From: Neoechinorhynchus agilis
Taxonomy: Eukaryota > Animalia > Acanthocephala
DNA length: 64,000 bases
Direction: 5' to 3'
Assembly (NCBI GenBank): GCA_051530055.1
Contig: CM121342.1
Coordinates: forward strand, 186,001-250,000
Position 1 is the first letter of the stretch, and each line of letters opens with the position of its first letter. The position numbers were made by a program, and so were the translations under genes. The notes under the pieces were generated by a model. The model ran no database searches and was not told the origin of the DNA. It was given only the letters and a program-made list of their open reading frames with translations. Shown in pieces: positions 1 to 64,000 of the stretch.

Positions 1-1541
1 ATCAATGACGTGATATCCGAGAAAAACATAGACTTGCGCTTACAAATTCCATATTACTGAGAACCCAGTGTTCGGTTGGTCAGAATGATAAATCGCACAA
101 AGCGAGACTTCCCTTCTATTCCAGTTAATGAACTAAAATCCGAGAAAAACATAGACTTGCGAGTGCAAATTATATATTACTGAGACGCAAGTGTTCGGTT
201 GGTCAGAATGATAAATCGCACAGAGCGAGACTTCCCTTCTATTGCAGTCAATGCACTAAAATCCGAGAAAAAACGTAGACTTGCGCACACAAATTCAAAA
301 TTACTGACGCAAAAGTTCGGTTGGTCAGAATGAAAAATCGCACAAAGCGAGAGATATTTTCTATACCAATCAATGACCTGATATCCGAGAAAAACATAGA
401 CTTGCGCGTGCAAATTCCATATTACGGAGAACCCAATGATCGGTAGGTCAGAATGATAAATCGCATAAAGCGAGACTTCCCTTCTCTTCCAGTCAATGCA
501 CAAAAATCCGAGAAAAAGATAGACTTGCGCATACAAATTCAATATTACAAAGACCCCAGTGTTCAATTGGTTAGAATGATATATCGCACAAATCGATACT
601 TATCTTCTATTCCAGTTAATGAACTAAAATCCGAGAAAAACATAGACTTGCGCGTGCAAATTCCATATAATTAAGATCCCCGTGTTCGGTTGCTCAGAAT
701 GAAAAATCGCACAGCGAGATTTCCCTTCTATTTCAGTAAATGCACTAAAATTCGAGAAAAACGTGGACTTGGCCGCACAAATTCCATATTACTGAGACGC
801 AAGTGTTCGGTTGGTCAGATTGATGAATCGCACAAAGCAGGATTTATTTTCAATTCCAATCAATGACCTGATATCCGAGAAAAACATAGACTTGCGCTTA
901 CAAATTCCATATTACTGAGAACCAAGTGTTCGGTTGGTGAGAATGATAAATCGAACAAAGCGAGACAGCCCTTCAATTCCAGTCAATGAACTAAAATCCG
1001 AGAAAAACATAGACTTGCGAGTGCAAATTATATATTACTGAGACGCAAGTGTTCGGTTGGTCAGAATGATAAATCGCACAGAGCGAGACTTCCCTTCTAT
1101 TGCAGTCAATGCACTAAAATCCGAGAAAAAACGTAGACTTGCGCACACAAATTCAAAATTACTGACGCAAAAGTTCGGTTGGTCAGAATGATAAATCGCA
1201 CAAAGCGGGATTTATTTTCTATTCCAATCAATGACCTGATATCCGAGAAAAACATAGACTTGCGCGTGCAAATTCCATATTACTGAGACGCAAGTGTTCG
1301 GTAGGTCAGATTGATAAATCGCACAAAGCGGGATTTATTTTCTATTCCAGTCTATGACCTGATATCCGAGAAAAACATAGACTTGCGCGTGCAAATTCCA
1401 TATTACTGAGACGCAAGTGTTCGGTTGCTCAGAATGATAAATCACACAAAGCGAGACTTCCCTTCTATTCCAGTCAATGCACTAAAATCCGAGAAAAACG
1501 TAGACTTGCGCACACAAATTCCAAATTACTGTGACGCAAGT
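1..1541. repeat. Tandem satellite, ~122-bp monomer, about 12.5 copies
   Basis: The CCGAGAAAAA anchor recurs every ~122-123 bp (17, 139, 263, 385, 508, 631...). The short ORFs here are repeat by-products. Confidence 0.95.
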
Positions 1542-3030
1542 CACCGAGAATGTACTTACTTGCTAAAGTACATTAATATCCAGTCAAATTTCGTCCCATA
1601 GTTGCAGCTCATTCCACCTTTTGCACTGCTATATCCCGACGGATTGCTAGTATGCTCCGTAGTACATTAGGGAGCTCTGTTCACGGTGTGATGAATGGAA
1701 GGGATATTATTACAAAACTTCGATCGGAATGGAAACCAAACTGTAAAATGCTTTCAGCTGATGTGACTTCACTTTTCACGAAAATCCCGATCAATCGAAC
1801 AATTGAGTTGGCCATTCCGCTTCTCCTTCTAAACAATGAATGGAAGCTAACCAAGACCGACTGGAAGGGGCTCTTAGAGTTCTGTACCAAGTCTGTCAAT
1901 TTCCAGTTCGACGGAAGGGATTTCCAACAGAAAAATGGAGTGGCGATGGGAAGTCCTCTTGCTCCTGTCTTAGCGGAGGTATACATGAGACAATGGGAAT
2001 CGGATTTCTAAATTCCATTCCTGGTATCGTATTCTGGACCAGATACGTCGACGACACGTTCATTTTGATGGATCCATCTCTCGTGACGCCTGCAGATCTC
2101 CATATACAATTCAACACAAAAGACATGAACATCCAGTGGACGATGGAGGTTGAGGACCATGGTCATTTTTCATTTCTTGACGTTTCTATCCAACGGAGTG
2201 GATTACTTTACACGACAAGTGTATACAGAAAACGAGGAGTCCCAAACGGTTTCGTACCGTGGAATACCATGCAACCTCAGATGTACAAGGTGTCTAGAGT
2301 AAGACCCTTGTTTTATGGAGCCTTCACACATTGTAGTAATGAGCACATACGAAATGAGGAGATCAAATATATCATCGAAAAGTCGGGGTCGCTGGGATAT
2401 CCCCTACACCTAGTGGAGAAGTGCCTCAAAGATGTCAAATACAGTTTCGGAAAATCGCCAACTATTAAAAAGGAGAAGATTTTTCTCGAAGTACCTTTCC
2501 TTGATAAAGTTTCATTTAGGAACATGAAAAGGACAATCAAGTATGCGAATGACGAGTTGGCGATCGAAGTTTTTTGCAGGAAAGGTAGAACTTTGAATAC
2601 GATCATCTCAAATATAAAAACGGAGCCACGACCTGAGTCGGTCTATAAGATCCTTTGCATGGACTGTGACGAAGTGTATGTCGGACAAACTATTAATATC
2701 TACAGACGAATCCGAGAACACAAATGTGCAGTTAGCAAAAAGAAGGATCTTAGCTCAGTAGTAGTCACGCATGTCATGAAAACTGGTCATCGAATCGATT
2801 TCAACAACACAAAGGTGTTGTCACGTAATCAGGATCGATTCGGACGATTGGTGATGGAAGCCAGTTGCATCAAATACCTTCCAACTTTCAAAGGTAACAA
2901 AGCGGACTACAAACTGAAACTCAGAATACCGCCAGATAAGGGGGAGTGGAAAAGCGATCGCAAAAAACCCTGACCTTTTCAGATTGACTGAAGAAGACCC
3001 ACGTGAGGGTCGAAATATTTCAATGGAATA
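1542..3030 (+). mobile_element. Penelope-like element (PLE), 5'-truncated, RT + GIY-YIG, one frameshift near 2005
   Basis: RT motifs PRMYLLAKVH, SADVTSLFT, GVAMGSPLAP and RYVDDTF, then GIY-YIG VYKILCMDCDEVYVGQT..RRIREH. A pLTR with a hammerhead lies at the 3' end. Confidence 0.92.
2983..3024 (+). ncRNA. Minimal type I hammerhead ribozyme in PLE pLTR
   Basis: ATTGA-CTGAAGA-A-GACCC acgtga GGGTC-GAA-ATAT-T-TCAAT: stem I ATTGA/TCAAT, stem II GACCC/GGGTC, palindromic stem III ATAT. Confidence 0.8.
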
Positions 3031-5010
3031 TTATTTGTACTACTTCCATTCTTTTTACAGAGCACTTTATTTTTCTAACACTAGCCAGCTTGCTAATGAG
3101 GTGTTTAAGGACGTTTCAATTAATGATTGCAAAATTCCGGCAAATGAGGTAGAGAGCTACTACCGAAATCTGTTTGAGAATCCTGAAGGTACCAATAGGA
3201 AACCGAGTGCAAATGAAGACAGGACAGCATCATGGACGCTCATGACTGCAGAGGAGGTCGACGCGGCTATGAAGGGAATAAAGTTCGCCAGTGCCTTAGG
3301 AGTTGATCGGGTGAGCACCCGTCAGATAAAAGCATTCGATAAAGTGATTATTGAACCGGTCATTCCATACAACATGGCGCTACAAATAGGAGGCCAACCC
3401 AACTCATAGGCACAAAATCGGACAATCCCGCTACTGAAAAATGGTGCGAATGAAGAAAAAAAGAGCTCGATCAGCGGGTGGAGACCTATTTCAATATCGT
3501 CAATATTGATGAGAATATTCCATCGGGTAATTCTCGCTCCTATGAGGAAACGCGTTGATCTGGATAGTAGCCAAACTGGTTCGAAAGTTAAGCATGCCAT
3601 ACGAACATTCTTGCTTTGAGATCAATTATACGCGCTTCACGTGCCGAGAGGAAGAAACTTGCGATGGCAGTACTCGATGTGAAAAGTGCGTTCGACTCAG
3701 TGTCACACGATACTCTTCAATCTTCCCTGAATGAGAAGCACAATGATTGTGTAACGAATCATTAAGTACTGAATACATTCAAATCAAGCTTTACAAGAAT
3801 ATACTGTCCAAAAGAGCCCCAAGAAAGCCCATTGGGTTCGATCGAGGTGTTAAACAGGGAGACCCACTCTCACCCTTGTTATTTGCGATTTGTATGGACG
3901 ATGTCCTCAGGGAGATCCGGAAAACAGGTTACGGATACCAAAACAAAAACACCTATGTCCCGCACATTTCATACGCGGACGATATTGTCCTGATTGGGAA
4001 CAATGAAGACGAATTAAAGGCAATGACGAGCATAACCGTCAATAAACTAAGCGAGAAAGGGCTTAAATTATCTCCAGAAAAATGTCGAACTTATTCACAA
4101 TATTACAGAAATGGTACACTGTGCGTTGGTAGTGTGCCTTTTGTATCAATCGATGGGATGAATATTAAACCCATATTAGAAGGTGACCCAGCATCCTACC
4201 TTGGTGGCACGCCTTGGTGAAAACCCAAGTTGAATGAGATACTTGCAAATCTCGATATTTTGTTCGACAAAACCAAATTTGCCCAACTATCACCAACACA
4301 AGCCGCTCATTTATTAAACGACTACGGACTTCCCAGTGTCATTGCAGACCTGCAGAATGTGGTGGACATGTCCATAAGCGATATAAGAAAAGTTGATGAG
4401 CATTAGAGGACCAAGTTAAAAAGATTATTATTTCTGCCCGCATATATAAACAACGGAGCAATAAACTTACCTCTTAGCAGGGGAGGTCTTGGCTTCCGCT
4501 CAATAGAGCATGAAGTGATGACATGCCGAATGCGCACACAAGAACAGCTTGGCCTAAAATATCCTAACTATCGGTCCATGGAACTACAATCAGTTCTGTG
4601 AACAACTACTTGAACTCTATTGGATCCGTTGATGGCGAATGATCGAAAAGTAGATTTTACACCCACCTCGAATCTAAGTGGAAAGAGGCGAAAACACAGG
4701 CAGGAGAGATTGACAACTTCACAAAGAGTCGATTAGATCGCCGGCTCTTGTCCTTTCGATACCGCCAAGGACCGCACGCATAATACAAAGAATTTGTAAA
4801 ACTACGGCTACAACTACTGGAAGTCCGCTATGTGATGACAAAAAATCGACAATCGCTGCAATCAGATATGTCGACACTGTCACACCATGAAGGAAACTTG
4901 CGCCCATGTTATAAACGGATGTGACAGTATGTCGAGAGCAATGACAGCGCGTCACGACGCAGTTCAGTGGCGCTTCACCTGGGCATACAAAAAGAAAAAG
5001 CTAGATGCAG
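3030..5010 (+). mobile_element. R2-superfamily non-LTR element, family D; degenerate, 5'- and 3'-truncated
   Basis: RALYFSNTSQLANEVF linker, GVKQGDPLSP, YADDI, LSPTQAAHLLNDY and the CCHC tail KETCAHVINGC..RHDAVQ, spread across frameshifts. Confidence 0.88.
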
Positions 5011-5011
5011 G

Positions 5012-6152
5012 CGCTCATCTTTAGATGACGCTCGTCATACTGATCAACATCAACATCAACGCCAACAGCATCAACCGAATAATCAACAGCGAACCAAGTG
5101 TGACCATCGACGAAGTAGCATTAATTGTACAAGCGATACGATGAGAATGAAGTACCCAATCAATCAAGTCGATAACCTTCTTTGCGTGACATGCAATCTC
5201 CGTTTGGTTGGGCAACCAAAGTTTAAGTTGCTTCTCAAACACCTCCATGGTACTCATGAATTTGCGGAGGTTACTTGGGTTTGTCCATATGTGGTCAGTT
5301 CGAGCATCGTGAGTCTCGTAGTGTCGGACTTCACTTTCGCGATGCAAATCAATTCAATGCGACAAAATCAGAAACTTAGTATTGAGAATTTCTAATCCTC
5401 TTACCAACGTTACAACGGCACCATCCGCAATTATCTTATACAAATCCGGATGGCAACAATCGACCACAACAGGACGAGAAGATGTCAGCATTCTACGGCC
5501 CAAGCTGAAACACAACTGCATGTGCTCAACAGCGGCCCCTACAGTCGAGGCAGGATGATAGAGCACCACGATGCCGTCCTAAATCGATTCCCATGGGTTC
5601 CAAACAAGAGATGGGGTTCTCGGTTTGAAGTTCCAATTGAGAATAGTACCCACGATCCTGGAGAGCAGGTGTAAAAACCGGATGCAATATTAGTCAATTA
5701 AAACGCACAAGAAGCGATCATAGTTGGCTTTGCCGTCTACTACGAAAATACAAATGAACGCACAGAAGAAATTATGACTGCGAAAGAGGATAAATATAAC
5801 GCAATTATAGAAGAGGTAACAATAAAGCTGGATTTTCCTCCTCAAAGCATTTCGACAATGGGAATCGCTGTCGGCTCAACAGGTAGCTATTCAAATGAAT
5901 TGACCAAGCGGCTAAAAAATTAAATTTGTTAATTAAAACCGCTTTGAAAATGGCTACAACTTCGGCAGAGAAGAGCTTAAATGACGTTCCACCTTTTCAT
6001 GACACGAAGCAGAAGAATCAATAATCTTTAAATAACAATGCATGGAACACAATTAAAATAAATGAAGAATCAGCTATAAAGAAATATGGAAAAAATTGAT
6101 CAAAAGTATTAAACCCGTGTGAAAGAACATATTTCCAAAATAAATGCATGCC
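5012..6152 (+). mobile_element. Internally deleted R2-like element (zinc fingers joined to CCHC-RLE, no RT) with 3' UTR
   Basis: LCVTC..HLHGTH and WVCP zinc fingers, then MATIDHNRTRRCQH..HHDAV, KPDAIL and AVGSTG RLE motifs. Ends AATAAATGCATGCC directly before 28S-like TAGC. Confidence 0.75.
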
Positions 6153-6184
6153 TAGCAAAAAACCTCGTCATCTAATTAGTGACG
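6153..6184 (+). pseudogene. 32-bp 28S fragment starting at the R2 site
   Basis: tagcaaaaaacctcgtcatctaattagtgacg matches TAGCCAAATGCCTCGTCATCTAATTAGTGACG at 58411. Confidence 0.85.
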
Positions 6185-6185
6185 T

Positions 6186-7500
6186 TTTGAATCATACGCC
6201 ACAGTCAAAACGCAGGTGTAAAGGGGCATTTGCGTATAAGAGCGTGGTGGATGAGCTAATCAACAATAATCGCCATCCAAGATACAGAAGATTTCTTGAG
6301 ATTTAGAGAGATATTCCCCGCCGATCGGAAGGCTCTATTGATAGGGGAAAATGCGTTTCCAATTATTTTCAAAAAATTACTCACGTTCATTGATGCTCCA
6401 AGATGCTACCAGTGGTCCTCTTTGCAAAGGTTAAAACAAACCATCAGCTCCAAAATCGCTCAATTCATCAGCAAACAAAACAGAACGATGCGCGGAATGT
6501 AGAAGCACCGATAGGGAACAGACAGCGATTAGCAATGTACAAAAAACGGAAGAAATTAGTCCGTGAAATTATTTTGCGCACGTTTAAATTTTTATCATCA
6601 TTTTTTAAATCGAAAAATTAGAAACAACATTTCTTTGAACTTTTCTCGCACTTAAGAGGTCGTTCTTTCAGCAATGTTTGCTTTCGTCTTTGTTTTTCTT
6701 TCCGAGCGTCCTGAGAAAATAATTTGTGAAAGAAGACGTGTAGTCTGCTTTCTCGAAGTGTTTTCAAATTTTTGTTTCTTATTTTATTCATCTCTAAAGT
6801 GTTTTTAATGCTCATTATTGAATTGACGGACAGTTTTAAGTCTCTTCAGATGAAAATTTACAATTGATTTTTAAAGGTGGTAGCATAAAAAATTCAATCA
6901 GATGGATTAGTTGGTTCTGTAATTAAAAACGTTAAAAACCACTTCGCTTTAAAAAAGAATGCAACGTTAAAAAATTTCAACCTAACTTATTTGCAGAAAA
7001 TGACTAACGGCCACCTTATCTTATAAACGTTCACTTAATCTCGGAGAAAAGATCCTAGTAAGGGCTAGGCATAGCATAAAAGCAATGACGCGGGTGAGTG
7101 CTTGTAAAGTTTGTCAGTCAAGGCTCTCGGAACAGGAAGAGAAGCTAACGACAGTGGTTGTTGATTAAAACGTTCAATGTTAAATGCATTGAACATTTAG
7201 TAGTGTTGGGTATAAACTTGACGATCGCGTTATTGAACGACACAAAATTATCCGCTAAAAAATGATGAGTAGATTTGTTGGTGATGTAGCGTAAAATGAG
7301 CAGCATCGTTGAACGTTGTCCCATCTTGCTTGGTGGATCCATGGCATGAAAATCTTGCAATAAAATTACAAAAGTTTACACAACAAAAGATTAGTTAACG
7401 AACTAACCGGCATACTTCTTAGGATCATTAAGAGTATCGGTTACCATCCAATTGTCCACACACCGTAACGCGGCGAAGACAAAAAAAAATTAAATAACGG
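6186..7500. repeat. Unclassified AT-rich dispersed repeat; homologous at ~21745-23120 and, inverted, at ~49930-51040
   Basis: Shared blocks, e.g. ttcacttaatctcggagaa..gatcc.agtaagggctaggcata at ~7030 and on the minus strand at ~50330-50375. Confidence 0.7.
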
Positions 7501-8450
7501 AAACAATGACGAAGTATCGAATTTATTATATTCGTGGAAAACTCAACAACATGAGATAAACCCTTGAAATTGAGAAGATATCTAAGGCCAAATTTACCGG
7601 AATCACAATTCCATTATTTTAAGTAGATGCATTGCGACATCAAGGAAACAGAATCAAACGTACTAACTTGCCCCAACGATTGATCTTAGCAATGAATAAT
7701 CTTAATCGAATTAAGGAGATACGTATCATGAAGTTGGACAAAGGCAGAAGTTTCTTTATTGTAGATGAAGAACACTATCATAGAATGGCTGCAGATATCT
7801 TATCGGGTCCAGAGTTCCGATCTAATAATATATGCCCACTACAAAACGAGAAAATATGTTCAACCAATATGTACTTGCACTAAAGAAGCATGGAAGGATA
7901 GACGAGAAAATATACCAAAAACATCGTTCCAACAACGGACTTACACCTAACATGTACTTATTGGCAAAAGTACATAAGCCCATTAGAGGCTGGGCCAATT
8001 ATTGCATCGCATTCTGCATATAATACGTAAACAGCTTGATATTGGCTACCATGTTAAGAAACTTAGTGCCTCCGGATGAGCACACCGTGTCATCTGGTGT
8101 GGTGTTCACAGGGAGATTGAAGGCGCTCGCATGTGCAGAATATAGAATGATTTTTGCTGATGTCAAACTTCGAAGGCGAGAGCTATGATCAAGTAGATGG
8201 ACTGTCCATGGGGAATGCGCGAATGGGAGGCTAGGAACGTTTCAAGCCTACCTGGTGTGAAGTTCCGGTAGAGAAACGTAGATGACACTTTTATCTTAGT
8301 CGATGAAATCACAGAACTGGCAAAGTTTGCCCACGTGCAGCGAATTAAAAGCACAGCAACATTCAATGGACAGTAGACGGAGAATCATAATGCAATCTTT
8401 TTTGGACGTTTCGATAACGCGACGTCGCAAATCGCATTTGCTATATTCGT
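7500..8450 (+). pseudogene. Decayed PLE reverse transcriptase
   Basis: KLDKGRSFFIVDEEHY, PNMYLLAKVHKP, YDQVDGLSMG and VDDTF in broken frames. Confidence 0.75.
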
Positions 8451-8454
8451 AAGA

Positions 8455-10330
8455 CGTCAACTGTTTTTTGTTACAATGCTCATCTATGTCTTTAGTTTAC
8501 CTATCGAAGTTCATAAACGAGACCAGAAATAAGTAATGACGGCGATTAAGCGGGTAAGACCTGAAAAGCTTTTTTCAGGTATTTCTGATGCGGTGATTTC
8601 AAAGATGTTATCGAATTTTCTTGACATTTGCAGATTTAGCGATCTTTCACGTTTGTGACTTTAGACGAATTAAACAAATGTGATTTGCGACGTTAATACG
8701 AAAGCCAACAATATACAATAGTATCTATTTCGTACTTCTCGACGCGCTAACTCGTAATCTGTTTTCAGATTTGCGATAGCTGCGGTAGTTGTTTAGTAAT
8801 TCATCTTTAAGTTTTCCGGCAAACAACGTATATTATTGATATTAAAAAAATTATTAATTTATGTTTAAATAACTTTTTCCTATATATACTTTGAACGCGT
8901 ATTTCACCTGCATGCATTTTTTCTGCTATGCTCATCGGTGTCTTTTGTTTAACCATTAAAGTTCATAAATGACACCCGAAACAAATAACAACGGTGATTC
9001 AGCGGGTAAGACCTAAAAAGCTTCTTTGGGTATTTCTGATGCGGTGCTTGCAATGATGTAATTGAATTTTGTTGACGTTTTTAAAATTTAATGATCTTTC
9101 ACGTTTATGACTATTGATGAATTGAACAAATTCAATTTGCGGCTTTATTGCGAAAGCTAGCAATATACAGTATGGTTCGTTTGGTACTTCTCGGCGCGCT
9201 AACTCAAAATCTGTTTTCAGATTTTAGATATCTGAAATAGTTCTTTAGTTATTCGTCTTTCAATTATTTGGCAAACAACCGTGATTATTGATATCAAAAC
9301 ATCAAATAATTTATAATTAAATAACTTTTTCTCTATCAACTTTTAACGCTAGTTACACGTGTATACACTGTTTTTTGTTTCTATGTTCATCTTTGTTTTT
9401 TCTTTACCTGTTGAACTTCATAAAAGCCACAAAAATCAAATAGTAATAATAAGGATTAAGCTGGTAAGACATAATAAGCTTTTTCGGGTATTTCTGATGC
9501 GGTGCTTACGCGGCAATGCCGCGGCCATCAAGGAAGCTGCCGAACAAACATAACATTTGAAGACAAGAATTAAACAAGAGTTTGTCAAACTCATTTTATT
9601 TTATATTTATAATTAAATAACTTTTTCTCCATCAACTTTCAACGCTGATTACACCTGCATATACTGTTTTTAGTTTCTATGCTTATCTATGTCTTTAGAT
9701 TACCTATTGAAGTTCACACAAGACACCAGAAATAAACAATAACGGCGATTAAGCGGGTAAGACATGAGAAGTTTTTTGGGTACTTCTGATGCGGTGATTT
9801 CATTGATGTTATTTAATCTTGTTGACGTTATCAAACTGTATGATCTTCAACGTTTATGACTTTACACTAATTTAACAAATGTTATTTGATTCATAAGTAC
9901 CAAAGGTAGCCATTATACGGTATTGTCCGTTGAGTACTCTCGACGCTGCGCGCTAATTCTAAATATGTTTTCAGATTTGCGATAGCTGCAACATTTCTCG
10001 AATTATTCGTCTTTCCTATTGTGGACAAAAAACCGTGATTTTTTATATCAAAACATAAATGAATTTATAATTAAATAACTTTTCCTTGATAAAATTTTAA
10101 CGCGGATTTCACTTGCATATACCGGTTTTCGTTGCTACGCCCATCTTGGTCTTAAGTTTACCTATTGAAGTCTACAAAAGACACGACAAATTAATAATAA
10201 GAGCGATTAAGCGAGTAAGAATTTGCAACCTTTTTTGGGTGTTTCTGATGCGGTAATTCCATTAATGTTATTCAATTTTTTTGACGTTATAAAATTTGAT
10301 GATCTTTCACGTTTATGACTATTTGGGTTG
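8455..10330. repeat. Tandem repeat, ~450-bp unit, about 4-5 diverged copies
   Basis: The attaagcgggtaagac..tttctgatgcggt anchor recurs at ~8545, 9000, 9460, 9750 and 10207. Confidence 0.85.
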
Positions 10331-10439
10331 TTTCTTGGCGTAGAAATAAAAATGATTTTATTTTTTAATTTTTTAAATCCGATATTTGGGCTCAATCTTG
10401 TGCCATTATCAAGGTCTAAAAATTACGTCGGGAATTGAT

Positions 10440-10727
10440 CAATATTCACTGTCCTAAGATTGAGCCTAAAGTCCGCCTTATTCGCTGCCCAAATGGTGGC
10501 GTTTGTTGTGCGAAATGATTGAGTATTGCGGAACTAGCATCGGTACCTCTCTTCTGAGTATACTTGTGTTCTTTAAACATCTGATGAGGAGTAAGCACGC
10601 GTCCCGGCGAAAGGGGAATAACTATGGACTTGGAAAGTTCAAGGAAGTTCTTCGTAGATTTTGGGAAAGTCATAGTTAAGTCTGCCATTTACCCGCGCTT
10701 AGCTTTGATTTCCTTCTTTCAGAATTC
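10440..10727 (-). mobile_element. Isolated 5' end of an R2-like family: 28S-derived leader (10669-10727) plus 5' UTR
   Basis: Minus strand GAAGGAAATCAAAGCTAAGCGCGGGTAAATGGCAGACTTAACTATGAC resembles 28S just upstream of the R2 site and is followed by TTTCCCAAAA non-rDNA sequence. Confidence 0.65.
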
Positions 10728-10739
10728 CCGATACCTCGA

Positions 10740-13700
10740 GAATATTTCGTTTTTCTCTTCTTCACTTGCCAGATCCACGCCTTGTTGTCCCGACAAACCA
10801 TTCGAATAATTTGCTATAGTTATCCACTGTTGTCTGAATGTTCAAGGGGCACTCTTTGTTCTCCATCCTTGAGCACATCGGCCGCAAGCCTTAAGATGTT
10901 CGCGAAGTACATGGTTCTGTTGCGTCGTCTCTTGGTCCCGATCTAGAAATATATTCAGGCCTCGTCGCCTAACACAAGGGTAGGTGTCTGATTCATCAGA
11001 ACGGATATTATATACGTATCTTCTGAAAACTGGAGCAAAAGATTCGGCTTTCTTGCTTATAAAAAGGTAGTGGACCGTAAAATCACACGAGTGTGCTTCG
11101 GCAGCTGCGAACATCACAAACATTGGCTGTCATGGCGCCGAGTCATTATGGCTGAGGTGCATTCATATCCATTGAGTACATGAGAAGGGGATTCGACCTT
11201 CTCGCTACAACGCCGACACGACTTGCCACGTTGATGGCCCATTCGGTTAAGGACTGAACCAACCTCTAAGAGCTGAAGCCGAAGCTTTACGTGCTTTACG
11301 TAAGAGTTGTACCGAGCTTGTCTATACCGAAACGATATAAGATTTCGGTCAACAAGCCCGTCCGTAAAGCACTCATGACCATGCGTTTGCTTCGTCGCGT
11401 CTTTACGTTTGGAATATTCCGCGTGAATTTACTGACTAAGCTCGTGTTGGTCACTTAGCTTTTTGAGGTGGTCCGTTAGTGAACCGATCTCTTTGCGGAG
11501 ATCAATGGCGCTTCCGAATTTATCCAAAACTGCTCTCAAAGCATTGAACCGTGTGCACTGCACTTCCTGCTCCAGGCTTCTGAATCCTAGACCACCTTTT
11601 GAGAGTGGCACATAAAATGCGCCATCGCTGAGATTCCTCGGAAGCTTGGGGAGGTTCTTCAATTTAGATCTCCACAGCTCGTCGATACGTCTCAGGTTCG
11701 TGGACGATATATCCCATGAGGCTCCGAGCTTAGCCAACAGGGATGGCACCGCGTAATCATTCAATAGGTGCGCTGCCTGTGTTGGCGATACAAGGGCGCT
11801 CCTAGCAACGGCAAAAAGGTTTTCCAGTGCGCTTTTCGCTTCATCTAGTGTGGTCTCCTTCCACTGAGTGTCGCCTAGGTACTTCACTGGATCGCCTTCG
11901 ATGATGGCTTTGAGTACGACTCCGTTTATGCGGATACCGGACTTATGTCCACCACCAACTTTCTCCCTCTAGTGCTTTGCCGATATGTTTGACATTTTTC
12001 TGGGCTCAGAAAGAGCATGTTCTCTTTGAGCTTAACTTGAAGAATGTCAATAATTTTTGGACGTTCGCGTAATCATCCGCCAGTAGAAGGACATCGTCCA
12101 TGAAGATTGCGAACCTCTTGCAGTGCCTCGTCGACGCAAATCGCGAATAGCAATGGGGATAGCGGGGTCTCCTTGCTTCACTCCTCTTAGGAGCCTGATG
12201 GGATCTGAGGGCCTCGAATTAGACATGTGGATCCTCGTACGGCTTCCGCGGAATGTGTTCATCACATATCTGCTAAGATAGTGTTACGAAGTGGTTTCTC
12301 AAGCGCACCGTGCGACACAAAAGATTCGCCGTTCATTCTTATCGAAGGGGGTGTTGACCGTGAAATCGCAGGAGTATGCTGCGGCAGCAGCACCGAGGTG
12401 AACTTCCAGTAGTACATTCGCGTCCGAGACGCTAAGTGCAACGTTTTGATAGTACTCCATGTTGCTGTGTACCTCCGTTAAGGTCTTCGAAGATACCTTT
12501 CTCCATAACGAAGGGTTACCTAGTACATGGTAAGCGATCGCACAGAGTAACTGACGAGGACCTCTGCTCAGCTTAATGATCCTCAGGCCCATCTCCCTCG
12601 CTCTGGAGGTAGTAGGCACTTCAGTGCTACGCAGGCAGCACAAGTACTGTTCATACCGCGACGCTGCCGCATCCACAAAATCACCATTCGGTGGACCTTC
12701 TTTGTGTCTTAAGACACGTCCCTCGTTCTCGAGGTGACTGCGCTGTCGAGGATGTAAATCCTCTTTACCGAGAACCACGGTAACAAACTCGTACGGTTCG
12801 GCAACAGTAAAAAATGTTGGCTCGACAATACAGTCAAGTGCATAATGATCGCATTCACTCGCCGAACAAGACTATAGCGTACTCATCATGGAACTTTCAT
12901 GGCCGGCTGGTTTTACGTTACCTGCAAAGCCAGGTGATTCTTGGTCAGAGGGTGGGTTTTCTTCAACGTAGTCGTCCGTAGGCCGGGTCAAAGAGGTAGA
13001 CAACTCGATTGCACCATCTCCACACAAACTGTGCAAAGCGCTGTTCAGATTGTCCGCAGCTTGATCGATAAATTTTGCTGTATGACATGCATCCTCTCCC
13101 GGTACGTCATCGGATTCCTCGACTGTGCTGATTGCGGCTTCGTGTTCGTCTTCTTCGGTTATTGGCTCGAGGACTAGGGCGGCCCTTTCCTGTTATGAAT
13201 TATGATCATGGTTGCCATCGCTCAATGTGGGCCTTCAAATGAGCTTCTTCGCGTATGTTGCCACGTCGTACTGTCCGATCTTTTTCGCATTGAGTTAGAT
13301 GCGCACGCGCGCTAACGCATTTTCCGTACTCATTCATGTTGCACGCTCTGCAAAATATGTAATCTCGGATATTCCGTGAGCTCTTCTTATATGCGTTCTT
13401 TGTTTTTCACTTCCTTAGGTGCAGCCCAACACTCTTTGATTCGCTGTTCTTGAAGTCGCTACAGACAGGACCATGTAATCTGCCGAATTGTGTGTTCCGA
13501 GACCAGATGATCGGTGAAGACTCTCTTCTTCGTCTTTCCAACCGCATGAAATTCGCATGTATTCAGTTGCTCACTTCGGGCAGCGTGCTTTGCGTAAACA
13601 GGGCAGACAAGGGGCTCATCAGGATCAACGTTATGATCAATTTCGATCGGCGACGGTTATCATTCGTGACATAACCGGACTGATGAATTGAGTTGTTAAT

Positions 13701-13791
13701 TTCCAGCTGGCGTCATCTATAATAGAAAGCGCAACCCACGGTGGATTGGGGAGTAACATCTGACTTCTTTATTGTGGGTTTGTTTGGAAAA
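10740..13791 (-). mobile_element. R2-like family A with complete 5' end (UTR, 4 zinc fingers, OTU-like domain), internally deleted and rearranged
   Basis: Zinc fingers ~13280-13620; GLRIIKL..AAAAAYSCDF at 12300-12592; RT GVKQGDP; thumb LSKGGLG; CCHC. A second OTU-end/linker piece lies at 10842-11128. Confidence 0.88.
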
Positions 13792-13820
13792 GTCATATTT
13801 ACGTCCACCGTTTACTCGCG
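13792..13820 (-). pseudogene. 28S-derived 5' leader of family A
   Basis: CGCGAGTAAACGGTGGACGTAAATATGAC versus the host 28S CGCGGGTAAACGGTGGACGTAACT at 37806-37829. Confidence 0.85.
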
Positions 13821-13956
13821 TGTTTGTTAGAAATAGACGCTGGCATGACGGACCAGGGGTCCTGAGGCAAAACGTAAATTGATGTTGAGCGAGGGCCTGA
13901 TTGTATTTTAGAAAATTGATGTTGAGCGAGGGCCTGATTGTATTTTAGATGTTTAC

Positions 13957-13997
13957 AAAACCTGAAGAGGAGACCGGCGAGTCTCGAAAATTCGATT
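13957..13997 (+). ncRNA. Hammerhead ribozyme relic in a solo PLE pLTR
   Basis: CTGAAGA-G-GAGAC cggcga GTCTC-GAA-AATT-C followed by AATAAATAAAT; stem I is imperfect. Confidence 0.6.
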
Positions 13998-14029
13998 AAA
14001 TAAATAAATGTCTGGGTGAAAGACGTCAC

Positions 14030-14640
14030 AAAAACAATTTCCTGTATGTTATTTGCTTGAAATCAGAAGATATTGCATTAGCACGGGTTTTTTAATTATT
14101 AAACATATGACGTTTTTTTGCAACGAGTAAGCGGCGGACGTTGCGAAAAATCTAAAGCACAATAAAACCACTGCTGTCGATTTTGGTTTTAATGTATGCT
14201 ATTCGCTCAAAATAAGTTGATATGTCGTGAGCACGGTTTCTAATTTTTGAGCAGATGAGGTCATATTTTTGATGTAAAAACGAAAAAACTGAAACACCAA
14301 TTATACGCTGCCGTTGATTTTTGTTTTCCTGGATGTTATTTGCTCGAAATCGGAAGATGTTGCTTGAGCAAGTGTTTTAATTTTTAAAACTTATGGCGCT
14401 CTTTGCAACGAGTTAGCGGCGGGCGTAACTTTGACTGCAGCAATAAAACACTGCAGTTGATATCTGTTTTCCTGTATGTTATTTTCGAGCTTTTTCGTTG
14501 TTTATACCGAAAACATATTAAATCCATTGTCATAGTTACGCATCAGTTTTAAAAATTAAAACACGTGCTCATGCAAAATACCGTGATTTATAGCAAATAA
14601 TATACCGCAAAACCGAGTCGACTGCAGCGTTTTATTGCTA
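14030..14640. repeat. AT-rich satellite, ~135-145-bp unit
   Basis: Repeated aataaaacactgc..ttttcctgtatgttatttgctc..gaagatattgcatgagcac; same family as 48610-49907. Confidence 0.85.
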
Positions 14641-15474
14641 CTTGATTTTCCTCATTTTTATATCGAAAGCACGTTAAATCCATAACGGGTTTACCAATAA
14701 GAGAGTAGTTACGTCCGGCTTAGATTTGTTGAGATGTAGTGTAAAATGAACAGCATCATTGAACGTTGTCCCATCTTGCTTGGTGGATCCATGGCATGAA
14801 AAACTTGCAAGCGGGTAAGACTTGAAAAGCTTTTTGAGTTTTTGTCATGCGACGATTTCATTGATGTTATCGACTTTTGTTGACGTTTTCAAATTCAATG
14901 ATCTTTCACGTTTGTTACTTTTTACGAATTCAACAAATGCGGGTTTCGACTTCAATACGAATGGCATAAATCGCCTTATATGTTTCTATTTTTTAAATTT
15001 TTTTCATTTAGTTAACATTAATGACACGTTTATTTATTTGTGAGTTAATAAAGCAAAGGAACCATGTATCTTTGGGTCCTCCGAACACTCTAATGAGCAG
15101 GGGTTGTGTCTTTTGTCCGGTTCATGATTATTTAAATTTTGACGTCCAAACAGATCTTGAACGTTGTTTCGCTTTTTTGGTAGATTTTTTGGTGTGCTAG
15201 TTGATTTTGATTTGTTCGATTTTGGTTGGTTTAATTTGTAGTTGTTGTCTTTTGTTCTTTCCTCTAAATCAATTCGCATTTGGAGGATTGAGCAGTGAGG
15301 AAAAAAGAGCGGAGGTACAGATTTGTGCGAGGAACTGAAGGATGGAAAATGTTGGGACTACGAGTGTTGTAAGTGTGAGAAAAGGAGAAATGTGAGGCGC
15401 TTTGAGTGCTTTTGAAAGATTAGAGAGAGGTGTTTCTAAGGGCGCACCTCTTGTTAAAAGTATTACTTTTTTAT

Positions 15475-15600
15475 GAATTATTGTTTAGGTCTACACCCGG
15501 TAAATGATTATTTATTAAAGACGTTTCGAACCTCGACGGGTTCATAATCAAACGTCTACAGAAATAATCATTTACCCGGTGCAGACCTAATCAATAATTC
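15475..15600. repeat. 39-bp inverted repeat enclosing a degenerate hammerhead (PLE inverted pLTR)
   Basis: Arms 15475-15513 and 15562-15600; the loop on the minus strand reads TTGATTA-TGAACC cgtcga GGTTC-GAAACGTC. Confidence 0.75.
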
Positions 15601-16330
15601 CAATGACATTCCCCGGTACCTCAACTATCGACATTAAGTTTTTTGAATAGTTTAGAAGAAAAATTGCAGAAGGTTGGATATGCGTAGGTGAGTGTTGGTA
15701 GGATGGCGGACATTTAGAAGTACTTAAGGATTTTGGATGATAATCCAATTTAAGGAGTTGGAGGCGATTAAGAAGATAGAGCTTAATGGGCTCTTTGTGC
15801 AACAATATTGATGTGTGCTTGCCCCACTTCAGATTTTTCTGAAAATAAATACCAAGTGCTGTTTGATTGAGAGAGTAACTCGGAAGAGCTGCAAGTCGCC
15901 GCATGTGCATGAGTCTCTCCTCCGATTCAGGCCGTAGACTCATGGGTTGATTGTGCGATGGCAAAAAATTACTTTTTATATAGTGTGGTGCGAGGGAGAG
16001 GCGGATTGAATCTGTTCGGACATCGCATATTTCGGACAGGTTCCCTTGGCGAGATGAACGGGAGAAATTTACATGGAAGGGAACGCAGGGAGGTCATGTA
16101 TTTATCGAAGATTTTGGAAAGGTGTTCTTCGATCGGTGGGAGGTCCTTGGAGCAAATTTTGCAGGCTTGCTTATTTAAGGAGGAAAGCAAGCGCAGTTGA
16201 TGGGTGGATAAATTGCAAAAGGTTGGGTATGCATATGAGATTGCAGGGACCACAACGGACCAATAGAAATGTGCTAGATCGCGTGGGCTGACTCCGAGGA
16301 AACGCAAGCGCTTGATAAAATACAATTTAG
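15600..16330 (-). pseudogene. L2/Crack/CR1-group LINE 3' remnants (two pieces)
   Basis: YFIKRLRFLGVSPRDLAHFYWSVVVPAISY..PPLPRT and LGIYFQKNLKWGKH..KLYLLNRL are typical post-RT motifs of this group. Confidence 0.7.
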
Positions 16331-16332
16331 CA

Positions 16333-18655
16333 GCAACACACCTATTCAGGAAATTTTCGAGGCACTCGAAAAAGGGCAGGTTATCTCTAATTGGTTTGTT
16401 CTTTTCGCCGCCTCAGCGGTCTATCATTGCGACTTCGTTATTTATAACAACGATTGCAAGCATCCGAAGAGTCATGTGTACTGGTGCCACTTCAAATGTC
16501 TTTACTCTATGGGAAGACAAAAATGGCCTCTTTCCATGCGTTCGTTGCCTCGGTTTAACTAAAAACCATGCACGTTCAATCAACGCAAAACGAAATAGAG
16601 CGCTGTACTTTTCGGACACCGTGAAGCTAGCTAAAGAGACGTTTAAGGGTTCTCAACAGAGAGAATGCGCTTTAAATCCTGCCGAAGTCACCTTTCACAA
16701 TTCTTTCCAACTAATAACGTATCACGAGATTGAACAAGCAATTAAAAGAATTAAATCTTCTGCAGCAGGTCGTCACAAGATAACATTACGACAGATTAGA
16801 GCCTTTGACCCAACGCTATGTGGCATGACTGTTTTGCTAAGCACTATAATACACAGCGGGTTTCCTCCCGACCCACTTCACGAGTCCAAAACAATAATGA
16901 TCCCAAAATCAAACGCTTCTTCCCACAAATTTAAGTCGATAGGTGGATGGAAGCCGATCACTATCTCGTCGCAATTCGTGCGTATACTTCATCGCGTCCT
17001 GCTGAAACGATTGAAGGAATCCTGCAAACTGAACGAAGGCCAGGCCGCGTTTGACCCTTCTGCATGTTCCTGCAACCTTCGTATTATAAAGGCTGTTATC
17101 CGACAATGTCGCGCCCGTAAAGTGCCACTCTCAGTAGCAGTACTCGACATTACGTCCGCCTTTGATACTGTCGCTCACTGTGCCCTCGATTCTGCACTCC
17201 GCAGTAAGAATTGCCCGGAGTATCTACGCAGATATATAATGGCGTCTCATTCTTCTGGTTACACTCGCATCAAGTTGAACGGTCAGCCACCGTCAGTGTC
17301 GATTCGTTTTAGCAGAGGGGTCAAACAGGGTGATCCTCTTTCACCCCCTTTATTTGCTTTAATAATGGACGATATCCTCGACGACCTGTCGAATTCACAG
17401 TTAGGGTGCAAGCTGCGGAATGATTTATCTCTTTCCCACCTTGTGTATGCCGACGATGTCCTCTTTTTGGCGGACAACGACTCAAATCTTATAGTGATGG
17501 TCGATATGATTGTAAGCGGACTGCAACGAAAGGAACTTTCACTGTCTGTCGAAAAATGTTGCCACTATAGCCACACGTATAACAATGGCAAACTTTGCAT
17601 CAAATACAAAGCGACAATACACATATCCGGTAGTCCTGTTAGCCCAGTCATTGAAGGGGAACCTGTGAAATATCTCGGAGGTCACCCGTGGAAAAACACG
17701 TCGTTTGAACAGGCTTCACTTGAACTGGGCAGGCTCTTTAATGAGGTCAAAGATGCGCAGTTGCACCGAACGCAATCGGCACATTTAATAAACGACTACG
17801 CAGGCCCCGTATATGTTGGAAAAATCGCCGCCGCTTGGGGCTTTTCGCCCACTGATTTCACTAAGATCGATATTATGTGGAGAACGCGGCTTAAGAGCAT
17901 ATTGCAGCTGCCCGACACGTTTCGGACGGTGCGTTTCACCTACCACTGTCTGGGTTATCGATCAATCTACAACGAAATCATGGCGATGCGCTTTAATTCC
18001 GTTCAAAAAGTGCTGGCCCGGTTTAATGGCCTTGTCAATGTCTCAAAGGAGGTAACGCAAATTAATAAGTTCCTCGAAGGTCTAGGAATCAACGAACAAT
18101 GCGGGAGCTTGAATGTCAATATAAACATTAATTCTTCTATTCACAGATCATTGATAAGTCTCTGGAAAGAGGCAATGACTCAAAGTCAAGGGCTCGACTG
18201 TTTCACGAATGGCATGTTCGAACGGAATTTAATCTCCTTCCGGTATCGGCAAGACCGGTACAGTTCATATGTCGAACAAGTAAAGCTACGGCTTCAATTA
18301 TTGGACGTAGGTTCGGTGTTGGCACGAATGGATCCCAAGCAGAAAAAGTCATGCTGAAACTGCACGGCTCCAAATGAGACACAAGTTCATGTGTTGAACA
18401 TGTGTGACCACTCCTCAACATCGATATCCAAAAGACATGATCATGTGCAGAGTCGACTTACTTAGACTCTGAAGAAGGAACAAGGCGTAGACTTCGAGGT
18501 CGTCAAAGGAAATAGATTCCATGATTCGGCCGGCAATCTTTACAAGCCAGATCTTATCCTGCATTGCAAGCACACTGGTACAGTACATTGGGTTAAGAGG
18601 CACCTATAGCCATTCTCTTCTTAAGCGGCTTCGGATCCTACACATAGACATACGT
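16333..18655 (+). mobile_element. R2-like family B, 5'-truncated inside the OTU-like domain; RT ORF open to 18357; RLE partly deleted
   Basis: WKPITISS, LDITSAFDTVAH, GVKQGDPLSP, YADD, KYLGGHPW, ETQVHVLNMC, KPDLIL. Confidence 0.92.
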
Positions 18656-18659
18656 ACTG

Positions 18660-20896
18660 CACGAGGCGGCGTAATCGAGCCCTGCATTTCGCGAACACTC
18701 CAAGGCTTGCGGACGAGGTGTTCAAGGATGCAAAGCGGCGAGATTGTACACTTAGCATTGATCACACAGTGGATCATTATAGAAAGCTATTCGAAGGGGA
18801 TGATCAAGCTCATACCAGGCCGGCTACTTCTGAACCTACAACGGATGAGCGGTGGCCGTCAATCACAGTGGTGGAGGTTAAAAATGCCTTGAAAGGCATA
18901 AAGACCTCAAGCGCTTCTGGGCCCGACCGAATAACGGTGAGAGACATCCGTGCCTTCGACCCGTGCTTGGTTGGGATGACGTTGTTGTTCAACTTCGTCA
19001 TGCAAACTGGTCGACCACCACAGTCGTGGTTCGAGTTGAAAACTCTACTTTTGCCAAAGGCGAGCGCGCCACCAGCGAAGCTAAAAACTCAGAGTGGCTG
19101 GAGACCTATAGCGATCTCCTCCATTATAATACGGATCCTGCACCGCATTCTAGTTGGAAGGCTTCGATGAGTATGCAGCCTCGATGATGGACAAACGGCG
19201 TTTGACCCTTCGGCATGTTTTGCTAATTTACTAACTTTGCGGAGCGTAGTAAGAGAGAAAAGGGCAAACAAGCAACCTCTTGCAGTTGCCGTGCCGGTCA
19301 ACACCCCCTTCGATAAGAATGAACGGCGAATCTTTTGTGTCGCACGGTGCGCTTGAGGAACCACTTCGTAACACTATCTTAGCAGATATGTGATGAACAC
19401 ATTCCGCGGAAGCCGTACGAGGATCCACATGTCTAATTCGAGGCCCTCAGATCCCATCAGGCTCCTAAGAGGAGTGAAGCAAGGAGACCCCGCTATCCCC
19501 ATTGCTATTCGCGATTTGCGTCGACGAGGCACTGCAAGAGGTTCGCAATCTTCATGGACGATGTCCTTCTACTGGCGGATGATTACGCGAACGTCCAAAA
19601 ATTATTGACATTCTTCAAGTTAAGCTCAAAGAGAACATGCTCTTTCTGAGCCCAGAAAAATGTCAAACATATCGGCAAAGCTATAAATGCGGGAAGCTGG
19701 TAGTGGACATGGAGTCCGGTATCCGCATAAACGGAGTCGTACTCAAAGCCATCATCGAAGGCGATCCAGTGAAGTACCTAGGCGACACTCAGTGGAAGGA
19801 GACCACACTAGATGAAGCGAAAAGCGCACTGGAAAACCTTTTTGCCGTTGCTAGGAGCGCCCTTGTATCGCCCACACAGGCAGCGCACCTATTGAATGAT
19901 TACGCGGTGCCATCCCTGTTGGCTAAGCTCGGAGCCTCATGGGATATATCGTCCACGAACCTGGAGACGCATCGACGAGCTGGGTGGAGATCTAAATTCG
20001 AAGAACCTCCCCAAGCTTCCGAGGAATCTCAGCGATGGCGCATTTTATCTGCCACTCTCAAAAGGTGGTCTAGGATTCAGAAGCCTAGAGCACGAAGTGC
20101 AGTGCACACGGCTCAATGCATTGAGAGCGGTGCTGGATAAATTCGGAGGCGCCATTGATCTCCGCAAAGAGATCGGTTCGGTAACAGACCACCTCAAAAA
20201 GCTTAGTGACCAACCCGAGCTTAGTCAGAAATCCGGAAAACATTCCGGGTCCAAGACGCGACGGCAAACGGCCGGTTTGCGGCCACGACGGTTTGCCGAC
20301 CGAACTCAACGTTCAAGAGGACAAGCTCGGCAAGAATTTGCCGCAGATCATGGAAGTTCCGGTCAGCTCGACACCGACCAAACCGGCAAACCGAAATTTG
20401 ACCATCAACGGCAAGCTCGCCGGCAAGCACGAGAAGACGAATCCATTCCGGCCACGATGAGTACACCGTCGACGCCGACTTTGCCGCCCTGATAGTGACC
20501 AAAACAGTGCCGAACATGAAGTCGTCTTAGCCAAATTGAGGCCGAAGAACCACGATGACGAGGCCGTAATCAAGGAACGATCTCATTTGCCGCCTGTCCG
20601 AAAAGAAGGTAAATAGCAGACGTTGCTGTCCACTACGAGACTTGAAGAGATCGTGGTGAAGCTGTCATGAAGGGCAAGGAAGACAAGTACGAACCAATTG
20701 TTCCGGTAGTGGCCGCACACTTTAAAGTTGAACAACATAAAGTTGCCACTATTGGTCTCGCAGTGGGGTCACGTGGGACATTTACCCAATCCTTGCTCCG
20801 CCGCCTCAAGCTCCTCTCTATGGGGAATAAAACGGCGTTGAATATGGCAAAAAAAGCGGCAAAACAGTCGTTGGCCGTATTCCACGCTTTTATGGG
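18660..20896 (+). mobile_element. R2-like family A, 5'-truncated at the RT linker, defective
   Basis: RRRNRAL linker, WRPIAISS, GVKQGDP, thumb, and RLE end AVGSRGTF..FHAFMG. The stretch 20230-20600 is garbled. Confidence 0.88.
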
Positions 20897-21744
20897 CTCG
20901 CAGTGTCGGACTTTACTTTGGGCGATGCAAATCAATTCAATGCGACAAATTCAGAAACAGTATTGAGTATAACGGCACCATCCGCAATTATCTTATACAA
21001 ATCCGGATGGCAACAATCGACCACAACAGGAAGAGAAGATGTCAGCATTCTACGGCCCAAGCTGAAACACAACTGCATGTGCTCAACAGCGGCCCCTACA
21101 GTCGAGGCAGGATGATAGAGCACCACGATGCCGTCCTAAATCGATTCCCATGGGTTCCAAACAAGAGATGGGGTTCTCGGTTTGAAGTTCCAATTGAGAA
21201 TAGTACCCACGATCCTGGAGAGCAGGTGTAAAAACCGGATGCAATATTAGTCAATTAAAACGCACAAGAAGCGATCATAGTTGGCTTTGCCGTCTACTAC
21301 GAAAATACAAATGAACGCACAGAAGAAATTATGACTGCGAAAGAGGATAAATATAACGCAATTATAGAAGAGGTAGCAATAAAGCTGGATTTTCCTCCTC
21401 AAAGCATTTCGACAATGGGAATCGCTGTCGGCTCAAGAGGTAGCTATTCAAATGAATTGATCAAGCGGCTAAAAAAATTAAATTTGTTAATTAAAACCGC
21501 TTTGAAAATGGCTACAACTTCGGCAGAGAAGAGCTTAAATGACGTTCCACCTTTTCATGACACGAAGCAGAAGAATCAATAATCTTTAAATAACAATGTA
21601 TGGAACGCAATTAAAATAAATGAAGAATCAGCTATAAACAAAAATATGGAAAAAATTGATCAAAAGTATAAAACCCGTGTGAAAGAACATATCTCCAAAA
21701 TAAATGCATGCCTAGCCAAATGCGCCATCATCCAATTAGCGACG
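20897..21744 (+). mobile_element. Unit-2 copy of the ZF-RLE deleted element ending at a 28S fragment (21713-21744)
   Basis: AATAAATGCATGCC|TAGCCAAATG at 21699-21722. Confidence 0.8.
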
Positions 21745-23119
21745 TTTTGAATCATACGCCACGGTAAAAACGCAGGTGTGATGGGGCATCTTCGTATGAG
21801 AGCGTGTTGGATGAGCTATTCAACAATAATCTCCAGCCAAGATACCGAAGTTTTCTTGAGATTTAGAGAGATATTCTCCGCCGTTCGGAAGACTCCAATA
21901 ATAGGGGAAAATACGTTTCAAATTTTTCCAAAAAATTACTCACGTTCATTGATGCTCCAAGATGCTACCAAGGGTCCTCGGTACAAAGGTTAAAACAAAC
22001 CATCAGCTCCAAAATCGCTCAATTCATCAGCAAACAAAACAGAACGATGCGCGGAATGTACAAGCAGCGATAGGGAACAGACGGCGATTTGCAATGTACA
22101 AAAAACGGAAGAAATATAGTCCGTGAAATTATTTGGCGCACGTTTAAATTTTTATCGTCATTTTTTAATGGAAAAATAAATCACAACATTTCTTTGAAAT
22201 TTTCTCTCGCTTGGGAGGTCGTTCCTTTCAGCAATGTTGGTTTTCGTCCTTGTTCTACTTTCCGAGCGTCCTTAGAAAAATAATTCGAAAAAAGAAGCCA
22301 TGTAGTCTGCTTTCTCGAAGTGTTTTCAAATTAAGAACGATTTTATTCGTCTTCTAAAGTGTTTTTAATGCTCATTATTGAATTGACGGACAGTTTTAAG
22401 TCTCTTCAGATGAAAATTTACAATTGATTTTTAAAGGTGGTAGCATAAAAAATTCAATCAAATGTATTAGTTGGTTCTGTAATTGGAAGCGCTAAAAACC
22501 ACTGCGCTTTAAAAAAGAATGCAACGTTAAAAAATTTCAACCTAACTTATTTGCGGAGAATGACAATCGGCCACCTTATCTTATAAACGTTCACTTAATC
22601 TCGGAGAAAGGATCATAGTAAGGGCTAGGCATAGCATAAAAGCAATGACGCGGGTGAGTGCTTGTAAAGTTTGTCAGTCAAGGCTCTCGGAACAGGAAGA
22701 GAAGCTAACGACAGTGGTTGTTGATTAAAACGTTCAATGTTTAAATGCATTGAACATGCAGTAGTGCTGGGTATAAACTTGACGATCGCGTTATTGAACG
22801 ACACAAAATTATCCGCTAAAAAATGATGAGTATCATTGAACGTTGTCCCATCTTGCTTGGTCGATCCATGACATGAAAAACTTGCAATAAAATTACAAAA
22901 ATTTACATAACAAAAGATTAGTTAACGAACTAACCGGCACACTTCTTAGGATCATTAAGAGTATCGGTCCCAATCCAAATGCCCGTACACCGTAACGCGG
23001 CGAAGACAAAAAAATTAAATAACGGAAACAATGACGAAGTTCAATCTCATACACTTGAACAAATTGCTAGTTTCCCAATGCCCGACATATTATGGCTTAG
23101 TCTGCTCGTGTCGCAAATC

Positions 23120-24045
23120 GAATTTATTTTACTCGTGGCAAACTCCACAACATGAGATTAACCCTTGAAATGGAGAAGATGATATCTAATGCCAAATTTA
23201 CCGGAATCACAATTCCATTATGGAAAGTAGAAGCATTGCTACATAAAGAAAACAGAATTAAACGTACTAACTTGCCCCAACAACTGATCTTAGCGATGAA
23301 TAATCTTAATCGAATTAAGGAGATACGTATCATGAAGTTGTACAAAGGCAGAGGATTCTGCATTGTAGATGAAGAACACTATCATAGAATGGCTGAGGAT
23401 ATCTTATCGGGTTCAGAGTTCCGATCTAATAATATATGCCCACTACAAAACGAGAAAATATGTTCAACCAATATGTACTTACACTAAAGAAGCATGGAAG
23501 GATAGATGATCAAATATACCAAAAACATCATTCCAACAACGGACTTACACCTAACATGTACTTATTGGCAAAAGTACATAAGCCCATTAGAGGCTGGGCC
23601 AATTATTGCATCGCATTCTGCATATAATACGTAAACAGCTTGATATTGGCTACCATGTTAAGAAACTTAGTGCCTCCGGATGAGCACACCGTGTCATCTG
23701 GTGTGGTGTTCACAGGGAGATTGAAGGCGCTCGCATGTGCAGAATATAGAATGATTTTTGCTGATGTCAAACTTCGAAGGCGAGAGCTATGATCAAGTAG
23801 ATGGACTGTCCATGGGGAATGCGCGAATGGGAGGCTAGGAACGTTTCAAGCCTACCTGGTGTGAAGTTCCGGTAGAGAAACGTAGATGACACTTTTATCT
23901 TAGTCGATGAAATCACAGAACCGGCAAAGTTTGCACACGTGCTGAATTAAAAGCACAGCAACATTCAATGGACAGTAGACGGAGAATCATAATGCAATCT
24001 TTTTTGGACGTTTCGATAACGCGACGTCGCAAATCGCATTTGCTA
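23120..24045 (+). pseudogene. Unit-2 copy of the decayed PLE RT
   Basis: Same motifs as 7500-8450. Confidence 0.75.
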
Positions 24046-24059
24046 TATTCGTAAGACGT

Positions 24060-25910
24060 CAACTGTTTTTTGTTACAATGCTCATCTATGTCTTTAGTTT
24101 ACCTATCGAAGTTCATAAACGAGACCAGAAATAAGTAATGACGGCGATTAAGCGGGTAAGACCTGAAAAGCTTTTTTCAGGTATTTCTGATGCAGTGATT
24201 TCAAAGATGTTATCGAATTTTCTTGACATTTGCAGATTTAGCGATCTTTCACGTTTGTGACTTTAGACGAATTAAACAAATGTGATTTGCGACGTTAATA
24301 CGAAAGCCAACAATATACAATAGTATCTATTTCGTACTTCTCGACGCGCTAACTCGTAATCTGTTTTCAGATTTATAAGATAGCTGCGGTAGTTGTTTAG
24401 TAATTCATCTTTAAGTTTTCCGGCAAACAACGTATATTATTGATATTAAAAAATTATTAATTTATGTTTAAATAACTTTTTCCTATATATACTTTGAACG
24501 CGTATTTCACCTGCATGCATTTTTTCTGCTATGCTCATCGGTGTCTTTTTGTTTAACCATTAAAGTTCATAAATGACACCCGAAACAAATAACAACGGCA
24601 GTGATTAGCGGGTAAGACCTAAAATGCTTCTTTGGGTATTTCTGATGCGGTGCTTGCAATGATGTAATTGAATTTTGTTGACGTTTTTAAAATTTAATGA
24701 TCTTTCACGTTTATGACTATTGATGAATTGAACAAATTCAATTTGCGGCTTTATTGCGAAAGCTAGCAATATACAGTATGGTTCGTTTGGTACTTCTCGG
24801 CGCGCTAACTCAAAATCTGTTTTCAGATTTTAGATATCTGAAATAGTTCTTTAGTTATTCGTCTTTCAATTATTTGGCAAACAACCGTGATTATTGATAT
24901 CAAAACATCAAATAATTTATAATTAACGCTAGTTACACGTGTATACACTGTTTTTTGTTTCTATGTTCATCTTTGTTTTTTCTTTACCTGTTGAACTTCA
25001 TAAAAGCCACAAAAATCAAATAGTAATAATAAGGATTAAGCTGGTAAGACATAATAAGCTTTTTCGGGTATTTCTGATGCGGTGCTTACGCGGCAATGCC
25101 GCGGCCATCAAGGAAGCTGCCGAACAAACATAACATTTGAAGACAAGAATTAAACAAGAGTTTGTCAAACTCATTTTATTTTATATTTATAATTAAATAA
25201 CTTTTTCTCCATCAACTTTCAACGCTGATTACACCTGCATATACTGTTTTTAGTTTCTATGCTTATCTATGTCTTTAGATTACCTATTGAAGTTCACACA
25301 AGACACCAGAAATAAACAATAACGGCGATTAAGCGGGTAAGACATGAGAAGTTTTTTGGGTACTTCTGATGCGGTGATTTCATTGATGTTATTTAATTTT
25401 GTTGACGTTATCAAATTGTATGATCTTCAACGTTTATGACTTTACACTAATTTAACAAATGTTATTTGATTCATAAGTACCAAAGGTAGCCATTATACGG
25501 TATTGTCCGTTGAGTACTCCTCGACGCGCTAATTCTAAATATGTTTTCAGATTTGCGATAGCTGCAACATTTCTCGAATTATTCGTCTTTCCTATTGTGG
25601 ACAAAAAACCGTGATTTTTGATATCAAAACATAAATGAATTTATAATTAAATAACTTTTCCTTGATAAAATTTTAACGCGGATTTCACTTGCATATACCG
25701 GTTTTCGTTGCTACGCCCATCTTTGTCTTAAGTTTACCTATTGAAGTCTACAAAAGACACGACAAATTAATAATAAGAGCGATTAAGCGAGTAAGAATTT
25801 GCAACCTTTTTTGGGTGTTTCTGATGCGGTAATTCCATTAATGTTATTCAATTTTTTTGACGTTATCAAATTTGATGATCTTTCACGTTTATGACTATTT
25901 GGGTTGTTTC
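24060..25910. repeat. Unit-2 copy of the ~450-bp tandem repeat
   Basis: Near-identical to 8455-10330. Confidence 0.85.
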
Positions 25911-26019
25911 TTGGCGTAGAAATAAAAATGATTTTATTTTTTAATTTTTTAAATCCGATATTTGAGCTCAATCTTGTGCCATTATCAAGGTCTAAAAATT
26001 ACGTCGGGAATTGATCAAT

Positions 26020-29000
26020 ATTCACTGTCCTAAGATTGAGCCTAAAGTCCGCCTTATTCGCTGCCCAAATGGTGGCGTTTGTTGTGCGAAATGATTGAGT
26101 ATTGCGGAACTAGCATCGGTACCTCTCTTCTGAGTATACTTGTGTTCTTTAAACATCTGATGAGGAGTAAGCACGCGTCCCCGGCGGAAGGGGAATAACT
26201 ATGGACTTGGAAAGTTCAAGGAAGTTCTTCGTAGATTTTGGGAAAGTCATAGTTAAGTCTGCCATTTACCTGCGCTTAGCTTTGATTTCCTTCTAATTCC
26301 CGATACCTCGAGAATATTTCGTTTTTTTCACTTGCCAAATCTGCGTTCAGTTGTCCCGATAACCCATTCGAATAATGTGCGACAGTAATATACTGTTGTA
26401 TTAATGTTCAATCGACACTCTCTTCGTTCTCCATCTTAGAGCACATCGGCCGCAAGCCTTAAGATGTTCGCGAAGTACAGGGTTCTGCTGCGTCGCCTCT
26501 TGCTCCCGATCTTGAAATATATTCAAACATCGACATTTAACACATGGGTAGGTGCCTGAAGCATCAGATCGGATATTGTATACGTATCTTCTGAAAACTG
26601 GAGCAAAAGATTCGGCTTTCTTGCTCATAAAAAGGGCGTGAACCGTAAAATCACACGAGTGTGCTTCGGCAGCTGCGAACATCACAAACATTGGCTGTCA
26701 TGGCGCCGAGTCATTATGGCTAAGGTGTATTCATATCCATTGAGTACATGAGAAGGGGATTCGACCTTCTCGCTACAACGCCGACACGACTTGCCACGTT
26801 GATGGTCCATTCGGTTAAGGACTGAACCAACCTCTAAGAGCTGAAGCCGAAGCTTTACGTGCTTTACGTAAGAGTTGTACCGAGCTTGTCTATACCGAAA
26901 CGATATAAGATTTCGGTCAACAAGCCCGTCCGTAAAGCACTCATGACCATGCGTTTGCTTCGTCGCGTCTTTACGTTTGGAATATTCCGCGTGAATTTAC
27001 TGACTAAGCTCGTGTTGGTCACTTAGCTTTTTGAGGTGGTCCGTTAGTGAACCGATCTCTTTGCGGAGATCAATGGCGCTTCCGAATTTATCCAAAACTG
27101 CTCTCAAAGCATTGAACCGTGTGCACTGCACTTCCTGCTCCAGGCTTCTGAATCCTAGACCACCTTTTGAGAGTGGCACATAAAATGCGCCATCGCTGAG
27201 ATTCCTCGGAAGCTTGGGGAGGTTCTTCAATTTAGATCTCCACAGCTCGTCGATACGTCTCAGGTTCGTGGACGATATATCCCATGAGGCTCCGAGCTTA
27301 GCCAACAGGGATGGCACCGCGTAATCATTCAATAGGTGCGCTGCCTGTGTGGGCGATACAAGGGCGCTCCTAGCAACGGCAAAAAGGTTTTCCAGTGCGC
27401 TTTTCGCTTCATCTAGTGTGGTCTCCTTCCACTGAGTGCCGCCTAGGTACTTCACTGGATCGCCTTCGATGATGGCTTTGAGTACGACTCCGTTTATGCG
27501 GATACCGGACTTATGTCCACCACCAACTTTCTCCCTCTAGTGCTTTGCCGATATGTTTGACATTTTTCTGGGCTCAGAAAGAGCATGTTCTCTTTGAGCT
27601 TAACTTGAAGAATGTCAATAATTTTTGGACGTTCGCGTAATCATCCGCCAGTAGAAGGACATCGTCCATGAAGATTGCGAACCTCTTGCAGTGCCTCGTC
27701 GACGCAAATCGCGAATAGCAATGGGGATAGCGGGGTCTCCTTGCTTCACTCCTCTTAGGAGCCTGATGGGATCTGAGGGCCTCGAATTAGACATGTGGAT
27801 CCTCGTACGGCTTCCGCGGAATGTGTTCATCACATATCTGCTAAGATAGTGTTACGAAGTGGTTTCTCAAGCGCACCGTGCGACACAAAAGATTCGCCGT
27901 TCATTCTTATCGAAGGGGGTGTTGACCGTGAAATCGCAGGAGTATGCTGCGGCAGCAGCACCGAGGTGAACTTCCAGTAGTACATTCGCGTCCGAGACGC
28001 TAAGTGCAACGTTTTGATAGTACTCCATGTTGCTCTGTACCTCCGTTAAGGTCTTCGAAGATACCTTTCTCCATAACGAAGGGTTACCTAGTACATGGTA
28101 AGCGATCGCACAGAGTAACTGACGAGGACCTCTGCTCAGCTTAATGATCCTCAGGCCCATCTCCCTCGCTCTGGAGGTAGTAGGCACTTCAGTGCTACGC
28201 AGGCAGCACAAGTACTGTTCATACCGCGACGCTGCCGCATCCACAAAATCACCATTCGGTGGACCTTCTTTGTGTCTTAAGACACGTCCCTCGTTCTCGA
28301 GGTGACTGCGCTGTCGAGGATGTAAATCCTCTTTACCGAGAACCACGGTAACAAACTCGTACGGTTCGGCAACAGTAAAAAATGTTGGCTCGACAATACA
28401 GTCAAGTGCATAATGATCGCATTCACTCGCCGAACAAGACTATAGCGTACTCATCATGGAACTTTCATGGCCGGCCGGTTTTACGTTACCTGCAAAGCCA
28501 GGTGATTCTTGGTCAGAGGGTGGGTTTTCTTCAACGTAGTCGTCCGTAGGCCGGGTCAAAGAGGTAGACAACTCGATTGCACCATCTCCACACAAACTGT
28601 GCAAAGCGCTGTTCAGATTGTCCGCAGCTTGATCGATAAATTTTGCTGTATGACATGCATCCTCTCCCGGTACGTCATCGGATTCCTCGACTGTGCTGAT
28701 TGCGGCTTCGTGTTCGTCTTCTTCGGTTATTGGCTCGAGGACTAGGGCGGCCCTTTCCTGTTATGAATTATGATCATGGTTGCCATCGCTCAATGTGGGC
28801 CTTCAAATGAGCTTCTTCGCGTATGTTGCCACGTCGTACTGTCCGATCTTTTTCGCATTGAGTTAGATGCGCACGCGCGCTAACGCATTTTCCGTACTCA
28901 TTCATGTTGCACGCTCTGCAAAAATATGTAATCTCGGATATTCCGTGAGCCTTTCTTATATGCGTTCTTTGTTTTTCACTTCCTTAGGTGCAGCCCAACA

Positions 29001-29389
29001 CTCTTTGATTCGCTGTTCTTGAAGTCGCTACAGACAGGACCATGTAATCTGCCGAATTGTGTGTTCCGAGACCAGATGATCGGTGAAGACTCTCTTCTTC
29101 GTCTTTCCAACCGCATGAAATTCGCATGTATTCAGTTGCTCACTTCGGGCAGCGTGCTTTGCGTAAACAGGGCAGACAAGGGGCTCATCAGGATCAACGT
29201 TATGATCAATTTCGATCGGCGACGGTTATCATTCGTGACATAACCGGACTGATGAATTGAGTTGTTAATTTCCAGCTGGCGTCATCTATAATAGAAAGCG
29301 CAACCCACGGTGGATTGGGGAGTAACATCTGACTTCTTTATTGTGGGTTTGTTTGGAAAAGTCATATTTACGTCCACCGTTTACTCGCG
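26020..29389 (-). mobile_element. Unit-2 copies of the isolated 5' end (leader 26246-26294) and of family A (leader 29361-29389)
   Basis: Collinear with 10440-13820. Confidence 0.88.
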
Positions 29390-29488
29390 TGTTTGTTAGA
29401 AATAGACGCTGGCATGACGGACCAGGGGTCCTGAGGCAAAACGTAAATTGATGTTGAGCGAGGGCCTGATTGTATTTTAGATGTTTAC

Positions 29489-29529
29489 AAAACCTGAAGA
29501 GGAGACCGGCGAGTCTCGAAAATTCGATT
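29489..29529 (+). ncRNA. Unit-2 copy of the hammerhead relic
   Basis: Identical core to 13957-13997. Confidence 0.6.
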
Positions 29530-29559
29530 AAATAAATAAATGTCTGGGTGAAAGACGTC

Positions 29560-30170
29560 ACAAAAACAATTTCCTGTATGTTATTTGCTTGAAATCAGAA
29601 GATATTGCATTAGCACGGGTTTTTTAATTATTAAACATATGACGTTTTTTTGCAACGAGTAAGCGGCGGACGTTGCGAAAAATCTAAAGCACAATAAAAC
29701 CACTGCTGTCGATTTTGGTTTTAATGTATGCTATTCGCTCAAAATAAGTTGATATGTCGTGAGCACGGTTTCTAATTTTTGAGCAGATGAGGTCATATTT
29801 TTGATGTAAAAACGAAAAAACTGAAACACCAATTATACGCTGCCGTTGATTTTTGTTTTCCTGGATGTTATTTGCTCGAAATCGGAAGATGTTGCTTGAG
29901 CAAGTGTTTTAATTTTTAAAACTTATGGCGCTTTTTGCAACGAGTTAGCGGCGGGCGTAACTTTGACTGCAGCAATAAAACACTGCAGTTGATATCTGTT
30001 TTCCTGTATGTTATTTTCGAGCTTTTTCGTTGTTTATACCGAAAACATATTAAATCCATTGTCATAGTTACGCATCAGTTTTAAAAATTAAAACACGTGC
30101 TCATGCAAAATACCGTGATTTATAGCAAATAATATACCGCAAAACCGAGTCGACTGCAGCGTTTTATTGC
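29560..30170. repeat. Unit-2 copy of the ~135-bp satellite
   Basis: Near-identical to 14030-14640. Confidence 0.85.
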
Positions 30171-30984
30171 TACTTGATTTTCCTCATTTTTATATCGAAA
30201 GCACGTTAAATCCATAACGGGTTTACCAATAAGAGAGTAGTTACGTCCGGCTTAGATTTGTTGAGATGTAGTGTAAAATGAACAGCATCATTGAACGTTG
30301 TCCCATCTTGCTTGGTGGATCCATGGCATGAAAAACTTGCAAGCGGGTAAGACTTGAAAAGCTTTTTGAGTTTTTGTCATGCGACGATTTCATTGATGTT
30401 ATCGACTTTTGTTGACGTTTTCAAATTCAATGATCTTTCACGTTTGTTACTTTTTACGAATTCAACAAATGCGGGTTTCGACTTCAATACGAATGGCATA
30501 AATCGCCTTATATGTTTCTATTTTTTAAATTTTTTTCATTTAGTTAACATTAATGACACGTTTATTTATTTGTGAGTTAATAAAGCAAAGGAACCATGTA
30601 TCTTTGGGTCCTCCGAACACTCTAATGAGCAGGGGTTGTGTCTTTTGTCCGGTTCATGATTATTTAAATTTTGACGTCCAAACAGATCTTGAACGTTGTT
30701 TCGCTTTTTTGGTAGATTTTTTGGTGTGCTAGTTGATTTTGATTTGTTCGATTTTGGTTGGTTTAATTTGTAGTTGTTGTCTTTTGTTCTTTCCTCTAAA
30801 TCAATTCGCATTTGGAGGATTGAGCAGTGAGGAAAAAAGAGCGGAGGTACAGATTTGTGCGAGGAACTGAAGGATGGAAAATGTTGGGGCTACGAGTGTT
30901 GTAAGTGTGAGAAAAGGAGAAATGTGAGGCGCTTTGAGCGCTTTTGAAAGATTAGAGAGAGGTGTTTCTAAGGGCGCACCTCTG

Positions 30985-31473
30985 AAAATAAATACCAAGT
31001 GCTGTTTGATTGAGAGAGTAACTCGGAAGAGCTGCAAGTCGCCGCATGTGCATGAGTCTCTCCTCCGATTCAGGCCGTAGACTCATGGGTTGATTGTGCG
31101 ATGGCAAAAAATTACTTTTTATATAGTGTGGTGCGAGGGAGAGGCGGATTGAATCTGTTCGGACATCGCATATTTCGGACAGGTTCCCTTGGCGAGATGA
31201 ACGGGAGAAATTTACATGGAAGGGAACGCAGGGAGGTCATGTATTTATCGAAGATTTTGGAAAGGTGTTCTTCGATTGGTGGGAGGTCCTTGGAGCAAAT
31301 TTTGCAGGCTTGCTTATTTAAGGAGGAAAGCAAGCGCAGTTGATGGGTGGATAAATTGCAAAAGGTTGGGTATGCATATGAGATTGCAGGGACCACAACG
31401 GACCAATAGAAATGTGCTAGATCGCGTGGGCTGACTCCGAGGAAACGCAAGCGCTTGATAAAATACAATTTAG
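30985..31473 (-). pseudogene. Unit-2 L2-like remnant (lacks the ~390 bp present at 15450-15838)
   Basis: ggcgcacctct is joined directly to gaaaataaatacc. Confidence 0.7.
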
Positions 31474-31475
31474 CA

Positions 31476-33798
31476 GCAACACACCTATTCAGGAAATTTT
31501 CGAGGCACTCGAAAAAGGGCAGGTTATCTCTAATTGGTTTGTTCTTTTCGCCGCCTCAGCGGTCTATCATTGCGACTTCGTTATTTATAACAACGATTGC
31601 AAGCATCCGAAGAGTCATGTGTACTGGTGCCACTTCAAATGTCTTTACTCTATGGGAAGACAAAAATGGCCTCTTTCCATGCGTTCGTTGCCTCGGTTTA
31701 ACTAAAAACCATGCACGTTCAATCAACGCAAAACGAAATAGAGCGCTGTACTTTTCGGACACCGTGAAGCTAGCTAAAGAGACGTTTAAGGGTTCTCAAC
31801 AGAGAGAATGCGCTTTAAATCCTGCCGAAGTCACCTTTCACAATCCTTCCAACTAATAACGTCTCACGAGATTGAACAAGCAATTAAAAGAATTAAATCT
31901 TCTGCAGCAGGTCATCACAAGATAACATTACGACAGATTAGAGCCTTTGACCCAACGCTATGTGGCATGACTGTTTTGCTAAGCACTATAATACACAGCG
32001 GGTTTCCTCCCGACCCACTTCACGAGTCCAAAACAATAATGATCCCAAAATCAAACGCTTCTTCCCACAAATTTAAGTCGATAGGTGGATGGAAGCCGAT
32101 CACTATCTCGTCGCTGATCGTGCGTATACTTCATCGCGTCCTGCTGAAACGATTGAAGGAATCCTGCAAACTGAACGAAGGCCAGGCCGCGTTTGACCCT
32201 TCTGCATGTTCCTGCAACCTTCGTATTATAAAGGCTGCTATCCGGCAATGTCGTGCCCGTAAAGTACCACTCTCAGTAGCAGTACTCGACATTACGTCCG
32301 CCTTTGATACTGTCGCTCACTGTGCCCTCGATTCTGCACTCCGCAGTAAGAATTGCCCGGAGTATCTACGCAGATATATAATGGCGTCTCATTCTTCTGG
32401 TTACACTCGCATCAAGGTGAACGGTCAGCCACAGTCAGTACCGAACCGTTTTAGCATAGGTGTCAAACAGGGTGATCCTCTTTCACCCCCTTTATTTGCT
32501 TTAATAATGGACGATATCCTCGACGACCTGTCGAATTCACAGTTAGGGTGCAAGCTCCGGAATGATTTATCTCTTTCCCACCTTGTGTATGCCGACGATG
32601 TCCTCTTTTTGGCGGACAACGACTCAAATCTTATAGTGATGGTCGATATGATTGTAAGCGGACTGCAACGAAAGGAACCTTCGCTGTCTGTCGAAAAATG
32701 TCGCCACTATAGCCACACGTATAACAATGGCAAACTTTGCATCAAATACAAAGCGACAATACACATATCCGGTAGTCCTGTTAGCCCAGTCATTGAAGGG
32801 GAACCTGTGAAATATCTCGGAGGTCACCCGTGGAAAAACACGTCGTTTGAACAGGCTTCACTTGAACTGGGCAGGCTCTTTAATGAGGTCAAAGATGCGC
32901 AGTTGCACCGAACGCAATCGGCACATTTAATAAACGACTACGCAGGCCCCGTATATGTTGGAAAAATCGCCGCCGCTTGGGGCTTTTCGCCCACTGATTT
33001 CACTAAGATCGATATTATGTGGAGAACGCGGCTTAAGAGCATATTGCAGCTGCCCGACACGTTTCGGACGGTGCGTTTCACCTACCACTGTCTGGGTTAT
33101 CGATCAATCTACAACGAAATCATGGCGATGCGCTTTAATTCCGTTCAAAAAGTGCTGGCCCGGTTTAATGGCCTTGTCAATGTCTCAAAGGAGGTAACGC
33201 AAATTAATAAGTTCCTCGAAGGTCTAGGAATCAACGAACAATGCGGGAGCTTGAATGTCAATATAAACATTAATTCTTCTATTCACAGATCATTGATAAG
33301 TCTCTGGAAAGAGGCAATGACTCAAAGTCAAGGGCTCGACTGTTTCACGAATGGCATGTTCGAACGGAATTTAATCTCCTTCCGGTATCGGCAAGACCGG
33401 TACAGTTCATATGTCGAACAAGTAAAGCTACGGCTTCAATTATTGGACGTAGGTTCGGTGTTGGCACGAATGGATCCCAAGCAGAAAAAGTCATGCTGAA
33501 ACTGCACGGCTCCAAATGAGACACAAGTTCATGTGTTGAACATGTGTGACCACTCCTCAACATCGATATCCAAAAGACATGATCATGTGCAGAGTCGACT
33601 TACTTAGACTCTGAAGAAGGAACAAGGCGTAGACTTCGAGGTCGTCAAAGGAAATAGATTCCATGATTCGGCCGGCAATCTTTACAAGCCAGATCTTATC
33701 CTGCATTGCAAGCACACTGGTACAGTACATTGGGTTAAGAGGCACCTATAGCCATTCTCTTCTTAAGCGGCTTCGGATCCTACACATAGACATACGTA
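31476..33798 (+). mobile_element. Unit-2 copy of family B (extra frameshift near 31850)
   Basis: ORFs 31455-31856 and 31808-33499 match 16312-18357. Confidence 0.92.
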
Positions 33799-33802
33799 CT
33801 GC

Positions 33803-36084
33803 ACGAGGCGGCGTAATCGAGCCCTGTATTTCGCGAACACTCCAAGGCTTGCGGACGAGGTGTTCAAGGATGCAAAGCGGCGAGATTGTACACTTAGCAT
33901 TGATCACACAGTGGATCATTATAGAAAGCTATTCGAAGGGGATGATCAAGCTCATACCAGGCCGGCTACTTCTGAACCTACAACGGATGAGCGGTGGCCG
34001 TCAATCACAGTGGTGGAGGTTAAAAATGCCTTGAAAGGCATAAAGACCTCAAGCGCTCCTGGGCCCGACCGAATAACGGTGAGAGACATCCGTGCCTTCG
34101 ACCCGTGCTTGGTTGGGATGACGTTGTTGTTCAACTTCGTCATGCAAACTGGTCGACCACCACAGTCGTGGTTCGAGTTGAAAACTCTACTTTTGCCAAA
34201 GGCGAGCGCGCCACCAGCGAAGCTAAAAACTCAGAGTGGCTGGAGACCTATAGCGATCTCCTCCATTATAATACGGATCCTGCACCGCATTCTAGTTGGA
34301 AGGCTTCGATGAGTATGCAGCCTCGATGATGGACAAACGGCGTTTGACCCTTCGGCATGTTTTGCTAATTTACTAACTTTGCGGAGCGTAGTAAGAGAGA
34401 AAAGGGCAAACAAGCAACCTCTTGCAGTTGCCGTGCTTGACGTAAAAAGTGCCTTTGATACTGTGTCGCACGGTGCGCTTGAGGAACCACTTCGTAACAC
34501 TATCTTAGCAGATATGTGATGAACACATTCCGCGGAAGCCGTACGAGGATCCACATGTCTAATTCGAGGCCCTCAGATCCCATCAGGCTCCTAAGAGGAG
34601 TGAAGCAAGGAGACCCCGCTATCCCCATTGCTATTCGCGATTTGCGTCGACGAGGCACTGCAAGAGGTTCGCAATCTTCATGGACGATGTCCTTCTACTG
34701 GCGGATGATTACGCGAACGTCCAAAAATTATTGACATTCTTCAAGTTAAGCTCAAAGAGAACATGCTCTTTCTGAGCCCAGAAAAATGTCAAACATATCG
34801 GCAAAGCTATAAATGCGGGAAGCTGGTAGTGGACATGGAGACCGGTATTCGTATAAATGGAGTCGTACTCAAAGCCATCATCGAAGGCGATCCAGTGAAG
34901 TACCTAGGCGACACTCAGTGGAAGGAGACCACACTAGATGAAGCGAAAAGCGCACTGGAAAACCTTTTTGCCGTTGCTAGGAGCGTCCTTGTATCGCCCA
35001 CACAGGCAGCGCACCTATTGAATGATTACGCGGTGCCATCCCTGTTGGCTAAGCTCGGAGCCTCATGGGATATATCGTCCACGAACCTGAGACGTATCGA
35101 CGAGCTGTGGAGATCTAAATTGAAGAACCTCCCCAAGCTTCCGAGGAATCTCAGCGATGGCGCATTTTATGTGCCACTCTCAAAAGGTGGTCTAGGATTC
35201 AGAAGCCTGGAGCAGGAAGTGCAGTGCACACGGTTCAATGCTTTGAGAGCAGTTTTGGATAAATTCGGAAGCGCCATTGATCTCCGCAAAGAGATCGGTT
35301 CACTAACGGACCACCTCAAAAAGCTAAGTGACCAACACGAGCTTAGTCAGTAAATTCACGCGGAATATTCCAAACGCAAAGACGCGACGAAGCAAACGCA
35401 TGGTCATGAGTGCTTTACGGACGGGCTTGTTGACCGAAATCTTATATCGTTTCGGTATAGACAAGCTCGGTACAACTCTTACGTAGAGCACGTAAAGCTT
35501 CGGCTTCAGCTCTTAGAGGTTGGTTCAGTCCTTAACCGAATGGACCATCAACGTGGCAAGTCGTGTCGGCGTTGTACCGAGAAGGTCGAATCCTGTTCTC
35601 ATGTGCTCAATGGATGTGAGTACACCTCAGCCATAATGACCCGGCGCAATGACAGGGTGCAATCGCGCCAGGCATGGACGTTGGCGAAGCGGCCTAGGCC
35701 AAAATTTGAGGTTTTGGAGCAGAACCGGTTTCATGACGAGGCCGGCGATCTGCATAAACCAGATCTCATTTTGCGCAACAAGTCCAGTGGCAAGGTGCTC
35801 ATAGCAGACGTTGCTGTCCACTACGAGACTTGAAGAGATCGTGGTGAAGCTGTCATGAAGGGCAAGGAAGACAAGTACGAACCAATTGTTACGGTAGTGG
35901 CCGCACACTTTAAAGTTGAACAACATAAAGTTGCCACTATTGGTCTCGCAGTGGGGTCACGTGGGACATTTACCCAATCCTTGCTCCGCCGCCTCAAGCT
36001 CCTCTCTATGGGGAATAAAACGGCGTTGAATATGGCAAAAACAGCGGCAAAACAGTCGTTGGCCGTATTCCACGCTTTTATGGG
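33803..36084 (+). mobile_element. Unit-2 copy of family A (plus strand), with CCHC and RLE readable
   Basis: CRRCTEKVESCSHVLNGC, KPDLIL, ADVAVHYE. Confidence 0.9.
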
Positions 36085-36109
36085 CTCGCAGTGTCGGACT
36101 TTACTTTGG

Positions 36110-36126
36110 GACGAAGCATTTGGCTA
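36110..36126 (-). pseudogene. 17-bp 28S stub downstream of the R2 site
   Basis: Minus strand TAGCCAAATGCTTCGTC. Confidence 0.8.
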
Positions 36127-37805
36127 AAGCTGCATTTATTGAGTACAAATCAAATATTTTAAGATGTTTTTACTTTTCGGTCCGTCTTGGGGTCTCTTCT
36201 TTTAAATTCCTGGTATATTCTTTATCCAGTGCTTTTTCTTTTTGCATTGAAACGTGATCTTTATGTTGTCGTTGCCCGGGGCAACATTTATTGGTCCCTT
36301 AGGGCCCTTCTTCTGCCCATAAAAACGTGGAATGCGGCCAACGACTGTTCAGCCGCTGTTTTTGCAATATTCAGCGCCGTTTTATTCCCTATAGAGAGGA
36401 GCTTCAGGCGGCGGAGCAAGGATTGGGTAAATGTACCGCGCGACCCGACTGCAAGACCAATAGTGGCAACTTTATGTTGTTCGACTTTAAAGTGTGCGGC
36501 CACTACCGGAACAATCGGTGCGTACTTGTCTTCCATGCCCTTCATGACGGCTTCACCTCGGTCTCTTCCTGTCTCATAGTAGACAGCAACGTCTGCTATG
36601 AACACTTTGCCACTGGACTTGTTGCGCAAAATGAGATCTGGTTTGTGCAGATTGCCGGCCTCGTCATGAAACCGGTTCTGCTCCCAAACCTCAAATTTTG
36701 CCCAAGGTCGCTTCGCCAACGTCCATGTCAAGCGCGATTGCACCTTGTCATGGCGCCGGGTCATTATGGCTGAGGTGTACTCACATCCATTGAGAACATG
36801 AGAACAGGATTCAACCTTTGCGGTACAACGCCGACATGACTTGCCACGCTGATGGTCCATTCGGTTGAGAACCGAACCAACCTCTAAGAGCTGAAGCCGA
36901 AGCTTTACATGCTCTACGTAAGAGCTGTGTCGACCTTGTCTATACCGGAACGATATAAGACTTCGGTCAACAAGCCCCTCCGTAAAGCACTCATGACCAA
37001 GCGCTTGCGTCGTCGCGTCTTTCCACTTTTGTATGCAATACTTTTGGAATAATCCGCGTGGATTGACTTGACTCAGCTCGGGTTGATCACTAAGCTTTTT
37101 GAGGTGGTCTGTCACCGAACCGATCTCTTTGCGGAGATCAATGGCGCCTCCGAATTTATCCAGCACCGCTTTCAAAGCATTGAGCCGTGTGCACTGCACT
37201 TGCTGAATGTGTTCATCACATATCTGCTAAGATATTGTGGACACCACGTCATCCCAACCAAACACGGATCGAAGGCACGAATGCCTCTCACCGTTATTCG
37301 GTCAGGCCCAGGTGCGCTTGAGGTCTTTACGCCTTTTAAAGCATTTTGAACCTCCACCACTGTGATTGACGGCCACCGCTCATCCGTTATAGTTTCAGAA
37401 GTAGCCGGACTGATCTGGATGTTTCCGGGATGAGCTCGATCATCCCCTTCGAAAAGTTTCCTATAATGATCCACTGTGTGATCGATGCCAAGTGGACATT
37501 CTCGCCGCTCTGCATCCTTGAACACCTCGGCCGCAAGCCTTGAGGTGTTCGCGAAATACAGAGCTCTGTTACGCCGTCTCTTAAGCCCCCGCTCCATGAA
37601 TCTATTCAGGCCACGAAGCCTAACGCATGGGTAAGTGCCTGAGTTATCGATCCATATATTATATACGTGCCTTCCGACACCAGGGCAAAAAATTCGGCGT
37701 TCATTCTTATCGAAGGGGGAGTGGACCGTGAAATCGCAGGAGTATGCTGCGGCAGCAGCGAACATCACAAAACAATGGAGATACAACCGTTCCTTTCTGG
37801 AGCCC
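36127..37805 (-). mobile_element. R2-like subfamily A' inserted in 28S; 5'-truncated, RT core deleted, CCHC-RLE ORF intact (36288-37199)
   Basis: 5' junction 28S ..GGACGTAACT|GGGCTCC; 3' junction AATAAATGCAGCTT|TAGCC. Confidence 0.92.
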
Positions 37806-37852
37806 AGTTACGTCCACCGTTTACCCGCGCTTAAATTAATTTCTTCACTTTA

Positions 37853-37883
<31 letters not shown>

Positions 37884-40604
37884 CGTCAACACCGATTACA
37901 GCTATCGCAATGCTTTGTTTTAATTAAACAGTTGGATATCCCTTGTCCATACCAGTTCTAGGCCAGCTGTTTAACGCTGATCGGATCCCCGCGCAAGAAG
38001 CGAGCGTACCCGTCTGGATACGTCGAACAGACGCGGAGCATAGCTATCGCTGCCCACAGTACGCAGCACCAAGTTCCGTCCTCGAAATCGATTCTTTCGA
38101 CAGAGCAAATAACTGAGACAGATCCAAGAGTCGACAACATACCGCTTCTCGCGACAGCCCGGCCAGCTCAGCTTGTAGAGCCAATCCTTTTTCCGAAGTT
38201 ACGGATCTAATTTGCCGACTTCCCTTGCCTACGTTTCCCTATCGACTAGAGGCTACTCACCTTGGAGACCTGCTGCGGAAATCAGTACGAACAGGTACGG
38301 TCTGAATATTTTCGCACCCAGATTTTCAAGGACAATACGAAGCGCTCGGTACATCGCAGGATTCGCGCTGCATTACGGAACGTGTACCCTATCAACAGAC
38401 GATATAATTCCAGGGATAAAGTTCCTAACAAAGAAGAGAAAACTCTTCCCCAGACTTCGTATAGTTATTCTCTGGGATTGCTCGTGTCACCACTTATGCT
38501 GAACATCATCTGCCCAAGAAGAACATCTGAATAGATCAAGCATAAACCGCATTCTGGCTCGGGAATATTAACCCGATTCCCTTTCGATTGTATTGCGCAA
38601 TGCAACACGCTTAATCACGAATTTGCACGTTTTCTTAGGATCGGCTGATCCATGTCCAAATGTTGTTCACATGGAACCTTTCTCCACTTCAGTCTTCAAT
38701 GCTCTCATTTGAATACTTGCTCCTACCACCAAGATCTGCACTAGCGGCGGCTTCACTCCACCTCACGGTGCAAGTTTCAACACCACCGCATACGCCCTTC
38801 TACACGTCAAGCCATTTGTACATTTGTGTCTGGCATCGACGGTCAAGCATGGATATACGTCTCCAGCGCCATCCATTTTAAGGGTCAGTCGATTCGGCAG
38901 GTGAGTTTTTACACACTCCTTAGCGGATTCCTACTTCTGCGGCCACCGTCCTGCTGTCAATATCGACTGACACCTTTCATGGTATCTCATGAGAGGCACT
39001 TTTGGCACCCTAGCTCAACGTTTGGTTCATCCCACATCGCCAGTTCTGCTTACCAAAAATGGCCCTCTTGGTGCCATCGCATTTACACCCGACACTCAGC
39101 AGCAGCATAAGCAACTGTGAAGAAGTGACCGAGCTTATTACCCATTTAAAGTTTGAGAATAGGTCGAGGACAATTCGTCCCCAATGCCTCTAATCATTCG
39201 CTTAACCAGATAAAACTGTCTTATGCAACACCAGCTTTCCTGGGGGAAACTTCGAAGGGAACCAGCTACTAGATGGTTCGATTAGTCTTTCGCCCCTATA
39301 CCCAAATCTGACGATTGATTTGCTCGTCAAAAACGCTACGGACCTCCACCAGAGTTTCCTCCGGCTTCATCCTACTCAGGCATAGTTCACCATCTTTCGG
39401 GTCTCAACATGTACGCTCAATTGCGAACAACAACCAACAGTACCTTGCATGTGCCATCCATCATAGGTGATGACCCGGCTAACGGCCAATAACCGCAGCT
39501 GGTTATCACAATCATTAACAAACTCGCGTTAACTATACTATCCAGCTTTATTGATCTGGATAACTCGCGCATTTGTTGAACTCCTTAGCCCGTGTTTCAA
39601 GACGGTTCAAATGATGCCGCCGTTTTACCCGCATTATCTTCTCGAACATCCGACTGAATCCGCAATCAACATCGACGAACAAGCCTAACAGTGAGTGAAG
39701 CAATACCGAAAGAATCCAACGATGCTGTATTCTTTCGGTGTTGTATCACTCACTGTTAGGCTTGTTCGTCGATGTTGATTGACGAACAAGCTTAACAGTG
39801 AGTGAAACAACACCGAAGAACAAGCCTAACAGTGAGTGAAATAACACCGAAAGAATCCAACGATGCTGGCGATTACGTCATTGGAATGCTCAATTTTAGT
39901 TTAAAAACTCAACCTCAACCGACCGTTGCCTGCAAAGGCAATTTGACCACCACATAGATATGTGCTCTTGCGAACTCATCCAATGTCAATTCACCAATAT
40001 CGACAAAGTCAATAGGTGAAGTTCAACGCGTCTGCGGCAGAGGCAAAGTCATCCAGAGCGTCAGCCAACAAATTGCGATGTACGCTGCAGTACACATACA
40101 CGAGTTTGTGTATGTACCAGCAGATAACACATCTGAATTGCCAAGACCGAACCTTATGCGTACCCATTTGCTTTTCAATGTGCAGTTTCACGTACTATTT
40201 AACTCTCTTTTCAAAGTCCTTTTCAACTTTCCCTCACGGTACTTCTTCGCTATCGGCACCGCCGTCATATTTAGTTTTGTATGGAGTTTACCACATATAT
40301 TTGAATTGCAATCTCAAACAATTCGACTCACAAATCAGTTCTAGGGAACAGCAGTCAAGGCGTAGCAAATACGGGACTATCACCCTCTTCGGCCAATGCC
40401 GTATTCAACCTGGACTTATTGCCACGCAACTGAACCCACAAACTGATCGTACACCACAATTCGCAGCTGACAAGTCAGCGCGATTCAGTTATGAACTATT
40501 CCCTGTTCATTCGCCATTACTATGGGAATCCCTGTTGGTTTCTTTTCTTCCGCTTATTGATATGCTTAAGTTCAGCGGATTCTCCCATCCAAACTGAGAA
40601 CGTG
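37806..40604 (-). rRNA. 28S: 28S rRNA 5' portion, up to ~15 nt before the R2 site
   Basis: CCGCTGAACTTAAGCATATCAATAAGCGG at the 5' end; GTTGACGCAATGTGATTTCTGCCCAGTGCTCTGAATG near the 3' break. Confidence 0.96.
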
Positions 40605-40949
40605 ACTTTCATGCAAATTCTGCTAATAAAAGTATTATGCAACAACGTGTACTCTCCTCATCTTACACAACTCATCATCATCTACTCGAACGTAGAACGC
40701 ACGATCAATATTTAGTCGACTCAAATACCTTCACAATTATTGAACCCTTTCACCGTCAACAGTATTGATTCACGTGTTGCATAACTATATTAGCAGTAGC
40801 ATCTCTGCAATAATTTTTTCTCATTTACCTTATCTTAGTTTCCTGCGCGTCACCCAGAGGCAAACGCAGTAACCGTAAAGTCAATGGCAACGATCAGAAG
40901 ATCAATTTCCATTGACATTCACCCACACTTGCATACTTTAGCATTAAAT
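40605..40949 (-). other. ITS2
   Basis: Lies between the 5.8S and the 28S. Confidence 0.85.
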
Positions 40950-41104
40950 GTTACTCAGTCGGATGTGGCTGCGAATATTGCATTCACAGTCGCCATTTGC
41001 GTTCGAACATTTTCCGTTCCAGGAGATCTGCATTTCGCGGAACTTATCGCACTTTGCGGCGTTCTTCATCGAACGACGGTCCAAGTGATCCACCGCACAC
41101 TGTG
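40950..41104 (-). rRNA. 5.8S: 5.8S rRNA
   Basis: GCGGTGGATCACTTGG..TCGATGAAGAACGC..TTCGAACGCA on the minus strand. Confidence 0.93.
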
Positions 41105-41373
41105 TGTATTTATATATATTGACATCATGCCTTCGAACGTGCGCATCTTGTGCACACGTACGCGACCACACCATCATGACCTTTGGTTTACAAAGACTCA
41201 CGATGACGACGACCACCACGACCACAACTGTCTCTACGTCACTACCAAGATCCCACTGTTTTTTGAATATAGTCACAACTGTGACGATTACAAACGCGTA
41301 TTCAACCACGTTGCCAGCTCATGACGATAGTCAACGACCACCTTTTCCAATTTAACTTGTCTACGTTGATACC
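41105..41373 (-). other. ITS1 (partial, fused to a truncated 18S)
   Basis: Position upstream of the 5.8S; the 18S 3' end is missing. Confidence 0.7.
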
Positions 41374-41794
41374 TCGCGCTCACTAGGAATTTGTCTTTCA
41401 CGAAGAATAATTACAATCTCCTATCCCAATCGTGAAAGCCATTTATGATTCCCTGTTCCTTACGAAACAGGAATGCCTTTTGAAGCCTCCATTGTAGTGC
41501 GCGTGCAGCCCCGAACATCTAAGGGCATCACAGACCTGTTATTGCTCAACTTTGAGTGCCTCACGACACTTGTCCCTCTAAGAAGCGTTTTGACGGCGTT
41601 ACCACTCAATAACAAGAATGATATGAGGGCTTGCTCGTCACACCAATTAATAGGCTAGAGTCTCGTTCGTTATCGGAATAGCCATGCACCACCACCCACC
41701 GAATCAAGAAAGAGCTGTCAACCTGTCAATCCTCACGGTGTTCGGACCGAGTATGTTTTCGTGCGTTAAGTCAAATTGAGCCGCAGGCTCCACT
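41374..41794 (-). pseudogene. 18S rRNA fragment with an internal ~32-nt deletion
   Basis: Homologous to ~63290-63742; cggaata is joined to gccatgcacc, skipping aaccagacaaatcactccaccaactacgaacg. Confidence 0.9.
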
Positions 41795-41799
41795 ACCAG

Positions 41800-42830
41800 A
41801 TTTGATTCGGGTGTCTTTTGTAAACTGCAATCCTAAAACAAAGTGTCAAAAATTTAATAAGCAACATAAAACCGTTATTGCAGGTGAATTCGACGTCAAA
41901 ATTAGATCTATAAAAGTTAATTTGATCTTAAATTTATTGATGTTTTCATATCAACAATCAAGGTAATTAATATCAATAATCAAGGTTATAAGCCTAAAAA
42001 TTGAAAACGAATATCTCAATAACCATGACAGCTATCGTAGATCCGTATACAGATTTGGAATCGGCGCATAAAGATGTACTAAGTGAACTGATTTATGATA
42101 CTACAGCTTTATTATTTACGTCGGTAATCGCATTATATTATTTGGTCAAAAGTCACAAGAGTGAAAGATTACTAAATTTGCAAGATTCATTAAAATTGGA
42201 TAACACCATTGAAATTAGCGCTTCAGATATGGTCAAATTGATATATCATTTTGTTACCACTTTTAAGCACCATGGATGTTTTTCAGGTTTCTTATATGAA
42301 CTTGAATATTAAAACATTGTGTCAAAATTTAACAAGCAACAAGACGAAGTTATTGCAGGTGTATTCCGCATCAAAAGTAGATATAGAAAGATTAATGTGA
42401 TCTGAATTGTATTGATGGTTTAATATCAATAATCAAGGTTATAGGTCTCAAAATTGAAAAACGAATAACTCAAGAGCCATGACAGCTATCGCAGATCCGA
42501 ATACAGATTTAACATCAGTTCGTAAAGATGTACTAAATGAACTGATTTAGCAAACTACAGCTGTATTATTTACGTCGGAAATCGCATGATCATATTTGGT
42601 CAAAAGTCACATTAGTGAAAGATCACTAAATTTTGCAAGATTCGTTAAAATTGGATAACATTATTGAAATTAGGGCATTAGATATGGTCAAATTAATATA
42701 TCATTTTGTTAGAACTTTTAAGCACCATGGATATAATTCCAGTGTCTTATATGAACTAGAATCTTAAAACTAAGTGTCAAAATTTAAAAAGCAACGAGAA
42801 ACCGTTATTGCAGGTGTATTCCGCACTCAA
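41800..42830. repeat. Tandem repeat, ~454-bp unit; inverted relative of the 8.5-10.3 kb repeat
   Basis: The gtgtcaaaa..gttattgcaggtg anchor occurs at ~41843, 42319 and 42773. aaagtcaca..gtgaaagat..ctaaat is shared with the reverse complement of ~8600-8670. Confidence 0.8.
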
Positions 42831-42899
42831 ATGTTTTGATGAAGTCACAAATTGTTTTGATTACATCGCTCAAATTGCTTATTACGTTTCAGAATTTTT

Positions 42900-43280
42900 T
42901 GTTGAATTGATAATTCATTGTTATTTGTCGATAGGAGAGATAAATGAAATTAAGATTTTTATTCGATATTTCGATCCACTATCTCCGATCTTCTTCAGCG
43001 ATCTAAAACACATACACAGGGATTCTCAATTCATGCGTCACATTACATCCGGTGGGAGTCGCATCCTTAATTTGAAATCAGGTTTATTACCCTGAAACGT
43101 TTCGAACCTATTTATATATAAGGATTCGATGATAATACGTTCGAAACGCCGATCATTGCGAACTAGTGTTGTAGCGGCACTAAAATCAATAGTGTGCCCT
43201 GTGTTTTTTGCATGGGCCACCACTGCGGAACTAATATCAGCGGCCCATTTTCGGTGAGGCCCTGCTACAAAACGCGTCAT
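42900..43280 (-). mobile_element. PLE 3' remnant (GIY-YIG tail + pLTR)
   Basis: SAVVAHAKNTGHTIDF..FQGNKPDFKLRMRLPPD. Confidence 0.85.
42961..43002 (-). ncRNA. Hammerhead ribozyme (near consensus)
   Basis: ATCG-CTGAAGA-A-GATC ggagatagtg GATC-GAA-ATAT-CGAAT. Confidence 0.6.
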
Positions 43281-43289
43281 TCTTAAGAC

Positions 43290-45902
43290 AAAAAGAGAAA
43301 ATGGAATTGGTCAAGAGAATGAACTACTGGCCGCAACTATAAACAATATTAACTTAAAATCCCATGTTTCACAACTTTGAGCGCTATCACGTGTGCTTAT
43401 AAAATATATATTTGTTGAACTAATATCCGTGTTACGAAGGGGTGAATTCCAATGTATCACAAAGGATGTTCGTTCATAAGCATAATGTTGCTCTGTGGGA
43501 ATGCTCTATTTGTCTGAAATACGAATGCAAGGAAGTAAGATCAATGGGCCCTCGCCTAAAGAACTGTCAAGAAATTTTCACGGACAAGACAAGAAGCATT
43601 CGCAAAAATATGCGGGACCAATGCGCAATACAAGACAAAGGCAATTCGTTACACTCTACTCTGGTGCAAGGAGCCCAACTGTATGCCCAGTTTGTTCACT
43701 AAAAATTATTGGACGTGGGCAATTCAATTATATAGTTGGTCATATAAAAATCTGCCATGATTGTATGGATTTCAAATGGAGCTGCAACAATTGCAACAAT
43801 CACACCTCATCATCTTTTATATTTGCCAGAGACCACTTCAACCAGTGTGTGAAGCCAATAACGAAAACGAGCAACAATAACAATAAAATAACCTGCATAA
43901 ACACTGACAGTGAGAAAAGGTCTACCTCAGCTTTGATTGTCGACCCAGCGGCAACAGAGCAGAAATCTACCTTATTTCCAACATGTAGTGAAAGTGAATC
44001 TTTTGAATCTCATTATTGCTACATATTTCGGCGGATTGATCTACATTAGAAGTATCAACAACTCAAGAAGCTCTCAATTTCCAGGGAGCAGAATTAAACA
44101 GTCCCGCTACGTCGATGCCTGACCAGCGTGAATTCCGATCTCATGTAACTCAACATGTTCCGCACATGCAGTCAAACAATTTTACTTCGGAAGATTTTTT
44201 GAGTATCTATTTAGTTCTCCACTTAATGGCAGGATCCTCGCTACCGAAATTGCTTGGAACGCGAGCGCAAAATAACGCGCAATCACTCAGGGGCAATCAA
44301 TTCCCAGTTTTTGGAAGAATTAGACGGCCGGTACAGCAATTACTTACGACGTGGGAAGCCGATCAATTCCGAGTCAAATACATGTTCAAAAGCAAAGGAG
44401 TTATGACTTCGAATTGTGAAACTTAGAAAGTCACCAACGATCGCGTTGTCCGCGGTTACGTTTCATATTTTTGACAATCCGGTCCTAATTCGAAAAGTTC
44501 AGGCGCAACTGCATGAAGAAATCGGAGCAAATCTATAATACTTTGAATGCCTCTGACAAACAATGCTGGGCGCAAACATTACAATAGAGGATGCGATTGA
44601 AGCGCTAAAGAAATGCCGAGTGATATCACAACACTTTATATTATGGGCAGCAACGTCCGCTTATGAATGCGACTTCTTTGTAAATGGGTCAAACACAAAT
44701 GCTCCTCTAAGGATTCGATCCAGAAAAATAGCCAAGGCATCGTATAACATTTGTTTTTTACATCAGGGAAGTGATGGTACCTCTTCAACTCGGATGAAAC
44801 GTTAAGAGTTCGTACATTTCTCGAGAAATGTAACGGATCTTAATAGTCTTTTTGAAGATACCAAGCAAGCGGGTTTGTGTCCTACACAAGCAGCGCGTAT
44901 CTCGGCTACAAGCTGCTCACTGAATTTTGTCAACTTCCCTAGACAAGCTTGAACAGCACTGGAGGACAAAACTGAAGAAGTTGTTATTTCTCCCCCATTT
45001 TTTAAATGATGGGGTAATGTTCTTGCCATTAAGCAAAGGAGGACTTGGGTTCTCGTCAATTAAGAATTTCGTGATGAGTTCAAGAATGAAGAGTTACACT
45101 GCAGCAAATTCACACTATCGTGACTTGGACGAAGACCAGCGTATTTACAAAAATCTCGAGGAATATGTTATCAGCATCGCTGGATCACCGTCCAACTTCT
45201 CAGTCCAGAACATGAGGAATATTTAAACAAGATACCTCGAGAAAAAGGGGGAAGACGCAACTACTTAATCTCTGGGAATAAGCGCGATCACGGGAGGACA
45301 TTTTAATCATTCGGCACGGACTTTCATGGGCTCAACAGAAGCGATGGGGCTCTCGGTGGGAGATTCAAACCGAGAACCGTATCTACGATAAACAAGGGCG
45401 TCTCAACAAGCCAGATCTAATACTAGTAGACCGACAGCAGAAAAAGGCAAAAATAATTGATATTGCGGTTTATTACGAGACAACAAAGGAGCGAAGCGAA
45501 AATACTATCCTGGAAAAAGAAGATAAATATAAACATATCACGGAGCAAATTGCATCGCTATATAATCTGGAACTGCATGATGTGAAAACAATTGGATTGG
45601 CAGTTGGAACGCGTGGAGCGTACACGCCCGAATTACTTAAAGGATTACGCTTGTTCAATCAATCAGAAAAGACCGCGGAAAATATGTCAAAAACAGCAGC
45701 CGATAAATCAATTCAAGTTTACAACAACTTTATGGGCCACACTTGGTCACTGCGTTGACAGAAAACAAATTACAATTAAAAAAAATCAAGAGCAACACAA
45801 AAACAGGCAAACAAACAAAACTAACAACCAAATCAAGATAACGATGAAAAAAAAGATTGAATGCACAAACATCTATGTGCTAACATCTAATAAATGCGAA
45901 TT
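43290..45902 (+). mobile_element. R2-like family E: zinc fingers, OTU-like domain, RT core deleted, thumb and RLE remnants, 3' UTR
   Basis: CPVC..HIKICH / CNNC..HFNQC; LRIVKLRKSPTIALSAV; LPLSKGGLG; ends AATAAATGCGAATT|TAGC. Confidence 0.85.
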
Positions 45903-46062
45903 TAGCAAAATTCCTACTGTCCCTGTCTGCAGCCTAGCGAAACCACATCCAAGGGAACAGGCTCGTAGAGTAACAGCGGGGAAAGAATACCCTGTTGAGC
46001 TTGACTCTAGTCAGTCTCTGTGAAGAAACCTGACGTTCGTCAAATAGGTGGGAGGCCGCGCC
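45903..46062 (+). pseudogene. 28S fragment downstream of the R2 site, with a ~45-nt deletion
   Basis: tagcaaa|attcctactgtccctgtctgcagcctagcgaaacc..ctgtgaagaaac. Confidence 0.9.
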
Positions 46063-46085
46063 GCCCGCGTCCATCGGTTACGGAA

Positions 46086-46536
46086 CGCTCATCTTTAGAT
46101 GACGCTCGTCATACTGATCAACACCAACATCATCATCCGAATAATCAACAGCGAACCAAGTGTGGCCATCGACGAAGTAGCATTAATTGTACAGGCAAAA
46201 CGATAAGAATGAAGTGCCCAATCAATCAAGTCGATACCCTTCTTTGACCGACATGCAATCTCGATTTGCTTGGGCAATCAAAGTTTAATTCGCTTCTCGA
46301 ACACTTCCATGGTACTCATGAATTTGCGGAGGTTACTTGGGTTTGTCCCACATGTGATCAGTTCGAGCACCGTGAGTCGCAGTCGGATTTCACTTTCGCC
46401 GATGCAAATCAATTCAATGCGACAAATTCAGAAAATTTAGTATTGAGTATTTCCAATCCTCTTGCCAACGTTACAACGGCACCATCCGCAATTATCTTAT
46501 ACAAATCGGGATGGCAACAATCGACCACAACAGGAC
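46086..46536 (+). mobile_element. Third copy of the ZF-to-CCHC fusion element, cut by a PLE
   Basis: Homologous to 5012-5475. Confidence 0.8.
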
Positions 46537-46559
46537 GATATAATGTTTGAGATATGGGA

Positions 46560-47020
46560 ATTGAAGTAAGAATTAATTTATTAATTGAATATTTCGATCC
46601 AAACTAGGATCTTCTTCAGCGAATTCTAAAAAGAGAGGTAGGGAATGCCAAAAATATCGCACGTTCATCTTATCGGGTGGAATCCGAAGCTTCAATCTGT
46701 AATCTGGCTTGTTTCCATCAAAAATGGTTGACGATTGGATATACACAGCTTCCATAACTGAATCGATCGTGATTTCGTAATAACACTTGTATGTTATCAA
46801 AATCGATCTGATGTCCAGTATTCACAGCGTGTGAGACCACTGCAGAACTCATGTCATTCTTTCTATTTATCGATCGCTTGTGCTCCTGAATTCTCCTGTT
46901 TAGATCGTTCGTTTGCCCGATGTAGACCTGATTACATTCACTACATGGAATCTTGCATACTGATCCAGATTGAGGCTCGCCTTTTTGTTGGGGCAAAGCA
47001 AGCAGGCCTATTTTTCCTAT
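46560..47020 (-). mobile_element. PLE 3' remnant (GIY-YIG + pLTR)
   Basis: KIPCSECNQVYIGQT..RRIQEH; FDGNKPDYRLKLRIPPD. Confidence 0.88.
46583..46625 (-). ncRNA. Hammerhead ribozyme
   Basis: AATTCG-CTGAAGA-A-GATCC tagttt GGATC-GAA-ATAT-T-CAATT, followed by AATAAA. Confidence 0.7.
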
Positions 47021-47029
47021 CCCATTAAA

Positions 47030-48280
47030 AGATTATCACGCGTATTAATTATCCAATTCAACCCGGTAATGCCTAAACAATCAATGTTATATTAAACCGT
47101 TACCCCGTGGGTTCGTTCATTAAAAAACCAGGGCGTAAAAAGCATCAAATCTACGAATCATTTAGGTGGAACAACGAAGTTCTACTTAACAAACCAAAAA
47201 TGGCTCTCCCTTTCTCGTGACTTCCTAAATTCCAAGCTGCCCAATTAGATCTTCAGTCTCCACAACATAACAAAGAGCTCAATTCCTCACCAACGGACTT
47301 TAGCCGAGTATGAGCCAAGAAGGCAGGCAGGTCTCATTTCAACTTTTGAGTTATCGCTCAATGCAAATGTTATCTCTTCATTCGTTTCGAATGAATTGCC
47401 CTACTCCCTCTTAATTTTTTTTATTCAATTAGCAGCAATTTACCATTGTGAACTTATACATAATACCCGACTTTACGCATCGTCCCTCCACTAAAAATAG
47501 GCTTAAGTGGCTTCTCAAATCTAATATCGATGTTATAGTTGAAGATTTTATTGGTCCCTCCCTTAAATCGATTAAACCAATAGTTAAAGCAGTAAGAAAT
47601 CTCGACTTTACGATAACACTGACTCCCTCTTTTTATTTGGTCACAAACAGCACTCATTCATAGATCTCTTCGTACATTAGAGGAGTATTAATTTCTTACT
47701 TCGAGTCAAAAGTCAAGTATTTTTGTTTGACTTTGCTAGACACGACGTTGCACCATCGTCCTGCCTACCCAATGACTCATTGCGTATAAACTCAGTAATC
47801 GATAACCTTTTATCTCTTCAATTTTCTCAGGTAAATCTTAAGTATGTTCCCCTCTTATTAATAACTTTATTTATAGGACTGCTTGCAAATTTCACCAACC
47901 GGAAGCCGAAACTTTCAAACTGTCAAAAATCCATCACGTTAGATAATATTCTTGGAACAGTATTTGAATTTCACTCACTAAGTTGTGCTAAATGCAATAG
48001 GCCATCCATAGTTTTCCGCAGGCTAATAGCAATCCGTTCTGATCGGATTCTTAATGACATCCTAAAAGCATGGCCGATGAATCAAAAATTATCCTCTTCT
48101 AATAGCATCACTGGCACCAAATTTTTTAATCTTCTGTCGCAGGATTCTATTTACTTTTTGCAAAACTGGTGCCTTTCTATTACGACCATGCCACCTCAAA
48201 AACGTTATAATATCCTCTTACTGGAGTACCGCAGTGTTCGCCGCTTTCGCCTATTTTATATCTACTGCCTTCCCAATACC
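47030..48280 (-). pseudogene. Highly decayed APE-type LINE ORF2 (CR1/L2-like) remnant
   Basis: Eroded RT motifs on the minus strand: RPACLLGSYSAKV (cf. RPISLL..SKV) and CLGITGLNWII (cf. GI.G..L.WI); many stops. Confidence 0.45.
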
Positions 48281-48324
48281 TAACACAAAATTTTAAAATT
48301 AATGCATCACTGACATGTTAACAA

Positions 48325-48406
48325 ACAAACGGAAGATGAAGCCGACGAGGTTGGAAACGTCGTTAATAAGTAATCATTTACCGGGTGTAGACCTAAACAA
48401 TAATTC
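48325..48406 (+). repeat. Solo pLTR with an inactivated hammerhead; same family as 15475-15600
   Basis: GGAAGA-TGAAGC cgacga GGTTG-GAAACGTC-GTT then taatcatttaccgggtgtagacctaaacaataattc. Confidence 0.7.
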
Positions 48407-48609
48407 CACATAACTTTTGTAATTAAAACCAACAGGGTGGCTAAGATGAAACTCCGAATCAAACAATGTGTTGAATATCTGATTTTATCTTTACCTAAAA
48501 TCAGCTTATCCCTAAGCCTATCCAAAACACAGTATATTTTGTTGCACTTTCCAATCGGCTCCATAAAGATCTTAAGCTTTTCTTTGATGATTTTATGTTC
48601 GCATAGCAA

Positions 48610-49907
48610 TAAAACACTGCAGTCGATTTCTGTTTTCCTGTATGTTATTTGATCATGATCAGAGGATATATCATGTGTCATGAGCACATATTCGAATTTT
48701 TAAGCTAATGACGTCATATTTACGATTTAAAGAGCTAAAAAACTAAAGCACAAATAAAACACTGCAGTGGATTAAGTGGATTAAGTGGATTATTTTCCTG
48801 TATGTTATTTGCTCGAAATCGGAAGATATTGCATGAGCACGTGTTCTAATTTTAAAGCTGATGACGTCATGTTTTCGATATAAAAACGAATAGACTAAAG
48901 CACAATATAAACTGCCGTCGATTTCTGTTTTCCTGTATGTTGTTTGCTGGAAATGAGAAGATATTGCTTGAGCACGTGTGTTAATTTTTGAACTTTTTAC
49001 GTTTTTTTATACGAGTAAGCGGCAGACGTAACTAATGCTGCCTTAATGGTGAACCATTTATGATTCAACGTGTTTTCAATACAAACAACCAAAAATGCAG
49101 CAACAAAATACCGCAGTCGAATTCTGTTTTCCTTTGTGTTATTTGCTCAAAATCAGTAGATATCTCATGAGCATAGGTTCTAATTTTTAAGCAGATGACG
49201 TCAAGTTTTCGACACAAACAACGAAAAAATAAACCAATAAAACACTGCCGTCGATTTCTGTTTTCCTGTATGTTATTTGCTATAAATCAGAAGATATTGG
49301 ATGAGCACCTTTTCAATTTTTAAACAGATGACGTTTTTTGCAACGAGCAAACAGCGGAGGTAACTTGGTTTCGATGTAAACAACGAGAAAAGTAAAGGAG
49401 CAATAATATACTGCGCTCAATTTTGTTTTCCTGTATGTTATTTGCTCAAAATGAGAAGATATTGCATGGCACGTGTTCTAATCTTTAGGCCGATCGAGTC
49501 ATGTTCTCGATGTAAAAAACGAAAAAACCAAAGCACCAATAAAACACCGCAGTCGATCTCTGTTTTCTTGCATGTTATTTGCAATAAATATGAAAATATT
49601 GCATGATCACGTGTTCTAATTTACAAACTGATGACGTAATGCTTTCAATATAAACTACGAAAAAGAAGCAGCACGGAAAAACTTCGGTGGATTTATGTTT
49701 TTATGTTTGTCATTTTCTCAAAATCAGAAGACATTGCATGATCACGTGTTTTAATTTTTGAACTGATGACGTCATGTTTTTGTTAAAAACAACGAAAAGA
49801 CTAAAGCAAGAATAAAACGCTGCTGTCGATTTCTGTATTTCTGTTTGTTATTTTCTCAAAATTGGAAGATATTGCATGAGTACGTGTTCTTATTTTTAAA
49901 CTGATGA
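48610..49907. repeat. ~135-145-bp satellite, about 9 diverged copies
   Basis: Repeated aataaaacac/ttttcctgtatgttatttgc anchors. Confidence 0.9.
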
Positions 49908-51039
49908 CGGATAAACGGCGGACGTTGCTCATTTTTCAAGTTATTGGATCATTGAACGTTTTAAAAGCTTCTCTGCCCGCTAAGAGAGCTTTACTTGAAG
50001 TTATCAACAAGCCTTCCTCTCGTCATAGCTTATATACCAAACCTAACCCTTACATTGGTTTCCTGGAGAGGGGGCACTCTATGTATGCCCAGGTTTTTGA
50101 CATCGTGCTGCAATGTAATTTTGCTAGCGTCACAAGGCTCTTTTTATGATACAATTCAATCGAAACAAAACACGTTCAATCAGCTAATGTTCAGCACTTT
50201 TTAACTTTCAATGATGTAGTTAATTTCCCGAAACGTCGACAACAAATCTAGTCATCAATTCTTAGCGGGTTCCGAGAGCTTCGACTGACGTCATTTATAA
50301 GCACTCATTCACGTCGTAGCTCATATGTTATGCCTAGCCCTTACTGGGATCTCTTCTCCGAGATTAAGTGAACCTTTTTAAGATAAGGTGGCCGCTTGTC
50401 ATTCTCCACGGCAAAGATAGGTTGCAAATTTTTGGATGCTGCATCCTTTTTTAAAACGTAGTGATTTTTAACGTATCTAATTACGGCACCAATCGGTTCA
50501 CCTGATTGAATTTTTTATTCTATCAGCTTTAAAAATCGATTGTAAATTTTCATTTGAAAAAACATTAAAAAACACTTAAGAAGACGATTAAAATCGCAGT
50601 TGATTTAAAAAGACTTTCGAAAAGCACATTACATGGTTACTCCTCATAAATTATTTTTCGATTAAAAAACAGTGATAAAAATTTAAACGCGCGCCAAATG
50701 ATTACGCAAACAATAATTCTTTCGTTTTTTTGCACATTATAAATTGCTGCCCTTTTCCTATAGCTGCCTCCATGTTCCTGTATCGTTCTTTTTTGTTCGC
50801 CTATGAAATGAGCGATTTTGGAGCTATGGGCTTATAAAGGCATCTCAGAGCGTCTGTGAACGTAAGTAATTTGTTGGAAACGTATTTTTCCCAATCAATG
50901 GAGCCTTCTGATCGATGTAGGATATCGCTCTCCGTCTCCAGAAAGCATCTGTACCTTGAATGGAAGTTATTTTTGCTTTATTCATCTACCACACTGAAGC
51001 ATTACTTGGGGAGATTAGACTCAGCTCACACTCATCGAA

Positions 51040-52260
51040 AGCTCCTTCCCCTAAGTTCCTTGTAAGTTTAAGAATCTTCTTTAGTCTGCACCTACATTGC
51101 TCGTCTTTACGTCTGAGATTAGCGGGGCGATGTCGCATGAGGCTTCGAGCTTAACCATTAAGGATGGAATTGCATAGTCGTTTGCTTTGATTTGAGGCCT
51201 CGAGAGCTTTCGCAGGGATAAGTACCTGACTCATTAATCCAAACGATGAATTTGTGGCTGTGCGAGATCGAATTCGAAGAGGAACATCGTCGCTTGGAGT
51301 TTGCACTACAAAATCGCATTAATGGGCAGTCTCTGCGGCCCTCAATATGAAGTGAACTGATAGTTCGTTGTAATTTTTAGTAGCATCCAGTGTGTCATTT
51401 AATGTGAGATTTGCATCAAGAATCATTTTTACTATATGAAGTGAAACAGGGTCCAAGATGCGGTCCTTTACTCTCCTCCATTGTGTAGGTTTCTCGAGGA
51501 CGAGAAAGGCGGCGGTCACCAGTACCATTGTTGAATTTTTCTTTAGCTTTATAATTTTGAGGCCGAGACTTTGAGCCTTGACAAAATCTGTGACTGTACG
51601 AAACGCATTTTGCTGGATTGAAGGACAATCCGATGCTTCGCAATTCTGTAACCGTAACATCGAGCTTATTCTGAAGTCCGGCCTTATCCTTACTGACCAA
51701 CAAAATATCATCTTCGCCATAACTGCTGCCCGTTCCAATGAGGTCTCATAGTAGACCGCCACATCTACTATATAAACCCGATCATTTATGTTTGTCCTCA
51801 CAATGAGGTCGGACTTGTGTACGTTGCCGCCGTCGTCCATAATGTGATTTTTTCTATCGACGGTGTAACTGATGCCTCGGATTGAATCTCTTTTGGCGGA
51901 TTTTGCTTCTACTGCATTTAGTGCGCCTATAAAGACTTTCACGACGTCGTAGTGTCTTTTAATCATTGCTTCCGTCGAGAAGTCACACTGATTAATTACG
52001 TGCAAGCACGTTTCTGTTTGATGGGCGCAATGGCGACAGGCTTTTGTCCTATTGTTTGAGATCCTTGCCATAACGGCACCAACCTCTAGAAGTTCAGCTC
52101 GCATTTTTATCAATTCCGTGTATTGCCTGTGATGGCACTGTATGTATCTGAATGATAACATTTTTGGGTCTGCGAATCCGTTGGTAAAGGCCTGATATCC
52201 GTTTGCCTGTGTTTTTGCCTCCGCCCATTTTTTTTTCGTACTCTGCGTTAACGCCGCTTT
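51040..52260 (-). mobile_element. R2-like family H, scrambled fragments
   Basis: Order on the minus strand: CCHC/RLE, then RT motifs 5-7, then OTU-like domain, then thumb. Confidence 0.82.
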
Positions 52261-52367
52261 TGCCTAGATCTCTCATAAACGATGCAAGCCACTTTCTCCT
52301 TCGAGAATGCCAATAAAACTGAAGCTATTGAAATCGTTAAAATTGACTGAAATTACATTACTATTTA

Positions 52368-52449
52368 TAAAGAAACAATGATGGTAGTGGTATTTTACCG
52401 GCGCGGCCTCCCACCTATTCTACGCCCATCATGTTTCTTCACAGAGACT

Positions 52450-52487
<38 letters not shown>

Positions 52488-52494
52488 GTTACTC

Positions 52495-52528
<34 letters not shown>

Positions 52529-52572
52529 GCTGCAGACAGGGACTGTAGGAATCTCAATAATCCATTCATGCA

Positions 52573-52604
<32 letters not shown>
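52368..52604 (-). pseudogene. 28S fragment (~240 bp) starting at the R2 site
   Basis: Reverse complement of 58411-58650. Confidence 0.93.
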
Positions 52605-55022
52605 GGGACGCGGTTTATTGTAAGGATATCGCTCATTCAGTTAATTACAATTTGTTAAATGTCAATTTTAATTCGTTGTTTTACTTAGAATTGAGACTAT
52701 TGATTTCAAAATAGTACTGCGCGAAGTAGACTACCGTTACTTTGTCGAAACTTTCCTCCTTCTCCCCATAAAATAGTGAAAGACTAAGACTTCCTCGAGC
52801 GGCGGCATTTGCCATTTTAATTGCCGTGGGTTTCCCTAGCTTAAAGTTTTCGAGTCGATTCCAAAGAACAGGTGAGTATGTCCCTCGTGAGCCGACGGGT
52901 AGTCCAACTGTGTATACATTGGAACATTCTACGTTGAACCGTCGTGCAATCGCTGGCCGAGTTACGTTGTATTTTTCTTGCTTGTACTTAGCCATCGCTG
53001 CTGCTTTGTCTGTATCATTTTCGTAAAAAACAGCAACGTCTACAACATAAATTCGATCAGTTTTGTGATCTTTTACAACCATTTCGGGCTTGAATAGGTT
53101 CCCATTGTCATCATGGACGTGTATATCTTCCAATACCTCCATTGAATTACTGTTCCTATGGCTTAGCTCTTGTATGAACGTGCTCTGTACAGCATCATGC
53201 CTTCTAATCATCGCGTCCGTTGAACTTTTACATTGATTCAGGACATGGAGAACTGTCTCCGTCGGGTTCTTGCAGTGCCAGCAAAATTTGCTTCGATTTT
53301 TGTCCATGCGCGAGAGCACGCTCCCCACCTCCAGCAGTTCGCATCTTAATTTTACGCTCTCTACGTAGTTCCTGTAGTGATCTTGCCGGTAACGATATGA
53401 TATTAAGCTTGGGTCGATAAATCCGTTTATGAAAAATTGAATTCCGTTTGACTGCGATGTTGCCGACGCCCACGATTGTTTCCAGTACTCGATTTTGAGT
53501 CGAGAGAAGTTCCTAAGTGACTCTTCGTTTAGTTAGCCAATGCCTACTTCTTTGATAATCATTTGAATGAAATTTCGCTGCTTTCCTGTTAAGGTATGTG
53601 TGTCCGGAAACCTAGTATTCAAACTCAAATAAGCTGATATCCTTGATTGGCACACGTTAAATTTTATTGATCTAAATCCTAAGCCGCCATGTTTGAGTGG
53701 CAGATGAAGGAGGCCTGTATTCAAGTTTTCACAATTGGCTTGCTATCTATTATCATATATCCCTGCTTGAATTTGTGGGAGTATGTTCGACATTTGTTCG
53801 GGTTAAATGAAAGACCCACATTGGCGAGCATTTCCTTTGCAATATCCAGTTTTGCTTGGAGACCTTCCGCAGACTTGCTAATGAGCAATATGTCGTCTGC
53901 ATATACTAAGTGTCCCAACCTGACTCCTTCCAAGTCAAGGTCCAGGTCCATTCCTCTCAACTTTTGAAGCGTTTCTTCCAAATTAACGCAAAAAGGAAAG
54001 GCGAAAGGGGGTCACCCTGTTTAACGCCCCTACGAAAATATATGGGCCCCGACGGCTCAGATTTTGGGATATATATTCTTGTAAATGAGTCGGACAAGGA
54101 GTTTTGGACATATCTGGTCAAGTAGGATGGAATATCTTTCCTCCTGAGAGACTGGACAATCGCTTTGTGTTCCACACTATAAAACGCCGCCGTTATATCC
54201 AGTACCGCAAGCGCTATCTCCTTGCGGCTTGAACGACTGTTGCGCATCGCGCCACGTAAAATCATATTGTTCGCCAAGCACGCGGAACTGCTAAAGGCCG
54301 TCTGGCCTACGTCGAGACTGCATCGACGTCGGATCCGACTGAGCAATACTCTATGAAAAAGGCGCATGAGGCAAGATGCTATAGTGATAGGACGCCAGCA
54401 GTCCAACTTGCGCAGTTCGTTTGCGGACTTTCCAATCTTTGGAATAAGAATAGTCTTATTTTCTTTAAATTGAATCGGCGGAGACCCATTCTGCAGCGTC
54501 AGATTGAATAGAACCGTTACTAAAATGAGCGATTTATCGAAGGAAGATACCTTTCTAAGCGATAGACCATCGGGACCAGCGGAACTGGATCCCTTCATAC
54601 CAGCTAAACTTTCTCGAACTTCCTCTACGGTAATCGACCTCTAGATTCTCTCCCACACTCCATTACATTCCTCATTGAAGTCAGACACATTGGAGTCGGA
54701 GTCTGCACCGTGTCGCCCCTCAAATACCTCACGGTAGTGGGAGAATGCCTCTCTGCCGCTAATCGCAAAAATCGCGTTCTTCTGTTCCCCCTTAAAGACA
54801 TTAGATGCTAATCTAGATGTGTTGGAGAAATATTGAGCACTGTTACGGCGTTTCATTACCAATTTATGCTGGAGTGAGTTTATCCCACGGTTACGCACGC
54901 AGGGATAACAGCCGGACCCGTCAAGCCATATGTTGAATACATGGTGTGCTACCAATTGTGACCTTATTTTTGCGCACGAGTCACTAGTGGGGCTGTGGAT
55001 ATTAAAATCACTGCTATAAGCT
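52605..55022 (-). mobile_element. R2-like family G, 5'-truncated, with internal deletion and frameshifts
   Basis: WRPITIAS, GVKQGDPLSP, YADD, CWHC..HVLNQC, KPEMVV; 3' end AATAAACCGCGTCCC|TAGCC. Confidence 0.92.
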
Positions 55023-58000
55023 CTGAGGGAACGGCCAATTACAATCACGAAATCATTGATAGTTTCAGTAGGATAGATCGGATAGATTGCTTAAACACGG
55101 ACGCGACGGACGGTACTTTTCTCACTGCAGGCGCGGAATCCCAATTTACGGTCGAGGAGGCATACGAGTTTCTGCACAGCGCAGCAGCTGCCCCTGGACT
55201 TCAACCAAGGTATAGGGCATTCTTGTCAAGTGAGAGGGTGTTCTTTCGTTTCCAAAACAGAATTAACACAAAATTGGTCGATGATTTTTGCACCCGATTC
55301 ACTAAATACATAGTAGGTACCAAAAGGGCTAGCCCCAACTTATCCGTTGCCAAAGAGAAGGGCCTCCGCATCGTGAAAATTAGGAAATCCTCCCATATGG
55401 CGTTGTCTGTCGTATCGTTTCACGTCTACAGAAACCCTTACCTTTATAGGAAGGTGGCGTCCGAAGTCGCGAATTTTGTAATTGGTTCGGTGGATAGATA
55501 TTTGACCTATAACTTTGAAGACGCTAATTTGAGCCTCGGCGAAATGATCGACGATTTGAAACGGGGGATATGTACCTCAGATGATCTGGTTTTTCGGGCA
55601 GCAGCGGAGCTTTACGGAGTAGATTTTGTCTTGCATAGTTCGACCAAGGACTTGGACTCAAGAGTAAGATGCCCGCTTGTGGCAAAATAAGTTTTCAACA
55701 TCTGGACCGATCAGTCCGGTTGCTACCCCTGTGCTCGATCTCGAGGGCTTAATAAGTACGCGCAGAGAGCCATCCTTAGAAGGAGATATCGCGCAATGTA
55801 TTTCTCGAATACATCCCGGCTGGCCAATAGGATATTTAGAGATACCGCCAGGGAAGGGGAGTTTTCAGTTGGCAGAGAGGAGGCTGTCCAATATTTCAAG
55901 GACCTTTTTGAGGATTCAAGCGATATTGCTCCCTGGCAATTCTTCAGAACTACGCAGTAGACTCTGGAAGGCAATAACAGTAGAAGAGGTTCGTCAGTCA
56001 TTAAGGGGAATGAAAGGATCTAGTTCGGCGGGTCCCGACGGAATAAGTTTGCGTAAACTTGCGTCCTTTCACAAAAGTTTAACTCTTACTACTCTTCTCT
56101 TCAACCTAGCGCTACAAAATGGAGGTCCTCCTACCCAATGGAGGGAGAGCAAAACTCTCCTAATACCTAAGACTGGAAAATCTGCCCAACAACTAGGGAC
56201 GCTAGAAAATTGGAGGCCCATAACAATTGCATCTGGCTTACTGAGGCTTCTCCATCGAATATTACTACAACGACTAACGGCGGTATGCACCCTGGATGGG
56301 GGTCAGACTGTAGGTAGCGGGTCGGCCTGCCTGGTCAACAATATCATTCTTAAGGGGGCACTTCGACAATGCCGGGCAAAGCGTGTTGGGGTGGCAGTCG
56401 CTGTACTGGATGTGTCTAGTGCATTCGATAAGGTAAGTCATAGCGCAGTAATGCGTGAGTTAGCCCATCAGGATGTGCCCGAGTACCTCAAGAGATACAT
56501 TAGTAATTCATTCAGAGAGGCTTTTACGCGACTGCAGTTCCCAAACGCAAAACAGTCTGAAAGGATTTTCTTCAAGCGAGGAGTTAAACAAGGTGACCCT
56601 TTATCTCCGTTTTTATTCTCCCTCTCTTTAAAGCAACCACTTAGAGAGGTAAAGAAGCTTAATAATGACCTTGAAATTGACGGATATCGAATCAGCCATT
56701 TAACATATGCAGACGATCTTCTAATGTTTAGTAAGTCACCCGCGGACCTCCAACGTAAGCTTGATGTTGCTGAGGCTGCATTGCGGAATGTGGGTTTGTC
56801 TTTTAATCCTACCAAATGCGTTTCCTATAGCCACCATTTTAATGGCGGTTCGTTAATTGTCGACGCAAAACCAGTGGTAAGCATTTCGGGCGTCCAAGTT
56901 CGCACGGTAGTAGACGGAGACAATATCAATTATTTAGGCGGAAAACCTTGGTCGGCGTTCAATCAACAGGAGGTGAGGGATAGGATAGAAAGGGCTTTTA
57001 GCTTGACCAAAGAGGCAGGCTTGTCCCCCACTCAGGCAGCACATTTACTCAACGACTATTTTATGCCGTCGATTATCTCACAACTAGCAATTACACTAGA
57101 AATGAGCGCCACGTCACTGAGGTAAATCGATGATATGTGGCGAACCCGTATTAAAAAGTTGTTGTACTTGCCAAGGTACTTCAATGACGGGTTAGTGTAC
57201 TTACCACTAAGAATGGGCGGACTTGGAATAAAATCCATTTTAAGAGAGGTCTGTTGTGCCCGCCTGGCTGCTCTGAGATGCGCAGAACTGAGGCTACTGA
57301 AACTTAGCAGTTCAGTTGTCGGGCAGGCAGTCAGTTTTAAAGATTTAAATTGTGGAAATTCTGATGATTTTAATGAGTTTAATGTCTTAGAGAATTTTAA
57401 CGTTTTAATGCATTTTAAGTTCAGCTCTTTGGTGGAGCAATTTGGTAAATCCCTCGTTTTACTTTCTAAAAAGTTTGCAGAGGGTGGAGCGAATGCCGAG
57501 TTTGCTCGTCAATGGGAACGAGCAAAGACGCAGGCTAACGGCCACAAAGCATTTATAAATGGGTATGTAGATTCTAATCAGCTTTCAATTAGGTACAGAC
57601 AGGATAGACACAGGCAGTTTACGGAGCTGGTCAAGATGCGAGTTGAACTTCTAGAGGTGGGTCCCGTTTTTGCAAGGATGCCGAGTGAGAGGCTGAAAAC
57701 TTGCCGCAGTTGCAATTATGAGAGTGAAACTTGCTTGCACGTATTGAATGCTTGCGAGTTCTTGACGGACGCCATGGTCAAGCGACACAACGATGTTCAA
57801 AGATGCTTCGAAACAGCAATTAATCGATCTTACCAAGATAGTGATACAAGCACATCAGGCAAAGGTGGTGGTTTTACCGTCGATAACAATAACCACATAT
57901 TCGACGATGGTGGAAACCTTCACAAGCCAGACTTGCTTGTAAAAGAGGATAGTAGCGGCCGAATTTACATTGTCGATATAGCTGTCTACTATGAGACCTC

Positions 58001-58410
58001 TTTGGAACGAGCAGCAAGTATCGGAAAGGAAAATAAAAAGAAGTACGAAACAATACGATCAGCGGTTGCCAAAAAATATAACTGCACAGTTAGCAGCGTA
58101 AAAACGGTAGGTTTACCCGTTAAATCCAGAGGTACTTATTCTCCCTTCCTTTTAAATCGGTTGGCAATCTTCAAATTAACAAGGGATGCCGCGATCAAGA
58201 TGGCTAATGCAGCGGCAAAAGGAAGTATCAGGATCTTCCACAACTTTATGGAAAGAAGAAGAAATGAACTGTGAAAGATTCTTAAAGGAATGCAACGAAT
58301 GCAAATAATCACAACTATATGAATCAATCAGTCAATCAAACCAAACTATGGACAATAATTGAATTGATTAATAACACCTGTAAATCAAGCTCCATAATAA
58401 ACCGAGTCCC
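55023..58410 (+). mobile_element. R2-like family C, the most complete coding copy (OTU-like, RT, CCHC, RLE); stops at 55688 and 57123, one frameshift ~55930
   Basis: ORFs 54995-55690, 55677-57125 and 57135-58274; 3' end AATAAACCGAGTCCC|TAGCCAAATG. Confidence 0.95.
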
Positions 58411-58442
<32 letters not shown>

Positions 58443-58926
58443 TGCATGAATGGATTATTGAGATTCCTACTGTCTATGTCTGCAGCCTAGCGAAACCACA
58501 GCCAAGGGAACGGGCTCGGAGAGTAACAGCGGGGAAAGAAGACCCTGTTGATCTTGACTCCAGTCAGTCTCTGTGAAGAAACATGATGGGCGTAGAATAG
58601 GTGGGAAGCCGCGCCGGTGAAATACCCCTACCATCATTGTTTCTTTACTTACTCAGTGATTCAGGTAGCGTTAATTCGCTAATTGCGATATATAATCCTT
58701 TCTTTAGTGTCGAAGGAGTGTCTGGTCTGAGAACACAGACTGATTGGGAGTTTGACTGGGGCGGTACATCTGTTAAAACCTAACGCAGGTGTCCTAAGGC
58801 AATCTCAGCGTGGACAGAAACCTCGCATAGAGCGAAAGGGCAAAAGATTGCTTGATCTTGATTTTCAGTACGAATAAAGACAATGAAAGTTTGGCTTGTC
58901 GATCCTTTTGAATTTTACGAGTTTTA

Positions 58927-58973
<47 letters not shown>

Positions 58974-59077
58974 GGCCAAGCGTCCACAGCGACGTCGCTT
59001 TTTGATCCTTCGATGTTGGCTCTTCCTATCATTGGGATGCAAAAGTCCCATAGCGTTGGATTGTTCACCCATTAATA

Positions 59078-59115
<38 letters not shown>

Positions 59116-59595
59116 TAGTTGTACCCTACTGTTGAGCTGGTTGTTGTAATAGCAATCTTGCTAAGTACGAGAGGAACCGCAGGTTTGGACATCAGGTACA
59201 CGCACTCGGTCGAGAGGCCGATGGTGCGAAGCTTCGTCCGCAGGATTACGACTGAACGCCTCTAAGTCGGAAGCCTCCCTAGGAGCAACAACACTAATGC
59301 GCACTAGGCGGTCTGGATTTTTTACAAATGCGAGAACGAGCGAAGTTTTCCACGCGGAAATTACGTTTCTTCTCGACGATTTATCCGCCAGCGGCGACTT
59401 TATCATCTGCGCTCAGTGTCTACCTATAAAATGAATTGACCAGCGTAGTTGGCAGCCGTGTTTAATATCTCGCTGTACTTGTGCGTTAAATCATTTGCAG
59501 ACGACTTAATTCTCGGTAAACGTCTCGTAAATAGTAGAGTAGCCACCAAACTGCGAACTATTGAGACTTATGGTTTTAACCGGGGTATTTGTGTG
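58411..59595 (+). rRNA. 28S: 28S rRNA 3' portion from the R2 site
   Basis: TAGCCAAATGCCTCGTCATCTAATTAGTGACG ... AGTACGAGAGGAACCG ... AAATCATTTGCAGACGAC. Confidence 0.96.
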
Positions 59596-61602
59596 CTAAA
59601 GACACACGTCACCCATCCATATACCCCGAGTGACGCAATAGTGCACAGACTTGATAGAAAATGCTTCAGAAATGACAACGCCTATGCTTCAAAGTACGAA
59701 ACTTCTTATGCTGTGACGACTATGATGGTCCGATCAACAACCTTGAAGTAGGATGGCGCGGTCGAGAAGCATATGATGTGTGCTATTACGTGATAATAGG
59801 TGGATATCCGGGGTGAAACTTAAAGTCTCGTGACGTAAGCAATGTAAATGTGTTGAACGGGGTTCAAAACCTGGGTATATATATGAGGGACACCCTCAAT
59901 CGGGGTCCCTCTCAAGGCAAAGCATAGGACAGGCTATGCAAGGTTGTGCTAGACGGTGACGTCATTGATAGCTCTCTGAGCGCGACAGAGAAGCATGTGG
60001 CATAAAAAGGGTTCATGCTGGTGTGACATAATTGAACGCTCGATGAGCTGGGCCGAGAATCGTGCGGTATAAAAAGGTTCATGTTGTTGACCTAATTGAA
60101 AGCTCTCTTAACACGGCAGAGAAGCAAGAGGTGTCAGGTATGTTACGTAAGCAAGGTTGGCAAAAATGTCGAATATTGACATATACACGGAAGAAAAATA
60201 TTCAAAATTGAGAAAATGCTAAGTCTTATGACGTAAGCAATGTAAATGTGTTGAACGGGGTTCAAAACCTGGGTATATATTAGGGACACCCTCCATCGGG
60301 GTCCCTCTCAAGGCAAAGCATAGGACAGGCTATGCAAGGTTGTGCTAAACGGTGACGTCATTGATAGCTCTCTGAGCGCGACAGAGAAGCATGTGGCATA
60401 AAAAGGGTTCATGCTGGTGTGACATCATTGAACGCTCTATGAGCTGGGAAGAGAATCGTGAGGTATAAAAAGGTTCATGTTGTTGACCTAATTGATAGCT
60501 CTCTGAGAACGACAGAGAAGCATGTTGTAAAAAGGGTTCATGATTATGTGACGTAATTGAAAGGTCTGTGAGCTGGTCCGAGGAACGTGCGGTGCAGAAA
60601 GGTTCATGTTGTTGACCTTATTGATAGCTCTCTGAGAACGACAGAGAAGCATGTGGTAAAAAGGGTTCATGATTATGTGACGTAATTGAAAGGTCTGTGA
60701 GCTGGTCCGAGAAAGGTGCGGTGCAAAAAGGTTCATGTTGTTGACCTAATTGATAGCTCTCTGTTGATAGCTCTCTCTGAGAACGACAGAGAAGCATGCG
60801 GGTAAAAAGGGTTCATGATTATGTGACGTAATTGAACGCTCTATGAGCTGGTCAGAGGAACGTGCGGTGCAGAAAGGTTCATGTTGTTGACCTAATTGAT
60901 AGCTCTCTGAGAACGACAGAGAAGCATGTGGTAAAAAGGGTTCATGATTATGTGACGTAATTGAAAGGTCTGTGAGCTGGTCCGAGAAAGGTGCGGTGCA
61001 AAAAGGTTCATGGTGTTGACCTAATTGATAGCTCTCTGAGAACGACAGAGAAGCATGTGGTAAAAAGGGTTCATGATGGTGTGACGTAATTGAAAGCTCT
61101 ATGAGCTGGTCCGAGCAGCCTGTGGTGCAAAAAGGTTCACGTTGTTGACCTAATTGATAGCTCTCTGAGCGCGACAGAGAAGCGTGTGGCATTAACATAT
61201 CGATGTCAATCTATCAATCAATTCATTGATATTGTGTTTGTGATTGATTTAAATTGGTGGCAGTTAAAACTGTTAGTTGGCGCTAGCGGTTTATAGGCCA
61301 CATTATTGGATTGATGTGATTACGGAATGCTTACTTAGATGTTGTTGAACTCTAAGTAGCTGGTGGTTGGGCTGTAAATATTGGCGGAAATGCCACTTGA
61401 TGGCGTTATGTGATCGTGGAAAATTATCTGACCTACGGGTCAGTTAGAACTATTGTTTACTCATATAAATGGCGTAAACGGTTGTTGAATATCCTTCTTG
61501 GTTAAAGCTGAGATATTTTGTGTTTCGGTTCGAAACCGAAACTGTGCCTTTGCGAACGTTGTATCACCTGTTTTTTGTAACAGGGTTCAAAACCTGGGTA
61601 TA
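59596..61602 (+). other. rDNA intergenic spacer
   Basis: Lies between the 28S end and the ETS/18S. Confidence 0.9.
59823..61195. repeat. IGS subrepeats: two ~400-bp promoter-bearing units and ~129-bp units built from two ~65-bp halves
   Basis: The block from 59823 recurs from ~60223; ttgatagctctctgagaacgacagagaagcatg recurs every ~129 bp. Confidence 0.9.
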
Positions 61603-61606
61603 CATG
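61583..61606 (+). promoter_or_regulatory. Putative Pol I promoter/initiation site, with spacer duplicates at 59860 and 60258
   Basis: GGGTTCAAAACCTGGGTATA is exact in all three places; the last copy is ~490 bp upstream of the 18S. Confidence 0.6.
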
Positions 61607-62090
61607 AGATGGCTGCTCCGTCTGCCGTCGTTTCGCCGATGGCTGCATTGGCTTTTGCTATGCTGAGTATTATATTTGGTAATGTAAACCGTGATGTGGT
61701 GCTTGCTTAATTGTCTCGTCTAATTAAGACGAAATAGCCATTGTGCTACGATGTATTGACATTAGAGTTGAAGTTAACCAATGGTTGATTTCTCGGTGGA
61801 GCTTTGTTGATATTGGAAATAATTACGTCACATAAGATGATGTTAATTATTGGCTGATGATTATTGGTTTTAACAATCAAAATTAAATTCAAGTTAGTTG
61901 TTGTTGGACATAAGATCCGCGACAACTAGAAGCATTGTCGGGAAAAGTATCAGTGGGGGTTGTTATTATTCGACCTCCACTAGATTGTGGACGGTAGCAA
62001 TCACGTTAGTTTTTGTTACCACGATTTGGTTCACGGATGCACTATTGCTAAAATAGCAAGTGCGATTTAAGTGTAGTGATGAATGGTTGA

Positions 62091-63761
62091 TATCTGGTTG
62101 ATCGTGCAAGTAATTATATGCTCGTCTCAAAGATTAAGCCATGCATGTGCAAGTTCATACTTCATACGGTTGAAACCGCGAATGGCTCATTAAATAAGTC
62201 ATGGTTTATTGGATCATGCGAATCAGATATGGATAACTGTGGAAAATCTAGAGCTAATACATGCCACGTAGCTTCGACTTGCGGAGAAGTGCTTTTATTA
62301 GATCAAAGCCAATGACGTCTTAGGGCGTCAGATTGTGCTGACTCTGGGTAAAGTATGCTGATTGCATTGCCTTATTAGGCAGGCGACGTGTCTTCCCTAT
62401 CAACTATCGTTGGTAGTTTATACGACTACCATGGTCGTAACGGGTAAGGGGGAATCAAGGTTCGATTCCGGAGAGAGAGCATGAGAAACGGCTGTCACAT
62501 CCAAGGAAGGCAGCAGGCGCGCAAATTACCCAATCCCAGATTGGGGAGGTAGTGACGAAAAATAACGATGCCGTAATCTTCGGATTCGGCAATTGGAACG
62601 AGAACAATCAAAATCCTTTATCGAGGATCGATTGGAGGGCAAGTTCTGGTGCCAGCAGCCGCGGTAATTCCAGCTCGAATAACGTATGTTAAATTTGCTG
62701 CGGTTAAAAAGCTCGTAGTGGGGAGTCAGGAGATGAACTGTGCGCTGTCATGTCATAAAATGACGTGTATAGCATTGCACCAGATTCACTTCTTTAATTT
62801 CGCTGCTCCTGCGTCGTCGAAGACCCAATTAAGTTTGGGAGGCGCACTTTAAAGGGAAGGTGATTAACTACTTTGAGAAAATTAGCGTGCTTAACGCAAG
62901 CGACTTGCTTGAATACTGTTGCATGGAATAATGAGATAGGACCTTGGTTCTGTTTCGTTGGTTTCCGGAAGCCGAGGTAATGATTGATAGGGATAAACGT
63001 GGGCATTCGTATTGTGGTGTTAGAGGTGAAATTCGATGATCACCGCAGGACGTACAACTGCGAAAGCATTTGCCAAGAATGTTTTCATTAATCAAGAACG
63101 AAAGTTAGAGTTTCGAAGACGATTAGATACCGTCCTAGTTCTAACTATAACCTATGCCAACTGGGCATCTGGCGCTTGCAACAACAAAGCATCGCCAGGC
63201 ACCCCGCGGGAAACCAAAGTTATTGGGTTCCGGGGGGAGTATGGTTGCAAAATCGAAACTTAAAGGAATTGACGGAGGGGCACACCAGAAGTGGAGCCTG
63301 CGGCTCAATTTGACTCAACGCACGAAAACTTACTCGGTCCGAACACCGTGAGGATTGACAGGTTGACAGCTCTTTCTTGATTCGGTGGGTGGTGGTGCAT
63401 GGCCGTTCGTAGTTGGTGGAGTGATTTGTCTGGTTTATTCCGATAACGAACGAGACTCTAGCCTATTAATTGGTGTGACGAGCAAGCCCTCATATCATTC
63501 TTGTTATTGAGTGGTAACGCCGTCAAAACGCTTCTTAGAGGGACAAGTGTCGTGAGGCACTCGAAGTTGAGCAATAACAGGTCGGTGATGCCCTTAGATG
63601 TTCGGGGCTGCACGCGCGCTACAATGGAGGCTTCAAAAGGCATTCCTGTTTCGAAAGGAACAGGGAATCATAAATGGCCTTCACGATTGGGATCGGAGAT
63701 TGTAATTATTCTTCGTGAAAGAGGAATTCCTAGTAAGCGCGAATCATTATTTCGCGTTGAC

Positions 63762-63805
<44 letters not shown>

Positions 63806-63891
63806 CGAATGGTTTAGTGAGGTTTTCGGATAGATTGCATGGTGCCACAAGTGCAACTGCGAAATCTAAAAGTTTACCGAACTTAACCATT

Positions 63892-63947
<56 letters not shown>

Positions 63948-63949
63948 CA
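62091..63949 (+). rRNA. 18S: 18S rRNA (divergent; ~11-nt deletion near 62394)
   Basis: CTGGTTGATC..AAAGATTAAGCCATGC; GTGCCAGCAGCCGCGGTAA; GTACACACCGCCCGTC; AACCTGCGGAAGGATCA. Confidence 0.97.
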
Positions 63950-64000
63950 GAGAGATAGGTAGCACCTTCAAAAGTGTTGCCACACACATAACACGCGTGC

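Follow-up and report, generated by a model that had tools for sequence, protein, structure and literature searches.

Organisation of the element at the locus

We analysed a window of 64,000 nucleotides, the whole stretch of Neoechinorhynchus agilis DNA under study (contig CM121342.1, positions 186,001 to 250,000, forward strand), whose features are collected in Table 1. A search of the window with the domain profile HMM returned a module at 55142-55753 of the forward strand (E 8.9e-81), comprising a three-helix subdomain and a predicted OTU-fold core. The peptide in which the initial annotation had recognised an OTU domain was found by translation in frame 2 of the forward strand at 55361-55736, so that its location stands. 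Its uninterrupted reading does not: an in-frame TAA at 55688-55690 interrupts the OTU copy and had been silently skipped. A frameshift near 55940 then shifts the reading into the frame of the RT ORF, which is terminated by an in-frame stop at 57123-57125. The element joins 28S at 58411, at the canonical R2 site, where the sequence resumes with T-A-G-C-C-A-A-A-T-G-C-C, the sequence before which R2 elements insert in 28S rDNA. The window copy is a degraded, 5'-truncated R2 member of the OTU-bearing lineage. Its inverted neighbour likewise has its 3' junction at the R2 site, near 52590.

Table 1. Features of the window, with strand and the basis of each assignment
Feature	Position	Strand	Basis or remark
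Three-helix subdomain	55142..55339	+	HMM positions 1-69 of profile A1; invariably N-terminal to the OTU core
Predicted OTU-fold pseudo-protease core	55340..55753	+	Profile, predicted structure, alignment register
RT N-terminal extension, start (R-R-R-Y-R-A-M-Y-F-S-N-T-S-R-L-A)	55754..55940	+	Translation
RT ORF of the degraded window copy	55677..57125	+	RVT_1 about 56163-56939, Pfam E 5.3e-33
C-terminal part: CCHC zinc knuckle and restriction-like endonuclease	57135..58274	+	ORF list; weak zf-RVT match
3' untranslated region of the element	58275..58410	+	Between stop codon and 28S junction
28S rRNA resuming at the R2 site	58411..59590	+	Sequence, 15-mer search, Rfam LSU 58522-59590
Inverted neighbouring R2 fragment	52605..55069	-	Broken off within its own OTU domain (tail 54878-55039)
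Domain copy of another family, Cys position Gln	12305..12814	-	Profile; duplicate at 27873-28382 (-)
Domain copy of another family, Cys position Ile, with stops	44233..44751	+	Profile
Domain copy of another family, Cys position Met, degraded	51194..51591	-	Profile
Domain tails	10953-11129, 16332-16560, 26521-26697, 31475-31703, 37604-37798, 54878-55039		Profile

Architecture of intact copies and target site

In intact copies a single ORF of 1299-1403 aa runs from the zinc fingers through OTU and RT to the endonuclease. These ORFs resemble solved R2 proteins, with E-values of about 1e-78 (phmmer E 1.8e-78 for the copy L032, whose alignment covers RT, thumb and C-terminus); RVT_1 was detected in all ORFs. 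Intact copies begin with one or two CCHH+CCHC pairs of zinc fingers, after which come a low-complexity linker, the three-helix unit and the pseudo-OTU (about 140 aa); the RT N-terminal extension then leads on to RT and thumb, and a CCHC knuckle and a restriction-like endonuclease form the end. The motif that opens the RT N-terminal extension (Table 1) marks in L032 the onset of the alignment to solved R2 proteins (query 592 to 9nl2 residue 292), and the L032 region homologous to the C-terminal part of the window copy aligns with the R2 C-terminus at E 5e-15.

The three-helix subdomain has the conserved motifs F-T-x-x-E-A and H-P-R-Y-R and forms three helices in AF2 models (pLDDT about 90); PDB profile, Foldseek and VIA-wide searches returned generic helical-bundle matches for it, neither Myb nor R2. 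ZnF1 and Myb were found neither with Pfam nor by alignment to solved R2 proteins nor by fold search, and since sequence comparison easily misses the Myb domains of R2 proteins, these searches do not prove that Myb is absent.

Searching 3' of the element in 14 fetched loci, we found the same R2-site 15-mer in nine, five of them with ORFs >1000 aa; it was not found 3' of L033, L034 and L035. For the relative P0010 the R2 junction was recognised by eye, and an Rfam scan of the contigs of relatives from other sources returned nothing. The single ORF and the R2-site junctions bear out the earlier proposal of a fusion N-terminal to the RT in 28S-targeting elements.

Detection of the OTU fold

Profile A1 was built from 13 genomic domain copies and searched against 1.84 billion proteins, where it matched the Pfam-positive OTU proteins P0018, P0023, P0028 and P0030 (library E-values of 1e-5 to 8e-4). 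Compared by hhalign with an alignment of these OTU proteins, A1 gave a probability of 97.3% (E 2.6e-11, 128 columns); the same comparison with a single host OTU sequence gave nothing, so that detection needed the OTU alignment. The AF2 model of the domain (pLDDT 87) was then compared with known structures: the top 50 Foldseek matches in the PDB were OTU domains only (best OTUD3, 4bou, E 2.9e-7, TM 0.80), VIA placed the predicted structure on OTUD3 with Z 16.6 and rmsd 2.6 over 133 of 141 residues, and ESM Atlas neighbours were OTU or otubain clusters throughout.

PF02338 gave no match on the window ORF (E up to 1) or on seven intact ORFs (E up to 0.1), and its genome-wide scan returned two host genes and none of the element copies; weak Pfam matches to UVSSA_N and CBM39 were rejected as noise. 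As the PF02338 model reaches no copy, membership in the OTU family rests on profile and predicted structure. The missing Pfam matches of single sequences, together with a PDB profile match to OTUD5 at E 0.4 only, would suit a chance resemblance or modelling artefact with no OTU at all, but we find this barely credible, as independent sequence and structure evidence agree on one register. With 74 domain matches across the N. agilis genome, the hhalign, Foldseek and VIA scores place the OTU resemblance far beyond chance. The OTU-fold assignment of the initial annotation is thus matched by profile, hhalign, Foldseek and VIA, though not by the Pfam single-sequence scan, and the profile shows homology to OTU proteins, the model a predicted OTU fold.

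Distribution of the domain

The domain profile recovered all the further copies that had been named in families A, E and H, and the tails (Table 1); none of the copies and tails in the window retains the catalytic Cys or the catalytic His. The domain is present in every R2 ORF >1000 aa and in several species, and at least seven intact-ORF families carry it in one 46-Mb genome. Relatives with the domain come from Pomphorhynchus laevis and three other sources, and the lineage occurs also in another acanthocephalan class. Contigs from four read runs of one study span the intact L032, including the OTU region, without joints. A word-based search with P0020 as a query matched nothing besides P0020 itself.

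Loss of catalytic residues

In the window copy, the OTU Asp position is Ser (55391-55393), the Cys position a Met codon (55400-55402) and the His position a Cys codon (55721-55723). Among distinct genomic segments we read G/S/N and others at the Asp position (40 segments), M/Q/L/I at the Cys position (40 segments) and I/T/C/L/Q/V/S at the His position (31 segments), and relatives from other sources have Leu, Ala or Asp at the Cys position. All three residues are replaced in every copy examined, intact ORFs included: the D-G-x-C motif at the N-terminus of helix 1 is without its Cys and Asp, and the C-terminal H-Y strand without its His. No intact copy retains either Cys or His, in agreement with the earlier statement that the catalytic residues are absent. 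An alignment shift hiding a Cys or Ser was rejected, there being no conserved candidate within three residues of the Cys position. The W-G motif, which helps hold the ubiquitin tail and is invariant in real OTUs, is also replaced in the R2-type domain. Judged from these replacements, the domain is predicted to be catalytically dead.

Four residues (S152, P202, C203 and R205) are conserved in the R2 version only and adjoin in sequence the former Cys-loop, W-G-loop and His-strand positions. Cys203, within a Y-P-C motif, occurs in 30 of 31 genomic segments and in all 16 R2-type sequences covering the position, other species included, and its near-invariance might suggest a protease or isopeptidase still active through non-canonical residues such as this one. 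We judge such activity highly improbable and dropped the reading of an alternative nucleophile: Cys203 lies on the last strand, three residues past the His position, and not at the N-terminus of helix 1, the Cys loop is without a conserved Cys, Ser or His, and no partner His or Asp is evident. As regards the scaffold role proposed below, the R2-only residues beside the former active site could equally mean a remodelled ligand pocket.

Selection and origin

Between L032 and L042 the OTU domain has a dN/dS of 0.11. In deeper pairs OTU dN is about equal to RT dN, and between families at 35-50% identity OTU divergence equals RT divergence; taken with the low dN/dS, this shows a domain under purifying selection that evolves about as slowly as the RT. 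A functionless relic of a captured host gene, left to neutral decay, would fit the loss of all catalytic residues and the many broken copies in the window, but is extremely unlikely given the low dN/dS, the equal divergence of OTU and RT, and the retention of the domain in all the long R2 ORFs and in several species.

On an RT-only tree, rooted on two RT+Ulp1 proteins and with few named reference R2s, the OTU-bearing elements form one clade (SH-aLRT 100) placed among R2-like proteins, including Adineta vaga R9. Searched with the domain profile, the 31 OTU-less R2-like proteins on the tree, Adineta vaga R9 among them, returned nothing significant. Since the OTU-bearing elements form a single clade on this tree, the domain was gained once. 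An OTU gene would have been captured by the ancestor of the lineage, after which Asp, Cys, His and W-G would have been lost and the domain maintained by selection. We regard it as very probable that one R2 sublineage, found in acanthocephalans, has a catalytically dead OTU-fold domain as an integral component of its single ORF.

Comparison with known systems

Canonical R2 elements, especially those of lineage A (R2Tg, 9dou; turtle and other vertebrate R2, 9nl2/9nl3), share with the elements described here the single ORF, RT, thumb, CCHC knuckle, restriction-like endonuclease and insertion at the same 28S site, and the N-terminal CCHH+CCHC pairs resemble the ZnF3:2 unit (PMC13188248). Unlike them, the present ORFs are 200-300 aa longer, have about 210 aa extra (three helices and the pseudo-OTU) before the RT N-terminal extension, and show no recognisable ZnF1/Myb. 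Among cellular proteins, OTUD3, OTUD5 and OTUD1 are the best structural matches, with the same secondary-structure order and register, whereas the present domain has Asp, Cys, His and W-G replaced, is basic and is embedded in a retrotransposon protein.

NeSL-type elements are likewise site-specific non-LTR elements with a restriction-like endonuclease and, ahead of the RT, the fold of a protease for ubiquitin-like proteins, but that fold is Ulp1 (C48) instead of OTU, and they differ in clade and target; in the literature, NeSL Ulp1 is described as retaining its catalytic residues. Two RT+PF02902 proteins (P0066, P0069) were retrieved among the distant relatives. OTU domains are carried by Helitron and Ginger1 DNA transposons (PMC2836005), where a mobile element has also recruited the OTU fold; those are DNA transposons whose OTUs match PF02338 directly, whereas here a retrotransposon carries a domain that is predicted to be dead and is too divergent for Pfam. 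The nairovirus L protein is a single chain in which an OTU precedes a polymerase, and viral OTUs rank among the best structural matches (VIA Z 13-14). The viral OTU is, however, an active deubiquitinase/deISGylase, the polymerase is an RdRp, and the kinship is seen in the fold alone.

Possible roles of the domain

The pI of R2-type OTU cores is 8.9-9.9 (one at 7.2), compared with 4.7-8.6 in the nearest active OTUs, although the basic charge is weak evidence for mechanism because the whole R2 protein binds nucleic acid. The loss of W-G, the basic charge and the searches that returned neither ZnF1 nor Myb favour a scaffold or nucleic-acid-binding role. We tentatively propose a non-catalytic basic scaffold or nucleic-acid-contacting module, for which any binding partner is presumptive. 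The domain would occupy the place where canonical R2 proteins have ZnF1-Myb-spacer, and would bring the array of zinc fingers and the N-terminal extension of the RT into position on 28S target DNA or element RNA during target-primed reverse transcription. The stronger version, in which the captured deubiquitinase fold replaced ZnF1-Myb and directly helps recognise the 28S target DNA or the element RNA in this process, is possible but doubtful.

Ranked second is a dead OTU that reads a modifier (ubiquitin, SUMO or NEDD8) or a chromatin or repair factor carrying ubiquitin, recruiting or protecting the R2 protein at rDNA, which we consider rather unlikely. Ubiquitin binding or a scaffold function had been the suggestion of the initial annotation. 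The nearly complete OTU fold (133 of 141 OTUD3 residues aligned), the purifying selection on the domain, the R2-only conserved residues flanking the former Cys-loop, W-G-loop and His-strand positions, and the OTU or Ulp1 domains of other transposons (PMC2836005) are all consistent with such a reader. Binding of ubiquitin is nevertheless somewhat disfavoured by the loss of W-G, along with Asp, Cys and His, and by the basic charge of a domain whose closest active OTU relatives range from acidic to mildly basic. When the domain was modelled together with N. agilis ubiquitin, the complex scored 0.00, which is evidence neither for nor against binding. As a whole, the best explanation, and one we hold to be probable with good confidence, is a dead OTU in an R2 lineage, whose action as a basic scaffold or nucleic-acid module is the more tentative part.

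Significance

The initial annotation knew of no report of this kind for R2-site elements, and our literature search agrees: in the literature searched on R2 and other non-LTR elements, a combination of dead OTU and RT was not found, nor does the domain appear in two recent surveys of R2. R2 serves as the model system for target-primed reverse transcription, its engineering for gene insertion is under way, and zinc fingers plus Myb at the N-terminus are regarded as its hallmark. If a thriving lineage has another module where ZnF1-Myb would stand, R2 elements are more variable in architecture than recent surveys recorded. OTU or Ulp1 folds have repeatedly been paired with mobile elements and with polymerases of viruses, and to these pairings the domain contributes one in a retrotransposon; as a naturally inactivated OTU it also offers a chance to ask what such folds do besides ubiquitin cleavage. 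If the proposed role in handling 28S target DNA or element RNA is true, the case would be one of exaptation, a protease fold turned into a retrotransposon module that handles nucleic acid.

The copy in the window and its rDNA surroundings

The OTU-like peptide placed at 55361-55736 by the initial annotation is present in frame, its translation passing through an in-frame TAA, and lies in a single degraded non-LTR retrotransposon that is 5'-truncated and without zinc fingers (see table). The copy adjoins an inverted R2 fragment, itself cut off within the same domain, and its 3' UTR is followed by 28S rRNA restarting at T-A-G-C-C-A-A-A-T-G-C-C, which we take from the R2 literature to be the sequence immediately 3' of the R2 insertion site.

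Features of the window around the R2 copy at 54995-58274
Feature	Position	Strand	Source
Single degraded non-LTR retrotransposon	54995-58274	+	
231-aa ORF	within 54995-58274	+	ORF list
482-aa ORF, Pfam RVT_1 (E 5.3e-33)	within 54995-58274	+	Pfam scan
379-aa ORF, CCHC knuckle and restriction-like endonuclease motifs	within 54995-58274	+	ORF list
Module (E 8.9e-81)	55142-55753	+	HMM of thirteen copies
In-frame TAA	55688-55690	+	
Frameshift	near 55940	+	
In-frame stop	57123-57125	+	
Element 3' UTR	end at 58410	+	sequence
28S rRNA restart	from 58411	+	sequence
Inverted R2 fragment	52605-55069	-	
Partial 18S, 5.8S, 5' part of 28S	37770-41796	-	
3' part of 28S and full 18S	58522-63949	+	
Tandem repeat in intergenic spacer	60488-61198	-	

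The two rDNA blocks listed for the window run in opposite orientations; the array is scrambled and forms no clean tandem. ORFs and domain fragments of 10950-20500 reappear in 26520-35400, shifted by about 15.1-15.6 kb (e.g. 12299-12778 and 27867-28346), which points to a large R2/rDNA mosaic duplicated in tandem. The tandem repeat in the intergenic spacer, translated by two mechanical ORFs into a recurring peptide (H-E-P-F-L-P-H-A-S-L-S...), is probably a mere spacer repeat.

Copies of the module in the N. agilis genome

When the N-terminal ORF was searched in six frames against the 46-Mb genome of the acanthocephalan Neoechinorhynchus agilis, 74 matches came up, several of them in open frames of 1299-1403 aa. 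Fourteen loci were fetched, and intact single ORFs were present in at least five families. The module, about 210 aa long and 35-50% identical between families, is immediately followed by the motif R-R-x-R-A-L-Y-F-x-N-T-S-R-L-A. Thirteen copies were made into an HMM (A1), which located the module in the window and recovered the other copies and tails previously listed there. The domain is present in every R2-type open frame of the genome longer than 1000 aa, and searching with the domain from one intact copy recovered an N. agilis database protein with an E-value of 2e-46.

R2 copies flank a five-unit polyubiquitin gene (G000:C1:296155-297282, minus strand; L051-L055) close to the beginning of contig C1, where R2 matches extend over about 20-360 kb. 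Dispersed along contigs C1-C3 away from rDNA is another RT family, which shares about 26% identity with the R2 RT and probably represents a different non-LTR clade.

Assignment to the OTU fold

Pfam gave no OTU match on single sequences, and a PF02338 scan of the whole genome returned two host genes and nothing else. The A1 profile did reach OTUs called by Pfam. Searched against 1.84 billion representative proteins, A1 gave 30 matches, and those outside R2-type proteins include P0018, P0023, P0028 and P0030 (E 1.1e-5 to 8.5e-4), which are OTU by Pfam with E-values of 2e-12, 1e-11, 4e-16 and 3e-4 respectively. Aligning A1 with A3, an alignment of these real OTUs and a host OTU, using hhalign gave 97.3% probability over 128 columns (E 2.6e-11), and a profile search of PDB sequences ranked OTUD5 second, weakly (E 0.4) and with the register unchanged. 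The nearest active OTU proteins (P0018 group; L057, L058) lie among densely arrayed small genes without annotation, surroundings that look virus- or protist-like.

The AlphaFold2 model of the domain from L032, an intact N. agilis element, had a mean pLDDT of 87, and its best 50 Foldseek matches in the PDB were all OTU domains, in the order OTUD3 (4bou; E 2.9e-7, TM 0.80 by target), OTUD5, nairovirus OTUs, OTUD1, OTUD2 and Otu2. VIA-align of the model against OTUD3 gave Z 16.6 and an rmsd of 2.6 Å, placing 133 of 141 OTUD3 residues onto model residues 70-207, and the ESM Atlas neighbours of the model were OTU or otubain clusters. Sequence profile, profile-profile comparison and predicted structure are concordant in backing the identity first proposed: judged from these, the core of the module is an OTU domain.

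Loss of the catalytic residues

Registers from hmmalign and hhalign agree in replacing the D-G-N-C of real OTUs by N-S-T-M (L032) or S-S-H-M (window copy), and S-H-Y by G-T-Y (L032) or G-C-Y (window copy); helix 1 of the model begins at the Met standing in for Cys. Residues were counted over 56 distinct genomic segments, yielding M 15, Q 12, L 10 and I 3 at the Cys position (40 segments), I 10, T 7, C 6, L 5 and one each of Q, V and S at the His position (31 segments), and G 18, S 12, N 7 and one each of T, C and V at the Asp position (40 segments). The canonical Asp, Cys or His occurs at its own position in no covering segment, every intact ORF included, so intact copies do not keep the catalytic Cys and His, whose claimed replacement holds in all covering segments. 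No conserved Cys or Ser was found within the Cys loop, and the invariant W-G of real OTUs is replaced by L, S, I and others followed by Ser.

Element architecture and insertion site

Full-length L032 matched solved R2 proteins (9nl2, 9nl3 and 9dou, E ~1e-78; R2Bm, 1e-35) from residue 592, the RT N-terminal extension, directly after the OTU. Upstream come, in order, one or two CCHH+CCHC finger pairs, a weakly conserved low-complexity linker, the three-helix unit and the OTU core. The finger pairs, whose spacing resembles that of the ZnF3:2 unit of lineage-A R2, were seen at aa 89-238 of L032 and in the N-termini of L033, L035, P0012, P0014 and P0020. The module occupies the place of ZnF1-Myb-spacer in canonical R2; neither ZnF1 nor Myb was found in the OTU-bearing elements and, since a 2026 review calls ZnF1 universal (PMC13580325), the usual DNA-binding unit may be missing from this lineage. 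Modelled alone, the three-helix unit (pLDDT 85) had generic helical matches and nothing else; its third helix aligns with an extension that some real OTUs have at the N-terminus and so may have been brought in with a captured OTU gene.

In N. agilis (window 58411-58470) the 28S just 3' of the R2 site departs from the sequence usual in animals, and it does so likewise in the host of P0010 (T-A-G-C-G-A-A-A-T-G-C-C, L047 3' end), with the insertion point unchanged. The exact R2-site 15-mer is absent after the ORF in the fetched stretches of the intact families L033, L034 and L035, in the last of which a 28S piece from further downstream comes next; these junctions may be different or lie outside the fetched stretch.

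Distribution, selection and possible expression

The module, likewise dead, is found in RT-bearing proteins of Pomphorhynchus laevis, from another acanthocephalan class (P0014, P0016, P0021, P0026), in those of two SRA-derived contigs (P0012, P0020), and in P0010 (NCBI assemblies GCA_028748465.1 and GCA_028748445.1), whose 3' end joins 28S at the R2 site. We computed an RT-only tree, with OTU columns removed and omitting P0065, P0068, P0071, P0072 and rows with fewer than 300 matched residues. Ten OTU-bearing elements formed one clade (SH-aLRT 100), and a single gain of the OTU suffices to account for the distribution. None of the 31 R2-like proteins on the tree that lack the OTU, among them Adineta vaga R9, matched the domain profile significantly, even with HMMER filters off. 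Ulp1 is present in NeSL-1, and two NeSL-like database proteins with RVT_1 and the Ulp1 protease domain PF02902 (P0066, P0069) served as outgroup.

Between L032 and L042 the OTU core had a dN/dS of 0.11 (dS 0.49). In more divergent pairs, where dS is saturated, OTU-core dN (0.17-0.66) parallels that of the RT behind it (0.28-0.58). Four runs of unrecorded kind, all from one study, yielded contigs that cover the intact L032 element with at least 95% identity and span its OTU region without joints (e.g. pieces 4563-6033 and 4714-5699), which is compatible with transcription; the adjoining 28S bin is about 1000x deeper in those runs.

Relation to earlier reports

Among DNA transposons, Ginger1 and Helitron are reported to carry OTU domains, and Mutator and Ginger1 to carry Ulp1 (PMC2836005). 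Full-text searches of the literature turned up no report of an OTU or deubiquitinase in non-LTR/R2 elements, in line with the initial annotation. OTU and ubiquitin go unmentioned in a 2026 survey of 300 species from 12 phyla, without Acanthocephala or Rotifera (PMC13188248), and in the 2026 review of R2 diversity and engineering (PMC13580325). A 2016 survey with R9 as its sole Rotifera entry mentions no OTU domain or protease (PMC5035012), and the N. agilis genome and transcriptome paper mentions neither OTU nor rDNA, with retrotransposons as expression hits only (PMC12690905).

Possible function

The residues that the R2 version alone conserves (N102-P103, S152, P202-C203, R205) are sequence neighbours of former active-site elements, making a remodelled ligand pocket possible. 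A classical ubiquitin site seems less likely, as the W-G motif is gone along with the catalytic triad and the cores are basic throughout (pI 8.9-9.9, with one at 7.2; net charge 0 to +9) against pI 4.7-8.6 in the nearest active OTUs. From the same losses, the basic charge and the position at the ZnF1-Myb-spacer place, we tentatively favour a scaffold or nucleic-acid-contacting role over that of a ubiquitin or Ubl reader. The observation and main interpretation made from the window are confirmed: these elements are an R2 lineage carrying an integral pseudo-OTU domain, which may act as a scaffold or nucleic-acid-contacting part of the target-primed reverse transcription complex.
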